Source of the DNA: Naegleria gruberi
Lineage: Eukaryota
Strand: one strand, 5' to 3'
Length of the DNA stretch: 64,000 nucleotides
Assembly (NCBI GenBank): GCA_000004985.1
Contig: GG738855.1
Shown here: piece by piece, positions 1 through 64,000 of the stretch
How the letters are laid out: every line of letters starts with the position of its first letter
How positions within the stretch are numbered: the first letter of the stretch is position 1
Position numbers and translations under genes: made by a program
Notes under the pieces: model-generated
Database searches by the model: none
Told to the model about the DNA's origin: nothing
The model's input: the letters and a program-made list of their open reading frames with translations, nothing else

Positions 1-145
1 CCCCAATGAGTACTAATTTCGAATCACCAATGGCTTTCAAGAGTGAATCGTAGCAAGTCAAAGAAGATTCAGATTTGGAAAGATCTTTTGTGAGTGGAAT
101 CCAATTTTCTCTAATGAGAGAAAGAAGGCCAGATTGTTTGTTCAT
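1..145 (-). CDS. 5' end of a hypothetical protein gene that runs off the window start (partial CDS)
   Basis: The reverse complement of 145..1 opens with ATG and reads MNKQSGLLSLIRENWIPLTKDLSKSESSLTCYDSLLKAIGDSKLVLIG with no stop before the window edge. I do not recognise a family. Confidence 0.3.
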   Translation of the reverse strand, partial: MNKQSGLLSLIRENWIPLTKDLSKSESSLTCYDSLLKAIGDSKLVLIG

Positions 146-367
146 TTTATTCTTGTTTTTGATTGTAAGTTTACAATAAAACAATGATGTGATTTTTTAG
201 TTATTCACTTCTTTGTACAATTCCCTAAACCATTTTAAATTATCAACAAGCTAATTCATATATCCAAAATCTTGAGATATACCATCTGATAATTAGGTTG
301 ATAAGTAACGTCCATTTACAATATTTTGGCGCCATTTTTCATCTACAAAAAAGCAAATTAATAAAAA

Positions 368-1783
368 ATGCAATCACTCATAACAGACCTGAGAGGTTTC
401 ATCAAGGAGAGAAAATCAACAGAGGTTCTTCCTGGTAAGTAAAACAACTGTTAGCTCTTATTGAGTATTTGAACAGATCCAACCGAAGTAGAATATGAAT
501 CAATGATTAATATTGAACATGAAATTAATGAGCAAGTTGTACAACAAGATAAATCATACAAAATAATTCCAAGGTTCTTCTTTCCGAAGGGAGGTCCAAG
601 TGACAAGGTCCAACAAGCCTTCTCTGAGGCCGTTAAGAGTCAATACCTCACCTTTTGTCAATCAAAACTTTTCACCTCTGAAGAATTGGATAAGGTGTGG
701 GAGTTTCTATTGGAAAAAGATAAAACTCAAGAGGAAGGAAATGAAAAAATTAACTATACAGGATTTAAGGAAGTGAGAAATCAATTTCCTGAATTCAAAG
801 CAAAAGAATATTTTAATCAGTCATTATTCTTAAGATTACCAAAAGATGATTTTGGAAGAATTAGTATACCAGTGTTATTTAATCATATATTGAGAAAAGC
901 AGCACTAGTTCAAAATAGGATTGCATTGATGAAACACGACTCAGACAATGATGGATTTTTAACTGAAAAAGATTTGGAACGATATGTAGATAATTCAATA
1001 GATTATCTCACTGGTTTGCATACAAACCCAATTTTAAAAACAGATAAGAATTTCAGAAAGGTCTATATAGAAACAAGTGTGAGAAAGTTTTTATTTTTCC
1101 ATGCAAACAATAATGGAAAGATTTGCATTGAAGACTTTGTTGGAAGTAAAGAAATGGTTGAGTTTAATGAGCTACAAAATGATGATCTCTCCCAAGAAGA
1201 AGAAATGAACAATTGGTTTTCTATACCCTCTGTTAAGAGTGTCAATGATGCTTTTGTACAATTAGATTTTACAAGAAGTGGACTATTGAGTAAGAATGAG
1301 TTTTCCAAGTTTAACGCAAACTCCTTAACTTCTACTTTCATTAATAGAATGTTCCAAGAGTATGGTCTCAAGAATGGAAAACTTGATTACAAATCTTTTG
1401 TAGACTTCCTTTTAGCGTTTGAAAATAAGAAGACGATTCCGTCAATCAAGTACTTTTTCAAGATTTTAGATAATTCCAAGACTGGAATGATTACACCATT
1501 CGTAATTAATTATTATTTTAGAGATATGTTAAAGAAAATTCGTCAAAATGCAAAATCATCAACTCCTCAAAACTCTCTTGGAGGGGATGAGTTTGAAGAT
1601 CCAGTCAAGACAGCAGATATTGTTTTTGAAATATATTCAATGGTGAAACCAAGTAACAAGAAAGACATATTCCTTGATGATCTCATTAAGAGCTTGGAAG
1701 TTGGCTCCACAGTAATTGGTGTTCTTATAGATGTTCATGAATTTTGGAAATATGAGCAGAGAGAAGAGCAAGGAGGAAGTTAA
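368..1783 (+). CDS. Serine/threonine protein phosphatase 2A regulatory subunit B'' (PR72/PPP2R3-like, EF-hand); join(368..434,477..1783)
   Basis: ORF 503..1783 (426 aa) has the IPRFFFPKGGP motif and EF-hand-like segments typical of PP2A B'' subunits. An upstream exon (ATG at 368, MQSLITDLRGFIKERKSTEVLP) ends at the GTAAGT donor at 435. The 42-nt intron ends with CAG at 476, and the exon continues in frame into the ORF. Total 1374 nt = 458 codons. Confidence 0.7.
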
Positions 1784-2024
1784 AATGCAACTTGAGACAA
1801 TATTCAAACTGAAAATTTGCTCAACAACAACAAACCTAAGAAAAATCTAGAGTGTAAATATTCGCTTTATAAATAGTGAAAATAAAAACCAAATTCTCTT
1901 CTGAAATTTTCTGTTGTAATCAATGGCATTTGATAGTTTGTTTCTTGTAATAAAATGTAATAAAATCAAATTTTGTGAATGCCTTCCATGTTTGGAACTA
2001 CGACATCAACAAAAAAATCGCTTC

Positions 2025-4594
2025 ATGTCCTCTCAACAAACCTCTTCACATGGAGATGCAACAACAACCGATGATCCTAACGTTTGGCCCATAGCCTGTG
2101 TCTCTTGTAATCGTATCCACAAAAAGGTTAGTTATTTGATTATATGATTTTTAACAACAGTCATAAAAGTGTGGTATGTAGTCAACACAACAAGTAATTA
2201 ATTAATTAAAATTTAGATAAAAAGCTCCCAAGTTGTTCCCGATGTGCACAAAAAGGGATAGTTTGTGAATACAAGGAGCCAGTCTTTAAGAGAAAGACAC
2301 AAATAGTTTCATCATCTGCCGATCCCTTCCTAAGTTTAAATTATCAACAACAACAACAAACTAATAGACCTATCATTTCAATATTCAACTCTCAACAAGA
2401 ATTGGACGAGAGTGCTACACAAATCATTCATTCAATCAAACACAATACAATAGAAGCATACTGTTTAATTGTTTGCAATGGCTCTCCACCTTTCAGACCG
2501 GAGGATTTGTCGAAACTCTTAACTAATGGACAGGAAATTTTAAAAAGAAAGGATATTCTGGCACTAATGATTTCAATTCAAGGTTGTGTGGAATTGATTT
2601 TTGGTATGTACAAATCCTTGAAAATAGTTTTGTAATTTACAAAAATCAATATTAAAGGATTTTCGGATTTGGCAGAAGAATCTTTCAACAAGGCAAGAAA
2701 TTTAATCATGCATTATTTTGATGATTTTGAAAATCCACTTGCTGCCTGTACATATACACATATTGCTCTTTTTAATGCAACTATTGGTAAAACATGCAAA
2801 GCAAGAGGATATCTTCATTTATGTGAACAATATTTAGTGAACTGGAAACAAAGAAATCCAAATGCTGTCATGACAACTGATCAACCATTTGTTGAAAATG
2901 CAGGAGGATATGGGATTACAATGAATATTCCAAATCTGAGAGTTCAGAACATGGTTGTTGAATTAATTTCTTGTGAAACTCATCCCGTTCCAGACATTAA
3001 AACTTTGGAGAGAATATCTATGGATATCCTTGGCTGTAGTCTGCCCGATCAGTTGAAAGATTTTTTCAAAACTCACCAATTTACAACCAGTAACCTAAAC
3101 CCATCTAATATTGACGAAACTTTACGAGCATTTGAAGTATTTGTAGGGTTGCTCCATTACTCAGTTAGACCAACATTTAGATCAGAGTTTTCAGTCAAGA
3201 TCCACCACATGAATTTTCTGGTTTTGGTGAATGGGTTACGAATTTTATATCTTTTAATTTCTGGTTGTGATATTTCCACAGCATATAATACAATGAATGC
3301 GGAAAATATTGAACAAGTACAATTATTGGAATATGCTGCTCTCACTATTAGCAAACTGACAGAGGATGAATTATTTGTATTCATTTGTCCATATCTTATT
3401 TCATTCTTATTGGTTGCTGTGAGAACAAACTTGGAAATATGTAAGTTATGAATTAATAGTTTATAATATTCATTTAAAATAGGTAAAATGATTGAGAGAG
3501 GTGAAAGAGAAAATTTAAAACCTATACCACCTAAAAAGGAGAGAATCAGTCTACCAAATGTGATAAAACACTACGAAGAAAATGAGCTCGTTGATTACTA
3601 CTCTGTTGTGGAAAAGGATCTGAGAGCTCTACAAGTAATGAGTAAGAGATATAGATACATTGCTCCATACACAAAGGAACTTGAGGAATTTTTGGGAAGT
3701 CTATCTGAAAGACAAAACAAAATCAATCAACAGCAACAATTTTGGTCAATTATGGGACAACAACCATTTATTGAAGAACCATCCTACATGATTAATGGAA
3801 ATGGTGAAATTATTTATATTCCAAATCAACAGCTTCAGAGGCAAGGTACTGAAACAAACAAAATGAATCGGGTGGGCTCATTTTACAATGCAATGAAAGA
3901 CTTTTTGCTGAAATTCAATAATAGAATAGAAGATGCTTTTGAAAATAAGAGTAGTCAATCACCAACTCTTTCAATGACCAGCTCAAACTCCTCCTCATCT
4001 GGGTCATCACAAGGCAATTTTAAGCACTATCTGGAGACTAAACTTAACGAAATTAATGTGCAATCTCTTTCAGACTTGGAGCTATTACTCTCTCACATAT
4101 CAGCCCAACATCAACAGCCAATTCTCTCCAATAACACACCAAACATGGCACCACCAACCTCTTCAAACAACAACATTAATAGTAACATCAATAGCAACAA
4201 TACTATGACAAATAACCTCCATACCAATATTCAACCTCAAAATATTCCATCCATGACCAATAATTCCAATACCCTTCCAATCCAAACCACACCTCATAAT
4301 CCTGTTCTCAATTCTATGCAATACCCAAATAATATGATTTTTGCCAATAATCAAATGGTGCATCAACCAAATAATTATCATCACAACATGCCAAACAATT
4401 CTCTTTCAAACCATTCCACCATTCCTCATCAGCAACAACAACATTTCCAAATGAATCCTTCCCATCATCAACCTCAATTACAATACTTTGACCCACTCAT
4501 GGTTCACCAAGATGGATTTGATGTTTTGGAACTTTATTTGAGACAGCAACAAGATGAAGCTACAATACAACAACAATCCAATCTGAGATTTTAA
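2025..4594 (+). CDS. Fungal-type Zn-cluster (Zn2Cys6-like) transcription factor with Q/N-rich C-terminal tail; join(2025..2126,2225..2603,2658..3440,3483..4594)
   Basis: Exon 1 ends ...IACVSCNRIHKK at a GTTAGT donor. After a 98-nt intron, exon 2 reads LPSCSRCAQKGIVCEYKEP, giving a Cys cluster C-x2-C-x9-C-x2-C-x6-C with the basic linker typical of Gal4-type DNA-binding domains. The middle region (MAEESFNKARNLIMHYFDDFENPLAAC...) resembles the fungal-specific TF middle homology domain. The C-terminal exon (3483..4594) is Q/N/S/T-rich. Introns of 98, 54 and 42 nt all have GT..AG boundaries. Total 2376 nt = 792 codons. Confidence 0.5.
4130..4460 (+). repeat. Coding low-complexity poly-N/Q/S/T tract (SSNNNINSNINSNNTMTNN ... 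HQQQQH) in the transcription factor tail
   Basis: Runs of AAC/AAT/CAA codons are visible directly in the sequence. Confidence 0.6.
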
Positions 4595-4763
4595 ATTCAA
4601 ACACCAATTCCTCCTCATCACCACCACATCAGTACCCTACATTGCCAATCAGCAAGGTTAAATACGCATATGTGAAACCTTCAACAATAATAAATTTATT
4701 GTAAACTTGATGCTATTTCAAAGCTTTATTCGGGCTTGATGCAGATTAATAAAATAGAAAAAA

Positions 4764-5729
4764 ATGCTCTCACACACCAATAAGAAAACTCTCATCTCCG
4801 TCTCTCAACATGTCGTCAGAAACATGTCCAGTAGTACCACTACTCATACACTCCCAACCAAATTTTCCGTGATTGGTGCTGGTCAAATGGGTACTGGTAT
4901 TGCTGTTGTTGCAGCCATGAATGCCAAGGTTCCATCTGTAAATATTCACGATGTCTTTCCATCAAGTATTGAAAAATCAAAGAAATTTATTGAATCACTC
5001 TTGGATAAATATGTTCAAAAGGGAACATTGACTCAACAAGAAAAGGAAATTATTCTTGGAGAACGTTTGTCATTCTCATCAGGAACTGATCTTTCTCCTA
5101 TGGCTGATAGTCAATTTGTTGTTGAAGCTGCCACTGAAAATACTGACTTGAAATTGGGTTTGTTCAAGGATCTTTCCGAACTTGTTCACTCCAAGCCATC
5201 ATCATCTCCAACAATTCTTGCTACTAATACTTCATCTATTTCTATCACAAAGATTGCTGCTGTTGCTAAGGATCCAACAACTATTATTGGTATGCACTTT
5301 ATGAATCCTGTTCCAGTTATGAAACTTGTTGAATTGATTAGAGGTTTGCAAACATCAGATGCTACCTATGAACGTACTGTTCAATTGGCAGAAGCAATGC
5401 AAAAGACTTGCACTCTTTCTATCAAGGATTCTCCTGGCTTTATTGCTAATCGTATTTTGATGCCTTATATTAATGAAGCTGTCAATGTTTTGCATGAAGG
5501 AATTGCCACTAAGGAAGATATTGATAAGACTATGAAATTGGGTACTAATGTTCCAATGGGTCCATTGACTTTGGCTGATTTTATTGGATTGGATACTTGT
5601 TTGGCTATCATGAGAGTTTTGTACACTGAATTTGCTGATTCTAAATACAGACCTTCTCCATTGTTGGTCAAGATGGTTGAAGCTGGTTGGTTAGGTAAGA
5701 AGACTGGTAGAGGTTTCTACACTTATTAA
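4764..5729 (+). CDS. HADH: 3-hydroxyacyl-CoA dehydrogenase (HADH/HCDH family), probably mitochondrial
   Basis: The 321-aa single ORF has the NAD-binding motif VIGAGQMGTGIAVVAA, a 3HCDH C-terminal domain (GFIANRILMPYINEA, GPLTLADFIGLDTC) and an S/T-rich N-terminal presequence. Confidence 0.85.
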   Translation: MLSHTNKKTLISVSQHVVRNMSSSTTTHTLPTKFSVIGAGQMGTGIAVVAAMNAKVPSVNIHDVFPSSIEKSKKFIESLLDKYVQKGTLTQQEKEIILGERLSFSSGTDLSPMADSQFVVEAATENTDLKLGLFKDLSELVHSKPSSSPTILATNTSSISITKIAAVAKDPTTIIGMHFMNPVPVMKLVELIRGLQTSDATYERTVQLAEAMQKTCTLSIKDSPGFIANRILMPYINEAVNVLHEGIATKEDIDKTMKLGTNVPMGPLTLADFIGLDTCLAIMRVLYTEFADSKYRPSPLLVKMVEAGWLGKKTGRGFYTY

Positions 5730-5921
5730 TGGGTTATTTTCAGTAATTAAATTTTGTTTGAGTTTATTCTAAACTGTTGCTTGTAGTTTCTTCTTCTGGT
5801 TGTCATGTTGAACAATCTTCTCTGAATTATCAATATTTCAAACTATTCCATCTACAATGAATTTATCATCATTAAAATAGGCTGGTAAATATTCTCATTA
5901 TTATTTACCACTCCATACTAT

Positions 5922-6737
5922 TTATCCATCATTATGATATAAATCCATTTCAAACTCGTTGCCAATATCTGTAATTTTTGATTCTTTTGAAAGTGACTCA
6001 TTTAAGTCATCTTCATCAGATTCAGATGAAGAATCTATTGATGTTGAAACTGATAATTTCCTCTTCTTTGGATTAAATGAAAAGATATCACAATCCTTCA
6101 ATGGTTCAATAATAGCCTTTCTATTTGACAATATCAATGATTGATATTTAACATGATATTCATCATCCTCTCCTTCCTCCAATAAAGCATCATGCTCATG
6201 AATAGTATTGTCATCTCGCAAAAGAGTAAAATCCCACTTTAATTTGTTTTCAATATTATTAACATTCCAATCTGTTGGTCTTATAGGAAGTAGATAGGGA
6301 TCAACTAATTTTGGTTGTTTGGGAATGTCAATCCTAGAAATATTTCTCATTTGAGGTTTTAAATATTGTGATGAAATCAAATTCAATTCATCCAATAAAT
6401 CACTATAAAATTCATCCAATACCGAATAATATTGTAACAGAAATTTATACTCATCGTGTGATTGTTTTTTCAATAATCTAAAATACTGAAATATTTCCTT
6501 CATTCTTTCTTTAATGACAATTATAAAATGTCTCGTTTCAATCGAATTATTTCGATGAGCCATAAATATTTTGTAAATTTCCTTATTTCTCTTTGAAAGC
6601 CAAGGTTTTTGAATACATAAATCAATGGCAAATTGTTCTCCAATCCCACATTTGACTATCAAACATACCCGTCCACGACACAATCGACAAAGTGGGCAAA
6701 TATGTGTTAGATGCAATCTTTCCAATCCATAACTCAT
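5922..6737 (-). CDS. Hypothetical protein with N-terminal Cys-rich (putative Zn-binding) segment and acidic Ser-rich C-terminus
   Basis: 271-aa ORF. The N-terminus ICPLCRLCRGRVCLIVKCGIGEQFAIDLC carries 7 Cys in 30 residues, and the C-terminus is SSSESDEDD-rich. I do not recognise a family. Start and exon structure are uncertain. Confidence 0.4.
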   Translation of the reverse strand: MSYGLERLHLTHICPLCRLCRGRVCLIVKCGIGEQFAIDLCIQKPWLSKRNKEIYKIFMAHRNNSIETRHFIIVIKERMKEIFQYFRLLKKQSHDEYKFLLQYYSVLDEFYSDLLDELNLISSQYLKPQMRNISRIDIPKQPKLVDPYLLPIRPTDWNVNNIENKLKWDFTLLRDDNTIHEHDALLEEGEDDEYHVKYQSLILSNRKAIIEPLKDCDIFSFNPKKRKLSVSTSIDSSSESDEDDLNESLSKESKITDIGNEFEMDLYHNDG

Positions 6738-6944
6738 TTTTTTTTAAATATAATATTTTACAATCATAAATAGTGTGCTATCTTGAGTAAATAGTATTAA
6801 TATAATGTTTCTCTTCATTAAAACCTGAACACAAAGATGTTTGTATTCTCAATCCGATGATCATCTAGGCACAATTTACCAACTAGGTTGAACAATAAAA
6901 ATAAATTTTAAAAAAAACAATCAAAAAAATTCTCTCCATCAAAA

Positions 6945-9900
6945 ATGAGTGATAACACAAGCACAGCCGTCATTGATATTCCCACTGCGGACGGCTATGA
7001 TGTTGCTGTCGATTTGATGAATGATGAGTACGATGATATTAAAAATTTACTTGTTGATGAAAAGGTGCCTTTGGAATATTATTTAAAAACAGCTATATTG
7101 TATCACAACATTGACAAGACGGATCATTTTAACAAGCTTTTAAATCTTGTTATTGAAGATTCTGAAGTAGAAGATAAATATTATCAGGATAATCCAAAGC
7201 CTTTGCTTGATGCTAGAACAGATGCCCTAAATATTCTTGTTGGTCATCTGATCGAACAATACAACAAGGTTAGAATTCATCAATTTGATAATGAAAGACA
7301 AGCTATGGAGGATATTTGTGATAACAAAAGGGAAGAACTCTTGAATGACATTAACAAATTGTTAGGTAAAGCCGAACAATTTAATCCTTCCAAATTGTCA
7401 AATTTCTATTCTCGTGGTGTCCTTCACCTTAATCTAGGAGCTTTGGACAAGGCAGAAAGTTCATTTGACTATATTATCACTGTAGATAAGGATAACATAT
7501 TATCAAAACTAGGAATGGCTTGCATCAAATATCACAAAAAACAATATAAGGAGGCTTTGAGTGAATTTGAACAGTGTTTATTGATGAACCCTCAAGGACC
7601 TGCAGATATTAGACTTGGTATGGGTCTTTGTCACTATCAATTGGATAATTTTGAAAGAGCAAAACAATGTTTTGAACGTGTTTTGCAGCTAGATCCTAAC
7701 AATGTGTCAGCACTCATTTACTTGGCAATTATTGACTTGAATTCTAGGGATGAGGAACTCTTACAAAATGCTGTCAAAAATTATTTGAAGAGAGCCTACT
7801 CATTAGATCCTGGTAATTCTCAAGTTTTGAATCTGTTAGGTAATCACTTTTTCTTTAGAAGAGAAGTTGACAAGACAGAAGAGCTTGTATTTGCAGCTTT
7901 CCATAATACTAAATCTCCTAAAATCAAAGCCGAAAGTTGTTATAATATGGCTAGAGCATATCATCATAAGAAGGATTATGACTCTGCATTCAAGTATTAT
8001 TATCGTATTGTCTCAAGGTTATGGCCAGAATATACTTTGGCAAGATATGGTTTGGGTCAATTGTACATTCAAAGAAACGAAATCGATAAGGCTGTCGAAG
8101 AATTCGAGCAAATTTTAAAGGTTGATCCTGAAAATTTGGAAACAAATTTAGCATTAGGAAATTTATATGCTAGAAAGAGAGATTCCAAGAAGAGTCTTGC
8201 ATACTTGAAGAAGGTCTTGAAGAAGGATCCAGAAAATATTAATGCATTGCTCCGAATTGGAGAACATGAAAGACATCAAATTCAACTTGCTTTGGATAGT
8301 TTGAAAGAAGCTCTTACCATCATTGAAGAGGGAGAAACAGAGCTTGTAGTAACACATGAATTATACAATAATATTGCTGTACATTATTACAAATTGGGAA
8401 AGAACACTGAATCTGAGGAGTATTTTAAGAAAGCTCTCTCGTTAGCTGAATGTAATGTTATGGACAATCTTGACGACTTGCATCAAGCCATTGAAGTTAA
8501 ACATTTATCATTGGTCTATAACTTTGCTCGTTTCAAAGAAGTATCCAAATCATTGGACGATGCCCAAAAGTTATACTTGAAGATTGTAGCTCAACATCCA
8601 AGTTATATCAATGCATATCTCAGACTGGGAAAGATTCAACAAAAGAATGGTAATCATGAAAAGGCTATTCATTTCTGCAAGTTGGCAACCTCTCTGGAAC
8701 CAAATAATGCTGCTACTTGGGCATTCCTAGGTCAAACTTATCTTGAGCAAAATAACTATACAGAAGCTCAAAAGGCATTTGAATATATCACTCAAAATAT
8801 TGACAAGAATGACATTTACGCATTATTGGGAATGGGTAATGTCTATTTCAAATCTCTCAGAACTGCAAAGCCGAATCCAGACGAAAAGGAACAAGAAAGA
8901 ATTGAAAAGCATTTGGATTATGCTCTTTTATTCTTTGAAAAGACTCTTAAACTTGACAATAGTAACATGTATGCAGCACTCAACAGTGGTTGTGTTTTGT
9001 GTGAAAATGGTTACACAGAAGAAGGTAAAGCTTTAATCTCGAGAGTAAGAGAAATTTGCGTTGGAGATGACATGAAGGATACTCCTGAGACATACATCAA
9101 CTTGGGACATTTGGCCATGATTCAAAAACAATTTTCTCAGGCTGAAAAGCTCTATTCTACTTGTTCTAAACGTTTCTTCAATGATGAAAATCCTATGGTG
9201 TTGGCCTATTTGGCCAAATCCTTGTTTGATAACAACAAACACGAAGAGTCACTCAATATCCTCAAGAAAATTCAAGAACAAGATGCTACCAATCTTACAA
9301 TCAAGTATAACATTGCCTTGGCCTTCTATGAAAAACTAGTTGCAACCTTGAATGATTCCAACAAGGATTTGACAAAGGTACAAATTTTAGAAGATCAAAA
9401 CCAAACTATAATTAATTTATTCTCTGAAATTGCAGAAAATACCAACTCAAAGAAGAATAGTTGTGAATTCTCTCTCGATGAAAAAATTGTTGTTCACAAG
9501 GCTAAGGACTTTATAACTGTGCTCGAAACAAAGATTAAAGAAAAGATTGAGAAATATAGAGAAAAGGCAGAAAAGGAAGAATTGGCCAGACATGAACTCA
9601 AGAAGAAACAAGAAGATGCCTTCAAGATTATTGAAGAACAAACCAAGAAACAACTGGAAGATCAAGAAGAATTGAGAAGAGTTAAGGAAGAAAAACTCAG
9701 AGAAACATTCGGTAGACTCGAATCTATCAAGGCCAATCTGAAAACAACTGCTTTCGAAGAGGATGAAGATGAAGAAAAGAAAACTAAGAAGAGAAAGAAG
9801 ACTCAAGACTACGATGACGATTTACAAGCAGAAAACAATGAAAATACAGAGCAACAAGAAGCTCCAGCCAAGAAGAAGAGAAAACCAAAAGAACCTAAGA

Positions 9901-10139
9901 AGAATAAGGAAAAGAAAGACAAGAAGGAAACCAAGAAAAATTCACGTCTCAAAAAGAATGCAAAGGCAACTGAAGAAGAGGAAAGAGATGAATTCGATGT
10001 TGATGACGTTCCACAATCATCATCTGCCAGAGTTATCAATGACGAAAATGAAAATGATAATGAAGAAGATGAATACAATGAGGAAGGCCCATCTCGTGCC
10101 ACTGATGAAGGTGAAGAAGAATTTGCATTCGATGAGTAA
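6945..10139 (+). CDS. CTR9: RNA polymerase II-associated protein CTR9 (Paf1 complex TPR subunit)
   Basis: 1064-aa single ORF with colinear matches to CTR9: RLGMGLCHYQLDNFERAKQCFERVLQLDPNN, LNLLGNHFFFRREVDKTEELVFAAFHNT..AESCYNMARAYHHKKDYDSAFKYYY, multiple TPRs, and the charged K/E/D-rich C-terminal tail typical of CTR9. Confidence 0.9.
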   Translation: MSDNTSTAVIDIPTADGYDVAVDLMNDEYDDIKNLLVDEKVPLEYYLKTAILYHNIDKTDHFNKLLNLVIEDSEVEDKYYQDNPKPLLDARTDALNILVGHLIEQYNKVRIHQFDNERQAMEDICDNKREELLNDINKLLGKAEQFNPSKLSNFYSRGVLHLNLGALDKAESSFDYIITVDKDNILSKLGMACIKYHKKQYKEALSEFEQCLLMNPQGPADIRLGMGLCHYQLDNFERAKQCFERVLQLDPNNVSALIYLAIIDLNSRDEELLQNAVKNYLKRAYSLDPGNSQVLNLLGNHFFFRREVDKTEELVFAAFHNTKSPKIKAESCYNMARAYHHKKDYDSAFKYYYRIVSRLWPEYTLARYGLGQLYIQRNEIDKAVEEFEQILKVDPENLETNLALGNLYARKRDSKKSLAYLKKVLKKDPENINALLRIGEHERHQIQLALDSLKEALTIIEEGETELVVTHELYNNIAVHYYKLGKNTESEEYFKKALSLAECNVMDNLDDLHQAIEVKHLSLVYNFARFKEVSKSLDDAQKLYLKIVAQHPSYINAYLRLGKIQQKNGNHEKAIHFCKLATSLEPNNAATWAFLGQTYLEQNNYTEAQKAFEYITQNIDKNDIYALLGMGNVYFKSLRTAKPNPDEKEQERIEKHLDYALLFFEKTLKLDNSNMYAALNSGCVLCENGYTEEGKALISRVREICVGDDMKDTPETYINLGHLAMIQKQFSQAEKLYSTCSKRFFNDENPMVLAYLAKSLFDNNKHEESLNILKKIQEQDATNLTIKYNIALAFYEKLVATLNDSNKDLTKVQILEDQNQTIINLFSEIAENTNSKKNSCEFSLDEKIVVHKAKDFITVLETKIKEKIEKYREKAEKEELARHELKKKQEDAFKIIEEQTKKQLEDQEELRRVKEEKLRETFGRLESIKANLKTTAFEEDEDEEKKTKKRKKTQDYDDDLQAENNENTEQQEAPAKKKRKPKEPKKNKEKKDKKETKKNSRLKKNAKATEEEERDEFDVDDVPQSSSARVINDENENDNEEDEYNEEGPSRATDEGEEEFAFDE

Positions 10140-10146
10140 ATCTTTA

Positions 10147-10998
10147 TTAATTTTCTTTTTTTGGTTTCTTGATTCTGCCAGCCCTTTCCAAAGAACCATC
10201 CATTAAATAGAAAGCTGGAAGAAATGCATCATCTGGTTGTCTCAAAGCTTCATTTCTCAGAGTATCATTAACACTACCAAGTGAAGTGTAACCCAAATCG
10301 TACAATGAACAATATGGTATCGATAGGTCAAGAATAAAATTCCACACATCCTGATAATCCCAGTCCAATATTGGTGATACTCTCATCATCTCAGGCCAAC
10401 CAGCAGATGTCTTTTCAAAAACACCAATAAATTGTCCATCGGGATCTATTTTTCTTGTACCCATAAAAACAGCATCAAGTTTAGTGGGTGATGTTTCGAT
10501 TAAAACTTCTAATCCTCTCTTGAATCCCAGAGTGGCATCTATTAACTTCAAGTCCACTTCGTACTGTTTGCTTGATTCTTCCAAGAATGTGTCCATCTCG
10601 GGAAATTGGTGTGGTATTGTAAAGTGGAAGAAGAGACAATGTTTGTTTAGAGTCTGAATTAAATGTGTGCTATTGGCAGCTGTTGATTGTCTCGAAATTA
10701 ATGCAATCAATACTAAATTTACAATAACAATAGAATCCTTTCCTCCATTAAATCCTAAAGCAATTGGTGTTGTATATTCATCCAAAGTTTTCAAAATGAC
10801 TTCTACAGATAGTTTAACTTTTTCCAACAATTCTGGATGTTTCTCTGAAAGTGTTGTTGTGTAATAGGTAATAGGATCTTCTCTTTCAAACCAAATCTTT
10901 GGTTTTTCTCCTTCCGAAGATGATGATGACATTCCTATCATATTAATGTACAAGTATTTTAATTCAATTTTTTTTGGTTTTTTTATTAAAATCTCCAT
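10147..10998 (-). CDS. FAD1: FAD synthase (FMN adenylyltransferase, PAPS-reductase-like fold; FAD1/FLAD1 family)
   Basis: The GFNGGKDSIVIV nucleotide-binding motif and the C-terminus ...LMDGSLERAGRIKKPKK match the yeast FAD1 C-terminus. The true start is probably an internal Met (MIGMSSSS, about 10941). The stop is only 7 bp from the CTR9 stop on the opposite strand. Confidence 0.8.
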   Translation of the reverse strand: MEILIKKPKKIELKYLYINMIGMSSSSSEGEKPKIWFEREDPITYYTTTLSEKHPELLEKVKLSVEVILKTLDEYTTPIALGFNGGKDSIVIVNLVLIALISRQSTAANSTHLIQTLNKHCLFFHFTIPHQFPEMDTFLEESSKQYEVDLKLIDATLGFKRGLEVLIETSPTKLDAVFMGTRKIDPDGQFIGVFEKTSAGWPEMMRVSPILDWDYQDVWNFILDLSIPYCSLYDLGYTSLGSVNDTLRNEALRQPDDAFLPAFYLMDGSLERAGRIKKPKKEN

Positions 10999-11109
10999 CC
11001 GAACGTACCACCTCCGCGCAGGTAGTGCTAGCTCTATTCAATTGTTCAACATTACTGTTTAGCTGATATACAGCTTAATAAGTGGCATTCAAAGTTTAGG
11101 AGAATTTGT

Positions 11110-14100
11110 TCAACCTGTTATGGTATTATATGTGGAATTATTATTGGCTATTAGTTTGGTTGTTGGTTTGATCTTGTTTCGTCTTTCATTGAGTGATTGT
11201 TTGAAATTAATCATTTGAGAGATGAGATCCTTCTTTTGAACAACAGCTGTATGTAGTTTACGGTTCTCAAACAGATAATCTTTAACAAGTTCTCTAATTG
11301 ATTGTTCCATTTCTTTGGGTGTTTTCTGGGTACTGTCTGGGTCCATTATCTTGTGAATGATTGATTTTGAGAGTGAATACTTTAGCGATACTTCTCGTTG
11401 CATCAAATGTGCCTCTTTTGTTATGCCATCAAGCCTATTAATGGCAGAATTATTTGTAAAAAGTAGTGAGAAAACGATAACGAGTATAATAATGGTAAAG
11501 ACAACGTCTCTCATATCCCACGAAAGTTTGATACCTGGTTCAACAACTTCCTTAACAAGATACGATAAAATAGTGGAGATATAACCCATGGCTTGTTCCA
11601 TAACCATCATTAGGAAGCCCCATAATGCTGATAATAGAGGTCCTGGACTTGTTAATTGTCTTGGACGTTCATCAGTAATAGTGAGCGATGAATGAGAGGC
11701 CCCAATAACCTCTTCCGTGGTTACTGTCTCAATATTGGTTGTGAGAGGAGAAGGTGTTACTGTCTTCTTACTGGATTTGGTTTTTGGATCAAAGGTAGGA
11801 GACATATCGAGACTATTACTACTCAATGAATGAACTGGAGGAGTGATAGTTAAATGAGAAGTAGATGATTGTCCAACAGTCTTAACTCTCTTGCTCACAG
11901 GTTCATCACTTCCAACCATTGAAATTGTAGATCCATAAGTTAAGTCATCATCAGAGCTGTCAGAGAATTCATCAGAAAGTTTTCTAGGTGTTGGAGGAGG
12001 AGATGAATCTAAACACTGAGGTGGAGGTAGTAAACTGTCAAGAGGAGGCATATCCTTTGGAAAACCTCCATCCAATGACACCATTGTTGACATTACAGTT
12101 GCTTCCCATGCTTTTGACTGTTGGTCAACCCGAGTATTTCTCTTTTCTTCAACTATTGCACGAATTTGCTCTTCCATAAGATTAAGAATGAGCAAAAGTC
12201 TGTTTTTCACAGCCTTGAGCACGCTCGATTCAGTAGATTTACTTCTCCAGAAAAAAGTTCCTCCCTTGCATTGTGCAGTTCCACTGATTTGAATTTCACA
12301 TTCTTTTCTGAGGAGAAGATTGGAAGGTTTTACATCCTTGACAACATACTTGACATCGAATTGGAACATTTGGTTATTAGGTAAATCTTGGGTAGCACCA
12401 GACGTGAATAAAATGAAATATGACATTGGTATTTCATCGGCTTTCATCGTTTTGGATTGTTGTAATTTTGGAGGATTTTCCATCACTACTATCCTTTGAG
12501 TTTCTAAAATTCTTGAAGCATTCTGGGTAAAGGCACTGAAATAGTTAGGATATGAGCCTCCAACCTTGTAAGTTATACCTCTCACGGATGGAGTTCCTAT
12601 TTGGAAATCAACCCAGTCATATATTTCAATTTCTTGATCTCCAACCTTTTCATGTGCTTGTCTCAAAAAGTTTGAGTTGCTAGCAAAGAATAATTGGAAT
12701 ACCTCTGCAGCAGAAATGCCTACAAGAGGTTTAGTAACAAGGGTCTTCATTTTAGGATTCTTCTTGTCAGTTGGTTTGAAAATATCATTCACCTCAACTT
12801 GGGTATGGTTTGTGAAATTGTGTACAATCTCATCAACCATACAATCGAATTGCTCATCAAACGCTTGGGATGGAGGTTCAATAGAAAGAGTTGGAATGGC
12901 TGACTTGTCCTTCTTTTTGGATCTTCTCTTTTTTGGTTCAGTCTCATCGGCTGAATGTTCTGAGAGTGATGTTGAACCATGTCCACCATGGTCAGAAATG
13001 AATGTACGTCTTTCTTCATAATCTGACAGGTCACTATGTCCATTAGAGAAATGTTTGGAATTATCATGGTTTACAGGAGAGCTGAGGGAAATTGAACGTC
13101 TGTGTTTTGAATCAGCAGCATTGGATTTGCTTGATGGTGGAGTGAAGATTTTTCTCTCAATCAAATTATTAGCTAGGGCCTCTTCTAAAGGAGAGAGGAA
13201 TTTTTTAGAAGTGCTTGTAGAAGAATCAGAGTTTGACTGCTGATCCACAGAAACTCTCTTCTTTGAAAGGTAACTCTTTTTAAGGGTTGAAAGGGCATCT
13301 TTGGATTTGACATGTTGCAAATGATTTGTAACCTTGCCATTGGCAGTTTCCAATCTTACAACATTGAGCATATCATTAAATGTTTTGAAAGCTCTCTGGA
13401 ATGTATAGGTACTATCAAATGCAAAGAATTCATACTTCTTAATGAGTCGTATTGGAGGAGGAGAGTACTCTCCATTTCCAGTATCACTCTTCTCTGTAAC
13501 TGTCATGCACATGTTTTTCTCTGGGTTCTTTTCGATAATCTCAATGTTTGCCAGTTGAACCTCAATCATTTTTGGTAATGCCTGTCCATTAGTTGGGTAC
13601 TGATTCAAGCTCATATCAACATCAATGAGAAAGACAATTCTATTGGAAGTAAGTAGAACTGTTCCAATCAGATCCAATGCGACATCTCTTTCTTCCCTAT
13701 TACTGTCATTTGAAATTGTTACAACAATACATTTACAACCAATATTTCTACAATCCATGCAGAGAGTCTCATTAGATTTCATTATTGAAACATAATCACT
13801 CTCATCCATTACGGAATTAACATTGTTATTATTATAATTGTGCTCGCTTTTTGCTAGAAGATCATCCTTCATTGATGGATACTTTTTCATTATTGGCACT
13901 CCAACTTTTGATGATTTGGGTGGAGAAAAAGATTGTGAAAATACTACATGGTGATCATGAGAAAGATTACTATTTGGGAGAGGGCAGGAATGATGACTAA
14001 GGGAGGAAGAATATGAGGAGAGATCCTGAGAACAATTACTTTTAGATCTTGTGTGTGGTTGCTGTTGTGGCATTTGTTCTGTTGATGCTGATAATAATGA

Positions 14101-14841
14101 TTGTTGCTGTTGTTGATTGTTGTTACTGAGGAGAGAAGATATGGAATTGATACTCATAGTTCTAGGCTTTGCCTGTTGTTCAATGACCTCTATTGAGGGG
14201 GTTGTTTCAGAATTATTGCAAGAGAGTGCACGTACTCGTGTTGGACTGTTACCAATACTAGTAGTACTATCACTATTATTACTATCAATAACAATGTTTG
14301 TTATTGGTTCGATGAGTAATGTCGGATGAGAGTGTTGATGATCAAGATTCAAACACCCAACACTAGCAGAAGAGTGGAGTAGGGGTGAATGATCCTTTTT
14401 CTTTGTACTTGGATTGTGTAATTCTGTTGTTGAGGGTTTCGCATTGCGAACAGTTGTTTGTTCGCCATTCAAACCTTCCAATTCTTTGGAGGACAAGTTT
14501 GTCGGTTTCGAATGTATTGTTGCTGATTGGTTTTTTGGGTTGAGTAGTTGGGTTACATCAATATTACTTGATTCAGAATGGTGATGAGAAGGTTTTGGAG
14601 GGGTAGGAAGAGGAATTAATCTCGATGAGTTTCTTCGTGGTTTTACTCCTTGTTCAGCTTCTTGTTTTTGATTAGAGGTATTGACTGATAGAGTTGTATT
14701 AAGACCACTACTACTATTATCAGAAGAGGATTGGAGGGGTATTGATTGTGTCTCGGAGATGATGATGTTTTGTTGCTGCTCTGTCACAATAGGTGAAGGA
14801 GATGGTTGACTCATTTTTTGTTGTTTGATACTATCACCCAT
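11110..14841 (-). CDS. GRAM and VASt domain sterol/lipid-transfer protein (Lam/Ysp2/GRAMD1-like), C-terminal transmembrane anchor
   Basis: The long ORF has an S/N/Q-rich N-terminus, a GRAM-like segment (MTVTEKSDTGNGEYSPPPIRLIKKYEFFAFDSTYTFQRAFKTFNDM), a VASt-like segment (AAEVFQLFFASNSNFLRQAHEKVGDQEIEIYDWV...GITYKVG) and a hydrophobic helix near the C-terminus (VVFTIIILVIVFSLLF). The start is assigned to ATG at 14841 (MGDSIKQQKMSQPSPSP); the ORF track extends further upstream through alternative starts. Confidence 0.7.
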   Translation of the reverse strand: MGDSIKQQKMSQPSPSPIVTEQQQNIIISETQSIPLQSSSDNSSSGLNTTLSVNTSNQKQEAEQGVKPRRNSSRLIPLPTPPKPSHHHSESSNIDVTQLLNPKNQSATIHSKPTNLSSKELEGLNGEQTTVRNAKPSTTELHNPSTKKKDHSPLLHSSASVGCLNLDHQHSHPTLLIEPITNIVIDSNNSDSTTSIGNSPTRVRALSCNNSETTPSIEVIEQQAKPRTMSINSISSLLSNNNQQQQQSLLSASTEQMPQQQPHTRSKSNCSQDLSSYSSSLSHHSCPLPNSNLSHDHHVVFSQSFSPPKSSKVGVPIMKKYPSMKDDLLAKSEHNYNNNNVNSVMDESDYVSIMKSNETLCMDCRNIGCKCIVVTISNDSNREERDVALDLIGTVLLTSNRIVFLIDVDMSLNQYPTNGQALPKMIEVQLANIEIIEKNPEKNMCMTVTEKSDTGNGEYSPPPIRLIKKYEFFAFDSTYTFQRAFKTFNDMLNVVRLETANGKVTNHLQHVKSKDALSTLKKSYLSKKRVSVDQQSNSDSSTSTSKKFLSPLEEALANNLIERKIFTPPSSKSNAADSKHRRSISLSSPVNHDNSKHFSNGHSDLSDYEERRTFISDHGGHGSTSLSEHSADETEPKKRRSKKKDKSAIPTLSIEPPSQAFDEQFDCMVDEIVHNFTNHTQVEVNDIFKPTDKKNPKMKTLVTKPLVGISAAEVFQLFFASNSNFLRQAHEKVGDQEIEIYDWVDFQIGTPSVRGITYKVGGSYPNYFSAFTQNASRILETQRIVVMENPPKLQQSKTMKADEIPMSYFILFTSGATQDLPNNQMFQFDVKYVVKDVKPSNLLLRKECEIQISGTAQCKGGTFFWRSKSTESSVLKAVKNRLLLILNLMEEQIRAIVEEKRNTRVDQQSKAWEATVMSTMVSLDGGFPKDMPPLDSLLPPPQCLDSSPPPTPRKLSDEFSDSSDDDLTYGSTISMVGSDEPVSKRVKTVGQSSTSHLTITPPVHSLSSNSLDMSPTFDPKTKSSKKTVTPSPLTTNIETVTTEEVIGASHSSLTITDERPRQLTSPGPLLSALWGFLMMVMEQAMGYISTILSYLVKEVVEPGIKLSWDMRDVVFTIIILVIVFSLLFTNNSAINRLDGITKEAHLMQREVSLKYSLSKSIIHKIMDPDSTQKTPKEMEQSIRELVKDYLFENRKLHTAVVQKKDLISQMINFKQSLNERRNKIKPTTKLIANNNSTYNTITG

Positions 14842-14903
14842 CAAGATGATGAATATAATGAAGTACTTCAAATATATTTGAAGAGGATGTCCTACATGTT
14901 TAA

Positions 14904-16384
<1,481 letters not shown>

Positions 16385-16407
16385 TTTATTTGTAATATAC
16401 ACAGAGT

Positions 16408-16964
16408 TTAGAAACAACAGTCACAACTAATTCAAAATTTTGAATAAAAATATAATTGAAAAAAAACACTTACTCGAATGGACACAGGTCAGTATTTCCT
16501 CCTCTTCCAATTTTAAGCTCATCAGCTTGATAAACAATCAAACCATCAATTGTCTTTTTTCCTTGTCTCTTATTTTGACTTGCAAAATCTTCATTACTTT
16601 CGAAAAGGTCATCTGCTGAAGTACTAGATGAAGCAGCAGCTTGTTTGGCCTCTTCTTTCTTTTTCAATTTTTCAATTTTTCTATTCTCCTTAATTTCAGT
16701 CTTTACATTTTCAAAAATATCATCAATTTTCTCCACCTTTTTCTTTTCTACATTTTCCGATTTCTTTTCTACTTTCTTTTCTTGTTTTTCCGATACTTTC
16801 TTTGAATTGTTATTATTTGTTTTTTGAGTATTTATAGTCTCCTTCAATTTTTCCTTCTTCTTTTTATCGGTTGCATTTGCTGCAATCGGATTAGTTTGCA
16901 TCTTCTTTTGTTTTTCCACCTTTTTAATTTTATCCAATAGTCCACCTTTCTTGTTGTTAGCCAT
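16408..16964 (-). CDS. Small lysine-rich protein of the DUF1764-like family with a C-terminal CPFDCDCCF motif; join(16964..16474,16426..16408)
   Basis: ORF 16470..16964 ends ...IGRGGNTDLCPFE at a GTAAGTG donor. After a 47-nt intron with an AG acceptor, a 19-nt terminal exon completes ...CPFDCDCCF plus a stop. Total 510 nt = 170 codons. The K/E-rich body and Cys-rich C-terminus look like a conserved small eukaryotic protein family; the family name is recalled from memory, not verified. Confidence 0.5.
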
Positions 16965-17045
16965 TTTTTTTCAATTCAATTTTGAATGTTCGTTTTAGTA
17001 ATAATAATTGAAGTTGTTACAAGAAAACAATCAAACTTAAAAAAA
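16965..17045. promoter_or_regulatory. About 81-bp divergent (bidirectional) promoter between the DUF1764-like gene (minus strand) and PPIL3 (plus strand)
   Basis: The two start codons face away from each other, 81 bp apart. The interval is an AT-rich spacer with an A-run immediately before the plus-strand ATG. Confidence 0.4.
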
Positions 17046-17573
17046 ATGTCTGTTACACTGCAAACCAATCTCGGAAATATTAAAATTGAATTATTCTGTG
17101 AGCAGTGCCCAAAAACTTGTAAAAACTTTTTAGCATTGTGTGCTTCTGGATATTATAATAATTCAATTTTTCATCGTAATGTTCCGAAATTTATTATTCA
17201 AGGAGGTGATCCAGAAGGAACAGGAAAGGGAGGAAAATCAATTTATGGCAAATTCTTTGAAGATGAATTTAGTGAAGAATTAATACATGGAGATAGAGGA
17301 TTTGTAGGAATGGCCAACCGATCAAAGCCTAATACAAATTCTAGTCAATTTTATTTTACATACGAACCACAACCACAACTCAACAATCAGTGTACAGTTT
17401 TTGGGAAGATTATTGATGGACTAAAAGTTTTGGATAAGATGGAAGCTATTCCTGTGGATGGTAAATATAAACCTGTTCAGGAAATTAAAATTCTTGATGT
17501 ACATATTCATTCGAATCCGATTGCAGTTTTTAGTGATATTGTGGATAATGGAAAAGTCAATAATAACAAGTAA
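17046..17573 (+). CDS. PPIL3: Peptidyl-prolyl cis-trans isomerase-like 3 (cyclophilin PPIL3)
   Basis: MSVTLQTNLGNIKIELFCEQCPKTCKNFLALCASGYYNNSIFHRNVPKFIIQGGDPEGTGKGGKSIYGKFFEDEF... is colinear with human PPIL3 (MSVTLHTDVGDIKIEVFCERTPKTCENFLALCAS...). Start assigned to the internal ATG at 17046. Confidence 0.88.
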   Translation: MSVTLQTNLGNIKIELFCEQCPKTCKNFLALCASGYYNNSIFHRNVPKFIIQGGDPEGTGKGGKSIYGKFFEDEFSEELIHGDRGFVGMANRSKPNTNSSQFYFTYEPQPQLNNQCTVFGKIIDGLKVLDKMEAIPVDGKYKPVQEIKILDVHIHSNPIAVFSDIVDNGKVNNNK

Positions 17574-17684
17574 ATTATATTTGTGGAAATACTGTATTAT
17601 TCGATAACATGTAGACAACAAATAGATCTGTAAATAATTAACAGTGCTCTAGAAGAAAAACATCAAGTTTCCTAGGAAAATAAA

Positions 17685-18831
17685 TTATTCATCTTGTTGT
17701 TCTGCCAAGTATGAGTACATGTATTTGTAATTCTTATCTTCAGTGTAGGAGGCATATTGATTTTCCTTAGAAATCAAAGGTAGATCAACACTATGGTAGA
17801 GGACTGCAGAATTTTTAGTGTTATATCCAACATCAAAATTACTCCACAATAAGGCCTTTCGTTCTTCTTCACTTCTTCTAAAGTATTCTCTCACAGAATC
17901 TCTGATTACTGATTGTACATAGTTGAGTGGAGCCAACTTGTAATAGTCCTCCAAGTTAACCCATTTGCACCTACTGAGCTCTCTCTCATCCATTGTAATC
18001 TTTCTACTCTTGGCTTTCAATAAACACAAAAAGTAAAAATCAGATTTTCCAAATCTAAAGCCAAACATGTGACGGAAACCAAATATGCCAACAAACTCAG
18101 CCTTTACTCCAGTTTCTTCAAAAACTTCTCTGATAGCACCATCTCCGATATGTTCATCTGGATTATCAACACTTCCACCTGGTACTTTCCAATGATAATC
18201 ATCTGTAGCTCCTTTTGGCTTTCTCATTTGGTGTCTTTCACAACAGAGCAAAATTTGATTTTTGGCAAAGTCAATAACAATACCTCCTGAGATTATTTTC
18301 AACATTAAAATTTCAATAATAAATGATTTAAATAATGAATATATGAAGAAATGAAAACATACCTGCACCAACATAGTGTTGACAATATCTTGGAATTTTG
18401 TTTGTGTCAACTGGGTTGTATACATCAGGCAACCATCTTGTCAACATGAGCAAGTCTCCATCAGTGTGATGAAGTTTAAATTCGAATTTTTTCAATAATA
18501 TTGGAATATATTCGGAATAATCTGTATGAACATAAACCCAAACACCTCTTCTCTTCTTATGAATCCAATATTGAATTGAATTTTTCATCAACTCTTCAAA
18601 ATTATCAATTACCGCATCAAGTGTAACATTCACTCCTGAATATCTATCCCAATTACCATTCACTATTTCTAGAGATTGTTCATTGTTTTCTTCTTTAATT
18701 TTGACAGTTTCAATTCGGAAGGAAAATTTAGGTCTATTATCACCTTCACCACATGTTGTTGCTATTGTAATAGAGGTGCTATTGTTAATTTCACTGTGGG
18801 AAGCAGTGGTAGGGTTATTGTTTGCAATCAT
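17685..18831 (-). CDS. Nudix hydrolase, NUDT6-like (N-terminal domain plus Nudix fold); join(18831..18363,18286..17685)
   Basis: The Nudix box GGSVDNPDEHIGDGAIREVFEETGV is present. ORFs 18328..18831 and 17685..18425 join through a 76-nt GTATGT..CAG intron to give ...QHYVGAGGIVIDFAKNQILLCCER.... Total 1071 nt = 357 codons. Confidence 0.75.
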
Positions 18832-19102
18832 TTTTTTGATCTTATTGCTTCTAGAATAATAATAGATGGCAACACCTAAAGACTCAGTTCAGAATTGAAT
18901 TATTCTTCACATTCCCAGAGAGAATGAGAAGAAAATAGAATTTTGAACAAGAGTGAAAAATTGTTCATTTGAGAAATGAGAAAATCAGAGAATCCAATTT
19001 CGCAATACGAAAGTAGAATACATAGAATAAAACTGTAGATGATTAATTACAATTACAATGAAGATTTAAGACAATATTATTATTAAAATTATTTAAAGAA
19101 AA

Positions 19103-20617
19103 ATGAACAATATCACATCATCATCAACCTATTCGGGAAGACGATTAGTTGGATTAATTTCAATCCTCAAGACAACAAGGTTTTTCCGATCATCATCAAC
19201 ACCATTATCATCCTCCAAAACAATAATAGGAATAAATCAAAATTATCATACATTTGAATTTAAATTAAATACGACCTATGGCCAACAACAACAATATAAT
19301 TATCATACCTCTGTAATTCATAATTTGACCAATGATGCCAATAGTATGAAACGATATTTGGCAAAGAAGAAGACAAGTGTGGAGGCCTTGATCGCATCTA
19401 GCAAAATAACAGACGCTCTGAAATTATTCTATGAATCATCATCACCAAAACGTAGAGATGCAGAGCGTTTGATACTTTCCGAAAGTTTATCCTTTGAAGA
19501 GATCTTGGCTGTCTATTATCATATTAAACAGAAATGTGGAATTGATGAGAAGATTATTGCTGCCATGTTAAGTGTCGGTAAAGACAGAAAGTATCCTGAG
19601 AGGGACAAAATTCTCGATGATATATATGATTATATCATGTCTCTCCCATTAGGAGAGAAGAATAGTATGAATGCATTCAAATGGAATACTATTCTTTTTC
19701 AATTTAGTGATGAATCTTCAATCTTCAATACTCAGAGAGCTTTGAATTTATTGAATAGATCGGATGAATTTGGAGCTACTCCATCAAAATATGTTATTGG
19801 ACGCTTACTTCTTGCTTGTACCAATAGTGAAATGTACAAGTCAGTTATTGATATATTTTCCAAATTGGAAAAGTATCACATTAAGCCAGATATTATTCAT
19901 TACCATTATTATATCAAAGCATTGGCCAAGATGAAATATGTAAGCCTTGCCTTGGATACTGTTAAAAAGATGGAATCTCTAAACCTCAAACCAGATGGTT
20001 TTATTTACTCTACTCTCATATCAATGTGTGGAGAGATGAAACAAATAGATATCGGAAAGCAACTTCACAAAACTGTAAAGGAGAAGGGATTGTCTAATAT
20101 TTACATCAACACCTCACTCATACACATGTATTGTGGATTTGGTATGCTTGATGAAGCTTCTGAAATATTTTACAATCTGGAGAAGAAGGATCTTGCAGCT
20201 TGGAATGCCATTATTCATGGCTATGGAACAAATAATCAACCTCAGAGATCCCTTGAGCTCTTCCAAGAAATGCAAGAGCTCAAAGTTGCACCAGACAATC
20301 AAACATTTGTTTGTCTCTTGGATGCATGTAGTGTTGGAGGACTTTTAGTTGAAGGTTTCCAAATGTTTAGATCTATGGAAAGAGAATACCATATTATACC
20401 CGACATTAGACATTATGGTTGCATGATAAAACTACTGCTACATGAAAATGAGTATCATTTGTGCTTGCAACTTTTCAAAGAAATGAAGAGTAAAAAGATT
20501 GAGACCGATCAAACCATTCAAAAGTTAGTTTTAAAGAAGATGCAAGATGATCCAGAAGCCGAAGAATTGCTTGCTTTTATGGATTCTGCAGAAAATTTTC
20601 ACAAGGGAGAAGCATAG
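19103..20617 (+). CDS. Pentatricopeptide repeat protein with plant-like PLS/E-type motifs, organelle-targeted
   Basis: 504-aa single ORF. The N-terminus is S/T/R-rich and presequence-like. Its repeats closely match plant PLS-class P/L/S and E1/E2 motif consensus, which I reproduce from memory as e.g. ALIDMYAKCGSLEDA / VVSWNAMISGYAQNG / ALELFRQMQ / PDEVTF / LSACSHAG / HYGCMVDLL. The matching segments here are NTSLIHMYCGFGMLDEASEIFYNLEKKDLAAWNAIIHGYGTNNQPQRSLELFQEMQELKVAPDNQTFVCLLDACSVGGLLVEGFQMFRSMEREYHIIPDIRHYGCMIKLL. There is no DYW domain; the stop at 20617 is followed by the next gene at 20699. Confidence 0.75.
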   Translation: MNNITSSSTYSGRRLVGLISILKTTRFFRSSSTPLSSSKTIIGINQNYHTFEFKLNTTYGQQQQYNYHTSVIHNLTNDANSMKRYLAKKKTSVEALIASSKITDALKLFYESSSPKRRDAERLILSESLSFEEILAVYYHIKQKCGIDEKIIAAMLSVGKDRKYPERDKILDDIYDYIMSLPLGEKNSMNAFKWNTILFQFSDESSIFNTQRALNLLNRSDEFGATPSKYVIGRLLLACTNSEMYKSVIDIFSKLEKYHIKPDIIHYHYYIKALAKMKYVSLALDTVKKMESLNLKPDGFIYSTLISMCGEMKQIDIGKQLHKTVKEKGLSNIYINTSLIHMYCGFGMLDEASEIFYNLEKKDLAAWNAIIHGYGTNNQPQRSLELFQEMQELKVAPDNQTFVCLLDACSVGGLLVEGFQMFRSMEREYHIIPDIRHYGCMIKLLLHENEYHLCLQLFKEMKSKKIETDQTIQKLVLKKMQDDPEAEELLAFMDSAENFHKGEA

Positions 20618-20698
20618 GGTGTATTTAAATTTATTAAGGCGAAGCTGTAATAATCCCGATTACAGTTGTTATTAATTATATAAATAATACAAGAAAAA

Positions 20699-23320
20699 AT
20701 GTCCTCAAAACCTATATTACTCACCATCAAGGTTCTTGGAGGAGAGTCTGTAAAAAAGATTGCCATCAACCCTGATGAAACTGTACAACAATTATTTGAC
20801 AAACTTTGCGAAAAGTTAAATATTACTGAAACGAAGTATTTTGGAATTTGCGAACAAATCTTTGATGATCTTAACGCACCTCTTGGTAAGTGTTTGATTT
20901 GATGGATCTAAAGACTGTACTAACACAACATTAGATCGTTTCTTGGACTTTGAAAAGACTGTGGAGGCTGAAGGAGTAACTGAATTATCAGAGCTTAAAT
21001 TTCAGGTTAAACATATCAAAAGACCTAAAGCATTCTCAGATCCTATTGCTGAGGAGTTATTCTTCAAGCAAATTCAATCTAATATTGTAAATGAAGTATA
21101 TCCATGCCCTGAAAAACTTGCAGTACTTCTTGCATCACTCACTGTACAAATACTATTCGGTAATCATAATGCTAGTAAGCACCGAGTTGGTTACTTGAAG
21201 TAAGTACCTTTTTATTTAATTGGATCTTCTAATTTTAGTATAGTAAGGTGGGATTGAACGTTTTTCTCCCTAGAACAGTCTCAAGGCATGATTATGCTTA
21301 CTGGCAAGAACGTTTATTCAACTTGCACACATTACATGACGGTCTCACAAAGAGAGAAGCCATGAGAAAATATATTGACACAGCCTCAACAATACCTTAT
21401 TTCGGAATGTCCTTCTTTGAAGTTAAGGATGATGGAAGTACAGAATTACTTCTTGGAGTGTCTGAGGATGGAGTCTTTTTCTTCAATTCACAAAATTTAA
21501 AGCTTGTACACTCAGTCCCATTCGAAATTATCTCTTCCTGGCAAATAACTGATGATGGAGTTGATGTATCTTTTGAAGAAAAAGAAGAAAGCCACACTAT
21601 TTCAATTGTAACAACACCACTCAAACAACAAATGATTCTTTCATTGATTGATGAATATTATGCACTCTTGCCAGAGAGTTATAAGAGCGATCAAAAGAAG
21701 CCAAACAATTCTAAGCCATTCTTGTTGAATGATTCTAAGATGTATTTAGATCCTGTACAAAGGGTTTTCCTAGGTAGATTTGGAAGTAGATTAGAGTATC
21801 TCAAGGGATATTATATGGAATGTTGTGCTTTGGGAAAGGAAGTTCCTGTCAGAAAATTCTGCCATGCCATTGACAAAATAATAGATCAAGAACAGGTTTA
21901 CAAAGATGTTGATCTCTCCAAGTCAAGTATTACTGATAGTAATGTCACCATTTTTACAAAGTCATTCCTAAAGGCTTTAGAATACAAGCCAGAAAAGAGT
22001 TTCCCATGGAAAGAGAATGTTGATATTGAAACAATCAATATGGAAGGAAACAATATTAAGAATGGTCTTTCATGTGTTTTAGACTTGTTGAGACAATTAA
22101 AGAAACTCAAGAGTTTTAACCTTTCTGGATCCCCAATTGGGGATGATGGAACTGTTGATCTCTCACAATCTTTAACAGTTGCTTCCGATATTAGATCTCT
22201 TAGTTTAAATGATTGCCGTATTGGAAATAAGGGTTTACAATCATTATTTGAAACCCTCAAGTGGAAAAAGAATCTTACTGTCCTAGATATTGGAAGAAAT
22301 GATTTCAATGGGCAACACATGTTAGATTTTGGAAAGTTTTTGGAAGGCAATTTATCTATTGTTGAATTGAATCTTTCCAACAATGCCAGTATTGATCAAA
22401 AAGGTCTCGAAACCTTATTAAAGTCTTTGGAAAATAACAAGAGATTGCAAATTTTGGATTTGAGTGGTATCAATATTGGACCAAAGGGAGGAGTCAAAGT
22501 AGCAGGACTTTTAGAGGTTAATCATAATATTAAATCTCTCACGCTAAGAGATACTAAGATTGGAACAGATGCCTTCTTGAAAATTGGAAGAGCCTGTAGA
22601 ACAAATTTTATAATTGAAAGCCTCGATCTAGGAAACAATCAAATTGGTAAAGGGGCAGACAAACCAACTGCTAAGGAAGCTTGTTTATTCTTAACTCAAC
22701 CAAATACTGGTATTAAGAAATTAATTCTTGATGACAATCAATTAGACTATGGATTTGGTGAGATGATTTCAGAGTGTTTGATAAACAACAAGACGCTTGA
22801 ATATCTCAATATTTCAGGAAATAACATTACTAAGAATGGATCCATTCATGAAAACTGGGGAGAGTCTATTAGAAAGTGTCAAATTAAGCACCTCAATTTT
22901 TCAAGATGCTCCCTCAAATCTGCAGCATATTTGGATATTCTTTCATCAGCTTCTTATAATCAAGGTGTTCAAGAGTTGATTTTATCTGAAAATGAGCCTA
23001 GGGAAGGTCTAAAAGGTGTGGAAGCCTTCTTGGCTAAATCACAAGTCAAACTTCTCGATTTGAGAAAAGTCAAAATGAATGATAATGTTTTCAACAAGAT
23101 TGGACTTGCACTTCAGGGTAATTCCTGTTTAGAAACTTTGGATGTCTCTGAGAATGAAATTACCAAAGATGGAGCATTGGATTTCCTCAATAACTTCTCC
23201 AACAAGAATTCTACACTTAAAACTCTAGTATTGAAATTTAATCCAATCCCAGAATCTGAAAGAGCCAATGTTGCTAAAGCCATTCTCGATCAAACTTGTA
23301 TTGAAAATGTTACCTTGTAA
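20699..23320 (+). CDS. FERM domain protein fused to ribonuclease-inhibitor-type leucine-rich repeats; join(20699..20885,20935..21199,21244..23320)
   Basis: Three exons joined by 49- and 44-nt GT..AG introns, totalling 2529 nt = 843 codons. The N-terminal ubiquitin-like FERM lobe is ILLTIKVLGGESVKKIAINPDETVQQLFDKLCEKLNITETKYFGICEQ, followed by a middle lobe and a PH-like C lobe (YFGMSFFEVKDDGSTELLLGVSEDGVFFFNS). Beyond that are about 12 RNI-like LRRs (LSGSPIGDDGTVDLSQSL..., LNDCRIGNKGLQSLFETLKWKKNLTVLDIGRNDF...). Confidence 0.65.
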
Positions 23321-23487
23321 CTTGTTAAATAAAAACTTAAGCGAACTGGCGTTTTCCACCACCAAATTAATAACAAACCAACGACGCACCGCCTCTATTT
23401 TAAAAAATTCAAAAAAATCTATTAAAAATACCTCATCACCAAAACTTCGTCATCATCAAGTAAATTAATTGCAGAATTTTATTAGCA

Positions 23488-26400
23488 ATGAAGTTTGGCA
23501 AAAGGTTACGTGATGAACAATGTCCCGAGTGGAGATTGTCCTATATGGACTACAAGGGATCTAAAAAATTAATTAAAAGAATTCAAACTAAATTGGAGGA
23601 GAGATATCATATTGACTTGCAAATGATTTTAAACGAAGTACCTCCGAGTGAAATTGGTGTACCCACCGATTACTTGGACAAGGAATTAACATCATTTGCC
23701 GATGAAATGTTTTATGCTGCTACTGGTTCCAATGTAGAGGAAAAGTCAGAAAATAATTTTATTAATTATTTGGAGGAGCACGGATTGGGAGGAATGTATT
23801 TACAAATTGTGCCAAAAGAAACTTGCCAATTTTTCAACAAACTTGAAAAGGAATTAGATAAGGTAAACAAATTTTATCTTCAAACTGAAAGAAAATTTTG
23901 TGTTAGACATGCCGAATTAATGATGCAATTGAGTGTGGGTTTAACAGAACCATTATCCAAAAATGACAAACAAAAAGTAAGAAGTGCATTCCAAGAGCAT
24001 TATAGAGCCCTTCTTTTATTAATGAATTTTAGAACTCTTAATTTTCAAGGCTTTTCCAACATTTTGAAAAAGGTAAGCTTTGTTTCAATTGTTTCAATTC
24101 TTGACATAAAACTAGTTGGACAAGTACACTAAAAGTAAGACTAAGACTAAATTGATGAAGAGAGTTAGAGATTCATATTTCTACTCATCCAAAGTTTTGG
24201 ATTATATGATGTCACAAATCGAGTATAAGTGTTCTGTATATATGTTTAAAGGAGATAGAAAGAAAGCTAAAGACTTTTTAAGACTTCCTCAAACTTTAGA
24301 AAAGCAAACATCACCATTTCGTTCAGGTATTTCTGTTGGAGCTGGTATTGTTTTATCAATAGCATTTGTTTTGACCTATGTGTTTTTATATCCTAGAAAT
24401 GATCCTCCCTCTTTTTCTGATGCCACCATGTATGTGTATAGATTAACTCTAGTGCCTATCATTTTAGCAGTATTGGTTGGTGTGAACCTTCAAATTTGGC
24501 AAAAAGCCCGTATTAATTATGTTTTCATTTTTAGATTCGACCCAAGAGATCACTTGAGTGTTTCTCAATATATTGAAGTAAGTTTTTACTTTCGTTGATT
24601 CTCACCACTTTAAAAGATGACTATGTTTATGTATAATATTACCATGGGAAGCTTACTAATTTACATGTACTCCATTATTACAAACACCTTTTATGAGTAT
24701 GCCTATCTTCACCCAATATTTTTATTTATTTTCCTGTTTATTTATATTTGCTTCCCATACAAATGGTTTTATGGCCATAGTAGATTGTGGCTTTTCAGAA
24801 TTATACTGAGGTTGTTAATGGCTCCATTCAGAAAAGTAGAATTTGCAGACTTTTGGTTTGCGGATCAATTGACTTCCCTTTCAGATTTTCTTTTTGAAAT
24901 TCAATTCGTTTATTGCGTTTATCCATCACTTTTTGTTGACAAGATTGATAGTTTTTGTTCAGATACTAGATCTTTAGGTATTCCAATTTTGAACATTTTA
25001 CCAAACTATATTCGTTTAATGCAATGTTTGAGACGTTACAGAGACAGCAAAAAACCTCACCCACACATTACCAATGCATTCAAATATTTATCGAGTATTA
25101 TTGCTACCATTATTGCCTTTTTAGATAAGAATATTGTTGCACGTACGTTTTTAATTTTCAACATTTTTATTCATTTTAATTGAACAATAGCAACACTACC
25201 TGGAAGTGATTGGAATTATATGAGAACTACATGGATTGTTGCTAATCTTATTAGCTCATTCTTCAAATTGATTTGGGATTTGAAAATGGATTGGTCCTTA
25301 CTACAATTCGAAAAGGACTCTGAACATAAGCTTTTGAGAAAGGAGCTTTTCTTCAGCCCATATTTCTACTATTTTTCAATTGTTACAAATATTTTAGCCA
25401 GATTCTTTTGGATTGTTGTTCTTTTATTGAAACAATTCTATAGCAAATATCTTGGAGATCAGTGGATAGGTTTTTGTTTTGGTCTAGTAGAAATTTTGAG
25501 AAGATTCCAGTGGAATTGTATCAGATTGGAGAATGAACATTTGAACAATGTTGGAGAATTTCGTGCTACTAATGTATGTTTTTTTAATAGTTTTGAAATA
25601 TTTAATATTTTAATAGGAAATTCCTTTACCATTCGAAATTTCCAGAATGATCAAGGCAAAGGAAAAGGAAATAACTAATGTAGACAGTATGTACAATTTT
25701 TTGAACATTCTTTTTCTAACTCTAATAGAATTGTTGCACTATATTTTCTTCTTCTGTAACCCTAGATCTGACGAAGACACTATCGATAAGGATATTAAGA
25801 AACTAAAGAGATTAAATCCAAGAAATTTACTCAAGACCAGTCTTTCACATGTTTCTTCCATGTTGGGAGGTGGCTTTGCAGCACTTTCAAAAGACAACCA
25901 TGACACTTCAATAGAACTGCAACCGATCAAGACCCCTATAACTATTCCATCACAGCAACCAATCCAAACACCATCTCAACAAAAACAACCAACCTTGAAA
26001 AGTACCTATTCTGTCGATAGTATTCACTCTGAAGGAGATGAAATAAGAAAGTCCAATAGCGAGTTTTACAAAAATCCAAAACCTGCCTCAACCTTTGTTA
26101 TTGATATTGAGGAAGAGAATTCATCCGATCAAATAGATTTAGCAAGAAGAAAGAATTCCATCCTAATAAGTGGTAATCCTATCAATATCACCTCACCAGT
26201 AACTCGCATACCTCAATTAGCTTCTCCATCCACTACTGACACGATTAATACTTCAAACGTGACTTCTACATCTTCTGCAAAGGAAGCTGCATCCAAACCA
26301 AAACTTTCCATCAGTACTGATTCGCCACGAAAGAGAGAAACTGTTCTTGTGAAAACCAAATCATTCAGAGCAAAAGAAACAGCTTCTTCTCAATCAGCAC

Positions 26401-26534
26401 CAAAAACTAGAATTACCATTGAGGATGATGAAGTTCCACAAACACCTCATTTAACCACAATTCTTGGTCAAATCTTTTCAAATCCTGGTAGTGGAGGTGA
26501 AGAAGATAACTTGGAAACAGACAACCAGGTATAA
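23488..26534 (+). CDS. XPR1: SPX-EXS phosphate exporter homolog (XPR1/PHO1/SYG1 family); join(23488..24072,24116..24577,24617..25142,25191..25573,25617..25686,25729..26534)
   Basis: The SPX N-terminus is MKFGKRLRDEQCPEWRLSYMDYKGSKKLIK. The multi-pass region is colinear with human XPR1 (FRKVEFADFWFADQLTSLS, IWDLKMDW, LRRFQWNCIRLENEHLNNVGEFRA, PLPF). Introns of 43, 39, 48, 43 and (optionally) 42 nt all have GT..AG boundaries. Total 2832 nt = 944 codons. There is a long S/T/P/Q-rich C-terminal extension. Confidence 0.85.
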
Positions 26535-26587
26535 TTCAATAAAATTGTTCCTATCCTCAAGTGAATTTTTTAAAAATTAAATAAAAA

Positions 26588-28114
26588 ATGGCTGATCCGA
26601 TAGTGGTGGAACAACAAACGCAACAACAGGACAAACAAGTTGTTTTACACAATGTCCCACCATTTTCGAGAGACATCAGACTTATATTGAACAAATACAT
26701 TGATTTGAATACAGTATCACTGAGGGATTTTAAAATTTTATGGAAGTCTCTCAAGTTTTCCTACATTCATGAAGGTAGACCCGATGAAGTAAATTATGAA
26801 ACTTATATACAGGAAGTTTTTACAACATGTATAGGATATTTAATATTTAATCAAGAGACAAAATTATCACAGAAGGAAATTGAAGATCTCAACCTTTCGG
26901 ATCAAGATGCAGATTATTATCCTTTAAATTTTAGAATTAGAGTTGGAGTTATTTATTTATTATATTTCCTGTATTGTACACAACCAAAAACTATTCAATC
27001 AGCATCTCACAAACAAAAACCAGTACAAATCAAAATATCAATTGATGCTTTTAAAGAACTTGTAAATATGATGGAACAATTTATCGAGAAGGATTTGACA
27101 GAGCCTTATATTGTGTTGAGCAGACTGAGAAGTCTTTCTGCTTTCGAATATTGTGCAATGACCTATGTTGATCCAGTAATGAGCTCTCTCAAAGATCCTA
27201 ATGATAATTTGGAAGAAGAGTTGGTATCTGATGAAGTTGCCAAAATTGCCACCACAAGTCACATACCTAAATTGGCTATGGAAGAATTGAAACAAGTTGC
27301 TGTTGACTATCAAACAGTTAAAGAAGATATTGTAAAAGGAATTGAACGATCAAGTGATAATATTACTCATCAACATACAGTTATAGGACAAATATCTGTT
27401 GCTAAAAGTTTAGGGTTATGTAAATCTGAATTTGTGGACGAATTAAAAAGTCAAAGTAATAGCTTGGTAGTAACAGATGAACTAAAGATCACTCAATTTT
27501 TGGATAAGTGGGAGAATGACCCTTCAGGAAGTTCACTTATTAAAAAGAAGAGAAGGAAAAAGAGAGTTAAGAAAAAAGATGATGATACTCCAAAGGTGGT
27601 CAACCAAACAACCAAAAAACCTCCATCAAAAGTTTCCATCGAGGTCAGTAAGGCTGTCAATGATTATATTGCTACATCATTCCAACCTGGAGAAGAGGAA
27701 CCTACTAAAAAGAAAAAGAAGGCTGCCCCAAAAAGAAAAAAGGATCAAGATGAAGAAAATGAGGAACCAAAGAAGAAGAAATCAAAAAAGAAGGAATCTA
27801 CCGAATCATCTGAAAAAAAGACCAAGAAGAAATCAAAGAAGAAAGATGATCAAATTGTCGAGGAAGAAGCTGGAGAACCCAAGAAAAAGAAATCAAAGAA
27901 GAGGGATAATGAAGAGGAACCAAAGAAAAAGAAATCAAAAAAGAAAGCAGAAAGTGAAGACGAATCTGACCAAAAGACTAAAAAGAAAAAGTCAAAAAAG
28001 AAAGAATCTGAAAAAAAGACCAAGTCTTCTTCAAAAAAGAAGGATACAAGCAAAAAGAAGAAATCTAAAGATACTGAAGAAAATGAAGAAGCAAAAGAAA
28101 CTGGTTTGGAATAA
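26588..28114 (+). CDS. SNAPC1: snRNA-activating protein complex subunit 1 (SNAPC1/SNAP43)-like, with lysine-rich repetitive C-terminus
   Basis: The N-terminal domain FKILWKSLKFSYIHEGR...YYPLNFRIRVGVIYLLYFLYCTQPKTIQ is colinear with human SNAPC1 (FTELWRNMKFGTIFCGR...YTFQIRVGALYLLYGLYNTQLCQPKQKI). The C-terminus is built from EPKKKKSKKK-type repeats. Confidence 0.6.
   Translation: MADPIVVEQQTQQQDKQVVLHNVPPFSRDIRLILNKYIDLNTVSLRDFKILWKSLKFSYIHEGRPDEVNYETYIQEVFTTCIGYLIFNQETKLSQKEIEDLNLSDQDADYYPLNFRIRVGVIYLLYFLYCTQPKTIQSASHKQKPVQIKISIDAFKELVNMMEQFIEKDLTEPYIVLSRLRSLSAFEYCAMTYVDPVMSSLKDPNDNLEEELVSDEVAKIATTSHIPKLAMEELKQVAVDYQTVKEDIVKGIERSSDNITHQHTVIGQISVAKSLGLCKSEFVDELKSQSNSLVVTDELKITQFLDKWENDPSGSSLIKKKRRKKRVKKKDDDTPKVVNQTTKKPPSKVSIEVSKAVNDYIATSFQPGEEEPTKKKKKAAPKRKKDQDEENEEPKKKKSKKKESTESSEKKTKKKSKKKDDQIVEEEAGEPKKKKSKKRDNEEEPKKKKSKKKAESEDESDQKTKKKKSKKKESEKKTKSSSKKKDTSKKKKSKDTEENEEAKETGLE
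27700..28080 (+). repeat. Coding tandem repeat (about 5 units of E-E-P-K-K-K-K-S-K-K-K with D/E spacers) in the SNAPC1-like tail
   Basis: Repeated gaaccaaagaagaagaaatcaaaaaagaa-like units are visible. An alternative-frame ORF 27516..28136 is a by-product of this repeat. Confidence 0.6.
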
Positions 28115-28115
28115 T

Positions 28116-30488
28116 TTATTGATCAGCACTAAGTGATAATCTCAACTCTTCCAGTGCTTTTGAATACCTCATATTAGGAATGTCAGTAACTTGTTCTTTC
28201 ACCACTTCTTCTAATTTAATGCAATCACGAAGAATTTGATCTTGAATAGAAGAGGTCTTGTTTGTACTACCCTTATTCTTTCTAAGTCTATCCAGAGATT
28301 GTTGGGTCTTTTTGTAATCTTCAACAATTTTAATACAATCCTGTTTGAATTTACTACATGTATCAAAAAGAACCTGTTCCAATATTTCATTCACAAGATC
28401 TTCTCTCATAGATTTTCCTTCATTTGTTTTGAATTGAGCCAAAGGCTTGAATACTTCAGTAATAAATGATGAAACTGTTGTTTTGGCACTAGCACTTGTC
28501 CAATTATAGCTAGCCTTAGAAAGACTACCAATGCACTTGTCTCTCAACAATGATTTGATCTTATCTATGAGAATTAAGAAAACTGGTGAAGCTTCCTTCT
28601 TATGGTCGAGTAATGTAATTCTGCTTTGATATGAATGTTTCACAAGTCTCAAAACTTCCTCCTGTTTTGTAAGGAAAATGGATCCATCAATGTTTGTAAT
28701 TGTTGTTTCCAAATCAACTAGCTTTGAGATGAGTGAACATAAGTAACCTGGTGTGGCGCTTCCATCCTGTGATAAATTTTTACAGACTGTCAAAAGTTGA
28801 GGGATATATTGCTCCAATAACCATTTTTGGAATCTTGAAGTTGTCTGGATGTAAAGAGTTAAGAAATCTTGGGTGAGTTCAGGAAGAAAGGTTGATGAAG
28901 GGTTGAAAAGACTATTCTTCACCAAGTCTATCATCTTGTCCATAACACCCTTCAACCTAAGATCACATGCATTCTCCAGAGAGACTTCTTGTTGATTGGA
29001 TTGAACTTGTTGAGAGAGGGCTGCCTCAAATTCCTTAACCGCCTGCTGTTTAACAAGTGCAAAGTAAATCTTTGTTTGCCACTTGGTTTTGATTACAGTA
29101 TGTAGTGTGTAAGTGAAAAGATCCATCTCATGTCTTGAAACAAATCGTTTACAAAAGTCGTCGGTAAATTGTTTCTGTGTTAAAAACATGGTGTGAAATG
29201 TTTTGGTATTTCTGTATTCGAATAGGAATTTGCATTGATCAGAATGTAACTTGGAAATTACTGGCTGAAGTACACTGTTATTGATAAAGTTGTAACGCTT
29301 AATAAAGGTATGGAGATGATTGTCATCCTGTGATATCATGTAATCAGCCATAATGGTTGTAGTAAATGGGCTTGATCCCTCTCCAATATTATTAATTTCA
29401 AGAATAGGATCCATCACTAGTGCCAACTTGGTATTAATGGTATCGTATAGTAATGTTTTTACATTGATTTCTGGATTGTTTTTACATTGGGTAATGCACT
29501 CTTTTGTGAATATAGAGTCCAACAGTGGATTTACAATGGAAATAGCAAGTCGGTCCTCGATCAAACCAACATTTCCGAACAAGTACAGAGATTCCATACA
29601 GTCCAATATCTTTAACAATCCTACATGATATAATTCTTCTTGTTTTCCTGTTTGTCCATTTAATTTAAGGAAATACAGGAAAGATGAAGAGAGTTGACCC
29701 AAATATAAATTCTCAGCATCTTTCAATAATGCATCTACCTTTTCGTAAAATTCGAATAAAACAACCATATGTTGCTTTTCCATATTGGTATGAGTAGAAA
29801 TATTCTCCTCCGATAATTCTAAAAGAGTTCCTTCTATTTGCTTGAGAGTGTTTGTACAAAATTTAAGATGATCAGCAATACTGCTGAATATGCAATCCTC
29901 GGAGCCGAAATCTGTGCTGTTGGAATCAACTTTTTCCTTCTCGCTGTTCAACTTTAGAAATATATTAAACTTCACCAATTGATAAATTTCTAATAATTTC
30001 TTTGAAATATATTCCTTTTGTGTTGCTCTTCTCTTTACAAGTAATTCCTTTTCACATTTACTCATTAAATTATGAATAAAACTTTCAAACTCCTTCATTT
30101 GTTGAATGAGTGATGGCATTGATGTAGTCACTTGATCCACAGTAATAGTATTCAACTTGCTAGAAAATTCAATAAAGGAAGAATATTCCTTGTGAATAAT
30201 AGATATTGTTTCTTCCTTTAAATAATCTTTAAATTCCTGCAACTCTTCCAGTAGTGTATCCAATGAATCAACTCTCGATCTATACTCATTAACAAAATCA
30301 ACAGCAGAAAATGATTGTTGTTTTAGAGCACTAGTTGGTGTTGTCAATGAAAAATCAACAGAATCAAACTCCTTGATAGGAGTTGTTGCCGATGACAATC
30401 TATGATGATCACCACTCACAAGAAATACATCCAACGGAAATGTATACTTGTTTTGCTTACTCTTTGTCATCCATAAGAAATCACTCAT
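28116..30488 (-). CDS. COG2: Conserved oligomeric Golgi complex subunit 2 (COG2)-like
   Basis: 790-aa single ORF. The N-terminal region FSAVDFVNEYRSRVDSLDTLLEELQEFKDYLKEETISIIHKEYSSFIEFSSKLNTI is colinear with the COG2 N-terminal domain (FDVDHFVSDCRKRV..LRDDLELYYKLLKTAMVELINKDYADFVNLSTNLVGM). The stop codon at 28116-28118 lies 1 bp from the SNAPC1-like stop at 28112-28114. Confidence 0.65.
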   Translation of the reverse strand: MSDFLWMTKSKQNKYTFPLDVFLVSGDHHRLSSATTPIKEFDSVDFSLTTPTSALKQQSFSAVDFVNEYRSRVDSLDTLLEELQEFKDYLKEETISIIHKEYSSFIEFSSKLNTITVDQVTTSMPSLIQQMKEFESFIHNLMSKCEKELLVKRRATQKEYISKKLLEIYQLVKFNIFLKLNSEKEKVDSNSTDFGSEDCIFSSIADHLKFCTNTLKQIEGTLLELSEENISTHTNMEKQHMVVLFEFYEKVDALLKDAENLYLGQLSSSFLYFLKLNGQTGKQEELYHVGLLKILDCMESLYLFGNVGLIEDRLAISIVNPLLDSIFTKECITQCKNNPEINVKTLLYDTINTKLALVMDPILEINNIGEGSSPFTTTIMADYMISQDDNHLHTFIKRYNFINNSVLQPVISKLHSDQCKFLFEYRNTKTFHTMFLTQKQFTDDFCKRFVSRHEMDLFTYTLHTVIKTKWQTKIYFALVKQQAVKEFEAALSQQVQSNQQEVSLENACDLRLKGVMDKMIDLVKNSLFNPSSTFLPELTQDFLTLYIQTTSRFQKWLLEQYIPQLLTVCKNLSQDGSATPGYLCSLISKLVDLETTITNIDGSIFLTKQEEVLRLVKHSYQSRITLLDHKKEASPVFLILIDKIKSLLRDKCIGSLSKASYNWTSASAKTTVSSFITEVFKPLAQFKTNEGKSMREDLVNEILEQVLFDTCSKFKQDCIKIVEDYKKTQQSLDRLRKNKGSTNKTSSIQDQILRDCIKLEEVVKEQVTDIPNMRYSKALEELRLSLSADQ

Positions 30489-30671
30489 TTTCCACTCTTC
30501 TATTTACTAGATGATCAATTTTCCGCCTTCAATAATAAATCCACAACAAAAACAAGACTTCGTGTTCAATAATCAGTCTGATGCTGTTGCTACAATGATG
30601 GTGAGGTACAATAAAACACTCTGTAAAAAAACAAGACTTTTTTTTAAATATTTTTTAATTTTAAAAAAAAT

Positions 30672-32384
30672 TTGATGATGAATAATTCTGCCACCTCTTC
30701 ATCCAACCAACAAACATCTTCGACGAGTGCTTCGTCATCGGCAGGTACTGCTAATAGTGGAGGAGGACAGTCGGGTGGTTCTGCTGCTTCTGGTGGTTTG
30801 AATCCAACAATGATCGTGAATAATTCTGGAAATACAATTGCTTGTGGAGATTTGTTCTATGCATTCTTTAATCAACCACATCATCAACAAAATGTCAAGT
30901 CTGGATCTTCCTCAGCTTCTATGAAGCAACAACAACAATATATTCAACAATTACTTCAGGAAGATGTTGATGATTTCCAAAATCCTAGTTCCAAAATGTT
31001 CAAGAGGTTTTTATATCAAATGGTCGTAAAGTATGTATTCATAGTATTTGTGTGATTAATATTAATTATTGATGGAATTAGCCAATTAAAACATGATGGA
31101 TTCCAAGGAGCAGCAAATGCTGTCTCTGAAGCTCTTTTCTTGGAACAGGACAATCAACTCTTTGAAAAGGAACCACAACGATTGAGTGAATTACTTCTTC
31201 TTGGTATGGAAAAGGAAAAGGAATTGAAATACGATATCTTTGTAGAACCATCATCCAAAAAGAATACTAAGAAGAGAAAGTCTGATTTTGCTTCACAACA
31301 AAATCATGTCATTACACTCGGAGAAAACATTCACAAGAGTGTTCCAACAACAACATCATCATCATCTTCACAAGCACAAAAGGAAGGATTATCTGCTGAT
31401 GGTTTGGCTCTCAAGCATTGTAATTTTACAACCAAGTTTATTACAACTCACAAAGGAGCTGCTAGATGTGCCAAGTTTTCAAATGATGGAAGATATGTTG
31501 TCACAGGATCTTCTGACTGTTCACTCAAGTTATTGGATGTTTCTAAAATGAACTATCACCATCAAACAAAGGCAGAAGTTGAAGATTATTCAAATGCTCG
31601 ACCTGTCATTAGAACTTTTTATGATCACATCATGCCAATTAATGATGTTGAATTCCACCCATATTTACCAGTTATTGTTTCAGCTGCTAAGGATAATTCC
31701 ATTAAATTTTTCGACATTACAAAGCCAACTGTAAAGAAAGCTTTTCACACTATTGAGGAGTCTCATAATGTTAGAACTATTTCTATCCATCCATCTGGAA
31801 ATTATTTACTTGTAGGAACAGATGATACAGTCATTAGAACTTATGATTTGACAAATAATTACAAATGTTATACATCTTCGAATACATACGACAATCACTT
31901 TAAATCACTAAATCAGGTTAGATATTCACCAGACGGTAAAATGTTTATCAGTGCAGGAAAGGATGGTGCTATCAAGATTTGGGATGGTGTAACTGGCAGA
32001 TGTGTTACAACAATTCCAAAAGCTCATGGTAATTCAGTTTTCTCTGTACAATTCTCTCAAAATTCTAAATATTTCCTCTCTGGTGGATCTGATTCTATTG
32101 TAAGGATATGGGATCTTTCTACTGGTAAACAAGTGAGGTCATACGAACCACCAAAACCTCAAGAAGTCAACTATAGGGTTCAAGCTAGTTTCAATTTTAA
32201 CGAAAGTGGTGTTATGTCTTCTTTCCATAATGATATTATCATTTGGGATACTAGAATGTCCAGTATTTCACACCAATTATCAGGACATATTAAACCTGTT
32301 CGATGGATAGCCTCTTCTCCAGTGATGCACTCAATCATGTCTTGCAGTGAAGATTTGAGAGCTCGTTTCTGGAATGGAGAATAA
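30672..32384 (+). CDS. CSTF1: Cleavage stimulation factor 50 kDa subunit (CstF-50/CSTF1), WD40; join(30672..31030,31082..32384)
   Basis: After a 51-nt GTATGT..TTAG intron, exon 2 reads QLKHDGFQGAANAVSEALF...LLLLGMEKEK, matching the human CstF-50 dimerisation region QLLYDGYISIANGLINE...LIKLGMEND. The WD repeats are colinear (PVIRTFYDHIMPINDVEFHP vs [21 protein letters not shown]), and the C-terminus CSEDLRARFWNGE matches CSDDFRARFW. Total 1662 nt = 554 codons. Confidence 0.88.
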
Positions 32385-32445
32385 ATATTGTTTTATTAAA
32401 AAACCTTCAATTATAATAAATAAATCAATTTATTAGTAGTAACAT

Positions 32446-35400
32446 TTAAGAAAGATCAAAGGTGTTTCTTCCCAATTGTATAGATGTTTCCATTCTTAGT
32501 TTGAGAGTTTGGAGCGATGTGTAGGCAGGTAATTTCAAATAGTTGAAACATGTATTGGATGTAGGTAAGGTATTGTCTGGGTTTTGACCTGTCTTTTCGA
32601 CGATAGTAATCTTCAATCCATCTATTGGAATTCTAGAACAACCGGTTACAAATTGAAGGAAGAGCTTTTGTTCTGATGCGCTCAAAGATAACAACCATTC
32701 CATTAAGAAGAGAATTGGTTCAGAATTGATGGTATAACCGTGTGAACATTGAATACAATCGAGCAAAGATTGCTTATCCTTCCATATTTCATCGCTTCCC
32801 TTGATAAAGAGTGATATTTCATCTGATGAAAAGCTCTTCAACAATTTCAAACCCCTATTCGAAATTATTTCTCTCAAACCAAATCTGATACAATTAATTT
32901 GTTCCATAACTCCCTCATTACACAAATAATTGGTCAAGCATGTCACATATTCATCAATGTTGTGAATTGTTACATCACTTGAAATTTCCTCGAGTGGTTT
33001 CAATTTGTAATTACCAAATGTGAAATCTAAGCTCAGCAAATCAATTTCAGATTTGAGCTTTTCCCATTCCTCTGAACCCTCTTGAATATTCTTCTTAATA
33101 TCTGCATATTTTATAATGGAGGTGATAGAGGTGAACAGTGTAGGATTGATTGAAGAATAGTCATTCAATTGGCATGGAGAGTTTGAAATTATCATATCTA
33201 TCATATTCAAGTTACATTCAAGATCCAAAAGTCTACCATCTTCAATGGCCTTACCAATCAAGGATCCCACCAGAGAGTACATGAATTGTTTCTCACCAGA
33301 TAAATGTTCAAAACTATTTTCAGATACAAGCTCAGGGAAGATACCGTATGCTGTTTTTACATAATCAGAATCGTCACTGGATTGATTCATCCACAAGCAG
33401 TGTTGCTTCTTTTGTAATTCTCTTGAAAGTAAATCAAAGAAAGCCCTCGTTGGACCAAGGCCAGTTCCGACTAATGAAATAATTAGACAAAGAAAATGAA
33501 ATACTTACCTTCATTTTCATATTCGAACTCCAAAATAGATTTAGAGGAGAAATTTTGTGGTTTGATTTGGGAAAGAGTTTGTTCTACTATTTTCTCTCTG
33601 TCCATAATTTTGACTTTCTCTGACTTTTTCCTGCCAATTCTAGTATCATTCGAGTCACCAACAGCTCCACACTGAGATTGAAGAATAGATGAAGGATGGA
33701 GAGTGACGCCACTCCACTTGAAGAAGAAATTTCTTCTTGTAGAAAGAGGTAGAAGGAAAGTTCCACAATGTGTTGCAATATTGTACATCCAAGATGGGAG
33801 AGTTCCACTAATCATTGCCAAAACAAGCCCAATGAAATATGAGTCCTTATTTTGTTGGATAATGAACTTGCTAGCCACTTGAAGGTTTTGGAAATTGCTT
33901 GGATCGATAATATTGTTGTTCTTTCTGTTTAGTTCGAAGAGAACCTTGAGAAGAATCAGGCAATTTGTCAATTCTTGTGAATGTGATTTCATATCTGCAG
34001 TAAATTGCTTGATCCATAGTAGTAATTTTTCGTTGAATGGACTCTTGGTTGGGTGTGTATTTTGGTGACTGTTCTCTTTCAAAAATTCCTTCAATTTGTG
34101 TGTTTTGTCAACAAATTTGTATGAAATTTCATACTCTTTGCTGAAAAGTTCCAAAATAACACTCTCCTCACACAGAGATAGCTTCTTCTCATTTAGAACT
34201 GTTTCAAAGAGAGTTAGTGAAGGCTCATCGCATAAATTCCCATCAATCGATATTTGAATCTGCTTGCCTTGAAGATCAATCTTTGAGGCTATAAAGTTCT
34301 CTATTGTCTTTATAGTAATAAGTGGCTCTGCCTTGAGGGAACCCTTCCAATCATGAGTTGAATTAGTAGGTTTAATATTCAAAACGACTCCTGATGCAAA
34401 CTTTTTCACTGTAGCTTCAGTGATACTAATATCTGATATTTTGAATGAGCTTTGAGCCAGCTTATCAATGAGGGAATGTAATAACTCTACCAAATTGGAC
34501 AAAACATCTCTATTCCTCACGATATACTTTTCCAAATCTTCAACACTGAAATCAAATGCAGAGATCAATGCATTAGTAAAGCTAGTCACAAAATTGGATT
34601 GCTCAAATGAGTATGATGAAATGGTTGATTGGTTAAGTATGTTGGCTAGTTCCTGCATAATTTCGCTATCAATTAAATTCTTTTTCAAAGAGGAACAAAT
34701 AGAGTGGAGCTTATTTTCCTCCTCTGAGGTATGATTGTAGTGAAGCTTGTCAGAGAAATAGTTATCTAAAATTGCCTGAGAGTTTGATTGGATAAGCCTA
34801 CTAATTGAAGTTTCAATAGGCTCTGATTGAGAATCTTTGGAAGAGTTAATCAATTCAGTGAGTGTACTTATAACTCCCTCTCTTAGAATAATCTTTTTAA
34901 CAGAGTCAAAACCACTATCAAGCTTGAGCAGAGAATGAATAATATGCAAGCAATTGGTAATTACAATAGAATCAAGTCTTGTAGCGTTTGAAAACTCTTG
35001 AGCAGACATGGTGAGATACATTGGTGAGCTATCTGTATCTTCGGAGGAACCTGCAGAGGAGGTATCATCTACATCCATCTTGTGGTGAGAGTATTGATTG
35101 AGGGTTTTGATCGCATATTTGGCAAGTATTTGTACACTTCTGGTTGGGATCTTGGAGGAGGATTTTTGATGGCTATTTACAAAACTATTCAAAATTTTAC
35201 AAATAATGTTAAGGCAATCTTTTCTATAAAACTCATTAGTAGAAAGGGCAATAAGAGGCTCTAATAATTCTTCCAAAGCATATTCAGAAATAAGCTTTTT
35301 GTTTTCTGTATCAAGTTTTGAGAAGGTGTTAAGTTTGATGAATTTATCCTTGCTCTTTGTGAGAGTTGGTTTCGTACTGGAGGATTTACTTCTGCTACCT

Positions 35401-37154
35401 ATAACAGATTGAGGTGTTGTTGGTGTTGTGGGTGTTGATTCGTTTGGTTTTTGTTTTTTGAAAAATCTTGTAAAGAAACCCTCCTTTTTGGTTGGAGATT
35501 CTGGTGTTTTAGAGGTTGGGCTCTCCTTACCATGTGCAGATTCACTACTAGTAGTAGTGGAGCCACCAATTAACATGCAAACATCTCTCGAGAAGGAACA
35601 AGGAATTGGATCTCTCTTGATATTTCTCATAAGGTTGGTACTACTGTATTGTTTGAGTTCTAATAGGTCAATCTTGTAAGCTCTACCTGCAATGTAAATG
35701 GTAAATTGACTATCTACATGTCCCTCACGATAATACTTTTCAAGTTCTGCGTTAGCTGTCTCGTCATATTCATTCAAATTGTGATAATCATCCTCCCAAT
35801 AATATTTAGTAGCACCATAAATATATTGTGCAATTACTTTGGAATCATCAACTTCTGGGAACAAATTACTCAAGAAGTATAATATAGAATCCTGCAATAG
35901 ATTGAAACTTTCCATTACTTTCTCATTATTACCAGAAATTACATAATCTTGTTGTTGAGGATCTATCCACTTTTTGAGTGAGAGGAATAAACTTCTTCCA
36001 GAGTGGTTTGGATTTACCATTTCATTCAAAACTTTTGGAGAAGCATCTGAGTACAAATGCAAAGTACTGACGATATATCTTGATATAGTGGCAGATGCAT
36101 GAGAAATAGTATCTGTAGCTTCACTCAATTTTTCCAGCATTTGAGTTAACATGGATGTATTCGCAACTTGTGAAGCTACAGTTTCAATAATTGAAGAGTT
36201 GGATTTGCTTTCTTTTGATTTTTTAGACTTGAGAGTGCCTTTTTGAAATCTACTTCTCTCAATAATATAAGCAAAAGTGTCACAAATGATTTTAAATGTT
36301 TGTAGTGACTGTCTTGTTGAATTTACATCACCTGAAGCATTTGAAAGAATGCTATGGCTTGTTACAATATTAATTTGACGAATTAATGCATCAAGAGCGC
36401 CTGCTTGCTCAATAAAAGTGGAAAAATCTTCCTTCACTCTCATCTTTCTAAACAAGTTACAAATAGTTTTCAAAGCAGATTGTTTGATTCTGGATGAAAA
36501 CATTGGACTATCCAGACAATTCAATAAAATACCAATAAAACCTGCTTCACTGCTTCCACTTGCGTTTTCATGATCATCATTATCGTTTGATGAAACAGTA
36601 TTAAATAGAGCAGTTGGTTCTTCAATACTTATCTTGTCAAAACATTTCAAAATTTCTTCCAGCATACTTTCATTTACAAATTCTCCAAATAAATCTGTTG
36701 CACGTAAACTATTCGAATGCTCCTCTTCATCCTTTTTCGATGATTTTGAAAATTGTTTTAACAATTCTAACAATGATTCTATTGGGTGATATGAAAGCAC
36801 AGTCGGAACGCTTCTTGGAACCATCTCAAGAACAATACCAAGAGCTCTAAGAATTAAAGTTACAATTTCCCTGGTTTGATTCCATCCATTTTGAATTTCG
36901 GAAACATCTGATGATCCTTCAGAGAGTTGACTTTCTAAACTTTTAACTGATGTTACCTTTTCCTTTAGGAGAGGGATGAGAACTGATGACCAACCATAAA
37001 CATCAAATCCTTGAATAAAATCCTCCATACCAATACACAGGAAGGTACACAATTCATTGAGTGAATTTATCTTCTCCTGATCAGTAGAGAGGTTTTGAAA
37101 ATCACTAGAACTCAAACTCATAGATCCGAAACCTTCATCATAGTCTTCGTACAT
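32446..37154 (-). CDS. HECT-type E3 ubiquitin ligase, UFD4/TRIP12-like; join(37154..33509,33470..32446)
   Basis: The 1223-aa upstream ORF ends ...ILEFEYENE at a GTAAGT donor. After a 38-nt intron ending CATTAG, the sequence continues GTGLGPTRAFFDLLSRELQ..., a typical HECT N-lobe start. The C-terminus ...TCFNYLKLPAYTSLQTLKLRMETSIQLGRNTFDLS is the HECT catalytic C-lobe. Total 4671 nt = 1557 codons. Confidence 0.8.
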
Positions 37155-37337
37155 TTTTTTTTAAAGTTGAAGAATTTGATCATGTGCTAAATATTGGTGG
37201 AACAACACCATCAATAACAGCATTGAATATTACAAAAATATTATGACACATATGCACTATTACTGTTGGATAATCTGAATTTGTTTATTTTTATCTTTTT
37301 GTGTGAATCTCAATGTTGGTTGTCCTGTGTTGAAATA

Positions 37338-38170
37338 TTACAATAACATACAGAGTCCACCCTTCTTGTTGTTTTTCTTTGGTGTCATTCTACCATACAA
37401 ACTAACTCGAATGGCATCATCGAATACCTTCTTCAAACCAATTTTTGTTTTGGAAGAACATTCCACATAACCAGCTGCATCCAAAAAGTCTGCCAATTCT
37501 TGGCCTTCCTTGTATGTTACAATTTTTTCTTCTCTTGCTTCCATTTTCTTGACATAGTTCACATCATTTCTCAAATCGAGCTTGGTTCCTACCAAGATAA
37601 CATGTGCTGAAGGGCAATGCTTGCTAATTTCAGTGTGCCATTTAACCTTAGCATTGACAAATGAAGAATGTTCAACTAAGGAGAAACAAAGTAAGAAGAC
37701 GTTTGTATCAGGATAGGAGAGAGGTCTCAAACGATCATAATCCTATTGTCATTATTATTCCGTTACATATTTAAATAACTATTTTCCAAAAGATCTTTCA
37801 CATACCTCTTGACCAGCTGTTCACGAATAGTCCAATGCTTAGCAAAAAAAGACATTTTAAAAACGTACCAGTATCCCACAAAGTAAGGTTTACCTTTCTA
37901 TTATCTACGAGAACACTACAACTCTAAATTAATGTTTGTACATGTTGCTGCCCAAATTAAAAAACCTACATAATTATCGAAAACTGTTGGAACATAGTCA
38001 TTCAAAAATTCCTTTCCAGAATAGACGATTAATAGACATGTTTTACCCACGTTACCGTCGCCTTAATGTGTTCAAGATCATAATTATAATCTCCTTTATT
38101 TTTATCTGCCTTACTTACCAACAACAACAATTTTGAGAGTAGTTGCCTCACCACCAACGCTATTGGACAT
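37338..38170 (-). CDS. Rho-family small GTPase (Rac-like, CAAX CMLL); join(38170..38119,38061..37970,37923..37869,37816..37806,37742..37338)
   Basis: The spliced product is [92 protein letters not shown]...LVGTKLDL...CMLL. Five exons are separated by 57-, 46-, 52- and 63-nt introns with donors GTAAGT, GTAGGT, GTACGT and GTATGT; one exon is only 11 nt. Total 615 nt = 205 codons. Confidence 0.88.
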
Positions 38171-38311
38171 TTTTTTCTATAAAGTGAATTTTACACTCTG
38201 AAAAGGATTTTTCGATTGTTGTTCGTTAAGATATAATGATAGTGTGTGATAAGGATCTCAGCAATAGATCAACATTAACAAGCATATTCTTGAATATATT
38301 GAATTGTGAAA

Positions 38312-39184
38312 TTAGTAAGTTGGGTTCCAATTAGCAATCTTGGCAATGAGAGGTTCTGAAAACCCAAAGATATGTAACAATGACATGATAAGTAATACAA
38401 AAAGTAAAACCCAAACAAAAATTTGGCAAAAACCTATTCCGTCAGTTCTTGGTTCTCTGTTTTGCTTACTTAGATTTTGTTCGAGCCATTCATCCAAAAT
38501 TTCTTTGATTTTTTCAGTGGTATCTGGTTTTTCCTGAAAGCTTTTCTCTTCCATTTTTGGCACAACTTGTGTTGAGGTAGTGCTGAGAATATCAGAGTTT
38601 GATTCTTTCATTTCCCTGATAAGCATACTATCCATTTTTTGAATTTCATCCTTTGTCTCATCAAATCTGTCTCTGATTTGACCAATTTCTTGTTGTAATG
38701 TTTGACTTCCTTTTAATTCATCATCCAATAATTTTCTCACTGTATTGTGACTACTCTCAATAGAGGATAATCCCTCCTTTATCCTAGCAATATTTTGTTC
38801 TACGTGTTCTTGTATTTTAGGATTAGAGAATGATTTTGTAGATTTAGATGAAGAATTTAGGTAACCAACAATGAGAGTTCTTGGTGTTAGTAATTCCGAT
38901 GCAGGAGTGAAATCTAGTAGCGAAGATTTTTTGGTTGGTAGTGAAAATCGTTGTTTGTTGTTGTTTTTTGTAGTGGTGGCACCGTTACGTGGTGAATTAA
39001 TTGATGAAGAAGGGGTTGTGCTTTCCATTTCTTCTAAAGATGACGTCCCTTGTGTGGAGTCTTGTTGAATTTTTGTTTGGTTTGATGCTGCATTATTGGC
39101 TTCTGAATTTGTCACTTCCCTCTCTGTTTCTGTTGGTGATGCTTGACGAAATTGTTGGTTATGCTTGTTTATCTTTTTTGTCAT
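38312..39184 (-). CDS. Hypothetical tail-anchored coiled-coil membrane protein (possibly SNARE-like)
   Basis: 290 aa with an S/T/N-rich N-terminus, a predicted coiled-coil (LQQEIGQIRDRFDETKDEIQKMDSMLIREMKE) and a single hydrophobic helix close to the C-terminus (FCQIFVWVLLFVLLIMSLLHIFGF). No family recognised with confidence. Confidence 0.4.
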   Translation of the reverse strand: MTKKINKHNQQFRQASPTETEREVTNSEANNAASNQTKIQQDSTQGTSSLEEMESTTPSSSINSPRNGATTTKNNNKQRFSLPTKKSSLLDFTPASELLTPRTLIVGYLNSSSKSTKSFSNPKIQEHVEQNIARIKEGLSSIESSHNTVRKLLDDELKGSQTLQQEIGQIRDRFDETKDEIQKMDSMLIREMKESNSDILSTTSTQVVPKMEEKSFQEKPDTTEKIKEILDEWLEQNLSKQNREPRTDGIGFCQIFVWVLLFVLLIMSLLHIFGFSEPLIAKIANWNPTY

Positions 39185-39256
39185 TTTTTCAAACTGTAAT
39201 TGGACAATTGAGCGCCAAATGATTGCTTACTCATCAGATTATTAATTTACAAATCA

Positions 39257-40603
39257 TTAATGTTTAATATTTGATTTCTTTTTCTTTTTTGCTTGTTGTT
39301 GACTCATGACAGCATCCATAGATTCCTTAATCATTGTTAGATTCTTCTCTACTTTGGATTTAGACATGTCTGCACCAATATCAGAGGACAATCCTTCCAA
39401 AAAATTGTCCAGTTTCATCTTGTTTCTTTTCAGATCACAAAGTGCTGCTAATGATTTTGGATCCATTCCTCTTGCATATTCTCTTCCTATATTTCTATTG
39501 ACTGCTTTTAGATCCAATTGAGATGCACTTGCTTGCTTTTTCTTATACTCGGCCATAAGTTGCATTGTTGATGTTTTCATTGACTCGTCAAGACCAAGCG
39601 TTTCTTCGTACTCAAACAGGTGATTATCAAAAGTTGGATTATTCTTTAAGGTTTTTCTGTGCTCTGTGAATTTTTGAAATGCATTAACAAGTCTGCAAGG
39701 TGCCACCTCAGGTAATTTGGAACAGGATGCAGCCCTAGTGGTAGAGAATGAGATACGCGAATCCTTCCTCTTTAAAAATTCAGGTTCAGGAGGTGACAGG
39801 AATCTGCTAGAGCTGTTTGTTGAGCCAGCACTGGTGTGAAACCCATTCTCAGTCATGGAAATATCAAATGTTGTTGAGCTTGAGGATCTCAGTATAGGCT
39901 TTCTCACATGAGGCAAAGTTGGTCCAGTATTACAAATGGAATTACTTGTGGAGAATAGAGCCTCTGCACTTCTTGAATGTTTCAATTCGCTTTTTCTGGC
40001 AATGAGAGGTGTCTTGGCAGGAGGAGAAATTGCCCTTGGTGACTGTGACAGAGAAGAGAGGGCAGAGGAAGGTTCTGATATTACAACTCTCGATTGAATA
40101 AAGGAAGTTGAAGAATTGTTCTGAAATGAGACCTTCTTTGCCAGTGCCTTTTGATTATAAGATGATGGGGATGTATTCGTTGTGATGTAGCTAGACTCCA
40201 TACAAGTTGTGATGGAAATAGTCGAGTTTTTATCATGGTGGTGGAGTGGTTGAAGTGTTGGTGGTGGATGAATGAGGATACCACTGTTGTCAATGCTGTA
40301 TAGAGGGGACGATCCCACAGAGAGTGAACTGTGCGATCTTTCCGAAGATGATTGAGGTGAAGTTTGTGGTAATTTTACAGCTGAGAGAGAGTAACTGGAA
40401 GAGATGGAGAGTGGAGAAGGTGGTGATTGCTTCTTAACTTTCTTATCTGTGGAATTAAGCTTGATAGGGGTTAGAACAGGTGATGATGATAATCGTTGTC
40501 GCAAAAAGATATCATCTGAAAGGACAGAACTTGGAGATGGTGTAGCCTCAAACCCAATGTGAGAAGTTGTTGGAGGAGTCCTTAATGATATTTCACTGCT
40601 CAT
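39257..40603 (-). CDS. Hypothetical serine-rich protein
   Basis: The long minus-strand ORF (467 aa from the alternative start, about 449 aa from ATG at 40603) is dominated by S/T/P low complexity. The more complex C-terminal 100 aa (EYKKKQASASQLDLKAVNRNIGREYARGMDPKSLAALCDLKRNKMKLDNFLEG) is not assignable by eye. Confidence 0.4.
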   Translation of the reverse strand: MSSEISLRTPPTTSHIGFEATPSPSSVLSDDIFLRQRLSSSPVLTPIKLNSTDKKVKKQSPPSPLSISSSYSLSAVKLPQTSPQSSSERSHSSLSVGSSPLYSIDNSGILIHPPPTLQPLHHHDKNSTISITTCMESSYITTNTSPSSYNQKALAKKVSFQNNSSTSFIQSRVVISEPSSALSSLSQSPRAISPPAKTPLIARKSELKHSRSAEALFSTSNSICNTGPTLPHVRKPILRSSSSTTFDISMTENGFHTSAGSTNSSSRFLSPPEPEFLKRKDSRISFSTTRAASCSKLPEVAPCRLVNAFQKFTEHRKTLKNNPTFDNHLFEYEETLGLDESMKTSTMQLMAEYKKKQASASQLDLKAVNRNIGREYARGMDPKSLAALCDLKRNKMKLDNFLEGLSSDIGADMSKSKVEKNLTMIKESMDAVMSQQQAKKKKKSNIKH

Positions 40604-41640
40604 GGAATATTTTAATAACAATAATTTAATATAAAGGAGATGATGAGTTGTTGAGTTCAATCACCATATGATAACACTCAATGAGCGACCAGGATAAGCA
40701 GTATTGGATGTTAAGAAGGTAATTGAGTCAATTTTTATAATAGTTAACCTGCTTCATGAAAATGTGGCGGCTCCCTATTTGGATAGTGAAAATATGGTGT
40801 TTTTGTTGCCTGTTCAATATTTATTAGGAGCGAGATAAAGAAATGTCTAATAAATCTTGGGTGGATGCAATTTATGTCACGTCCCTTAATAGTTATATGC
40901 TAGACATATTAGTTGTTTGAGTTCGTGGAGAAAGTTTCAGTCATTTTGGTGCATTCCTATTGTTCCAGTTATTGAATCTGTATTTTGATCGAACATTTAG
41001 ATTCCATCATTGGATTCACAATAGTGTCTTTTTCAAAGAACTTGAAAGGTGTAGATTGAACTTGAAGTGATAGGACAATAATGAGAGCAACCTCAAATTG
41101 ACCAAAGATTTTTCTAGTGTCCAATAATTTTGATTAGTTTCCATTTTAAAGATAAGATACATTAAAAACCTTTACAACTATCTCTAATATACATATTTCT
41201 CAATTTATTCTTGCAATCTTCAAGTGTTTCTTCTCTTGATACTATGGAAACAAAATATAACGTTTTGTAATCCATACTGTAGTTAACATGGCTTCATCAT
41301 TTCTAGCGCGGTGAATTTCATTGAACTAGACCATCCAATTCGATAATGGTTGCAAACAATAGTTTCTAATATCGTTCCATTTCACAATTTAAAAACATCA
41401 TTTCACACAACTAATAATGTAATAGAATAAAAGTCGAAACCCTCTTGAACTAGAGAGTAACCTTCATTGATGACTACAAGTATGAGATGAGACTAGATAC
41501 TTGCCTTGAAATTAATTAAAGCTCCTCCACATTCTGGAGTCATGGAGAACCAACACAAAAAAAAACTTCCAATCAAATACCTATTTGAATCTATTTGAAG
41601 AGATTATCATCACTGTGTGTTATCTATTTTTCAAAAAACA

Positions 41641-44600
41641 ATGATGATGATGATGACTACGATGGGAGATAACAACAAACATTCACCGACATTCAAGTTG
41701 GTTGTGCTGATGATTCTTGCTGCAACAGTATTGTTATCATGTGCAGTAGTAGAGGCTTCAAGTAGTAATGGCATTCCTTTCCTTTCCATGATTCATGAGG
41801 AGAATAGAGTGAGCGAAGCAGAAAAAGATAACGGAGGTATTTTCGAATTGACCTTTGCTAATAATCTTTTTAATAATAAGAATCGTTTAAATACTTTAAT
41901 GTTGAGAAGAGAATTGACAAATAGTAGAGAATCAGTTGAACCATATACTCAATTTATTATCAAGTTGAAGGATAATGTTACATCAAGAAAGAGAATGAAT
42001 AGCCAAGTTCAACAATTGATTTCGGGTGCTGTTCCTTTGGGTTCCTCTCAGATCATGTCAGTTGTTGCACGTACATCAGAAATTATTGATCATGTAGGTG
42101 AACAAGATCATCATACCATTGAATGGATTGGAGAATATGAAACTAGATTCAAGTCAAGTCTTCATTTTGCTAAAATGCAAGAACTCGCTAGAAAGGAAGA
42201 AAATCCAGTTAACTCTGATTTGATGGACTTTGTCATTTCAACAATTCCATCCATTGATGCTGTTTCTAAAGGAAGTGAATTGAATGAATTGGAACAAGTT
42301 GCAAAGAAATTGAACAGTCAAATAGGATCACTTTTTGATGTCACTCAATTCTCTCCAATTCAAGTCGTAGATAGAGAAAAGATGCAAATTTCCTTCTCTC
42401 CTCTTATTGCTAAACAAATTTCTGATATTATTTTGGAAAATCCACATGTTCACTTTGTAGATAGAAAGCCAATTTATTCTTTATTTAACAAGGAAGGATC
42501 AATTTCTATGCAATCAGTTTCTCCAACTCAACCACAATCAACTCCATTCTATGATATGGGTATTTATGGAAATGATCAAGTTGTTGCAGTTTCTGATACT
42601 GGTATCGATTGGGATCACTGTTTTTATTCTGATGCAAACATTACTAAAATTGCTACCAACACTGTTTATGCTAATCATAGAAAGATTGTAGAATATAGAA
42701 CTGTTACAGTTTCTAATGGCAATTCTGGTCTTGTTACTTCTGATGGACAAGATGGAATTGACGGCCATGGTACACACGTAAGTTATTTCATTGTTTGATG
42801 ATTTTTTAATTTCAAAATTTACAGGTTGTTGGAAGCGTTGCTGGTTCTATTCAATCACCAATTACAGCTGATCAACAAGCTATTAACAATTATCATGGTA
42901 TGGCTCCAAATGCCAGAATTCACTTTACTGATATTCAAAAAACAGGCAGTAGTGCACTCTTGATTCCAGCTTCGTTGACCAGTATTTTTGAGCCAGCTTA
43001 CAAATTGAATGCTAGAATTTTCTCTAATTCCTGGGGTGCTGCACCAAATAATCTCATTGCTTGTGATTATGACTGTGTAAATTGTAGATGGGCTGTTTCT
43101 GTATCTGTCTATCGTAAAGGTCAACCAGTTTATGATTCTGATTGCAAATACTTGTTCGGCAGTCAAACTTGTTGTTCAATTGTTAATAAGTATGATTCTC
43201 AATGTAGAGATATCGACACCTTTTTGTGGAATAATCAAGATGCTATCATTCTCTTTGCTCAAGGTAACTCTGGTAGAATTTCTTCAAAGGAAAATATTGG
43301 AAGTCCAGCAACTTCAAAGAATGGTGTTTCTATTGGTGCTTCCAAAACTTCAAACAGTGCCTTTATTGATTCAGTTCAATATGAAGATATGATGCACAGA
43401 ATCAAAGAAGCAGGTCTTTCCTTCACTTCCCCAGAACAATGTTGCTCTTACACTGGTAGTAATGCTGATGCCATTCGTGCTTTCTGTTGTTCAGCCACTA
43501 TGAAGGATAAATATTCCAGTAATCCAAGTTATTTCAATGCTGACAATTTAGCTTCTTTCAGTAGTAGAGGTCCAGCTATTGGTGATAGAATCAAACCAGA
43601 CGTTAGTGGTATTGGTGATAATGTTGTATCAGGTCACAGTGATGGTGATACTACCACTTATCAATGCTCAAATATTTCACCAAATTTGTATAACAGAGCT
43701 GCTTTAATGGTAAGTTTTAATTATATAGTTCATAGTGAATTAATATTTGAATTTTTAATAGACAAATCAAGGTACTAGGTAAGTCATTCATTGAATGATT
43801 ATTTTTAATCGACCTCTTAATTTTCACAATTTTTATAATTTTTGTAAATCTTATTAAATAGTATGGCAACACCATTGACAGGTAAGTAATAATTATTATT
43901 ACTTTTTATTAATATATTGAAAAATACACAGCTGGTGGTCTTGCATTGTTGAGAGAATATTTACAAAAGAAGATGGGTATTTCTAACCCATCTGGTCCGC
44001 TTTTGAAGGCTGCTCTTGTTCACAGCTCAATTCCACTCTCTGGAAGTGTTGCTAAAAGCACTGATGAATCTAGTAGAATTTTGATTTCATCAATGGGTAA
44101 CCCTAATTCCTATGAAGGTCATGGTAGAGTTTATCTTGGAAGTTTATTAAAGAGTGGCAACAATTCAACTGTCAACTTGACACTTATTGAGAAGACTTTC
44201 ACATCATCAAATGAAAAACATAGCCGGTGTTTAAAGATGAAGAGCGGTATTTCCTCATCATCATTTGCCAGTACTGTTGCTTGGTACGATTATCCTAGCT
44301 CAGTATCTGTCGTTCCTTCACTTGTTCAAGATATGGATTTGATTGTTAATATTTATGAAAAGAATGGTGACAAGATTCAATCATTGAAGGTTATTCCTGG
44401 TAATATGCAAGACGCATACGATACCAAAAATAATGTTGAAAAGGTTCTTATCAACTCTATTACAAACGCTGGAACCAATCCTCTTTATGTTACTGTTTCA
44501 GTTAAATTCAAAACATTGACACTCTCAAATCAACCATATGCTTTAGTGTTCAGTTATCCAAGTGGTGATTTTGAATCAGTAGATGCCTCTTCATGTTATT

Positions 44601-44809
44601 ATAGTGAAGAATTGCCATCATCTTACATTGGTATTATTATTGGTGTATCTCTTGGTGTCATTGTATTATTATTGATTGTTTCTGTAATTGTTGGATCAAT
44701 TCTTTTCAAACTTTGTACTAGACGTAAACAACACCAACAACACACTGATTTGGATGCTGGAGCTGGCAACTACTATTATTATGGTAATAATGCTGGAACA
44801 GGTTATTAA
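41641..44809 (+). CDS. Subtilisin-like serine protease (peptidase S8), signal peptide and C-terminal transmembrane anchor; join(41641..42777,42825..43709,43762..43778,43862..43881,43932..44809)
   Basis: The catalytic triad is seen directly: D in VAVSDTGIDWDH, H in DGHGTHV (split by a 47-nt intron right after HGTH), and S in GTSMATP. The Ser motif is encoded across two micro-exons of 17 and 20 nt, giving ALM|TNQGTS|MATPLT|AGGLALLREY. There is an N-terminal signal/TM and a C-terminal TM helix IIIGVSLGVIVLLLIVSVIVGSILF. Total 2937 nt = 979 codons. Confidence 0.8.
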
Positions 44810-44866
44810 TTTATTGAAATAAATTTATTTATTGTTACAAGTAAAAAACACAAGCAGAAATATCAT

Positions 44867-46150
44867 TTAATCAAATATCTCTTTAATAACCTGGTGGACG
44901 TTTAACTCATCTAGAGTGGCAGGTTTGAATTTTGGTTTTTGATCTTTGTCAACTAAAACAGCTCTAACACCTTCCACAAAATCATGTTGCCCAACCAATT
45001 TGGTACACAGTAACTTATCCAAATCAAGAACTTGTTTCAAAGAGCTTGCCTTTCTTCCTCTCTCAAGTGCCTCGAAGGTAACTACAAGAGAAGTAGGGCT
45101 AGCTCTCTTTGAGAATAATTCCAATATAGAATCAATAAATTCATTATCTGATTGACTTCTACATGGATGATGTTCCTTATACCATTTGAGATTTGAAATT
45201 ATTTCCTTAACAGATTGAGCCTCTCCAAAACAGTAATCAATAACACGTCTAAAACGATCAACCTGACCCAATGTTGAATTGAGTACTGTATTGCCTTTCT
45301 TTTCATAAATTTGAATGAATTTTTCCAATTGTTTTTCCAAGTTAGATTCATTTTCTGTTGGAATAAACTTTTCAAATAAATCTCTTCTCAATTCATAGAA
45401 AACTTCCTCATTATCAATAACATTAGTTACCAATTTTGAGAAGAGTGAATCTGTAGCACCCAATTTTGCACCGGTCAATCCAATATATCTAGCAATTCCA
45501 ATTGATGAACAAGCTCTAGTAAGGAAGAAGGAGGCTCCAATATCAGGATAAATTCCAATAAACACTTCAGGCATTGCAAATTGGAATCTCTTCCTATTGG
45601 CCACTCTCAAATTTGTATAAATTGAAATTCCAACACCACCACCCATTGTAATACCATTCAACATGGAAACAATTGGTTTTACTTTACAAAATTCATGAAT
45701 ATAATAATTCAATGAAAACTCCTCGGTGAAGAATTGTTGGGCATATTCAAATCCCCTTCTCAAATCCTTGATATCACCCCCAGCACAGAAAGCCTTATCA
45801 CTAGCACTCTGCAATATCACAAAGTGTACTTTTGTATCGGAGAGAGCTTGCTCTAGAATCCTTCTCAAGGATCGGATCATGGAGAGTGAGAGTGCATTGA
45901 AACTCTTTGGTCTATTCAATGTAATGCACAGACAATGATTGTCTGGATTGTATTGGGAGAGTACATGATCATTGTCATCTTTTGAAGTTTGATTCATTAC
46001 CAATATTACATCATCATTGCAACAAATAGGCCTAGATGAATTTAGCATCATGTGAGCATGGTTAATGTTATTATTATTATTTGAAGGGAAGAGATGACCA
46101 AGAATCCTCTGGGTGCGAAGTGTTGATAATGATTGTTGTGTTGAGGACAT
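44867..46150 (-). CDS. HIBCH: 3-hydroxyisobutyryl-CoA hydrolase (HIBCH; enoyl-CoA hydratase/isomerase superfamily), mitochondrial
   Basis: 427-aa single ORF with crotonase-fold motifs (FCAGGDIKDL, GITMGGGVGISIYTNLRVANRKRFQFAMPEVFIGIYPDIGASFFL) and an N-terminal presequence. Confidence 0.8.
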   Translation of the reverse strand: MSSTQQSLSTLRTQRILGHLFPSNNNNNINHAHMMLNSSRPICCNDDVILVMNQTSKDDNDHVLSQYNPDNHCLCITLNRPKSFNALSLSMIRSLRRILEQALSDTKVHFVILQSASDKAFCAGGDIKDLRRGFEYAQQFFTEEFSLNYYIHEFCKVKPIVSMLNGITMGGGVGISIYTNLRVANRKRFQFAMPEVFIGIYPDIGASFFLTRACSSIGIARYIGLTGAKLGATDSLFSKLVTNVIDNEEVFYELRRDLFEKFIPTENESNLEKQLEKFIQIYEKKGNTVLNSTLGQVDRFRRVIDYCFGEAQSVKEIISNLKWYKEHHPCRSQSDNEFIDSILELFSKRASPTSLVVTFEALERGRKASSLKQVLDLDKLLCTKLVGQHDFVEGVRAVLVDKDQKPKFKPATLDELNVHQVIKEIFD

Positions 46151-46326
46151 TTTTTCGGACTTGGGGAAAATTGATAAGTCAACCGAGGAAAATTCAAAAT
46201 AATTAATTTATTAATTTAAATAATGCAAATTAATAAGTCATGTATGTATTTATAAAGTGCATTTTCGAAATGTTATTGTTAATTCATAGTTGGTTTTCAA
46301 AATAATTATTAAAAGAATTAAAAAAA

Positions 46327-48198
46327 ATGTGTGGTATTGGGGCAAGATTTTCTCTCGGAGCATCTTTATCCAAGTGGAATTTGTTGGATTTGCACTTTTT
46401 ATTACAATATGGAATGGTTGTGAATAGTAATAATCAACAACAGGTTGTTGAACAAGAAGTTAGAAACGAAAATAGTGTTGTTGTTGATGACGACTCAGAA
46501 GAAAATGATGGAAGAAACGAAACATTTGAACAGAAATTAGAAAAAATCAAGGCTATTACTGTACAAAGTACTCAATCGGAAGAGGTGGATATTATTTCTG
46601 GTATTAAAAGTGTTATTTCTCCAAGAGGTCCAGATGAAACTCGTCACGAAATTATTAATTTTGGAGATTCTACAGTGACACTTATTGCTAGTATTTTGGC
46701 TCTCAGAGGTGATAAGCCATACCCACAACCTATTACCATGACTGATTTGTCTGGTGACGAACACACAATAATATGGAATGGAGAAATATTTGGAAATGAA
46801 TATTTCAGAGAATGTGTTATTGAGCATGGAAATGATACAGTTTGTCTATTGGAACATTTGGTAAAATGTGGAAATGAGGATGAAGTTTTGAATACTTTGG
46901 CTAATATTGAAGGACCTTTTAGTTTTGTCTATGTCAATAAGAGGGAAAAATATGTGTTGTTTGGAAGAGATATTTTGGGAAGAAGAAGTTTGTTATATTC
47001 TGTAAACGGTCAAGATTTGATTATTTCTAGTGTAGCTTGTCACGTTCCAGAATTTTCTCAATGGAGGTCAATTGGTGTGAATGGAGTTTTCAAATTATCC
47101 CTTAGCGATGAAACTGGTTCACAATTGCTTTCCATGATTTCTTGGGAAGAAATTTACAAGAGAACTGGTAAACATCCGTTAATATCCGATAGAGAAATGA
47201 TAGAACCAAAGACTGAAGATGATTTGCGAGTGAATGATACAGTATTTGAGAGTGTTGTCGATGAGTTCATTTCATATCTTTCAAATTCTGTTGAAAAGAG
47301 AGTGACCAATGTCTATTCCAATAATGATGAAAATACCAAAATTAGTGTTTTATTCTCGGGGGGAATTGATTCAGTAATTATAACAGCATTGGCTCATTTG
47401 AAGCTTGAAAAAGGAATGCCTATTGATTTATTGAACGTCTCATTTGGAGTTGATAAAAAGCAACAGGATCAATCAGCTGACAGAAAGCAAGCCATAGAAT
47501 CCTACGACGAGTTGGCAAGACTTTACCCTGATAGACCTTTCAGATTGGTTCTTGTTGATATTAACTCAACTGAATTAGCAGAAAATCAAAAGAGAATTGA
47601 ATCACTCATTTATCCACAAAATACTGTCATTGACTTTAATATTGGATCAGCATTATGGTTTGCCTCAAGAGGAAGAGGATACATTTACAATTCTTCAGAG
47701 CCAACCAACACATCAAATTTGTACACTTCAACAGGCAGAGTCATTTTGTGTGGTATTGGCAGTGATGAACAACTTGGAGGTTACAAGAGACATTTTAAAA
47801 AATACAAGTACAAGGGTTGGAATGGTCTTAACGAAGAAATGGATATGGACATTAAGCGGTTATGGATTAGAAACTTGGGAAGAGATGACAGAGTAATATC
47901 AGATCATGGAAGAGAATCTAGAAATCCATTTTTAGATGAGCCATTCATTAATTTTGTTAGAAAACAACCATTATGGTATTTGGCTGATTTTACCAATAAC
48001 CAACCAAATGATAAGCCAACCCAACAACAATCAACCACATTACCAGGTGATAAGAAAATACTGAGGAGAGCAGCTCAAAAACTTGGTCTTTCTAGGTCAT
48101 GTATGTATGTTAAAAGGGCAATGCAATTCGGTTCCAATGTGGCTAAAATATCCTACAAGAAACAACATGCAAGCACTATACTTCAGATTGAGTATTAA
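46327..48198 (+). CDS. ASNSD1: Asparagine synthetase domain-containing protein 1 (ASNSD1)-like
   Basis: 623-aa single ORF. It begins MCGI (N-terminal nucleophile Cys of class-II glutamine amidotransferases) and has the PP-loop SGGIDSVIITALA of the asparagine synthase domain. Confidence 0.78.
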   Translation: MCGIGARFSLGASLSKWNLLDLHFLLQYGMVVNSNNQQQVVEQEVRNENSVVVDDDSEENDGRNETFEQKLEKIKAITVQSTQSEEVDIISGIKSVISPRGPDETRHEIINFGDSTVTLIASILALRGDKPYPQPITMTDLSGDEHTIIWNGEIFGNEYFRECVIEHGNDTVCLLEHLVKCGNEDEVLNTLANIEGPFSFVYVNKREKYVLFGRDILGRRSLLYSVNGQDLIISSVACHVPEFSQWRSIGVNGVFKLSLSDETGSQLLSMISWEEIYKRTGKHPLISDREMIEPKTEDDLRVNDTVFESVVDEFISYLSNSVEKRVTNVYSNNDENTKISVLFSGGIDSVIITALAHLKLEKGMPIDLLNVSFGVDKKQQDQSADRKQAIESYDELARLYPDRPFRLVLVDINSTELAENQKRIESLIYPQNTVIDFNIGSALWFASRGRGYIYNSSEPTNTSNLYTSTGRVILCGIGSDEQLGGYKRHFKKYKYKGWNGLNEEMDMDIKRLWIRNLGRDDRVISDHGRESRNPFLDEPFINFVRKQPLWYLADFTNNQPNDKPTQQQSTTLPGDKKILRRAAQKLGLSRSCMYVKRAMQFGSNVAKISYKKQHASTILQIEY

Positions 48199-48253
48199 AG
48201 GCTGTTTAATTCCCTTTCAAAAAACGACCGTTATTTTTCAAAGCAAGAAAAAA

Positions 48254-51200
48254 ATGTCTACCGATAGAGGTAAGGGATCAATTTTCATAATTACCTTAAT
48301 TACTTGTTAAAATTCAAATTGATATAGCTCCGAATACATTCACTGTTGGTAAGACACCATGGGTAAGGTTTACCAATAAGGAGAATGTATACTTTTATGC
48401 TAAACCTTTCAAAACTGATAGAGAGTAAGTAAGGCAAAACAAGAATAGGGTTGATGATCATAATATAATAATATTATAGTAAAATTTGGCAAGAAAAAGA
48501 AGATCCAAAAACAGGAAAGGTATTCTATTATCATTGGGCTTCCAAGACATCCTTAAATTCCTACACAGAATTTCCTGACTATGTAACATTAGCTGAGAGT
48601 GGAGCTACAACACCAACTACTCCAACAACACCAACGACACCAACTACAACAACAAATACTTCTTCACCAACAACAACAGCCTCAACAACTCCTGCTCAAT
48701 CAACACCAACATCCGCATCAGCAGCAACAACGTCCACCCCATCATCAGAAAACACATCTCAACAAGAAGATAAAAAGGTTGAAAATACAACAATCGAAAA
48801 AGTCGAGGAAAAACCAAAGGAAACAATAGCGGAACAAAAGATAGAATCAATACCTAAGGATACTGAAACTAAGGTCGAGAGCAAAACCGAAACGACACCA
48901 AGTGAGGAGGAACCTAAGAAAGAGTCACCTAAGAAACAGGAACCAAAAGAAATCAATTACCTCCCCTCCAAAACAAGAAAGACAAGAAGAACCTGTAGAA
49001 AAGCCTTTGCTAAAAAAAGAACCAGTTGTTGAGCAATCTAAACCTGTTGAGACACAACCTGTTATTGAGCAATCGAAACCAGTACCTGTAACAACAGCAC
49101 CACCAAAGGAGGAACCAGTAGAGCCAAAAGAATCCAAACAAAAGAAAGTAGTTCTGGAAGAAGATCCAAAACAAAAAAAGAAGCAAACTCAAAATGAAAA
49201 TCAAAAGCCAAAAGCAATGACGATGGTCCAAGGAAGTAGTGGAAGTGCTGGTGCAGAGGATTTTAAAGATTTTGGCCCAAATCAACCAAAACCAAGATTA
49301 TCATTTATTGGAAAACGTCAAAGTCAAGTGAAGGTTTCATTTACTAAGAAGGATTTAGCAAGAACCGACTTTGATGATTCAATCGAAGATGGTATGTTTT
49401 CAAAGTTTCTTTTTTATTAATTTTCAAAGAATTATTCAATTTACCTGGAAGAGGAGAGGTTAAGGTTCATACAGCTTTTAAGGGAACATATTTTTCAACT
49501 GTAAGTTGTTTTTACAAAAAATTAATTTATACTTTAATAGCCTAAAACCAAAAAAGATAGAATTGTAATTTTAGCAAGAGATTTTGTTGGTGCATTTTGT
49601 CTCTTTATGGCAGGCCAAGAAGGAAAGAGGTTTGTTTTTAAGATTTTAGTTTATCTCACAAATTCAGCAATAAGAAGAACGTAATTTTAGCTGCTTATCC
49701 ACTACTTGATTATTCAGATATAAATGAAGATAAGGACAAAATTACATTAAATATTGATGGGAATGAGTTTGTTTTACAAGCTAGTGCAGTAAGTAAGGAA
49801 AGATTAAAGCTAGGCCTGGAAGTTGCTTATGGTGAACTAGATGCAAAAACAGACATGGAGTTACATAGTAAGTTTTTACTAATTTACAATTAGTTTACAC
49901 CTTCATAGATTACAGACTTGGTTCTATCGAGTTTGCAAACTCCTACTATCAACAATATGTTGATGTTCCTGCCTCTTCAATTATCAAATCTATTATGGAG
50001 TCAGATCCTAACGAGATTTTAGATGAAAGTATCCAAGAAAGTTCTGATACTTTCGTTTCTAGCAAATATGATCAAAGTCTTAGATTACTCCAGACAGCTG
50101 TTAAGAATAGCAATGACAGAGATAGTGCCATCCAAGAAGCTTGTTTGTACATGGAGAGAATTATAAAAAAGATTGACAAGGGTGTATTTGAAAAATTCTC
50201 AAGAATATTGGATATTATATTCAAAAACCCAACAACTACTGAACGGCCTGAGCTCAGAAATAACTTTTTAAAGACAATGAACGACATCAGAAATAGCAAG
50301 AAAATTGCTGATAACATTATTGATGAATTGATAAAGACTGGTAACGAAAGCTTTAAGGCTATTCAGTTATGGAGGTCAAGAGCCAAATTGAAAGAAGTTC
50401 CTTTTGGGGAGGAATACCAACCAGCCACACAAAAATCAAAAGGAAAGAAGGAACTTCAACAAGAAAAGCTTATGAGAGAGTCAATAATTCAAAAAAAGTT
50501 GCCTTCTGGTGTTTTTCTTGGTGTACTATTCTTTTCCAAGACTGGAGAAGTTCTCTCTGATAGAAATGACAATTTACCAAGTGTTAAGTTAGATCGGTTA
50601 ATGTATCATAATGAAAATTCCAAGAGCTTAGACCATCAAGATTGGCAGTGGTTGCTGAAACATGGACAACAATCCTTTACTCAAACAATTTTAGATTTAG
50701 TCCCTTCGCTATCTAACCCTCAAATTATTTTAGATGTATTTAAAACTGATTTTATTAGGTCTTTTAACGATTTATATAGAGCTGTAAATCAGTCAACCAA
50801 GCCAAATGTAGATCTGGGTGTATTGTTGGATAAGTGTGTAACAATGAAGGGCCAAAATATTTTATATTATCTGATGGTTAAACAAGTAGATAAGAAGGAG
50901 TTTGAAATTCCTAATGGGTACAAATGGGATCCAACTATTGATTTTGAGTATAAGCAATATCAAAAATATGAAAACCTAGACGAATCATTTGTGATTGAAA
51001 AATTAGAAAGCCATTACTCGGGATCTAGATGGGTCTATAATGCCATGGATTACTACAAGTCAGTTACTTCGAAAACCTACTCTGACGGCTTGTGGCTGGG
51101 ATACTTCAATTTCAAGTTGACTGAAAGAGGTTCTTACCAGCTCTTAGTGGAAGATAAAGCTAGATTCATGATTCCTTCCATTAAGATTTCAGACAAATTT

Positions 51201-53243
51201 GATATTAGAAAATTGAGGGATTTACTTGCTAATAATTTCTCCTCCTTGTCTTCAGTTACAAATATTAATGAAGAAACACCAGACTACTTGTGTGAAACTT
51301 TAGAGAAACAAGTATTCCGAGCCAAACTCCAGTTACAACAAAAGATTTGTAAACCAGATTTGGGCTATCTTTACACGAATGAAATTTTAGATGTCGGTGA
51401 AAGAATCAAACTTATCCTCTTTATTGATAATGATACTACTTCACAGATTGGAAATGAGTACAATAGGGTTCTTTGGAGAGATGAGATATCATTTGAGGCT
51501 ATTCACTTATCATTGTTTTATCCTGTCCTTCATGAGCACTACATGGGAAACATTCGAAAGCAATTACTATTTGATAATTCTGTTTTCAATGATAGCTCTA
51601 CATCAAGTGATGAATATTTGAAAAATAAGGAGGTCAATAATATAGGAAGACTGAAAGAACTGATTAGAGCAGAAGAAGCTTTCTACATTATTAGGTGGCC
51701 ACACCGAGTTATTTCAACATACTTATCTATCAAGCAGAACAACAATGCAATCTTACACTTGATAAATAATGGTAAAGAACTTGCCAAGATTGTTTTTGAT
51801 CAAACTATTGGTAAGAAGAAAACCTTTAGAGATTATAGGTTGGAGCTTTTCAAGGCGCAAGATAGTCAAGAAATTGCAGCTAGGAAACAAAAAGAAATCG
51901 AGTCCAAATCAAAAGTTGGCATTCAGGAACAAGATTTAGAAAAGTCGACGTGTGCCGTTTACAACGTTGATGCAAACATTGAGGATATCCGTGATATTGA
52001 ATTGATAATGATCGGACCGACCAGGGAAGAAGTTTTGACTAATTTGATTGAAGAAGAAGTTGAATTAAATATTGTAGATCACTTGGATAGACTTGAACTT
52101 GAAGCAATCAAGAGTACCTTAGATGATGTTATATCTATTATTGAGGTTACCACTGACATGGTTGATAAAACTATTTTTGAACAAAAGAAGGCTGAATCAA
52201 AAAATCATCTCAAAGCAGAAAGGGTTGATTATATCCAATCAGTATTCAGTGGTATAAAATTTGAAGTAGAAAAGACAGAAGAAGACAAGATTGAAATTGA
52301 AGGATATGACTCATTATACAGACAATCCATTCAACTCTTTGATGCTTCTATGGATAGTTCACTTCTTTTACTTCAAACCATAGAAAAGACTCAATCAATG
52401 ATTGACCTGGTCGAGGTGATGTTTACACATGATGACAATCTTGAAAAGCAAGACAAAGTGGTCCGATCTATTCAGAGGATTAAGGATAGGCAAGCTGAAA
52501 TTATGGCAGCCCAACCTTCATTCCCTGTACTTCCAACACCGACTCACAACCACAGTGCAAATAATGCCATTCAACAATCAGCTTCTCAAATTTTGAATCA
52601 ACCAATTCATCCAACTGTTCTCCAAGCTAAAGCAAATATCAATCTAGATGAAGAAAAACTAAGACAAATGCTGGAAGAGGAGGAACGAAAGAAGACTGAA
52701 GAATACGATAGAAAGATGAGAAAATATGTACAAAAGGCAACAGGTTTTTCTTCTTTTTCTCTTCCATATGGTACTCCTCAACAATTTGTTAAGAAGAGAC
52801 CACAGAGTAATAAGCCTTCATCAACAAATGCAAATACTTCGACAAACTCTTCTATGCTGTCTAATAAGAGTATTACTGCTAATTCTCCATCAACCTCAAT
52901 GCTTAGCTCCCTACAAAATACACCAAGTACTCCACAAGAAAAGAGTAAGAAACCAACCAGTAGTTTGGCTCAGTCAATCCTCTCCAAACCAAAAACCTCA
53001 TCAACCAAACCAAACTCTTCCAAACCAGAGTTACCATCCCTTGATGGAAAACCTCACTCTTCAGCATATATTTCATTTGATACCTACAGAGACATGATGG
53101 GTCTGAGTTCATACAACAAGTTTTTGAATCAGAATAATGTTCTCTCCAACTTGGATTCTTGTCTGAAGAATTATAATGATGCCAAGAAGGCCAGTGACCA
53201 AGCTATTTTATCCTTACTTCCATCAACAAGTAAAAAAAAGTAA
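48254..53243 (+). CDS. Large multi-exon gene of unknown function (WW-like domain, T/P- and E/P/K-rich linker, PH-like segment, about 1100-aa uncharacterised C-terminal region); join(48254..48269,48328..48424,48480..49391,49430..49500,49541..49629,49668..49867,49894..53243) with a 1-nt frame discontinuity near 48960
   Basis: Exon 1 (MSTDR) ends at a GTAAGG donor. Exons 2-3 encode APNTFTVGKTPWVRFTNKENVYFYAKPFKTDR/DKIWQEKEDPKTGKVFYYHWASKTS (WW-like), followed by a TTPTTP... repeat and an EQSKPV repeat. Canonical introns of 58, 55, 38, 40, 38 and 26 nt link this region in frame to ORF 49995..53243 (1082 aa, no recognisable domain), whose reading frame is open upstream of its first ATG. Total exon length is 4735 nt; it becomes 4734 = 1578 codons only if one nt is dropped in the poly-C tract, where the coding frame shifts by +1. 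Confidence 0.45.
48590..48730 (+). repeat. Coding Thr/Pro-rich repeat (TTPTTPTTPTTPTTTTNTSSPTTTASTTPAQSTPTS) in exon 3 of the large gene
   Basis: Repeated acaccaac/actccaac units are visible. Confidence 0.55.
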
Positions 53244-53392
53244 ATATACGACATTAAGTGTTAAAACTTTAATATTGAAACAGACTTGTTGGTTCTCTTG
53301 TATTAATATATAATAATGACAGAATTTGTCTTCCTGATGATATTTTCACAGTCAAATTTTTGTTGAACAAAAATAAATTGAATTTTAAAAAA

Positions 53393-56300
53393 ATGGTCAA
53401 ACCCTATTACCGTATTGTGCCAGAGAGAACAACAGGTACTATTGCATCACCATACGCATCAATTCACTATGATCAAACAAAAGCATCCGATATTGTATAT
53501 TCACCAATGTTGTACCAAATAGGTGTTTGGAACAAACGTGAAAATGAATTAGTATCAATAATAACACCACAAGATGAATCCTACTATGGAGGAAGTATCA
53601 ATGAAGGTACCATGAAGTATAGTAATATTACCTTCATCACACATTGCAATAATTTTATTGCTGCTGGATATCAAAATGGTAAAATTTTAATTTACAACTT
53701 GAAAACAAGCGAACAAGTTTTATATACAACAGGACACTCTTCAAGTGTTTCCTATTTACAATTTAATTCCGATTGCTCTTTACTTGTAAGTGGAGGTGAT
53801 GATACCGACATTGTTTGTTGGGATATTACAGCTTGTCAAGCAAAATTTAGATTACGTGGACATAAAGGAAGAATTACTGGTTTGATATTTTTGGAGAAAA
53901 CAAATGCTTTGATTAGTTCGAGTAAGGATATGTTGATTAAAGTCTGGGAATTGACTACTTATCACTGTGTTCAAACATTGATTGGTTCTCGTAATGAAAT
54001 TTGGTCAATTTGTGTAGACTCAGATGAACATAGGTTATTCGCTGGTAGTACGGATAGTGAAATTAGAGTTTGGGATATTCAAGTATTTTTAAATAAGGAA
54101 ACTCAATATTTCTATGAAAATGATCCTGTTTTTATGGGAACTTTGAAGAGAAGAGATGAAAGTAGAGTTTTGCAAATGAAATTTGACCATACGGGTACTT
54201 TATTAGCTATTGTTGGCTCAGATTCAAAGATTGTAGAAATTTTCAAAATGAGAAATGAAAAGGAAATTGAAAAGAAGAGAAAGAATGCAGAATCTTTAAC
54301 ACCTAACATGGAATATAAGTGGTGGTTACAAATCAAGTCTAATTATGAAATTAGATCTTTGGACTTTAATCCATTCGAGTCAGTTTTAACAAGAAGTGAA
54401 ATTTCTACAGACAGCGAAGACAAACTCTCAACTAGAATTTTGAATGCCAAGATGAATGATTTTAGAGTAATAATTTCAACTTTGCGTAACACTATTGAGG
54501 AATACAAAATTGAACCAAATAAGATTGTCAAATCCAATCAAGATCAATACCAAGGAATTACATGTACAAATACTATTGAAAGACAAGGTCACGGTACTCC
54601 TGTGAGATCCATTTCAATTTCAGATGATAATGTTACCTGTATGTCATTGTCTTCTAAGGAGTGCCACATTTGGAATTTGGAAAATGGTAAATGTATCAAG
54701 ACATTGAATGATGTTGACCATGGGTTGAGTGCTATTTGGATACCTTACACAAATAACAGATACTGTTTGGTTGGTACCAAGAAGGGTAACATTCAAATAT
54801 ATGACGTGAATATTTCGGAATGTATTGAAACTATTCAAGCTCACTCAAGTACAATCTATAGTATTCAATTTGTTCCTCCAAGTAGTTTCAATGATAACAA
54901 TGGTGGTATCATTACTGCCAGTAGTGATAAGTGTGTTAAATTCTGGGAATTTGAAATGAAAGGAAAGAATTTGTCCCTCGCAATCAAGAACGTTCTCGAA
55001 ATGAACGAAGAAATTATTGCCATAACTGTTTCAAAGAATGCTAAATACTTGGCTGTTTCTCTGTTGGACAATACTGTTAAAATTTTCTACATGGACACTA
55101 TGAAATTCTTCCTCTCACTCTATGGCCACAAGTTACCAATCAAATGTTTGGATATTTCTAGTGACGAACAATTGATAGTGACTGGTAGTGATGATAAGAA
55201 CATTAAGATTTGGGGTTTGGATTTCGGTGATTGTCATCGTTCCTTATTAGCCCACGAACAAGGTATTACTTCAGTCAAGTTTATCAATGATACTCACTAT
55301 TTCTTCAGCGCCTCTAAGGATGGTAACATCAAGTATTGGGATGGTGATAAATTTGAATTAATTCAAGTTGTCACAAGCCAATATATTTCTAAATCACCAC
55401 TTTGGTGTTTGGATATTAGCAGTGACGGACACAGAATGGTTACTTCTGGCCACGAAAGAGCACTCTTTATCTATACCCAGTCTGATGATATGTTATTCTT
55501 GGAAGAAGAAAAGGAAAAGAGATTTGAAGAGGAACAACTTGAAAAGGATTTACCTCACTCCCAACAATTCAAAGATTTGTCCTTGGCAGGAGCTGAAGTC
55601 ACTCATGCTGGTCAACGTTCCATGGAAACTATTCGTGATGGTGAAAAGCTTATGGAAAACCTTGATGTTGCTATCAATGAAGAAATTAATATTATCGAAA
55701 GTATTGCTAATAATGTTACAATTCCTAAGAATCCTCTCTTGTTAGGATTATCTATTGAGGAATATGTTTGGAAGTGTTTGACACGTATTGCCAGATCTGA
55801 TTTAGATATGGTGCTTTCAATTATCCATTTCAGTCATGCCTATTTCATTTTGAAACAAGTTAACAAGTTGATGAAACAAAAGAGTGTAGATATTGAATTG
55901 TCAACTAGAATTGTTTTACTTTTAATTCATATTCACTACAAGCAATTAGTTCAAAGCAACAGTGACCAAGAAACCTTTGACTTGATGCAATCACTCCATG
56001 AACTTGTTAGAAATGGGCTTGTACAACAATCTAAGAGAATTGGATTCAACGTTGCCGCTCTTCAATTTGTAAAGAATAGAATGAAGAATGAACAAGAATT
56101 ATTTGAATTCAATAAGGAATCTAAAGTTAATGATATTGTTAAATCATACAGAGAAAGACAACGTGAAAAGAAAAGATTGGCCAAATATGAAGCTGAACAA
56201 TCATCAACAGGTAAAAAGAAGAAGGAACACAAGAGAATGGCCAAATTCAAGGGCATGTTAGATTCCATGATTGAAAAGATTGAAAATGACCCAACCAAAC

Positions 56301-56458
56301 AAGTTGTTTTTGAAAGTAATGTTAAGGATAAAAAGATTTCATCCCTCAAGAGAAAATTCAAAGAAATGGAAGATAAAAAGACCAAGAAGCTCAAGTCAAT
56401 GATTCAAGATGACGATGACACTGAAGATTTCCTCAATGAACTTTCCTCATGGGATTAG
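53393..56458 (+). CDS. WDR3: WD repeat protein 3 / U3 snoRNP protein UTP12 (small-subunit processome)
   Basis: About 1020-aa single ORF. It contains long near-identical stretches to human WDR3: [39 protein letters not shown]...[21 protein letters not shown]...[24 protein letters not shown] versus [39 protein letters not shown]...[21 protein letters not shown]...FFTAGKDHKIKQWDADKFEHIQTL. Confidence 0.88.
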   Translation: [1021 protein letters not shown]

Positions 56459-56726
56459 ATTTCTACAAGGCATTTCCTTCTCCACTCAATATATTTCAAG
56501 AAGATGATCAGTCTTTTTCAGATGTAAATCCTAAAAAAACTTGTTAAATCTCCTTCAATTAGGGCACCTCAGAATTTTTGCGCGCTCTCTTTTAAAACGC
56601 TTAACTATTAAAAATTCCTAAAATCATCCAAACACCATATCATATTTTTTAAAGTTCTCTCTGCTCAAAGTAAATAGCAATCACAAAACCTGGTTTTAAT
56701 ACGGCGAAACCTGGTTGATCGACAAG

Positions 56727-58628
56727 ATGAAAAACAAAATGCAGGACAATATGGTAGGGCTTTACCTGACCAAACATGCCAAATCATTTCAGGAATATAA
56801 TTATAATTTGTGGAATTTATTTGATTTATTACATTCATCATCTGTTCAATGTAATTTAACGGCTCTAGAATTAAAATTACACATCTTGAGTTATTGTATT
56901 TTGGAAATATCACCCAGGACGTGTCCTATTCTGTATTCAACATCAACAAGTTCCGATGAAATACCAATCGAAGAAATCGAGAGGAGTCTATTAAAGATAA
57001 TGTATGGAAAATTCGATTCAGATAAGACTAGGATTCATCAAATATATCACCATTTTCACATCTACTTTGATACAGCATCCATGGGAATGACCATAAGATT
57101 TCCTACACTTTTTGATGATCAATTAATACGGATAATATGGAGCAAGGCTAAATCTATGCATTGTCAAAATGTTGATTCATCAGAAAATTATTACTTTTCA
57201 ATACCAACAATAACAAAACCCCAACTAGATAATGACACTAGTGGAGAATCAAAACAAAAAAGGAGAAAGGTTGATAGAGATTTATCACCCCTTGAAAATT
57301 GGTCAAAACATTTAGGTACACTATGTAAAAATCTTGAACAATTGAGAGTGAAATTAGACTATAACCTTTTAGAATTCATGATATCTAAGGACAATACTTG
57401 TGTTTGTCCATTATTAAGAAATTGTGAGACATTTATTCAACCTATTCATTATGAGATTGATGAAAACTTGTTGAATCATACCCTTTTATTTCCATTTGTT
57501 TCTACAGTTGAGTGGACTTTCTCAGATCAACCAATTTGCAACACTCTAAACATGATGTCTAGCAGATTTTTACCAAAATTTCCAAACTTGACATCTCTCA
57601 AAATAAGGAATTTCAATATTAACAACACAAACTATTGCTCTTTGAATCCATTTGGACCCCTAATTGAATATTCGAAAAATCAAACTGTACTGTTGAGCTC
57701 CCTCTCACTAAACATGAGTTTTTCCTTCAATACCACAAACTGTTTGCGGTGTTGGACCAAGTTTTGGAGTAACATTTCCGAGTTGTCCTCTCTAGAAAGA
57801 TTAGAAATTAATCTCTCTCTGAAACCTTGTGAAAACTGGGAATCAATAGAGAAGGATGTTTTAAAAGTACTGACCGATACATTTGGTTTTATCTCTAACC
57901 CTGAAAGTAATGAGAAGAAATTGAATTTACCTAAGCTTAAAATTATCAAACTTAACATACACAATCAAAATGACGAGATTATAATAGACCAATCACTAAT
58001 TCATTTCCTTTTACAACAGAGGTATAACTTATTGTCAGAAGTTGAAATTGATTTTAAAGTTATGGATACTGATCAATATAATCAGTGTTTCCTCTTTTTA
58101 GAGGATGAGTTCAATTCAGGTAACAGTACAATCTCAAAACTCAAGTTATCTGGAGTCACACTCAACAGTGATGCTTGTGTTGCTTTGGGTAGATGCTCAT
58201 CTTTGAGGTGGCTCATCTTGAAAAATGTAAAATTTGAGGGAGATGATGAGGAAATTAGATATTGCCTCGATTACCTGTCTCAATCGAAGAGTATTACACA
58301 TTTAGAATTACCACATTGCTATTTGGAAGAATATCATTTGGAACCTATATTATCTAATATGGATCAGTTAGAATTACTCAATCTGAAATTTAATAATATG
58401 GGAGCTCTATTACTTTTAAGGCACGTGACAACATCCTTCAGTACAGATCATGATGATTATCAAGTAAGAAATAATCTAGTTCACTTAAATGCACTAAATC
58501 TGGAAGGAAATGTCAAGATCAAGAAGGAACATATTGATACACTACTAGAACAAAATGAAAATCTCACCTATGTTTCTCCATGTAATTTAGGAGACTTTCT
58601 TCCAATACCAACCTTCACTTGGCAATAA
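56727..58628 (+). CDS. Hypothetical leucine-rich-repeat (RNI-like) protein
   Basis: 634 aa from ATG 56727. The C-terminal half has RNI-type LRRs (KLKLSGVTLNSDACVALGRCSSLRWLILKNVKF..., LELPHCYLEEYHLEPILSNMDQLELLNLKFNNMG). No catalytic domain recognised. Confidence 0.4.
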   Translation: MKNKMQDNMVGLYLTKHAKSFQEYNYNLWNLFDLLHSSSVQCNLTALELKLHILSYCILEISPRTCPILYSTSTSSDEIPIEEIERSLLKIMYGKFDSDKTRIHQIYHHFHIYFDTASMGMTIRFPTLFDDQLIRIIWSKAKSMHCQNVDSSENYYFSIPTITKPQLDNDTSGESKQKRRKVDRDLSPLENWSKHLGTLCKNLEQLRVKLDYNLLEFMISKDNTCVCPLLRNCETFIQPIHYEIDENLLNHTLLFPFVSTVEWTFSDQPICNTLNMMSSRFLPKFPNLTSLKIRNFNINNTNYCSLNPFGPLIEYSKNQTVLLSSLSLNMSFSFNTTNCLRCWTKFWSNISELSSLERLEINLSLKPCENWESIEKDVLKVLTDTFGFISNPESNEKKLNLPKLKIIKLNIHNQNDEIIIDQSLIHFLLQQRYNLLSEVEIDFKVMDTDQYNQCFLFLEDEFNSGNSTISKLKLSGVTLNSDACVALGRCSSLRWLILKNVKFEGDDEEIRYCLDYLSQSKSITHLELPHCYLEEYHLEPILSNMDQLELLNLKFNNMGALLLLRHVTTSFSTDHDDYQVRNNLVHLNALNLEGNVKIKKEHIDTLLEQNENLTYVSPCNLGDFLPIPTFTWQ

Positions 58629-58663
58629 TATTTTCAAAATAAATTATTTATTTACAAATTCCA

Positions 58664-58999
58664 TTAATTCTTTTTTGGAACCAATTCATTAATATCAAAA
58701 TCATAATTTTTAATTACCGACAAGTTAGTCTTGGTTGGTTCTGTTGAATTTGGTTCATATAATTCTCTAGTTTGTGGAGGATTTAATTTGTGAGGTTTTG
58801 GTGGAGGATTAGTTTTAGCAGTCATTGGTGCGACTCTTGTGACTGGTGAAAAATAAGTGTACACTCTTCCGAAGATTGGAATGCTTCTTAAAGCATATTC
58901 AACAAAAGTTAAAATTGATGTGATGATGTTGGTGATAGGAAAGAGCCAGACAGGATCTCTGTATTCCTCATACATTGGGTGAAGTGGTTGTTTAGTCAT
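58664..58999 (-). CDS. Hypothetical small single-pass membrane protein
   Basis: 111-aa ORF with one hydrophobic helix (VWLFPITNIITSILTFVEYAL) and a P-rich tail. Calling this a gene is tentative. Confidence 0.3.
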   Translation of the reverse strand: MTKQPLHPMYEEYRDPVWLFPITNIITSILTFVEYALRSIPIFGRVYTYFSPVTRVAPMTAKTNPPPKPHKLNPPQTRELYEPNSTEPTKTNLSVIKNYDFDINELVPKKN

Positions 59000-59270
59000 T
59001 TTTTTATGTATTATTAATTTTGATAATAATTAACATGAGCGCACATCGATTTTATTGGCTTGAATTTTTGTTTGCCGCGGATGGCGACTCCCGTCATTAA
59101 TTATTATTAATTAATAGTTATTTACAATTTATTAAATAATATAATATTAATAACTATGTTGTAAATTCGTTCCAAATTAATAAAATAGTTTTGGATGTTA
59201 CAGTAAATAAAATTCAAAAATTAAAAAGTTTCCATTTTAAAAGTGAAGTTTGTGAAAATATTAGAAAAAA

Positions 59271-59954
59271 ATGTTTGAAATAGTTGTCTTGATTATTATT
59301 GTGCTAATTCTCTCTCTTGTTGCCTCTTATCATTATTACATGAATATTCGATCTGAACAACCCTATCTCAGGAAGGGTTCTGAATCACTCGAATCAAAAC
59401 CAATCAAGATTATTCTACATGGACCTTGTGCCTCTGGAAAATCAACTCATTCAAAAGAACTGTCAACAGCATTAAATATTCCATTGATTGATGCAGATTT
59501 ACTTCGGTTTTATCCTGCTCATGAATTTGAGTGGAAACTTAAAAGTGGCAATGAGTATATTTCTGCCATCGAGAAGGAAATGAAGCAATTTAAGGATAAG
59601 GGTTGGGTTTTTGACGGCAGAGTTTTGAAATTACCATCCATAATTAAAGAAGCAAATGTTTTAATAATCATGGATTATGCACTCATTGTCACTTTTTGGA
59701 GATTGTTTGTGAGGTGTGTCAGTAGATGGATTTACAATACCAAATGTTGTAATGGAAATGTTGAGAAATGGTCTAATCATTTGGGAAAGGACTCTCTGTT
59801 TTTGTATGAATTTAACAGTATGTTAGATGCCAAGAAACGTGACTTGGGAATGAAGAAACATTTCGAGGATAATCCCCATCTTCATGTTTTCAAAGTACTG
59901 TCTCCAAGAGACTTGAAATATTTGTTAAAGAAACTCGACTTTAAAAGTTTGTAA
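59271..59954 (+). CDS. Hypothetical membrane-anchored P-loop NTPase / nucleotide-kinase-like protein
   Basis: N-terminal TM helix MFEIVVLIIIVLILSLVASY, then a Walker A motif ILHGPCASGKSTHS; 227 aa. Confidence 0.45.
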   Translation: MFEIVVLIIIVLILSLVASYHYYMNIRSEQPYLRKGSESLESKPIKIILHGPCASGKSTHSKELSTALNIPLIDADLLRFYPAHEFEWKLKSGNEYISAIEKEMKQFKDKGWVFDGRVLKLPSIIKEANVLIIMDYALIVTFWRLFVRCVSRWIYNTKCCNGNVEKWSNHLGKDSLFLYEFNSMLDAKKRDLGMKKHFEDNPHLHVFKVLSPRDLKYLLKKLDFKSL

Positions 59955-60051
59955 ATATTAGATTGAAAGGATTAGTCAACTGCATTCCAAAACATTTCAA
60001 TACATGATTTAATCAGCAAAATGTTATTGATATTTACAATAAGTTAATTTA

Positions 60052-60885
60052 TTAATCTTCTGATTCATCTATCGCATCAATTTCCTGATTTGGTATTATC
60101 GTTATGTTCTGACTATCACCATGATAGTAATAATCTGGTAGTATTACAGTATCGTTATATCTTGGAGTTGAATCCATAACTTTTCTATTATGGAAAAAGT
60201 CCAAAACTACGAACAATGAGTCTGATGATTGAAATCCAAATTGACTCAAATTGCATTCCATATTATCATCATTTATGATCTTTCCTTTGTAAACAAAACG
60301 TTGTTTTTCGTAAGGTATTTGCAACATATCTCTCACTGCAGTTTTTAAGTGATGTAAAGTTAAATTATTAAAATTATATACACGCATGGATTGTCCAGTT
60401 AATGTTCTGATATTAACAAAAGGTGGGGAATTGGAGGAAGTTGATGGTTGGATGGCATTCATAGGTGATGTTATTATTGAAGGATTAAAAAGTGGAGTAT
60501 TAGAAATGAAATTATTAGAACCTGTGTTGTTGTGACAAGTGTAAAATGGGAATGAACACGTTACGGATGATGAAGAAGAACTTGATTGATTACTACTTCC
60601 AATCGATATACAAACTGCATGAACTTGCTTTAATTTCTTACTAGGTTTTGATGAATACAAATCCGTATCATCATCCGATGATGAACAAGATTGATCTTCG
60701 TATGATTGATCATACATCATTTCATCATATTCTTCCATACCAGTTTCTAGATCATCATTTTTTTGTAGGCTTCTTTTTCCTAAAAAGTTTGAAGAGGCTT
60801 TTGTTCGAGAGCCTCTTTGACCAACACCGTTACATGTTGATGTTATTCCGTGATGGCATTCATCGTCAAAGTGGTGTGAAGGCAT
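60052..60885 (-). CDS. Hypothetical protein with ubiquitin-like domain
   Basis: 277 aa with a Ser-rich/acidic N-terminal half. The segment MRVYNFNNLTLHHLKTAVRDMLQIPYEKQRFVYKGKIINDDNMECNLSQFGFQSSDSLFVV has a ubiquitin-like beta-grasp pattern. Confidence 0.4.
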   Translation of the reverse strand: MPSHHFDDECHHGITSTCNGVGQRGSRTKASSNFLGKRSLQKNDDLETGMEEYDEMMYDQSYEDQSCSSSDDDTDLYSSKPSKKLKQVHAVCISIGSSNQSSSSSSSVTCSFPFYTCHNNTGSNNFISNTPLFNPSIITSPMNAIQPSTSSNSPPFVNIRTLTGQSMRVYNFNNLTLHHLKTAVRDMLQIPYEKQRFVYKGKIINDDNMECNLSQFGFQSSDSLFVVLDFFHNRKVMDSTPRYNDTVILPDYYYHGDSQNITIIPNQEIDAIDESED

Positions 60886-61223
60886 TTTTTCTCTCTGTTG
60901 TTTGAAAAAAAAAATTCAAGAATCAGCCAGAAAAAATTGGGCGCCATTCAAAGAGGTTACAAAATTTTATGGGTTTTTGCTTGTCTGGTACTCTCTTCAA
61001 CATAAATTGATTCACCTTTTCTCAGTGGCTTTCAATGAACAATTCAAAAACAAATTATTATATTTAGTAAATTCTTCAATACACCATTTGTGTTAGTTTC
61101 AATATTCTTATGGGGTGAGGTTCATTTTTTTTACTTTCATTGAAAATAATCCAGAGTGAGTCTGATAACAGGAGTTGACTCCTCTAAATCTCCTTTCTTT
61201 TCAAAAATAAAAAGAAGGAAAAA

Positions 61224-62945
61224 ATGACTCTACGTTCCACTTGTCTTCAGATCGGAGTGGTCGCTAGGAAGGTTGCTGACAAATACAACCAGTTCGGACG
61301 GATGATATTTGGTCCCAAGGTTCTGCTTGTGTATTTGTTCATTGTGAATTTATTTATTTATTTTGATAGAGGTGTTGTTTCTGTAGGTTTCAAGTTGATC
61401 TATTTAAATTAAAAAGTGGATGATGATTATGAAAATAATATATAGGGTATTTTACGTGCTTTGGAAGCAAAGTGGGATTTATCACAAACTGAACAAGGAG
61501 CACTCGGATCAGCTTTTATGGTTGGATATATGATTTTTGGACCAATTTTTGCTCAGTTAGCCTCTAAAATTCCAATGAAGGTAATTATCATCACATGAAT
61601 TATTCATCGGAATGACATATATTTCTGTTAAATACATAATAATAATAATAATTGGAAATGACATTCACTTTAAATTACTTGTGGAATATTGAAATAGATT
61701 GTTATTTTTGTCGGATTGGTTATTTGGTCTGTATTAACAATATTGTGTGGATTTACTAGTGTTGTAACATCAAAGACTGGTTTCTACTTGTTGGCTGTTT
61801 GTCGTTGCTTGGTTGGTGTTGGTGAAGCTGCCTATGCTCCTGTTGCACCAACCTTATTGGATGATGTTGCTCCTGCCAAAAGTAGAACAATGTACATGTC
61901 CTTCTTCTATCTTGCCATGCCTGTTGGTGTTGCTATTGGGTATGGTGTAAGTGGTGTTGTAGCTGATTATTTGGATTGGTCACTCGTTTTTATGGGAGAA
62001 GGTATTTTGATTATTCCTCTTGCTTTATTGATCTTGATGGTTCCTCCATCTGATCAATACAGAAAAGATAGAATGGAAAAGGAAGACAGAGAAAGATTAG
62101 TCAATGAAAACAATTCTCTTCTTGAAAATAATGATTCCAATAACCAAATTCCTCAAACTTCATCTGAATCTAACATTGTTACTGAAAGTGATGCAATGAG
62201 TCAATTTGGAGATGTTGAAAAGGACAAGACCTATAATATTTTCCAAGCAATTTACCATTTATTTACAAACTCTGTCTACGTGTATGCTCTTTTGGGTTAT
62301 ACAATGTATACATTTGTGATTGGCGCATTGGCTTTCTGGGGACCAACTCTTGTTTCAAAGGGGCTTCACATTAGAATGTCTATTGCAAGTTTGGCCTTCT
62401 CTGGTATCAGTGTTGTGACTGGTATCGTAGGTTCTATGGTTGGAGGTATAGTTTTGGATAAGATTGGTGGATCTAAGGGAATGGCTGGAAGTGCTAGAGG
62501 ATTAATGCTATGTGCTATTTTCATTTTCCTTGCTATTCCATTTGGTTATGGAGCATTTAGTACATCTAATATTCCACTCTATTTTTCCTTATTGGTTATT
62601 GCTGAATTCTTCATTTTCTGCATTACCAGTCCTGTAAATGTTTCCTTCTTGTCAGTTGTTTCTCCAAACTTGAGAAATTACAGTATGAGTATTCAGATCT
62701 TTGTCATTCACGCTATTGGTGATTTCCCTTCACCTTCTGCTATGGGTGCATTTGCTGATTATTTAGGAGGTAATGCTGGTCTTTCAAAGAGTATCCTATT
62801 CTTGTGGACCGTTCTTGTTTTTAGTGTTGCCTTCTTCTTTGTTGGATTTTTAATTGCTCGATCAAAGAGTAAGATTGAAGAACGTAGTGAAGCTTTTGCT
62901 GACCTCAAGAAGGAAAATTATCAAAGAGCAAAGACGGAGCTGTAA
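61224..62945 (+). CDS. Major facilitator superfamily transporter, Spinster (SPNS)-like; join(61224..61382,61446..61580,61698..62945)
   Basis: Three exons (GTAGGT 63-nt intron, GTAATT 117-nt intron). The spliced protein is ...LFIYFDRGVVS|GILRALEAKWDLSQTEQGALGSAFMVGYMIFGPIFAQLASKIPMK|IVIFVGLVIWSVL...LLDDVAPAKSRTMYMSFFYLAMPVGVAIGYG..., which is Spinster-like MFS with 12 TM-type hydrophobic segments. Total 1542 nt = 514 codons. Confidence 0.75.
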
Positions 62946-63015
62946 ATTCAAAATTAATCTCAATTATTCAATTAACCTGCTTGATAACTCAATTTTAAAA
63001 AATCAATTAAAAAAA

Positions 63016-63753
63016 ATGTTAAAAATAATTAAATCATCAACCAGTCCACTTCAAAAATTAAATAGAATCGGAATTGCAAGTCGGAAAGCTGCTTCATTGA
63101 ATTGTTGTGTGGCTTGTTCTTCTTCCCTCATGAGAAATTATGCAACATTTAATTTTAATCAAAATGAAGAAGATGATTATGAAAAACAGCCAGGACAATC
63201 ACCTTTAGCTGCACCATTGGAACAATATAACGTCATGCAATATGATTCGTATGTGTTGAAAATATAATAATAATTATAATAATTAATTACTACATCGCAA
63301 AGTTCTGTGACTTTTATTTCAGGATATGGTCAACGATCTTTCTTTGTTGGAAATACCAGAATTTTCGGAAGTATATTCGCAACAAAGAAACAAGTTTTTG
63401 TTTGGGATATCTCGGATCCAAGTCAAATTACAATTGAAAGTTTAAAATTGGCTGAACATTTAAATCCAACACCTACCTTACTTCTTGTTGGAACTGGTAA
63501 GTCAATTGTTAGATTACCACAGGAAGTACATGAATATTTCAGAAAGAATGGTGTTGTTATTGAGGAAATGAATTCAGTGAGTGCTGTCAGTACCTTCAAT
63601 GTTTTGAATCAAGAAGGAAGAGATGTATGTTGTGCTTGCATTTCACTTGAGCCAGTCAATGTTAAAGATTTGGTTCCAGAAAAATCACCAGTTGTCTTTT
63701 TGGAAATTAGAAATGTTCTTGATAGGAGACCAGGTGGCAGTCCTCTTGGATAA
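63016..63753 (+). CDS. NDUFAF3: NDUFAF3-like complex I assembly factor (Mth938/DUF498 domain), mitochondrial; join(63016..63248,63303..63753)
   Basis: Exon 1 is presequence-like (MLKIIKSSTSPLQKLNRIGIASRKAAS...). A GTATGT donor at 63249 and a 54-nt intron ending AAAG lead to SVTFISGYGQRSFFVGNTRIFGSIFATKKQVFVWDIS...TLLLVGTGKSIVRLPQEVHEYFRKNGVVIEEMNSVSAVSTFNVLNQEGRDVCCACI, which fits the Mth938-like family consensus. Total 684 nt = 228 codons. Confidence 0.65.
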
Positions 63754-64000
63754 TATTATTTCACAAATATTGAAGAGTAAGATCAATTCCATAAATTATT
63801 CATTTTATTTCAGCTGTATAGATATGGAAAAATTAATAATCGAAACTGTAAACTTCATAAGAAAAAAGTTAGTTTGTTCCTTTTGTCAAACCGCCTCAAC
63901 TGACTAATGGTGATGGAAGAAACTTCTCTACAGACCTTAAAAAAAATACCGCGCATTTGATTAAGAGACTTTGAGGACAAACCGCCCATTGTGTTTGACT

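What the first reader, a model, noticed from the sequence alone, without database searches (positions are those of the whole stretch)
19103..20617. Plant-like PLS/E-type pentatricopeptide repeat protein in a non-plant genome
The repeat units match the PLS-class consensus that I associate with land-plant organelle C-to-U RNA-editing factors (L2/S2/E1/E2-like: ...LIHMYCGFGMLDEA..F..EKKDLAAWNAIIHGYGTNNQPQRSLELFQEMQE..PDNQTFVCLLDACSVGGLLVEGFQMFRSM..YHIIPDIRHYGCMIKLL). They do not match the generic P-type PPRs seen in most eukaryotes. Outside plants, PLS/DYW PPRs are known only from a few protists, for example heteroloboseans and some amoebozoans. This copy lacks a DYW deaminase domain: it stops at 20617, 81 bp before the next gene. 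That suggests an E-type factor that would need a DYW partner in trans. Its presence predicts organellar RNA editing in this organism and is a strong phylogenetic marker.
Basis: partly seen in the sequence, partly recalled or inferred. Interest (0 to 1): 0.6.

Follow-up and report, generated by a model that had tools for sequence, protein, structure and literature searches.

The report
Naegleria PLS-type PPR protein without deaminase
This is a real gene for a plant-like (PLS-class) RNA-binding repeat protein, but the DNA comes from the amoeboflagellate Naegleria gruberi, where such proteins and the mitochondrial C-to-U RNA editing linked to them were published in 2010-2011, so it is a known curiosity and not a discovery.

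Summary
Window 19103..20617 (+) is an intact 504-aa ORF. The quoted peptide is aa 339-445, and the next gene starts 81 bp after the stop codon.

The C-terminal half has the land-plant PLS pattern: P(35)-L1(34)-S1(31)-P1/P2(35)-L2(36), then an S2-like motif. Class-specific HMMs give L2 38.3 bits here, against at most 5.8 bits in plant P-class controls. The best solved-structure match by sequence is a synthetic plant PPR-DYW protein (E 1.6e-80).

The "E-type" label is not supported. No E1, E2 or DYW signal was found in the protein, and no E/DYW-coding sequence anywhere in the 64 kb. The 35-aa tail scores no better against E1 than shuffled versions of itself.

The window is Naegleria gruberi NEG-M nuclear DNA; three other ORFs are exact matches to EFC proteins. 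According to Fu et al. 2014, this heterolobosean has 11 DYW-type PPR proteins and two verified mitochondrial C-to-U sites. The predicted editing and DYW partners are therefore already documented.

The gene is public only as a 202-aa fragment (EFC47230.1). New here are the full-length model, a presequence-like N-terminus, and the DYW-less "pure PLS" architecture.

It is most likely a non-catalytic mitochondrial RNA-binding factor. Interest is low.

The parts
19103..20617 (+). Complete intron-less ORF, 504 aa plus TAG stop: PLS-class PPR protein of Naegleria gruberi
   Evidence: ORF; PPR families, E 1e-25 to 1e-30; organism
19103..19237 (+). aa 1-45, presequence-like N-terminus (6 R/K, 0 D/E, 17 S/T). 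It lies within aa 1-90, which the model predicts as disordered. Mitochondrial targeting is inferred, not tested.
   Evidence: composition; pLDDT <50 for aa 1-90
19373..19672 (+). aa 91-190, about four degenerate helical hairpins that continue the solenoid. No Pfam match. Conserved in the only ortholog-like sequence, P0001.
   Evidence: helices 93-187; no family for aa 1-259; 64% identity to P0001
19673..19786 (+). aa 191-228, P-like PPR motif with a 3-aa insertion (AFKWNTIL...). Code residues are N (position 5) and S (last).
19787..19891 (+). aa 229-263, 35-aa PPR motif with an L-like first helix (LLLACTNSEMY). Its class is not resolved.
19892..19996 (+). aa 264-298, 35-aa P motif (generic P model 8.1 bits, P1 3.0 bits). 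Code residues H/D.
19997..20098 (+). aa 299-332, L1 motif, 34 aa (GFIYSTLISMCGEMKQIDIGKQLH...). L1 13.2 bits against P 9.0 bits; BLOSUM score against the L1 consensus 63, against P 37.
20099..20191 (+). aa 333-363, S1 motif, 31 aa (IYINTSLIHMYCGFGMLDEASEIFYNLEKKD). S1 27.7 bits against P 19.6 bits. Code residues T/D.
20192..20296 (+). aa 364-398, P1/P2 motif, 35 aa (LAAWNAIIHGYGTNNQP...). P1 41.6 bits, P2 33.8 bits, generic P 13.6 bits. Code residues N/D.
20297..20404 (+). aa 399-434, L2 motif, 36 aa (NQTFVCLLDACSVGGLLVEGFQMFRSMEREYHIIPD). L2 38.3 bits against L1 9.9 bits. This is the most diagnostic PLS marker: the L2 model reaches at most 5.8 bits in P-class plant controls.
20405..20509 (+). 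aa 435-469, S2-like motif. The first helix is typical S2 (IRHYGCMIKLL, 8.9 bits). The second half is P-like and the motif is 35 aa long instead of 32.
20510..20614 (+). aa 470-504, C-terminal tail. It forms one more predicted helical hairpin (470-480, 484-495) at the position plant proteins give to E1, but it has no E1/E2 sequence signal.
   Evidence: helices; no E1/E2; positional alignment to E1 only
19889..20494 (+). Extent of the only public gene model, EFC47230.1 / XP_002679974.1 'predicted protein, partial', 202 aa = aa 263-464 of the ORF

Best explanation
This is a native nuclear gene of Naegleria gruberi. It encodes a short PLS-class pentatricopeptide-repeat protein of the 'pure PLS' subgroup: about eight recognisable PPR motifs ending in P-L1-S1-P2-L2-S2-like, with no E1/E2 motifs and no DYW cytidine deaminase. 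It belongs to the plant-like PLS/DYW PPR family already described for this organism.

Shown here: the ORF, the motif classes and lengths, the absence of E/DYW, the organism, a continuous alpha-solenoid model, and one conserved relative.

Inferred: the protein is imported into the mitochondrion through its basic, acid-free, Ser/Thr-rich N-terminus. There it binds a specific single-stranded stretch of a mitochondrial transcript, one nucleotide per motif, through position 5 and the last residue of each motif. Lacking any catalytic domain, it most likely acts as a passive adaptor or barrier (transcript end definition, stabilisation, processing or translation). This matches the few characterised plant PLS-subgroup proteins, which act in splicing and rRNA processing, with one also influencing editing. 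It is less likely to be an editing enzyme or an obligatory editing specificity factor.
For: - ORF and PPR family membership.
- PLS motif typing: the best PDB sequence match is the synthetic PPR-DYW 9kfx (1.6e-80), with query 295-449 aligned to L1-S1-P2-L2-S2 of the chain.
- Class-specific HMMs built from plant hits: S1 27.7, P1 41.6 and L2 38.3 bits, against 19.6, 13.6 and about 5 bits for the competing P-type (P/P1/P2) models.
- The L2 model reaches at most 5.8 bits in P-class controls.
- Motif lengths are 35-34-31-35-36.
- Absence of E/DYW.
- Organism and native status: exact matches of neighbouring ORFs to N. gruberi EFC47224, EFC47227 and EFC47358. The gene's own partial model is EFC47230.1. 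GC 0.341 and GC3 0.315 fall within the range of the neighbours. The flanking genes are ordinary eukaryotic genes: cyclophilin, NUDIX, FERM-LRR, tubulin, SNAPC1.
- Structure: the AF2 model has 12 consecutive helical hairpins over aa 91-495 (pLDDT mostly 80-97), and its Foldseek top hits are RNA-bound designer PPRs and PLS/DYW PPRs.
- Constraint: P0001 is 64% identical over 256 aa with a single 2-aa indel, including the non-consensus N-terminal hairpins. Three of the four comparable code-residue pairs are identical.
- Presequence-like composition of the N-terminus.
- Plant PLS-subgroup precedents (PDM1/SEL1, PGL12, PpPPR_9, PpPPR_31) act in splicing and rRNA processing, with PDM1/SEL1 also influencing accD editing: PMC9459714.
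- Naegleria has 11 complete DYW proteins for two known sites: PMC4202320.
Against: - No experimental or transcript evidence for expression, localisation or RNA target was available.
- No targeting predictor was run; the presequence call rests on composition only.
- One plant PLS-subgroup protein (PDM1/SEL1) does influence editing, so an editing-related role is not excluded.
- No ortholog surfaced from N. fowleri or N. lovaniensis. This may mean the gene is young or dispensable.
- I could not read Knoop & Ruedinger 2010, Ruedinger 2011 or Schallenberg-Ruedinger 2013. Whether this exact gene was already catalogued is unknown.
Confidence: 0.6

Rival explanations
1. The protein is an editing specificity factor that binds upstream of a mitochondrial C-to-U site and recruits a DYW deaminase from another protein in trans.
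For: - It is PLS-class, the class tied to editing.
- N. gruberi has DYW proteins and two C-to-U sites (PMC4202320).
- The plant PLS-subgroup protein PDM1/SEL1 influences accD editing (PMC9459714).
- The tail occupies the E1 position and is predicted to be a helical hairpin.
Against: - No E1/E2 signal was found. As far as I know (established plant literature, not tested here), the plant factors served by a DYW domain in trans are E/E+ proteins that keep these motifs.
- There are 11 complete DYW proteins for only two known sites, so there is no evident need for a split factor.
- With about eight motifs, few of them carrying a canonical code, the array is short for a site-specificity factor.
Confidence: 0.2
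2. It is a decaying remnant: a truncated paralogue of a Naegleria DYW-type gene that lost E1-E2-DYW and is drifting without function.
For: - The architecture stops where E1 would begin, and the S2 motif and tail are degenerate.
- No ortholog was found in other sequenced Naegleria species.
- The public annotation could model only a fragment.
Against: - The 1,512-bp ORF is intact in AT-rich DNA (GC about 0.34), where stop codons arise easily by chance.
- It has a presequence-like N-terminus and a confidently folded solenoid.
- A relative is 64% identical, with conserved non-consensus N-terminal hairpins and almost no indels.
- The gene sits compactly between expressed-looking neighbours, with normal intergenic spacing.
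Confidence: 0.12
3. It is plant DNA contaminating the assembly, or a very recent transfer, and not a resident protist gene.
For: All distant homologs are land-plant PLS proteins.
Against: - The ORF lies inside a 613-kb N. gruberi scaffold, between Naegleria genes that match GenBank exactly.
- Its GC and GC3 match the neighbours.
- Identity to plant proteins is only 24-36%.
- The N-terminal 260 aa have no plant counterpart.
Confidence: 0.01

Closest known systems
DYW-type PLS PPR proteins of Naegleria gruberi (Knoop & Ruedinger 2010; 11 genes according to Fu et al. 2014, PMC4202320)
   Same: Same organism and the same plant-like PLS repeat class, with a P2-L2-S2 block. Mitochondrial RNA is the presumed substrate.
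   Different: This protein has no E1, E2 or DYW deaminase and has a short repeat array. I could not obtain the 11 sequences, so direct paralogy was not tested. It shares too few 5-residue words with anything in the protein collection other than its own fragment and P0001.
Land-plant 'PLS subgroup' PPR proteins without a C-terminal extension (Arabidopsis PDM1/SEL1, rice PGL12, Physcomitrium PpPPR_9 and PpPPR_31; PMC9459714)
   Same: Same architecture: P-L-S triplets ending after S2, with no E/DYW and with organellar targeting. They are non-catalytic RNA-binding factors.
   Different: No orthology: identity to plant proteins is only about 24-36% and confined to the repeats. The characterised plant members act mostly on group II intron splicing. 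To my recollection the Naegleria mitochondrial genome has no such introns; this was not checked here.
Land-plant E-class editing factors (for example CRR4-type and E+ proteins that use DYW1, DYW2 or MEF8 in trans)
   Same: PLS array without its own deaminase.
   Different: Those proteins keep recognisable E1 and E2 motifs (Pfam PF20431), and this one does not.
Synthetic consensus PLS proteins (PDB 9kfx PPR-DYW; 5iww PLS9-PPR)
   Same: These are the best sequence matches among solved structures (1.6e-80 and 2.1e-54). The alignment is motif by motif through L1-S1-P2-L2-S2.
   Different: They are designed consensus proteins. 9kfx continues into E1-E2-DYW, where the query ends.

Membership tests
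PPR superfamily | Tandem 31-36-aa helix-turn-helix repeats matching PPR profiles | tested here: met
   Pfam PPR_2 6.8e-30, PPR 1.3e-25, PPR_3 1.5e-18; TIGR00756 1.1e-30. The AF2 solenoid has PPR structures as its top Foldseek hits.
PLS class of PPR proteins | Alternating P (35 aa), L (35-36 aa) and S (31-32 aa) motif variants in that order | tested here: met
   P 264-298 (35 aa), L1 299-332 (34), S1 333-363 (31), P1/P2 364-398 (35), L2 399-434 (36), S2-like 435-469. The class-specific HMM scores favour the L1, S1, P1 and L2 models over generic P.
PLS class of PPR proteins | Terminal P2-L2-S2 triplet with the L2 signature (..ACSHAGLV.EG...F.SM...Y.I.P) and the S2 signature (.EHYGCMVDLL) | tested here: met
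   L2 38.3 bits against at most 5.8 bits in P-class controls. The HYGCMIKLL first helix matches S2. The second half of S2 is atypical: P-like and 3 aa longer.
E subclass (E1/E2/E+) of PLS PPR proteins | E1 and E2 motifs after S2 (Pfam PF20431 / PF20430) | tested here: not met
   No PF20431 or PF20430 hit at E<=1 on the whole protein or at E<=10 on the tail. The home-made E1 HMM gives -0.9 bits on the tail, and 94 of 500 shuffles score at least as high; the E2 HMM gives no score. The only links are a positional alignment to E1 and a predicted hairpin.
DYW subclass of PLS PPR proteins | C-terminal DYW cytidine-deaminase domain (PF14432; HxE and CxxC zinc ligands) | tested here: not met
   No PF14432 hit. 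tblastn of a plant E1-E2-DYW region against all 64 kb gives nothing better than E=5. Only 81 bp separate the stop codon from the next gene.
Organellar (mitochondrial) PPR proteins | N-terminal targeting presequence and mitochondrial localisation | tested here: inconclusive
   The first 45 aa have 6 R/K, 0 D/E and 17 S/T, and are predicted to be disordered. This is compatible with a presequence, but no predictor or experiment was available.
C-to-U RNA editing factors | Binds 4 nt or more upstream of an edited cytidine; loss abolishes editing at that site | not testable with these tools
The code residues obtained (N/S, G/D, H/D, S/N, T/D, N/D, V/D, G/D) are too few and too non-canonical for a target prediction.

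The most novel reading that the evidence does not exclude
This DYW-less, E-less PLS protein could be the RNA-recognition half of a split editing complex that arose independently in a protist, working with one of the 'surplus' Naegleria DYW proteins. It would be a non-plant counterpart of the plant E-class/DYW1-DYW2 arrangement, and could help explain why Naegleria has 11 DYW proteins but only two known editing sites.
Probability: 0.1. Interest if true: 0.5.

Novelty: already known. Interest (0 to 1): 0.2.

Why it matters
Plant-like PLS/DYW PPR proteins in Naegleria are a classic case in the debate over ancient horizontal gene transfer versus deep ancestry of organellar C-to-U editing. That story has been published since 2010-2011, so this window adds no new principle.

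The modest additions are:
- A complete 504-aa gene model, where GenBank holds only a 202-aa fragment.
- Evidence that the Naegleria PLS family includes at least one member with no E/DYW extension, which matches the little-understood plant 'PLS subgroup'.

This would be useful to anyone cataloguing the Naegleria mitochondrial RNA-processing machinery, or reconstructing how the transferred or ancestral PLS family diversified after its arrival.

Tried and rejected
- Exact look-up of the 504-aa product in the gene-position index: not on record. The same was true for P0001 and for the 202-aa public fragment, so no genomic context of relatives could be fetched.
- Three word-indexed homology searches (full length; PLS core plus tail; profile of the N-terminal half with P0001) and one exhaustive HMMER search. 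Only P0001 and the protein's own fragment are close. Everything else is land-plant PLS proteins, whose high scores come from summing many repeats.
- 'E1 relic' idea. BLASTP and MAFFT place the tail opposite plant E1 (AEELLAF-MDSAENF against AEKLLQLEPDKAENY), but the E1 HMM score is no better than for shuffled tails. I rejected it as unsupported by sequence. The tail's second helix weakly resembles the second helix of an S2/P motif instead (5.4 bits, above all 500 shuffles).
- DYW or a second PPR gene elsewhere in the window: none.
- Contamination or recent transfer: rejected on the flanking genes and on GC3.
- Primary papers (Ruedinger 2011, Schallenberg-Ruedinger 2013) were requested by DOI and PMC id but are not held. 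Knoop & Ruedinger 2010 was cited only through other papers and was not requested. Searches for the accession numbers and for SRR3989338 found nothing.
- PPR-code target prediction: abandoned. Too few canonical code pairs, and no mitochondrial sequence was available.
- Limit of the class-HMM control: the P1, P2, S1 and L1 models cross-react with some nominally P-class plant proteins. Only the score differences within a motif and the L2 and S2 models are truly discriminating.

Full report
**Observation.** The window holds a single uninterrupted ORF at 19103..20617 on the + strand, 504 aa, starting with ATG. The TAG stop is at 20615-20617 and the next gene's ATG is at 20699, so the intergenic gap is 81 bp as stated. 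Pfam and NCBIfam identify PPR repeats with E-values of 1e-25 to 1e-30.

**Which kind of PPR.** Four lines of evidence show that the C-terminal half is PLS-class and not generic P-class.

- Among all PDB chain sequences the best match is the synthetic plant PPR-DYW protein 9kfx (E 1.6e-80). Query 295-449 aligns without register shifts to its L1-S1-P2-L2-S2 block. The PLS9 designer protein 5iww comes next, and the P-type designer proteins follow.
- I scored each repeat against the consensus motifs printed in that alignment. Each repeat scored best against its expected motif: L1 for 300-333 (63, against 37 for P), S1 for 333-362 (50 against 44), P1 for 364-397 (93 against 53), L2 for 401-433 (77 against 38), and the S2 first helix for 435-445.
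- I built class-specific HMMs from motif instances harvested from the plant hits, a small home-made version of PPRfinder.

| Query residues | Best class model (bits) | Competing models (bits) |
|---|---|---|
| 333-363 | S1 27.7 | P 19.6 |
| 365-398 | P1 41.6, P2 33.8 | P 13.6 |
| 401-434 | L2 38.3 | L1 9.9; P1/P2 about 5 |
| 300-325 | L1 13.2 | P 9.0 |

  In a control on eight P-class plant proteins the L2 model never exceeded 5.8 bits, S2 never exceeded 12.4 and E1 never exceeded 3.7. The P1, P2, S1 and L1 models do cross-react there, so L2 and the within-motif score differences are the discriminating evidence.
- The motif lengths are 35-34-31-35-36, which is the PLS rhythm. A MAFFT alignment with ten short plant E-class proteins lines up the whole block column by column.

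**What is missing.** Pfam finds no E_motif (PF20431), Eplus_motif (PF20430) or DYW_deaminase (PF14432). This holds at E<=1 on the whole protein and at E<=10 on aa 435-504 alone. The home-made E1 and E2 HMMs find nothing in the tail.

BLASTP and MAFFT do place the 35-aa tail opposite plant E1, and AlphaFold predicts one more helical hairpin there, at 470-480 and 484-495. However, the tail's E1 score (-0.9 bits) is equalled or beaten by 94 of 500 shuffled tails. I therefore treat the 'E1 relic' idea as unsupported.

A tblastn of a plant E1-E2-DYW region against the whole 64 kb gives nothing better than E=5. The only PPR-coding DNA in the window is this ORF.

In plant nomenclature the protein is therefore a 'PLS subgroup' member, not E-type. 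Its last motif is also atypical. It has an S2 first helix, but its second half is P-like and it is 35 aa long.

**Rest of the protein.** The AF2 model has mean pLDDT 76, with 80-97 over aa 100-470. Residues 1-90 are disordered and residues 91-495 form one continuous solenoid of 12 helical hairpins. Foldseek against the PDB returns RNA-bound designer PPRs, 9kfx, 5iww, PPR10 and mitoribosomal PPR proteins.

Residues 91-190 match no Pfam family but fold as hairpins. The first 45 residues contain 6 R/K, no D/E and 17 S/T. This is the composition of a mitochondrial presequence, but it is an inference, not a test.

**Organism and context.** Three other ORFs in the window are exact matches to Naegleria gruberi NEG-M proteins EFC47224, EFC47227 and EFC47358, on a 613-kb scaffold. 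The exhaustive search recovered a 202-aa protein 100% identical to aa 263-464: EFC47230.1 / XP_002679974.1, 'predicted protein, partial [Naegleria gruberi]'. The gene is therefore public, but only as a fragment.

Neighbours are ordinary eukaryotic genes: cyclophilin, NUDIX hydrolase, a FERM-LRR protein, a tubulin and SNAPC1. The ORF's GC (0.341) and GC3 (0.315) sit within the neighbours' range. It is a resident gene and not contamination.

**Relatives.** The only close relative across 5.8 billion protein clusters is P0001. It is a 297-aa fragment assembled from run SRR3989338 and is 64% identical over 256 aa with a single 2-aa indel. The similarity covers the non-consensus N-terminal hairpins, and three of four comparable specificity-residue pairs are identical.

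All other hits are land-plant PLS proteins at 24-36% identity. No ortholog from other sequenced Naegleria species and no Naegleria DYW paralogue surfaced. The suggested phylogeny could therefore not be built with these tools.

**Comparison with what is known.** Fu et al. 2014 (PMC4202320) summarise the primary work. [quoted passage not shown] 2011). Those authors favour horizontal transfer from early land plants. They also note that DYW proteins far outnumber known sites, which suggests additional roles.

Manna et al. 2013 (PMC3753752) note that none of the Naegleria PPR proteins has been functionally characterised.

For the DYW-less architecture, the closest known kind is the small plant 'PLS subgroup'. 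PDM1/SEL1 affects accD editing and trnK/ndhA splicing. Rice PGL12 acts in 16S rRNA processing and ndhA splicing. Physcomitrium PpPPR_9 and PpPPR_31 are mitochondrial splicing helpers (PMC9459714).

**Mechanism.**

- Shown: a PPR solenoid of the RNA-binding type, with no catalytic domain.
- Inferred: mitochondrial import, sequence-specific binding of a single-stranded mitochondrial RNA segment, and action as a passive adaptor or protective cap in transcript processing, stabilisation or translation.

I put about 0.6 on this reading. That model is weakened by the missing E motifs and by the surplus of complete DYW proteins.

I put about 0.12 on a functionless truncated paralogue. Arguments against it are the intact 1.5-kb ORF in AT-rich DNA, the presequence-like N-terminus, and the conserved relative. 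Contamination gets about 0.01.

The readable code residues (N/S, G/D, H/D, S/N, T/D, N/D, V/D, G/D) are too few and too non-canonical to name a target.

**Verdict.** This is a real, correctly spotted feature. The PLS call is right, the E-type call is wrong, and the biological implication has been in the literature since 2010-2011. The residual novelty is a full-length gene model and the note that the Naegleria PLS family includes an E/DYW-less member. I could not read the primary Naegleria PPR papers, so I cannot say whether this particular gene was already listed there.

Noticed in passing
window 19889-20494 versus 19103-20617: The public gene model EFC47230.1 / XP_002679974.1 ('predicted protein, partial', 202 aa) covers only the middle of an intact 504-aa ORF. 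The N-terminal 262 aa and the C-terminal 40 aa, including the stop codon, are missing from the annotation.
   Followed up: yes
window 20699-23320 (+): The downstream gene encodes a FERM domain (FERM_N, FERM_M, FERM_C) fused to RNI-type leucine-rich repeats. It is spread over three ORFs separated by two short introns that start with GTAAGT, at about 20886-20933 and 21200-21240.
   Followed up: partly
window 17685-18831 (-): A NUDIX hydrolase gene appears as two overlapping minus-strand ORFs: Nudix_hydro domain at 18328-18831 and NUDIX domain at 17685-18425. This implies an intron or a frameshift between them. The gene is divergently oriented to the PPR gene, with about 270 bp between the two start codons.
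   Followed up: no
window 15128-16384 (+): A tubulin-family ORF begins with TTG, and its match starts at position 23 of the Pfam Tubulin profile. Its true first exon probably lies upstream.
   Followed up: no
P0001 (protein from run SRR3989338; no DNA available): The only close relative of the PPR protein in the protein collections is a 297-aa fragment from an unidentified sequencing run. It is 64% identical and cut exactly at the L1/S1 border. It presumably comes from another Naegleria-like heterolobosean. No ortholog from N. fowleri or N. lovaniensis surfaced.
   Followed up: partly
window 1-64000: No tRNA genes were found in the whole 64 kb (ARAGORN). GC content is uniform at 0.31-0.37, with no compositional island around the PPR gene.
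   Followed up: yes

Follow-up and report, generated by a model that had tools for sequence, protein, structure and literature searches.

The catalytic serine motif of a Naegleria gruberi subtilase gene is assembled from two micro-exons of 17 and 20 nt

Structure of the subtilase gene

The window analysed here is a 64,000-nt stretch of N. gruberi contig GG738855.1 (assembly GCA_000004985.1). On its + strand, five exons join into an uninterrupted ORF of 978 aa when the spliced window sequence is translated from the first ATG. The spliced sequence is 2961 nt long in frame from a GTG at 41617, and the CDS is 2937 nt when counted from the probable start codon, the first ATG (41641). The exons and introns are as follows (^ marks an exon border):

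41641..42777, + strand: exon 1, 1137 nt; putative start at the first ATG in a run of five Met codons
42778..42824, + strand: intron 1 (His-motif intron), 47 nt, phase 0, cat ggt aca cac^GTAAGT...TTTACAG^gtt, GC 0.19
42825..43709, + strand: exon 2, 885 nt; central part of the S8 domain, including Cys-rich insertions, C-terminal end ...NRAALM
43710..43761, + strand: intron 2, 52 nt, phase 0, atg^GTAAGT...TTTAATAG^aca, GC 0.15
43762..43778, + strand: micro-exon 3, 17 nt, ACAAATCAAGGTACTAG
43779..43861, + strand: intron 3, 83 nt, phase 2, tag^GTAAGT...TTAAATAG^tat, GC 0.19
43862..43881, + strand: micro-exon 4, 20 nt, TATGGCAACACCATTGACAG
43882..43931, + strand: intron 4, 50 nt, phase 1, cag^GTAAGT...ATACACAG^ctg, GC 0.14
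43932..44809, + strand: exon 5, 878 nt including the TAA stop

Exon 1 encodes a hydrophobic, signal/anchor-like N-terminus, a pro-region and the first two residues of the catalytic triad, Asp319 (codon GAT 42595-42597, motif SDTGID) and His376 (codon CAT 42766-42768, motif HGTH within DGHGTH). The exon terminates directly after HGTH, confirming the intron that the initial annotation had placed there, and removal of intron 1 restores HGTH^VVGSVAGS, which can be aligned with homologs. The oxyanion-hole Asn527 (codon AAC 43266-43268, motif AQGNSG) lies in exon 2. Micro-exon 3 reads ACA AAT CAA GGT ACT AG, giving T N Q G T followed by the AG of the codon for the catalytic Ser680; intron 3 cuts this codon AG^T. 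Micro-exon 4 reads T ATG GCA ACA CCA TTG ACA G and contributes one base that completes the Ser680 codon, the codons for M A T P L T and one base that begins Ala687. Exon 5 encodes the remainder of the active-site helix (AGGLALLREY), a C-terminal beta-rich domain (WYD...NNVE), the transmembrane segment YIGIIIGVSLGVIVLLLIVSVIVGSILF and a short Tyr-rich tail that is predicted to be cytosolic. Across the micro-exons the spliced product thus reads ...NRAALM TNQGTS MATPLT AGGLALLREY, and the GTSMATP motif is formed only once both are spliced in, as the initial annotation had proposed; its micro-exon coordinates proved exact, and splicing them in restores the frame. Introns 2-4 sit within 37 nt of coding sequence and together with it span 222 nt. 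A 21-nt near-palindrome lies at 43884-43904, inside intron 4.

The ORF list covers exon 1 with ORF 41617-42798 and contains ORF 43946-44809 for exon 5. It was said to miss both micro-exons, and indeed neither is present in it as an ORF. The gene has a single-exon HIBCH ORF as a neighbour.

Splice signals and base composition

All four introns have a GTAAGT donor and a CAG or TAG acceptor. The initial annotation had assigned four such donors to the serine region; the hexamer is right in every case, but only three lie inside 43710-43931, clustered within 173 nt at the serine-region introns, and the remaining one, 900 nt upstream, is the donor of the His-motif intron. Base composition changes abruptly at every exon/intron boundary, with a GC content of 0.14-0.19 in the four introns versus 0.34-0.45 in the exons. 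Branch-like motifs of the form YTNAY (TTAAT) are found at -16 to -24 in introns 1, 2 and 4 (at -16 in intron 1), and the nearest TTAAT in intron 3 is at -42. Both short exons are bounded as AG^exon^GTAAGT and both are needed to keep the frame, so that they qualify as micro-exons (no longer than 30 nt, with canonical sites). Over the full window, GTAAGT occurs at the chance level (25 observed versus 24.5 expected), and the donor motif alone is therefore no evidence for an intron; homology and reading frame carry the case. A further cluster of GTAAGT at 49501-49868 was considered as another micro-exon and rejected, since the site at 49789 translates through as coding sequence (GCA GTA AGT ...). 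No snoRNA or other RNA family turned up within the introns when 42700-44000 was scanned against Rfam.

The gene encodes a subtilase with an intact catalytic triad

The assignment to the subtilases made in the initial annotation is borne out by a match to Pfam Peptidase_S8 (PF00082; E=1.2e-37, 130 bits versus a cutoff of 21.8) that extends over residues 310-727 and profile positions 1-274 of 288. The triad motifs occur in the S8 order Asp-His-Ser, as SDTGID (D319), DGHGTH (H376) and GTSMATP (S680). In an alignment of 15 sequences, D319, H376, N527 and S680 are invariant columns, and the window protein has kept every position at which the other 14 do not vary. The alignment with these 14 homologs runs without gaps through the micro-exon region. 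In a codon-level alignment, N. lovaniensis P0001 has the same 12 residues as those from the two micro-exons, there within a single continuous exon (MTNQGTSMATPLTAG). This identity, together with the retention of all family-invariant residues, indicates that the gene model is right and that the gene is under selection.

The best homologs are S8 proteins of Naegleria and Willaertia (38-52% identity), with N. lovaniensis at the top. Annotated as 'Peptidase S8/S53 domain-containing', the proteins of N. fowleri, N. lovaniensis and Willaertia magna (P0001-P0013) share the architecture of the window protein from signal sequence to transmembrane anchor. The nearest solved structures are SubHal (5fax) and KP-43 (1wmd), matched at E about 1e-31 over the catalytic and C-terminal domains. 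Homology to the C-terminal beta-domain of SubHal is seen in the phmmer alignment of query stretch 323-577 with 5fax chain 196-412, which runs through WYD...NNVE. Overall these results suggest, with a probability that we put at roughly 85%, that the locus is an intact and functional five-exon gene for a type-I membrane-anchored S8 serine protease of the KP-43/SubHal kind, in which the micro-exons are joined constitutively. Protease activity and type-I membrane topology are both predicted from the sequence, and the two micro-exons are probably present in the mature mRNA, for which homology provides indirect but strong support.

Intron positions in the heterolobosean family

We surveyed intron positions in ten heterolobosean homolog gene models and one partial metagenomic contig. 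A stretch of 14 codons around the serine contains eight distinct positions, and of the 19 distinct positions in the survey, 14 lie no more than 8 codons from a catalytic D, H, N or S. The family introns are 40-175 nt long (median 69) and 23 of 29 have a GTAAGT donor, so that the introns of the window gene (47-83 nt, GTAAGT) are typical of the family. Like the window gene, P0001-P0013 have short GTAAGT introns concentrated at the catalytic motifs; unlike it, they have at most one intron in the serine region and no micro-exons. As a side observation that goes beyond the initial annotation, the serine region bears introns throughout the gene family, at differing positions.

Conservation of the micro-exon positions among relatives, which the initial annotation had put forward for comparison, holds in part. 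The position and phase of intron 4 are identical in the metagenomic homolog L010 (ACA G^GTTAGT), but intron 2 (ATG^ACA) has a counterpart in none of the homologs examined and, apart from L010, the homologs have their introns 1-10 nt away from those of the window gene. Intron 4 is 1 nt from an intron of N. lovaniensis P0002 (corrected model) and 3 nt from one of Willaertia P0013. The Ser codon interrupted by intron 3 is also split in W. magna P0009, 1 nt further upstream (A^GT). The paralog introns nearest to intron 2, at AG^T GGC and CAA G^GA, are 8 and 10 nt off. No intron is found near Ser in P0011, and the catalytic domain of the outgroup Thecamonas has no intron at all. In an NJ tree the window gene is sister to both N. 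fowleri/N. lovaniensis clades (92% bootstrap); we therefore rejected it as a direct ortholog of P0001 or P0002. L010 falls in the other of the main Naegleria-type subclades, with NJ bootstrap values of 94-100%.

Two accounts of the origin of the micro-exons can be weighed against these positions. Not far short of even odds, in our estimate, is the possibility that the ancestor of the Naegleria/Willaertia subfamily had approximately these three introns, all of which were kept by the window gene while the paralogs lost most of them and some shifted by 1-3 nt. The exact match of intron 4 in L010 and the near-coincidences in P0002, P0013 and P0009 speak for such inheritance, as does the fact that the window gene branches off before a duplication split the N. 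fowleri/N. lovaniensis genes into their two clades. It would however require many independent losses, together with shifts of 8-10 nt in the first group of introns across invariant coding sequence, and the sample comprises eleven genes.

Alternatively, two or three introns may have been gained independently in this particular Naegleria lineage, in a once-continuous exon with an insertion-prone site, which would make the micro-exons recent and lineage-specific. We regard this as possible but tentative, at clearly less than an even chance. The lack of a counterpart for intron 2 fits such gains, and sliding of 8-10 nt through an invariant motif is implausible; only 1-nt shifts have statistical support (PMC3488318). 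The intron-free catalytic domain of Thecamonas, the lack of an intron near Ser in P0011 and the exon ends TAG^ and CAG^, which resemble protosplice sites, point the same way. Against recent gain, the presence of intron 4 in a homolog from the other subclade favours inheritance for at least that intron, and Willaertia has an intron in the same codon as intron 3. The introns also resemble neither each other, any other copy in the window nor coding sequence, giving no sign of gain by introners or tandem duplication: within the 64-kb window, blastn-short returned only chance matches of up to 17 nt, and pairwise scores were within about 1.3 SD of shuffles.

A bolder and rather unlikely suggestion is that the catalytic motifs of heterolobosean subtilases, the Ser motif above all, are a genuine hotspot at which introns were repeatedly gained and/or migrated over short distances, with the window gene stacking three of the 8 Ser-region positions into tandem micro-exons.

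Consequences of mis-splicing and the question of regulation

None of 17, 20 and 37 nt, the lengths lost when either or both micro-exons are skipped, is a multiple of 3. In predicted transcripts that lack one micro-exon or both, or that keep any one of the four introns, a stop follows within 24 codons. The frameshift that the initial annotation had foreseen upon skipping is thus real, but a catalytically dead isoform is not possible. As all of these outcomes stop early, there is no alternative protein to be made, and unproductive splicing is the only form that regulation could take.

The combination of short introns and perfect U1-complementary donors is the architecture expected of efficient, constitutive splicing by intron definition. 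At the serine region each short intron would be recognised as a unit across its own length, assisted by the perfect GTAAGT donors, two of which are extended to (C/T)AG^GTAAGT. Exon size would then not be limiting and both micro-exons would be joined constitutively, while any failure to splice correctly would leave the mRNA with a frameshift or a stop. What governs the efficiency of splicing under intron definition is the length of the intron and not of the exon (reviewed in PMC3488318). With exons as short as 17-20 nt, the upstream branch site and 3' splice site come to lie only ~25-45 nt from the downstream 5' splice site. Such close spacing leads to steric interference in exon-definition systems, for example at the c-src N1 exon. 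The micro-exons may accordingly need to be spliced in order, and their splicing may be somewhat inefficient. A search of metagenome and metatranscriptome contigs with the junction sequence ATGACAAATCAAGGTACTAGTATGGCAAC returned 0 matches. A degenerate pattern of micro-exon 4 with its splice sites had a single match among the contigs (L011), which was rejected as a GC-rich bacterial chance match.

Alternative splicing as a point of regulation, raised in the initial annotation, found no support. We consider it improbable that inclusion of the micro-exons or intron retention is modulated, for instance between amoeba, flagellate and cyst, with output tuned by unproductive splicing and mRNA decay. 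Such a switch would be effective, given that the ORF is destroyed by every mis-splicing outcome, and three introns in 222 nt offer three chances of retention. Intron retention is moreover the prevalent alternative splicing in non-animal eukaryotes and has been detected in N. gruberi RNA-seq (PMC6142364, citing the public data set PRJEB23822). However, there is no frame-preserving alternative, all donors are perfect GTAAGT as opposed to the weak sites usual in regulated exons, and, with one or no intron here in the paralogs, this architecture does not amount to a conserved regulatory module. Nor did the introns, dissimilar as they are to each other and to the rest of the window and with 0 matches in Rfam, reveal any conserved intronic element.

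That the introns are pseudogene disruptions or assembly errors at a dead locus is very improbable: N. lovaniensis P0002 does have a 1-nt frame problem exactly at the serine region and N. fowleri P0005 an exon with a GA donor, but the pseudogene that the initial annotation named as a refuting outcome is contradicted by four intact GT-AG introns with sharp changes of composition at each boundary, whose removal restores a full 2.9-kb ORF with every family-invariant residue.

Discussion

We conclude that the micro-exon serine motif is a real but ordinary curiosity of gene structure, with no evidence of a regulatory switch. The arrangement is best seen as a local extreme of the family-wide placement of introns at catalytic motifs and not as a dedicated regulatory device. 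Like the KP-43/SubHal subtilisins (MEROPS S8A), the window protein has a DTG/HGTH/GTSMATP triad, an oxyanion Asn and a C-terminal beta-rich domain. The bacterial enzymes are secreted and their genes intron-less, whereas the window protein comes from a split eukaryotic gene and has in addition a long pro-region, Cys-rich insertions of ~60-120 residues in the catalytic domain, a predicted transmembrane anchor and the Tyr-rich tail.

Micro-exons of plants and animals, including those in tandem clusters, are like those described here coding, internal, far shorter than 30 nt and flanked by canonical GT-AG sites; they too escape predictors that work from ORFs, as well as many ab initio ones, and can be recovered through protein homology. 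Those of the window gene differ from the 3n neural cassette type in that they shift the frame if skipped, have very short flanking introns and show no sign of regulated inclusion. A literature search found no report of micro-exons in Naegleria and nothing on the heterolobosean S8 family to which this gene belongs. It is a classic observation that chymotrypsin-family serine protease genes encode the catalytic His, Asp and Ser close to splice junctions. The likeness to the family studied here lies in these catalytic residues near exon borders, but the chymotrypsin fold is unrelated, and the intron positions of heterolobosean subtilases vary between paralogs rather than being conserved.

The locus alone opens no long-standing question and is chiefly of practical value. 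Annotation of the gene from ORFs or ab initio would drop the 17- and 20-nt exons, resulting in two fragments or in a 'protease' that lacks its nucleophile. Errors of a similar kind are present in public models, where N. lovaniensis P0002 is without PLVAGAAA and N. fowleri P0005 is without a 28-residue exon. Because of such errors, how many proteases of Naegleria genomes are counted as active and how many as pseudo-proteases depends on splice modelling that takes homology into account. Some Naegleria proteases have been discussed as virulence factors. A secondary value is that the family provides a compact case of clustered, non-identical intron positions at the catalytic motifs, which bears on the debates over intron gain, sliding and protosplice sites. 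If the catalytic motifs were indeed a hotspot, the subtilase family would be a natural system for studying the origin of spliceosomal introns in a short-intron lineage, and intron turnover might connect to AGY/TCN switches at the catalytic Ser codon.

Exon-intron structure of the subtilase gene

Joining five exons on the + strand yields a 978-aa product whose frame is kept throughout and closes with one terminal TAA. This agrees with the initial annotation, in which splicing of both micro-exons through GTAAGT donors was said to restore the reading frame. On re-reading of the + strand the micro-exon coordinates proved exact, and the first intron directly abuts the His motif as described. The large exons appear as separate ORFs in the six-frame ORF list and neither micro-exon appears there, so the ORF track does miss them.

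41641-42777, + strand, exon 1
42778-42824, + strand, intron 1, 47 nt, directly after CAT GGT ACA CAC (HGTH)
42825-43709, + strand, exon 2
Between exons 2 and 3, + strand, intron 2, 52 nt, GTAAGT...AATAG, after AAC AGA GCT GCT TTA ATG
43762-43778, + strand, micro-exon 3, 17 nt, ACA AAT CAA GGT ACT AG
Between the two micro-exons, + strand, intron 3, 83 nt, GTAAGT...AAATAG
43862-43881, + strand, micro-exon 4, 20 nt, T ATG GCA ACA CCA TTG ACA G
Between exons 4 and 5, + strand, intron 4, 50 nt, GTAAGT...ACACAG, then CT GGT GGT CTT GCA TTG TTG AGA GAA TAT
43932-44809, + strand, exon 5

None of the four intron lengths is divisible by three, and GC content is 0.14-0.19 in the introns versus 0.34-0.45 in the exons (window, 33.8%). 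The CDS opens with five consecutive ATG codons (MMMMM, 41641-41655), so the true start is ambiguous. A 21-nt near-perfect palindrome at the 5' end of intron 4 (43884-43904, AGTAATAATTATTATTACTTT region) could form a hairpin adjoining the intron 4 donor.

The donor motif alone proves nothing, since GTAAGT occurs at chance level across the window (25 sites on both strands versus 24.5 expected from shuffles, no enrichment); three copies within 173 nt on one strand around the micro-exons are unusual. The decisive evidence is homology, and by sequence comparison the exon model is established. The spliced product matches Pfam Peptidase_S8 (E=1.2e-37) and proteins of Naegleria lovaniensis, Naegleria fowleri and Willaertia magna at 38-52% identity, with coverage up to 97%. 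The segment NRAALMTNQGTSMATPLTAGGLALLREY is gap-free across a 15-sequence alignment, and an uninterrupted exon of the N. lovaniensis homolog P0001 encodes the identical 12 residues that both micro-exons supply here. Every residue invariant in the other 14 sequences is kept, including D319, H376, N527 and S680. Together with the alignment, this speaks for purifying selection on the gene and against a pseudogene.

The subtilase, its relatives and its neighbours

The product begins with a hydrophobic N-terminal signal/anchor and a pro-region of ~280 residues. Cys-rich insertions interrupt the S8 catalytic domain that follows, and after it come a beta-rich C-terminal domain, a single predicted transmembrane segment and a short tail rich in Tyr. 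Among solved structures the closest are SubHal (5fax) and KP-43 (1wmd), high-molecular-mass subtilisins of Bacillus (E ~1e-31), and the match extends through the C-terminal domain. The predicted cytosolic tail ends in NYYYYGNN (window 44740-44806); YY is also found near the C-terminus of paralogs (e.g. DYAYYSKRN, EFNYYKR, EYYYRRDS), and this Tyr-rich stretch may be a sorting motif.

For the subtilase and the neighbouring HIBCH homolog the best matches, in a protein collection that contains no N. gruberi entries, are from N. lovaniensis and N. fowleri (49-63% identity over both genes), with Willaertia next. These matches point to a Naegleria species, probably of the N. gruberi group. A neighbour-joining (NJ) tree groups the window gene with two N. 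fowleri/N. lovaniensis clades, (P0001, P0003, P0005) and (P0002, P0004), as their sister; its place outside them has 92% bootstrap and the whole group 100%. Downstream lie three further genes.

44867-46150, - strand, HIBCH (3-hydroxyisobutyryl-CoA hydrolase) homolog, single ORF
46327-48198, + strand, 623-aa single ORF, N-terminus MCGI...
48300-53243, + strand, apparently multi-exonic gene with short introns and exons of ~70-90 nt

The HIBCH homolog is 58-63% identical to N. fowleri/N. lovaniensis proteins and has an Asn-rich N-terminal extension; it was absent among the called flanking genes at homolog loci L001-L007. By eye, its MCGI... start suggests the 623-aa ORF as an asparagine-synthase/amidotransferase-like candidate. 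The third gene has + strand donors GTAAGT (48425, 49501, 49868), GTATGT (49392) and GTTTGT (~49630), a terminal ORF of 1082 aa and a Thr/Pro-rich low-complexity stretch at 48600-48760; GTAAGT at 49789 was rejected as a donor because it lies in coding sequence.

Intron positions among homologs

Annotated proteins were threaded onto their genomic loci and the codons around the serine were aligned.

Intron positions (^) near the catalytic serine
Window gene: ATG^ACA (phase 0); AG^T, Ser codon (phase 2); G^CT (phase 1)
P0001/P0003/P0005: CAA G^GA
P0006/P0007: AG^T GGC
Willaertia P0009: A^GT, also within the Ser codon, 1 nt upstream of window intron 3
Metagenomic homolog L010: ACA G^GTTAGT, position and phase of window intron 4
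Willaertia P0013: GCA G^GT, 3 nt downstream of window intron 4
N. lovaniensis P0002 (corrected model): GTG^GCT, 1 nt upstream of window intron 4
N. fowleri P0011: no intron near the serine
Thecamonas outgroup (L012): single intron, at codon 35

The initial annotation had proposed comparing micro-exon positions among relatives, and here intron 4 recurs exactly in L010, whose ORF is uninterrupted up to that intron; intron 2 is unique and the paralogs lack the arrangement. The exact match with L010, a member of the other main subclade, favours inheritance of intron 4. The 1-nt offsets of intron 3 from P0009 and of intron 4 from P0002 fall within the 1-nt range over which sliding is accepted (PMC3488318). 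Intron 2 has no counterpart, and the invariant codons that separate it from the paralogs' introns, 8-10 nt away, make an independent event the likelier reading. Comparison within the 64-kb window revealed no trace of gain by introners or by duplication for the window-gene introns, and the data fit either an ancestral intron-rich state that was kept or accumulated gains.

Eight distinct positions fall within 14 codons around the serine (window gene plus homologs). Of the 19 distinct positions in the whole family, 14 are no more than 8 codons from D319, H376, N527 or S680, a zone making up 10.6% of domain columns (binomial probability ~1e-10, positions treated as independent); merging near-coincident positions leaves 8 clusters, of which 6 are at catalytic motifs (~1e-5 by our own hand estimate). 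The other clusters are also in conserved blocks (FSSRGP, CC motif), so the clustering may reflect the known bias of introns towards conserved regions combined with frequent G-rich protosplice-like contexts. Among family introns the exon ends in AG in 14/29 and has G as last base in 22/29. We regard a true hotspot of intron turnover at this family's catalytic motifs as possible, if doubtful.

The catalytic Ser codon itself is AGT/AGC in the window gene (43777-43778+43862), P0002, P0009 and P0013, and TCN in P0001, P0003, P0005, P0006, P0007 and P0010. Mapped on the tree, this distribution requires at least two AGY/TCN switches in a single family, at a nucleophile that is essential (the 'two serines' problem). 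AGT is the codon in both genes whose intron interrupts it.

Splicing of the micro-exons

All four window-gene introns have perfect GTAAGT donors, two of which extend to TAG|GTAAGT and CAG|GTAAGT, and are AT-rich and 47-83 nt long. TTAAT (YTNAY) lies 16-24 nt upstream of the acceptor in introns 1, 2 and 4; in intron 3 the nearest is at -42. They are the normal intron type of this subtilase family, in which 29 introns from ten gene models range from 40 to 175 nt (median 69) and 23/29 have a GTAAGT donor. With introns so short, splice sites would be expected to pair across the intron (intron definition), where intron length, not exon length, governs efficiency (review PMC3488318); exons of 17 and 20 nt would thus be no obstacle in principle. 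Steric crowding of adjacent spliceosomes could still force an order of intron removal.

Could splicing of this region act as a regulatory switch, as had been suggested? Skipping either micro-exon does lose the frame, with stops after 698 (exon 3) and 697 aa (exon 4), and after 680 aa when both are skipped; computed retention of introns 1, 2, 3 and 4 gives stops after 385, 696, 680 and 688 aa. As none of these simple alternatives (4 retentions, 3 skips) gives an in-frame protein, splicing would be at most an on/off valve acting through unproductive transcripts. Retention is the commonest alternative splicing in non-animal eukaryotes and was seen in N. gruberi RNA-seq (PMC6142364), making some retention plausible, but the splice sites at the micro-exons are strong and paralogs work without the tandem arrangement. 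We looked for a conserved or repeated element inside the window-gene introns and found none, and no known RNA family matched them. Regulation at the micro-exon site is unsupported, and we consider a switch very improbable.

Consequences for gene models

S8 subtilases, micro-exons, split catalytic codons and near-coincident paralog introns are all known phenomena; our literature search yielded no paper on this subtilase family or on micro-exons in Naegleria. In two relatives the public models show visible damage, in P0002 exactly at the Ser region and in P0005 ~50 codons upstream of it. For N. lovaniensis P0002 (PYSW02000014.1, L002 4030-4160) the annotation reads GTSMATLLW|EYFQ and leaves out 8 conserved residues. 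The intron that homology calls for (GTAAGT at 4054, CAG at 4131 in L002) gives MATPLV|AGAAALIREY only with one C inserted (ACC CTC to ACC CCT), pointing to an indel in the assembly or else a recent frameshift; in N. fowleri the orthologous P0004 sequence is intact. In N. fowleri P0005 (VFQX01000029.1, L007 3359-3591) an annotated 233-nt 'intron' hides an 84-nt exon for VRNACCPSQMKTRYTSNPSIFNEFNLAS that has a homologous exon in P0003. The donor of the hidden exon is GAAGTT and not GT, so either the splice site has mutated, as in a decaying copy, or the sequence is in error. The chief consequence of the micro-exon structure is for annotation quality.

What the first reader, a model, noticed from the sequence alone, without database searches (positions are those of the whole stretch)
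48940..48990. One-nucleotide frame discontinuity in a poly-C tract inside the large multi-exon gene
Upstream of about 48960 the T/P/E/K-rich low-complexity protein is in one frame (..ESPKKQEPKEINYL..). Downstream the equally protein-like E/P/K/V-rich repeat (..SPPKQERQEEPVEKPLLKKEPVVEQSKPVETQPVIEQSKPV..) is in the +1 frame. No GT..AG intron can bridge them. Deleting one C from the run tacctcccctcc unifies the frames, and then the seven-exon model totals exactly 1578 codons. This is either a homopolymer sequencing or assembly error, a recent frameshift that makes the gene a pseudogene, or, less likely, programmed ribosomal frameshifting.
Basis: seen in the sequence. Interest (0 to 1): 0.5.

Follow-up and report, generated by a model that had tools for sequence, protein, structure and literature searches.

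The report
One extra A breaks a gene
A conserved Naegleria gruberi gene is knocked out of frame in this reference sequence by one extra A, not by the poly-C tract, so it is an ordinary sequencing error or private mutation rather than programmed frameshifting.

Summary
The frame break is real in the sequence. Exon 3 (48480-49391) of a large PH-domain gene reads in frame 1 up to about 48950 and in the +1 frame afterwards. No credible intron bridges the two frames.

The window is Naegleria gruberi NEG-M, a Sanger draft assembly. Orthologues in N. lovaniensis and Willaertia magna carry the same architecture in one uninterrupted exon.

A 99% identical environmental N. gruberi strain (run ERR1078381, assembled by two different assemblers) reads GAAATCATTACCTCCCCTCC. 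The window reads GAAATCAATTACCTCCCCTCC. So the surplus base is an A at 48955/48956, and the poly-C tract is identical in both. In that strain exon 3 is 914 nt, in the correct phase, and the gene is intact.

What remains open is whether the extra A is a consensus error or a private, possibly heterozygous, loss-of-function allele of the laboratory strain. I put these at about 45:50; only reads or PCR can decide. The environmental strain has its own 4-nt frameshift in another gene, so real frameshift alleles do occur in this species. Interest is low.

The parts
48955..48956 (+). AA dinucleotide in ATCAATTACC. One of the two A's is surplus relative to the conspecific strain (ATCATTACC). This is the actual frameshift site.
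   Evidence: Alignments of L006 and L007 to the window. It lies inside the codon-usage switch interval 48942-48963.
48963..48966 (+). It is identical in the window, L006 and L007.
48254..48269 (+). Exon 1 (ATG at 48254)
   Evidence: Donor GTAAGG at 48270. N-terminus conserved with N. lovaniensis.
48328..48424 (+). Exon 2
48480..49391 (+). Exon 3, 912 nt (mod 3 = 0). It holds the weak WW-like motif, the T/P-rich then E/K/P-rich linker, and the start of the conserved region. The orthologous exon is 887 nt in N. lovaniensis and 914 nt in the conspecific strain (both mod 3 = 2).
49030..49032 (+). TGA that ends the upstream frame if the sequence is translated as written (221-aa product).
49217..49219 (+). 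In-frame ATG (Met284 of the repaired protein), invariant in all three species. It is a possible internal start for an N-terminally truncated product (speculative).
49430..49500 (+). Exon 4 (71 nt, same length as in N. lovaniensis)
49541..49629 (+). Exon 5 (89 nt, same length as in N. lovaniensis)
49668..49867 (+). Exon 6 (200 nt, same length as in N. lovaniensis)
49909..53243 (+). Last exon, after a 41-nt intron at 49868-49908.

Best explanation
The window is Naegleria gruberi NEG-M. Exon 3 of a conserved gene for a roughly 1570-aa PH-domain protein contains one surplus A (CATT to CAATT, 48955/48956) in its non-conserved low-complexity linker. As written, translation from ATG 48254 leaves the true frame at codon 196 and stops at TGA 49030. 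That yields a 221-aa fragment lacking the PH domain and the 1100-aa C-terminal region.

Shown: the insertion is confined to this sequence record. The same gene is uninterrupted in a 99% identical environmental strain and in N. lovaniensis and Willaertia magna.

Inferred: this is an ordinary one-base insertion, not a programmed event. It is one of two things. It may be a consensus or base-calling error of the 2010 Sanger draft, in which case the organism makes the full-length protein. Or it may be a private, possibly heterozygous, loss-of-function allele of this diploid laboratory strain that the consensus happened to pick. I put these at about 45% and 50% and cannot separate them without reads.
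For: Species and technology:
- Exact protein matches to N. gruberi NEG-M entries EFC47224.1, EFC47227.1 and EFC47236.1.
- Sanger technology and a diploid, heterozygous genome (PMC9928731).

Orthologues:
- P0001 (N. lovaniensis, 52% identity, 95% coverage) and P0002 (W. magna) join the N-terminal domain, linker and PH/C-terminal region in one protein.
- The N. lovaniensis exon lengths are 34/88/887/71/89/200/... against 16/97/912/71/89/200/... in the window. Only exon 3 is out of phase, by +1.

Conspecific contigs:
- L006 (ENA, MEGAHIT) and L007 (Logan), from run ERR1078381, are 99.1% identical to the window. Both lack one A at 48955/6 and keep the same C-run.
- In L006 exon 3 is 914 nt and open, and a 563-aa 5' part of the gene has no stop.
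- L003 carries the rest of the gene intact.
- All other indels between the strains are intronic, intergenic or in-frame.

Introns and other frame changes:
- 20 confident introns in the window are 38-77 nt and 14-33% GC. Every formal bridging GT..AG pair scores below the weakest true donor and has exon-like composition.
- Every other frame change in about 44 kb of coding sequence has a canonical intron or is a gene boundary.

Calibration for a real allele:
- The environmental strain has its own frame-breaking (ACAT)2 to (ACAT)3 duplication at window 9090, in a TPR gene that is intact in NEG-M.
Against: - No reads, traces or cDNA of NEG-M could be examined, so error and real allele are not separated.
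- The environmental comparison rests on one sequencing run.
- The annotated NEG-M model of this gene could not be retrieved, so I do not know how the public annotation treats the site.
- A to AA is not a classical long-homopolymer error context.
- The estimated rate of real frameshifts rests on a single event in the other strain.
Confidence: 0.94

Rival explanations
1. Homopolymer-length error in the poly-C tract. Under this reading the true sequence has CCC instead of CCCC at 48963-48966.
For: Deleting one C also restores the frame and removes a very rare CCC codon (1.2 per 1000 codons).
Against: The conspecific intact allele has the identical CCTCCCCTCC and differs by the A 8 nt upstream, in two assemblies. 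Codon-usage likelihood places the C-run at the edge of the switch interval, 2.4 bits below the optimum.
Confidence: 0.02
2. Programmed +1 ribosomal frameshifting, or transcriptional slippage, yields the full-length protein from the sequence as written.
For: The required shift is +1. A rare CCC codon lies 3 codons downstream (CUC CCC UCC). This was not excluded experimentally.
Against: - The conspecific strain and both orthologues encode the protein in one frame, so no shift site is conserved.
- There is no stop or known slippery/hungry motif at the site. The 0-frame stop is 74 nt downstream.
- There is no downstream RNA structure: minimum free energy -6.8 kcal/mol, z = +1.24 against shuffles.
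- The site lies in a fast-evolving linker.
Confidence: 0.015
3. An unrecognised small intron, or two separate transcription units, make the two frames legitimate.
For: 137-138 GT..AG pairs formally bridge the frames. An invariant ATG (Met284) lies downstream.
Against: - The best bridging donor scores 2.3 bits, against a true-intron minimum of 2.76 and a median of 9.2.
- Every candidate has exon-like composition and is 76 nt or longer, and would remove sequence with strong coding signal.
- The orthologous exon is continuous in three other genomes.
- The N-terminal domain and the C-terminal part belong to one protein in the orthologues.
Confidence: 0.01
4. An old, decaying pseudogene.
For: There is a frameshift in a conserved gene. 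In the last exon the strains differ at 3 nonsynonymous sites and 1 synonymous site.
Against: - There is a single lesion in 4.7 kb.
- All six introns keep canonical sites and conserved phases.
- Over the whole gene the count is 7 synonymous to 7 nonsynonymous differences. NEG-M retains the ancestral residue at both conserved sites that could be polarised, E342 and G947.
Confidence: 0.01

Closest known systems
Single-base indel errors in draft Sanger whole-genome assemblies (the cases that NCBI labels 'LOW QUALITY PROTEIN' or frameshifted CDS)
   Same: One surplus base in an otherwise intact, conserved, multi-exon gene of an 8x-class Sanger draft. It is the only such lesion in about 44 kb of coding sequence in the window.
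   Different: The context is A to AA, not a long homopolymer. It could not be checked against traces.
Segregating or heterozygous loss-of-function frameshift alleles in diploid, largely clonal protists
   Same: A private one-base insertion relative to a 99% identical conspecific. The other strain carries its own 4-nt frameshift in a different gene. Naegleria is a heterozygous diploid (PMC9928731).
   Different: Heterozygosity at this site in NEG-M is not shown.
Programmed +1 ribosomal frameshifting (antizyme OAZ1; yeast Ty1, ABP140, EST3; Euplotes)
   Same: Only the direction of the shift needed (+1).
   Different: No conserved shift site, no slow or stop 0-frame codon at the site, no stimulatory structure, and the conspecific gene needs no shift.
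PH_36 (PF26278) domain-containing protein of Heterolobosea (N. lovaniensis C9374_007928; W. magna ABK040_006770)
   Same: The gene that hosts the lesion is their orthologue: 52-59% and 38-42% identity, with shared intron positions.
   Different: The function of the family is unknown. On the N. gruberi protein my Pfam scan reported only a sub-threshold WW match.

Membership tests
Programmed +1 ribosomal frameshift site | The frame break and shift site are conserved in orthologues and conspecifics. | tested here: not met
   N. lovaniensis, W. magna and a 99% identical N. gruberi strain all have one continuous frame.
Programmed +1 ribosomal frameshift site | A slippery P-site codon followed by a stop or slowly decoded 0-frame codon at the shift point. 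| tested here: not met
   The site reads AUC AAU UAC CUC. The first 0-frame stop is at 49030, 74 nt downstream. The only rare codon (CCC) lies 3 codons downstream of the extra A.
Programmed +1 ribosomal frameshift site | A stimulatory RNA structure or element nearby. | tested here: not met
   48940-49060 folds at -6.8 kcal/mol, z = +1.24 against shuffles.
Programmed +1 ribosomal frameshift site | A trans-frame protein product is made. | not testable with these tools
   Needs a Western blot or mass spectrometry on NEG-M.
Spliceosomal intron of N. gruberi | GTA(A/T)GT-type donor, YAG acceptor, 38-77 nt, AT/T-rich (14-33% GC). | tested here: not met
   Position-weight matrix and composition model built from 20 introns of the window. 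All 137 bridging candidates fall below the weakest true donor and have exon-like composition.
Homopolymer-length error in the poly-C tract | The C-run length differs from that of an intact allele. | tested here: not met
   CCTCCCCTCC is identical in the window, L006 and L007.
Decayed pseudogene | Multiple disabling lesions, lost splice sites, relaxed constraint. | tested here: not met
   Single lesion, conserved exon phases, 7 synonymous to 7 nonsynonymous differences, ancestral residues kept.
Consensus error of the assembly | Underlying reads disagree with the consensus at 48955/6. | not testable with these tools
   No NEG-M traces or reads are reachable. No second NEG-M-derived sequence was found.
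Orthologue of the heterolobosean PH_36 protein | Collinear similarity over the full length and shared intron positions. | tested here: met
   Exons 4-6 are 71/89/200 nt in both the window and N. lovaniensis.

The most novel reading that the evidence does not exclude
NEG-M really carries CAATT on all copies yet still makes the full-length protein, by +1 ribosomal frameshifting or polymerase slippage in the AAU-UAC-CUC-CCC region. This would be a newly arisen recoding site in a heterolobosean.
Probability: 0.01. Interest if true: 0.55.

Novelty: already known. Interest (0 to 1): 0.07.

Why it matters
The value is mainly practical. The public N. gruberi NEG-M reference has a broken model for a conserved heterolobosean PH-domain gene of about 1570 aa. 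The repair is deletion of one A at 48955/6, which gives ..KEIITSPPKQ.., not deletion of a C.

If the insertion is real, it is one more sheltered loss-of-function allele in a diploid, mostly clonal amoeba. The reciprocal 4-nt frameshift in the environmental strain hints that such alleles may be fairly common. That would be of modest population-genetic interest. Nothing here touches an open question about recoding.

Tried and rejected
- Degenerate exact-pattern scan of metagenome contigs for the exon-3 end and alignment-driven search for related loci on metagenomes: nothing found.
- Three homologous-protein searches. Recall was erratic. One search missed the 100% identical P0003, one search missed P0001 and P0002, and one search found nothing although P0006/P0007 are in the collection. 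I do not use absence of hits as evidence.
- Exact look-ups of guessed NEG-M gene models (1082-aa ORF, 221-aa truncated product, Met284-start models, repaired full length): none on record. The look-up of encoding contigs holds no N. gruberi NEG-M record.
- Exhaustive representative search with the frame-2 ORF: only P0007.
- PRJEB11402 was not found in the literature library, so the origin of the environmental sample is unknown.
- My first parse of the L003 alignment wrongly suggested a 1-nt indel inside the WD40 gene. Re-parsing showed that all indels are intergenic.
- L004 (75% identity) and L005 (63% identity) are relatives that do not reach exon 3.
- The ratio of synonymous to nonsynonymous differences is too small a sample to distinguish a recent real frameshift from an error.

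Full report
**Observation.** Around 48940-48990 two strongly coding reading frames abut.
- Frame 1 (position mod 3 = 1) is open from 48472 to a TGA at 49030 and reads ..EEEPKKESPKKQEPKEINYLPSKTRKTRRTCRK.. .
- Frame 2 is open from 48845 to 49417 and reads ..SITSPPKQERQEEPVEKPLLKKEPVVEQSKPVETQPVIEQSKPV...
- A codon-usage log-odds model trained on the 24 ORFs of 300 codons or more in the window gives 61.6 bits to frame 1 over 48490-48951 and 73.2 bits to frame 2 over 48944-49405.
- A changepoint scan puts the switch between 48942 and 48963. It is flat within 2.4 bits, with the optimum after 48951.
Deleting one base gives 4734 nt, or 1578 codons including the stop, with exons 48254-48269, 48328-48424, 48480-49391, 49430-49500, 49541-49629, 49668-49867 and 49894-53243. 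The arithmetic is right.

**No intron explains it.** The statement that no GT..AG can bridge the frames is literally wrong: 137-138 combinations do. I collected 20 confident introns from the window. They are 38-77 nt, 14-33% GC, T-rich, and have mostly GTAAGT or GTATGT donors. Against a position-weight matrix and composition model built from them, the best bridging candidate (donor CAA|GTGAGG at 48902) scores 2.3 bits. The true-intron minimum is 2.76 and the median 9.2. Every candidate also has exon-like composition. I then examined every other same-strand frame change in the window. Each has a canonical short intron or is a gene boundary. This is therefore the only unexplained frame break in about 44 kb of coding sequence.

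**Identity of the sequence and of the gene.** Exact look-ups show that the window is Naegleria gruberi strain NEG-M. It matches EFC47224.1 at 503-1780, EFC47227.1 at 6945-10136, and the WD40 protein EFC47236.1 at 53393-56455, on a 613-kb scaffold. That genome is a Sanger assembly of a heterozygous diploid (PMC9928731). The repaired protein has orthologues in N. lovaniensis (P0001, 52% identity over 95% of the query, a PH_36 domain protein) and in Willaertia magna (P0002).

In the three-way alignment the N-terminal 77 residues are conserved; they contain a weak, sub-threshold WW-like motif. Everything from residue about 285 onward is also conserved. The frame break sits in the middle of the non-conserved low-complexity linker. 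So both sides of the break belong to one protein in the relatives.

Tracing P0001 on its genomic locus L001 gives exons of 34/88/887/71/89/200/489/2561 nt. The window's exons 4-6 have identical lengths (71/89/200). Exon 3 is 887 nt there (mod 3 = 2) and 912 nt here (mod 3 = 0). The window therefore carries one nucleotide too many. In W. magna the region is a single long exon. The 41-nt intron 49868-49908 gives ..MELH|NYRLGSIEF.., which matches ..DLHYYRLASVEF.. and ..ELQTYRLCCTEF... The repaired protein is then 1572 aa.

**The decisive comparison.** A second homology search turned up a 100% identical ORF on an ENA metagenome contig (P0003, locus L003). L003 is 99.4% identical in DNA to window 50229-57679. 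A conspecific strain is therefore present in run ERR1078381 (PRJEB11402). L003 does not reach exon 3, so I looked up candidate prokaryote-style ORFs near the site by exact sequence. The 137-aa ORF starting at TTG 49007 is on record from two contigs of that run. One was assembled by MEGAHIT (L006, 2350 nt, equal to window 47860-50210, 99.07% identity). The other was assembled by Logan (L007, 1577 nt).

Both read GGAACCAAAAGAAATCATTACCTCCCCTCC where the window reads GGAACCAAAAGAAATCAATTACCTCCCCTCC. The poly-C tract is identical. The window has an extra A at 48955/48956. In L006 exon 3 is 914 nt (911 plus an in-frame CAA, mod 3 = 2). It translates without interruption as ..KKQEPKEIITSPPKQERQEEPVEKP... 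With the same six introns, the first 563 codons of the gene are open. L003 supplies the rest of the gene, also open. All other indels between the two strains lie in introns (48450; 49512-13), in intergenic DNA (53305-53346; 56498; 56639), or are in-frame.

**What it is.** The lesion is a single-A insertion private to the NEG-M reference record.
- An old pseudogene is excluded. There is one lesion, the splice sites and phases are intact, and the strains differ at 7 synonymous and 7 nonsynonymous sites. At the two conserved sites that can be polarised (E342, G947), NEG-M keeps the ancestral residue.
- Programmed +1 frameshifting has nothing in its favour. The conspecific and the orthologues need no shift. 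There is no stop or known slippery or hungry motif at the site. The downstream RNA is less structured than shuffled controls (z = +1.24).

**Error or real allele.** This cannot be settled here. Neither traces nor any second NEG-M-derived sequence could be reached.

A one-base consensus error in an 8x-class Sanger draft is a common event. One in about 44 kb of coding sequence is compatible with the usual 1e-5 to 1e-4 per-base range; that range is my own knowledge of such drafts, not a tool result.

Against a default verdict of error, the environmental strain carries its own frame-breaking change. This is an (ACAT)2 to (ACAT)3 tandem duplication at window 9090. It splits a TPR protein that is intact and annotated in NEG-M (1064 aa) into ORFs of 734 and 340 aa, and both assemblers of Illumina data report it. 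Real frameshift alleles therefore exist in this diploid, largely clonal species at a rate comparable with the plausible error rate. A rough Poisson calculation done by hand, not with a tool, uses these two events and assumed indel error rates of 1e-5 to 5e-5 per base. It puts the probability of a real allele between about 0.3 and 0.8. I take about 50% real (possibly heterozygous) allele, about 45% consensus error, and about 5% for everything else.

**Consequence if real.** Translation from ATG 48254 would end at TGA 49030 after 221 residues, losing the PH domain and the C-terminal region. An ATG at 49217 (Met284) is invariant in the three species. It could in principle start an N-terminally truncated product, but this is speculation.

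**Verdict.** The interpretation as an ordinary error or private frameshift is supported, and programmed frameshifting is not. Low interest. The practical outcome is a corrected gene model for a conserved heterolobosean protein.

Noticed in passing
window 9086-9093 versus L008 2811-2822 and L009 2405-2416: The environmental N. gruberi strain has a 4-nt tandem duplication, (ACAT)2 to (ACAT)3, inside the TPR-protein gene 6945-10136. That gene is intact in NEG-M (EFC47227.1, 1064 aa). The duplication splits it into ORFs of 734 and 340 aa, and both assemblers agree. It is a reciprocal, apparently genuine, frameshift allele.
   Followed up: partly
Homology to N. lovaniensis and W. magna removes the extra IYTFID.
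   Followed up: yes
whole window (20 introns, e.g. 3441-3482, 24578-24616, 33471-33508 on the minus strand): The introns are uniformly tiny (38-77 nt), 14-33% GC, and have mostly GTAAGT or GTATGT donors. The window is very gene-dense: at least 44 kb of 64 kb lies in ORFs of 300 codons or more.
   Followed up: partly
L003, L006, L007, L008, L009 (ENA ERZ929261 and Logan, run ERR1078381, PRJEB11402): A strain 99.1-99.8% identical to N. gruberi NEG-M is present in a public 'metagenome' run. No paper citing the project was found, so the sample type is unknown.
   Followed up: partly
window 49430 (E342G) and 51363 (G947C) relative to L006 and L003: The environmental strain carries derived nonsynonymous changes at residues conserved in N. 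lovaniensis and W. magna, while NEG-M keeps the ancestral state. These could be slightly deleterious variants or low-coverage assembly errors.
   Followed up: no
window 53295-53351: A dense cluster of SNPs and 6-, 3- and 2-nt indels between the two strains lies in the 116-nt spacer between the target gene's stop codon and the WD40 gene. It is a hypervariable AT-rich intergenic stretch.
   Followed up: no
window 49217-49219: Met284, just upstream of the conserved EDFKDF..LSFIGK block, is invariant in all three species. It is a possible internal start codon.
   Followed up: no
tool behaviour: the search for homologous proteins missed 100% identical proteins known to be in its collection (P0003 in one search; P0006/P0007 in one search), and missed P0001/P0002 in one search. 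Negative results from it should not be read as absence.
   Followed up: yes
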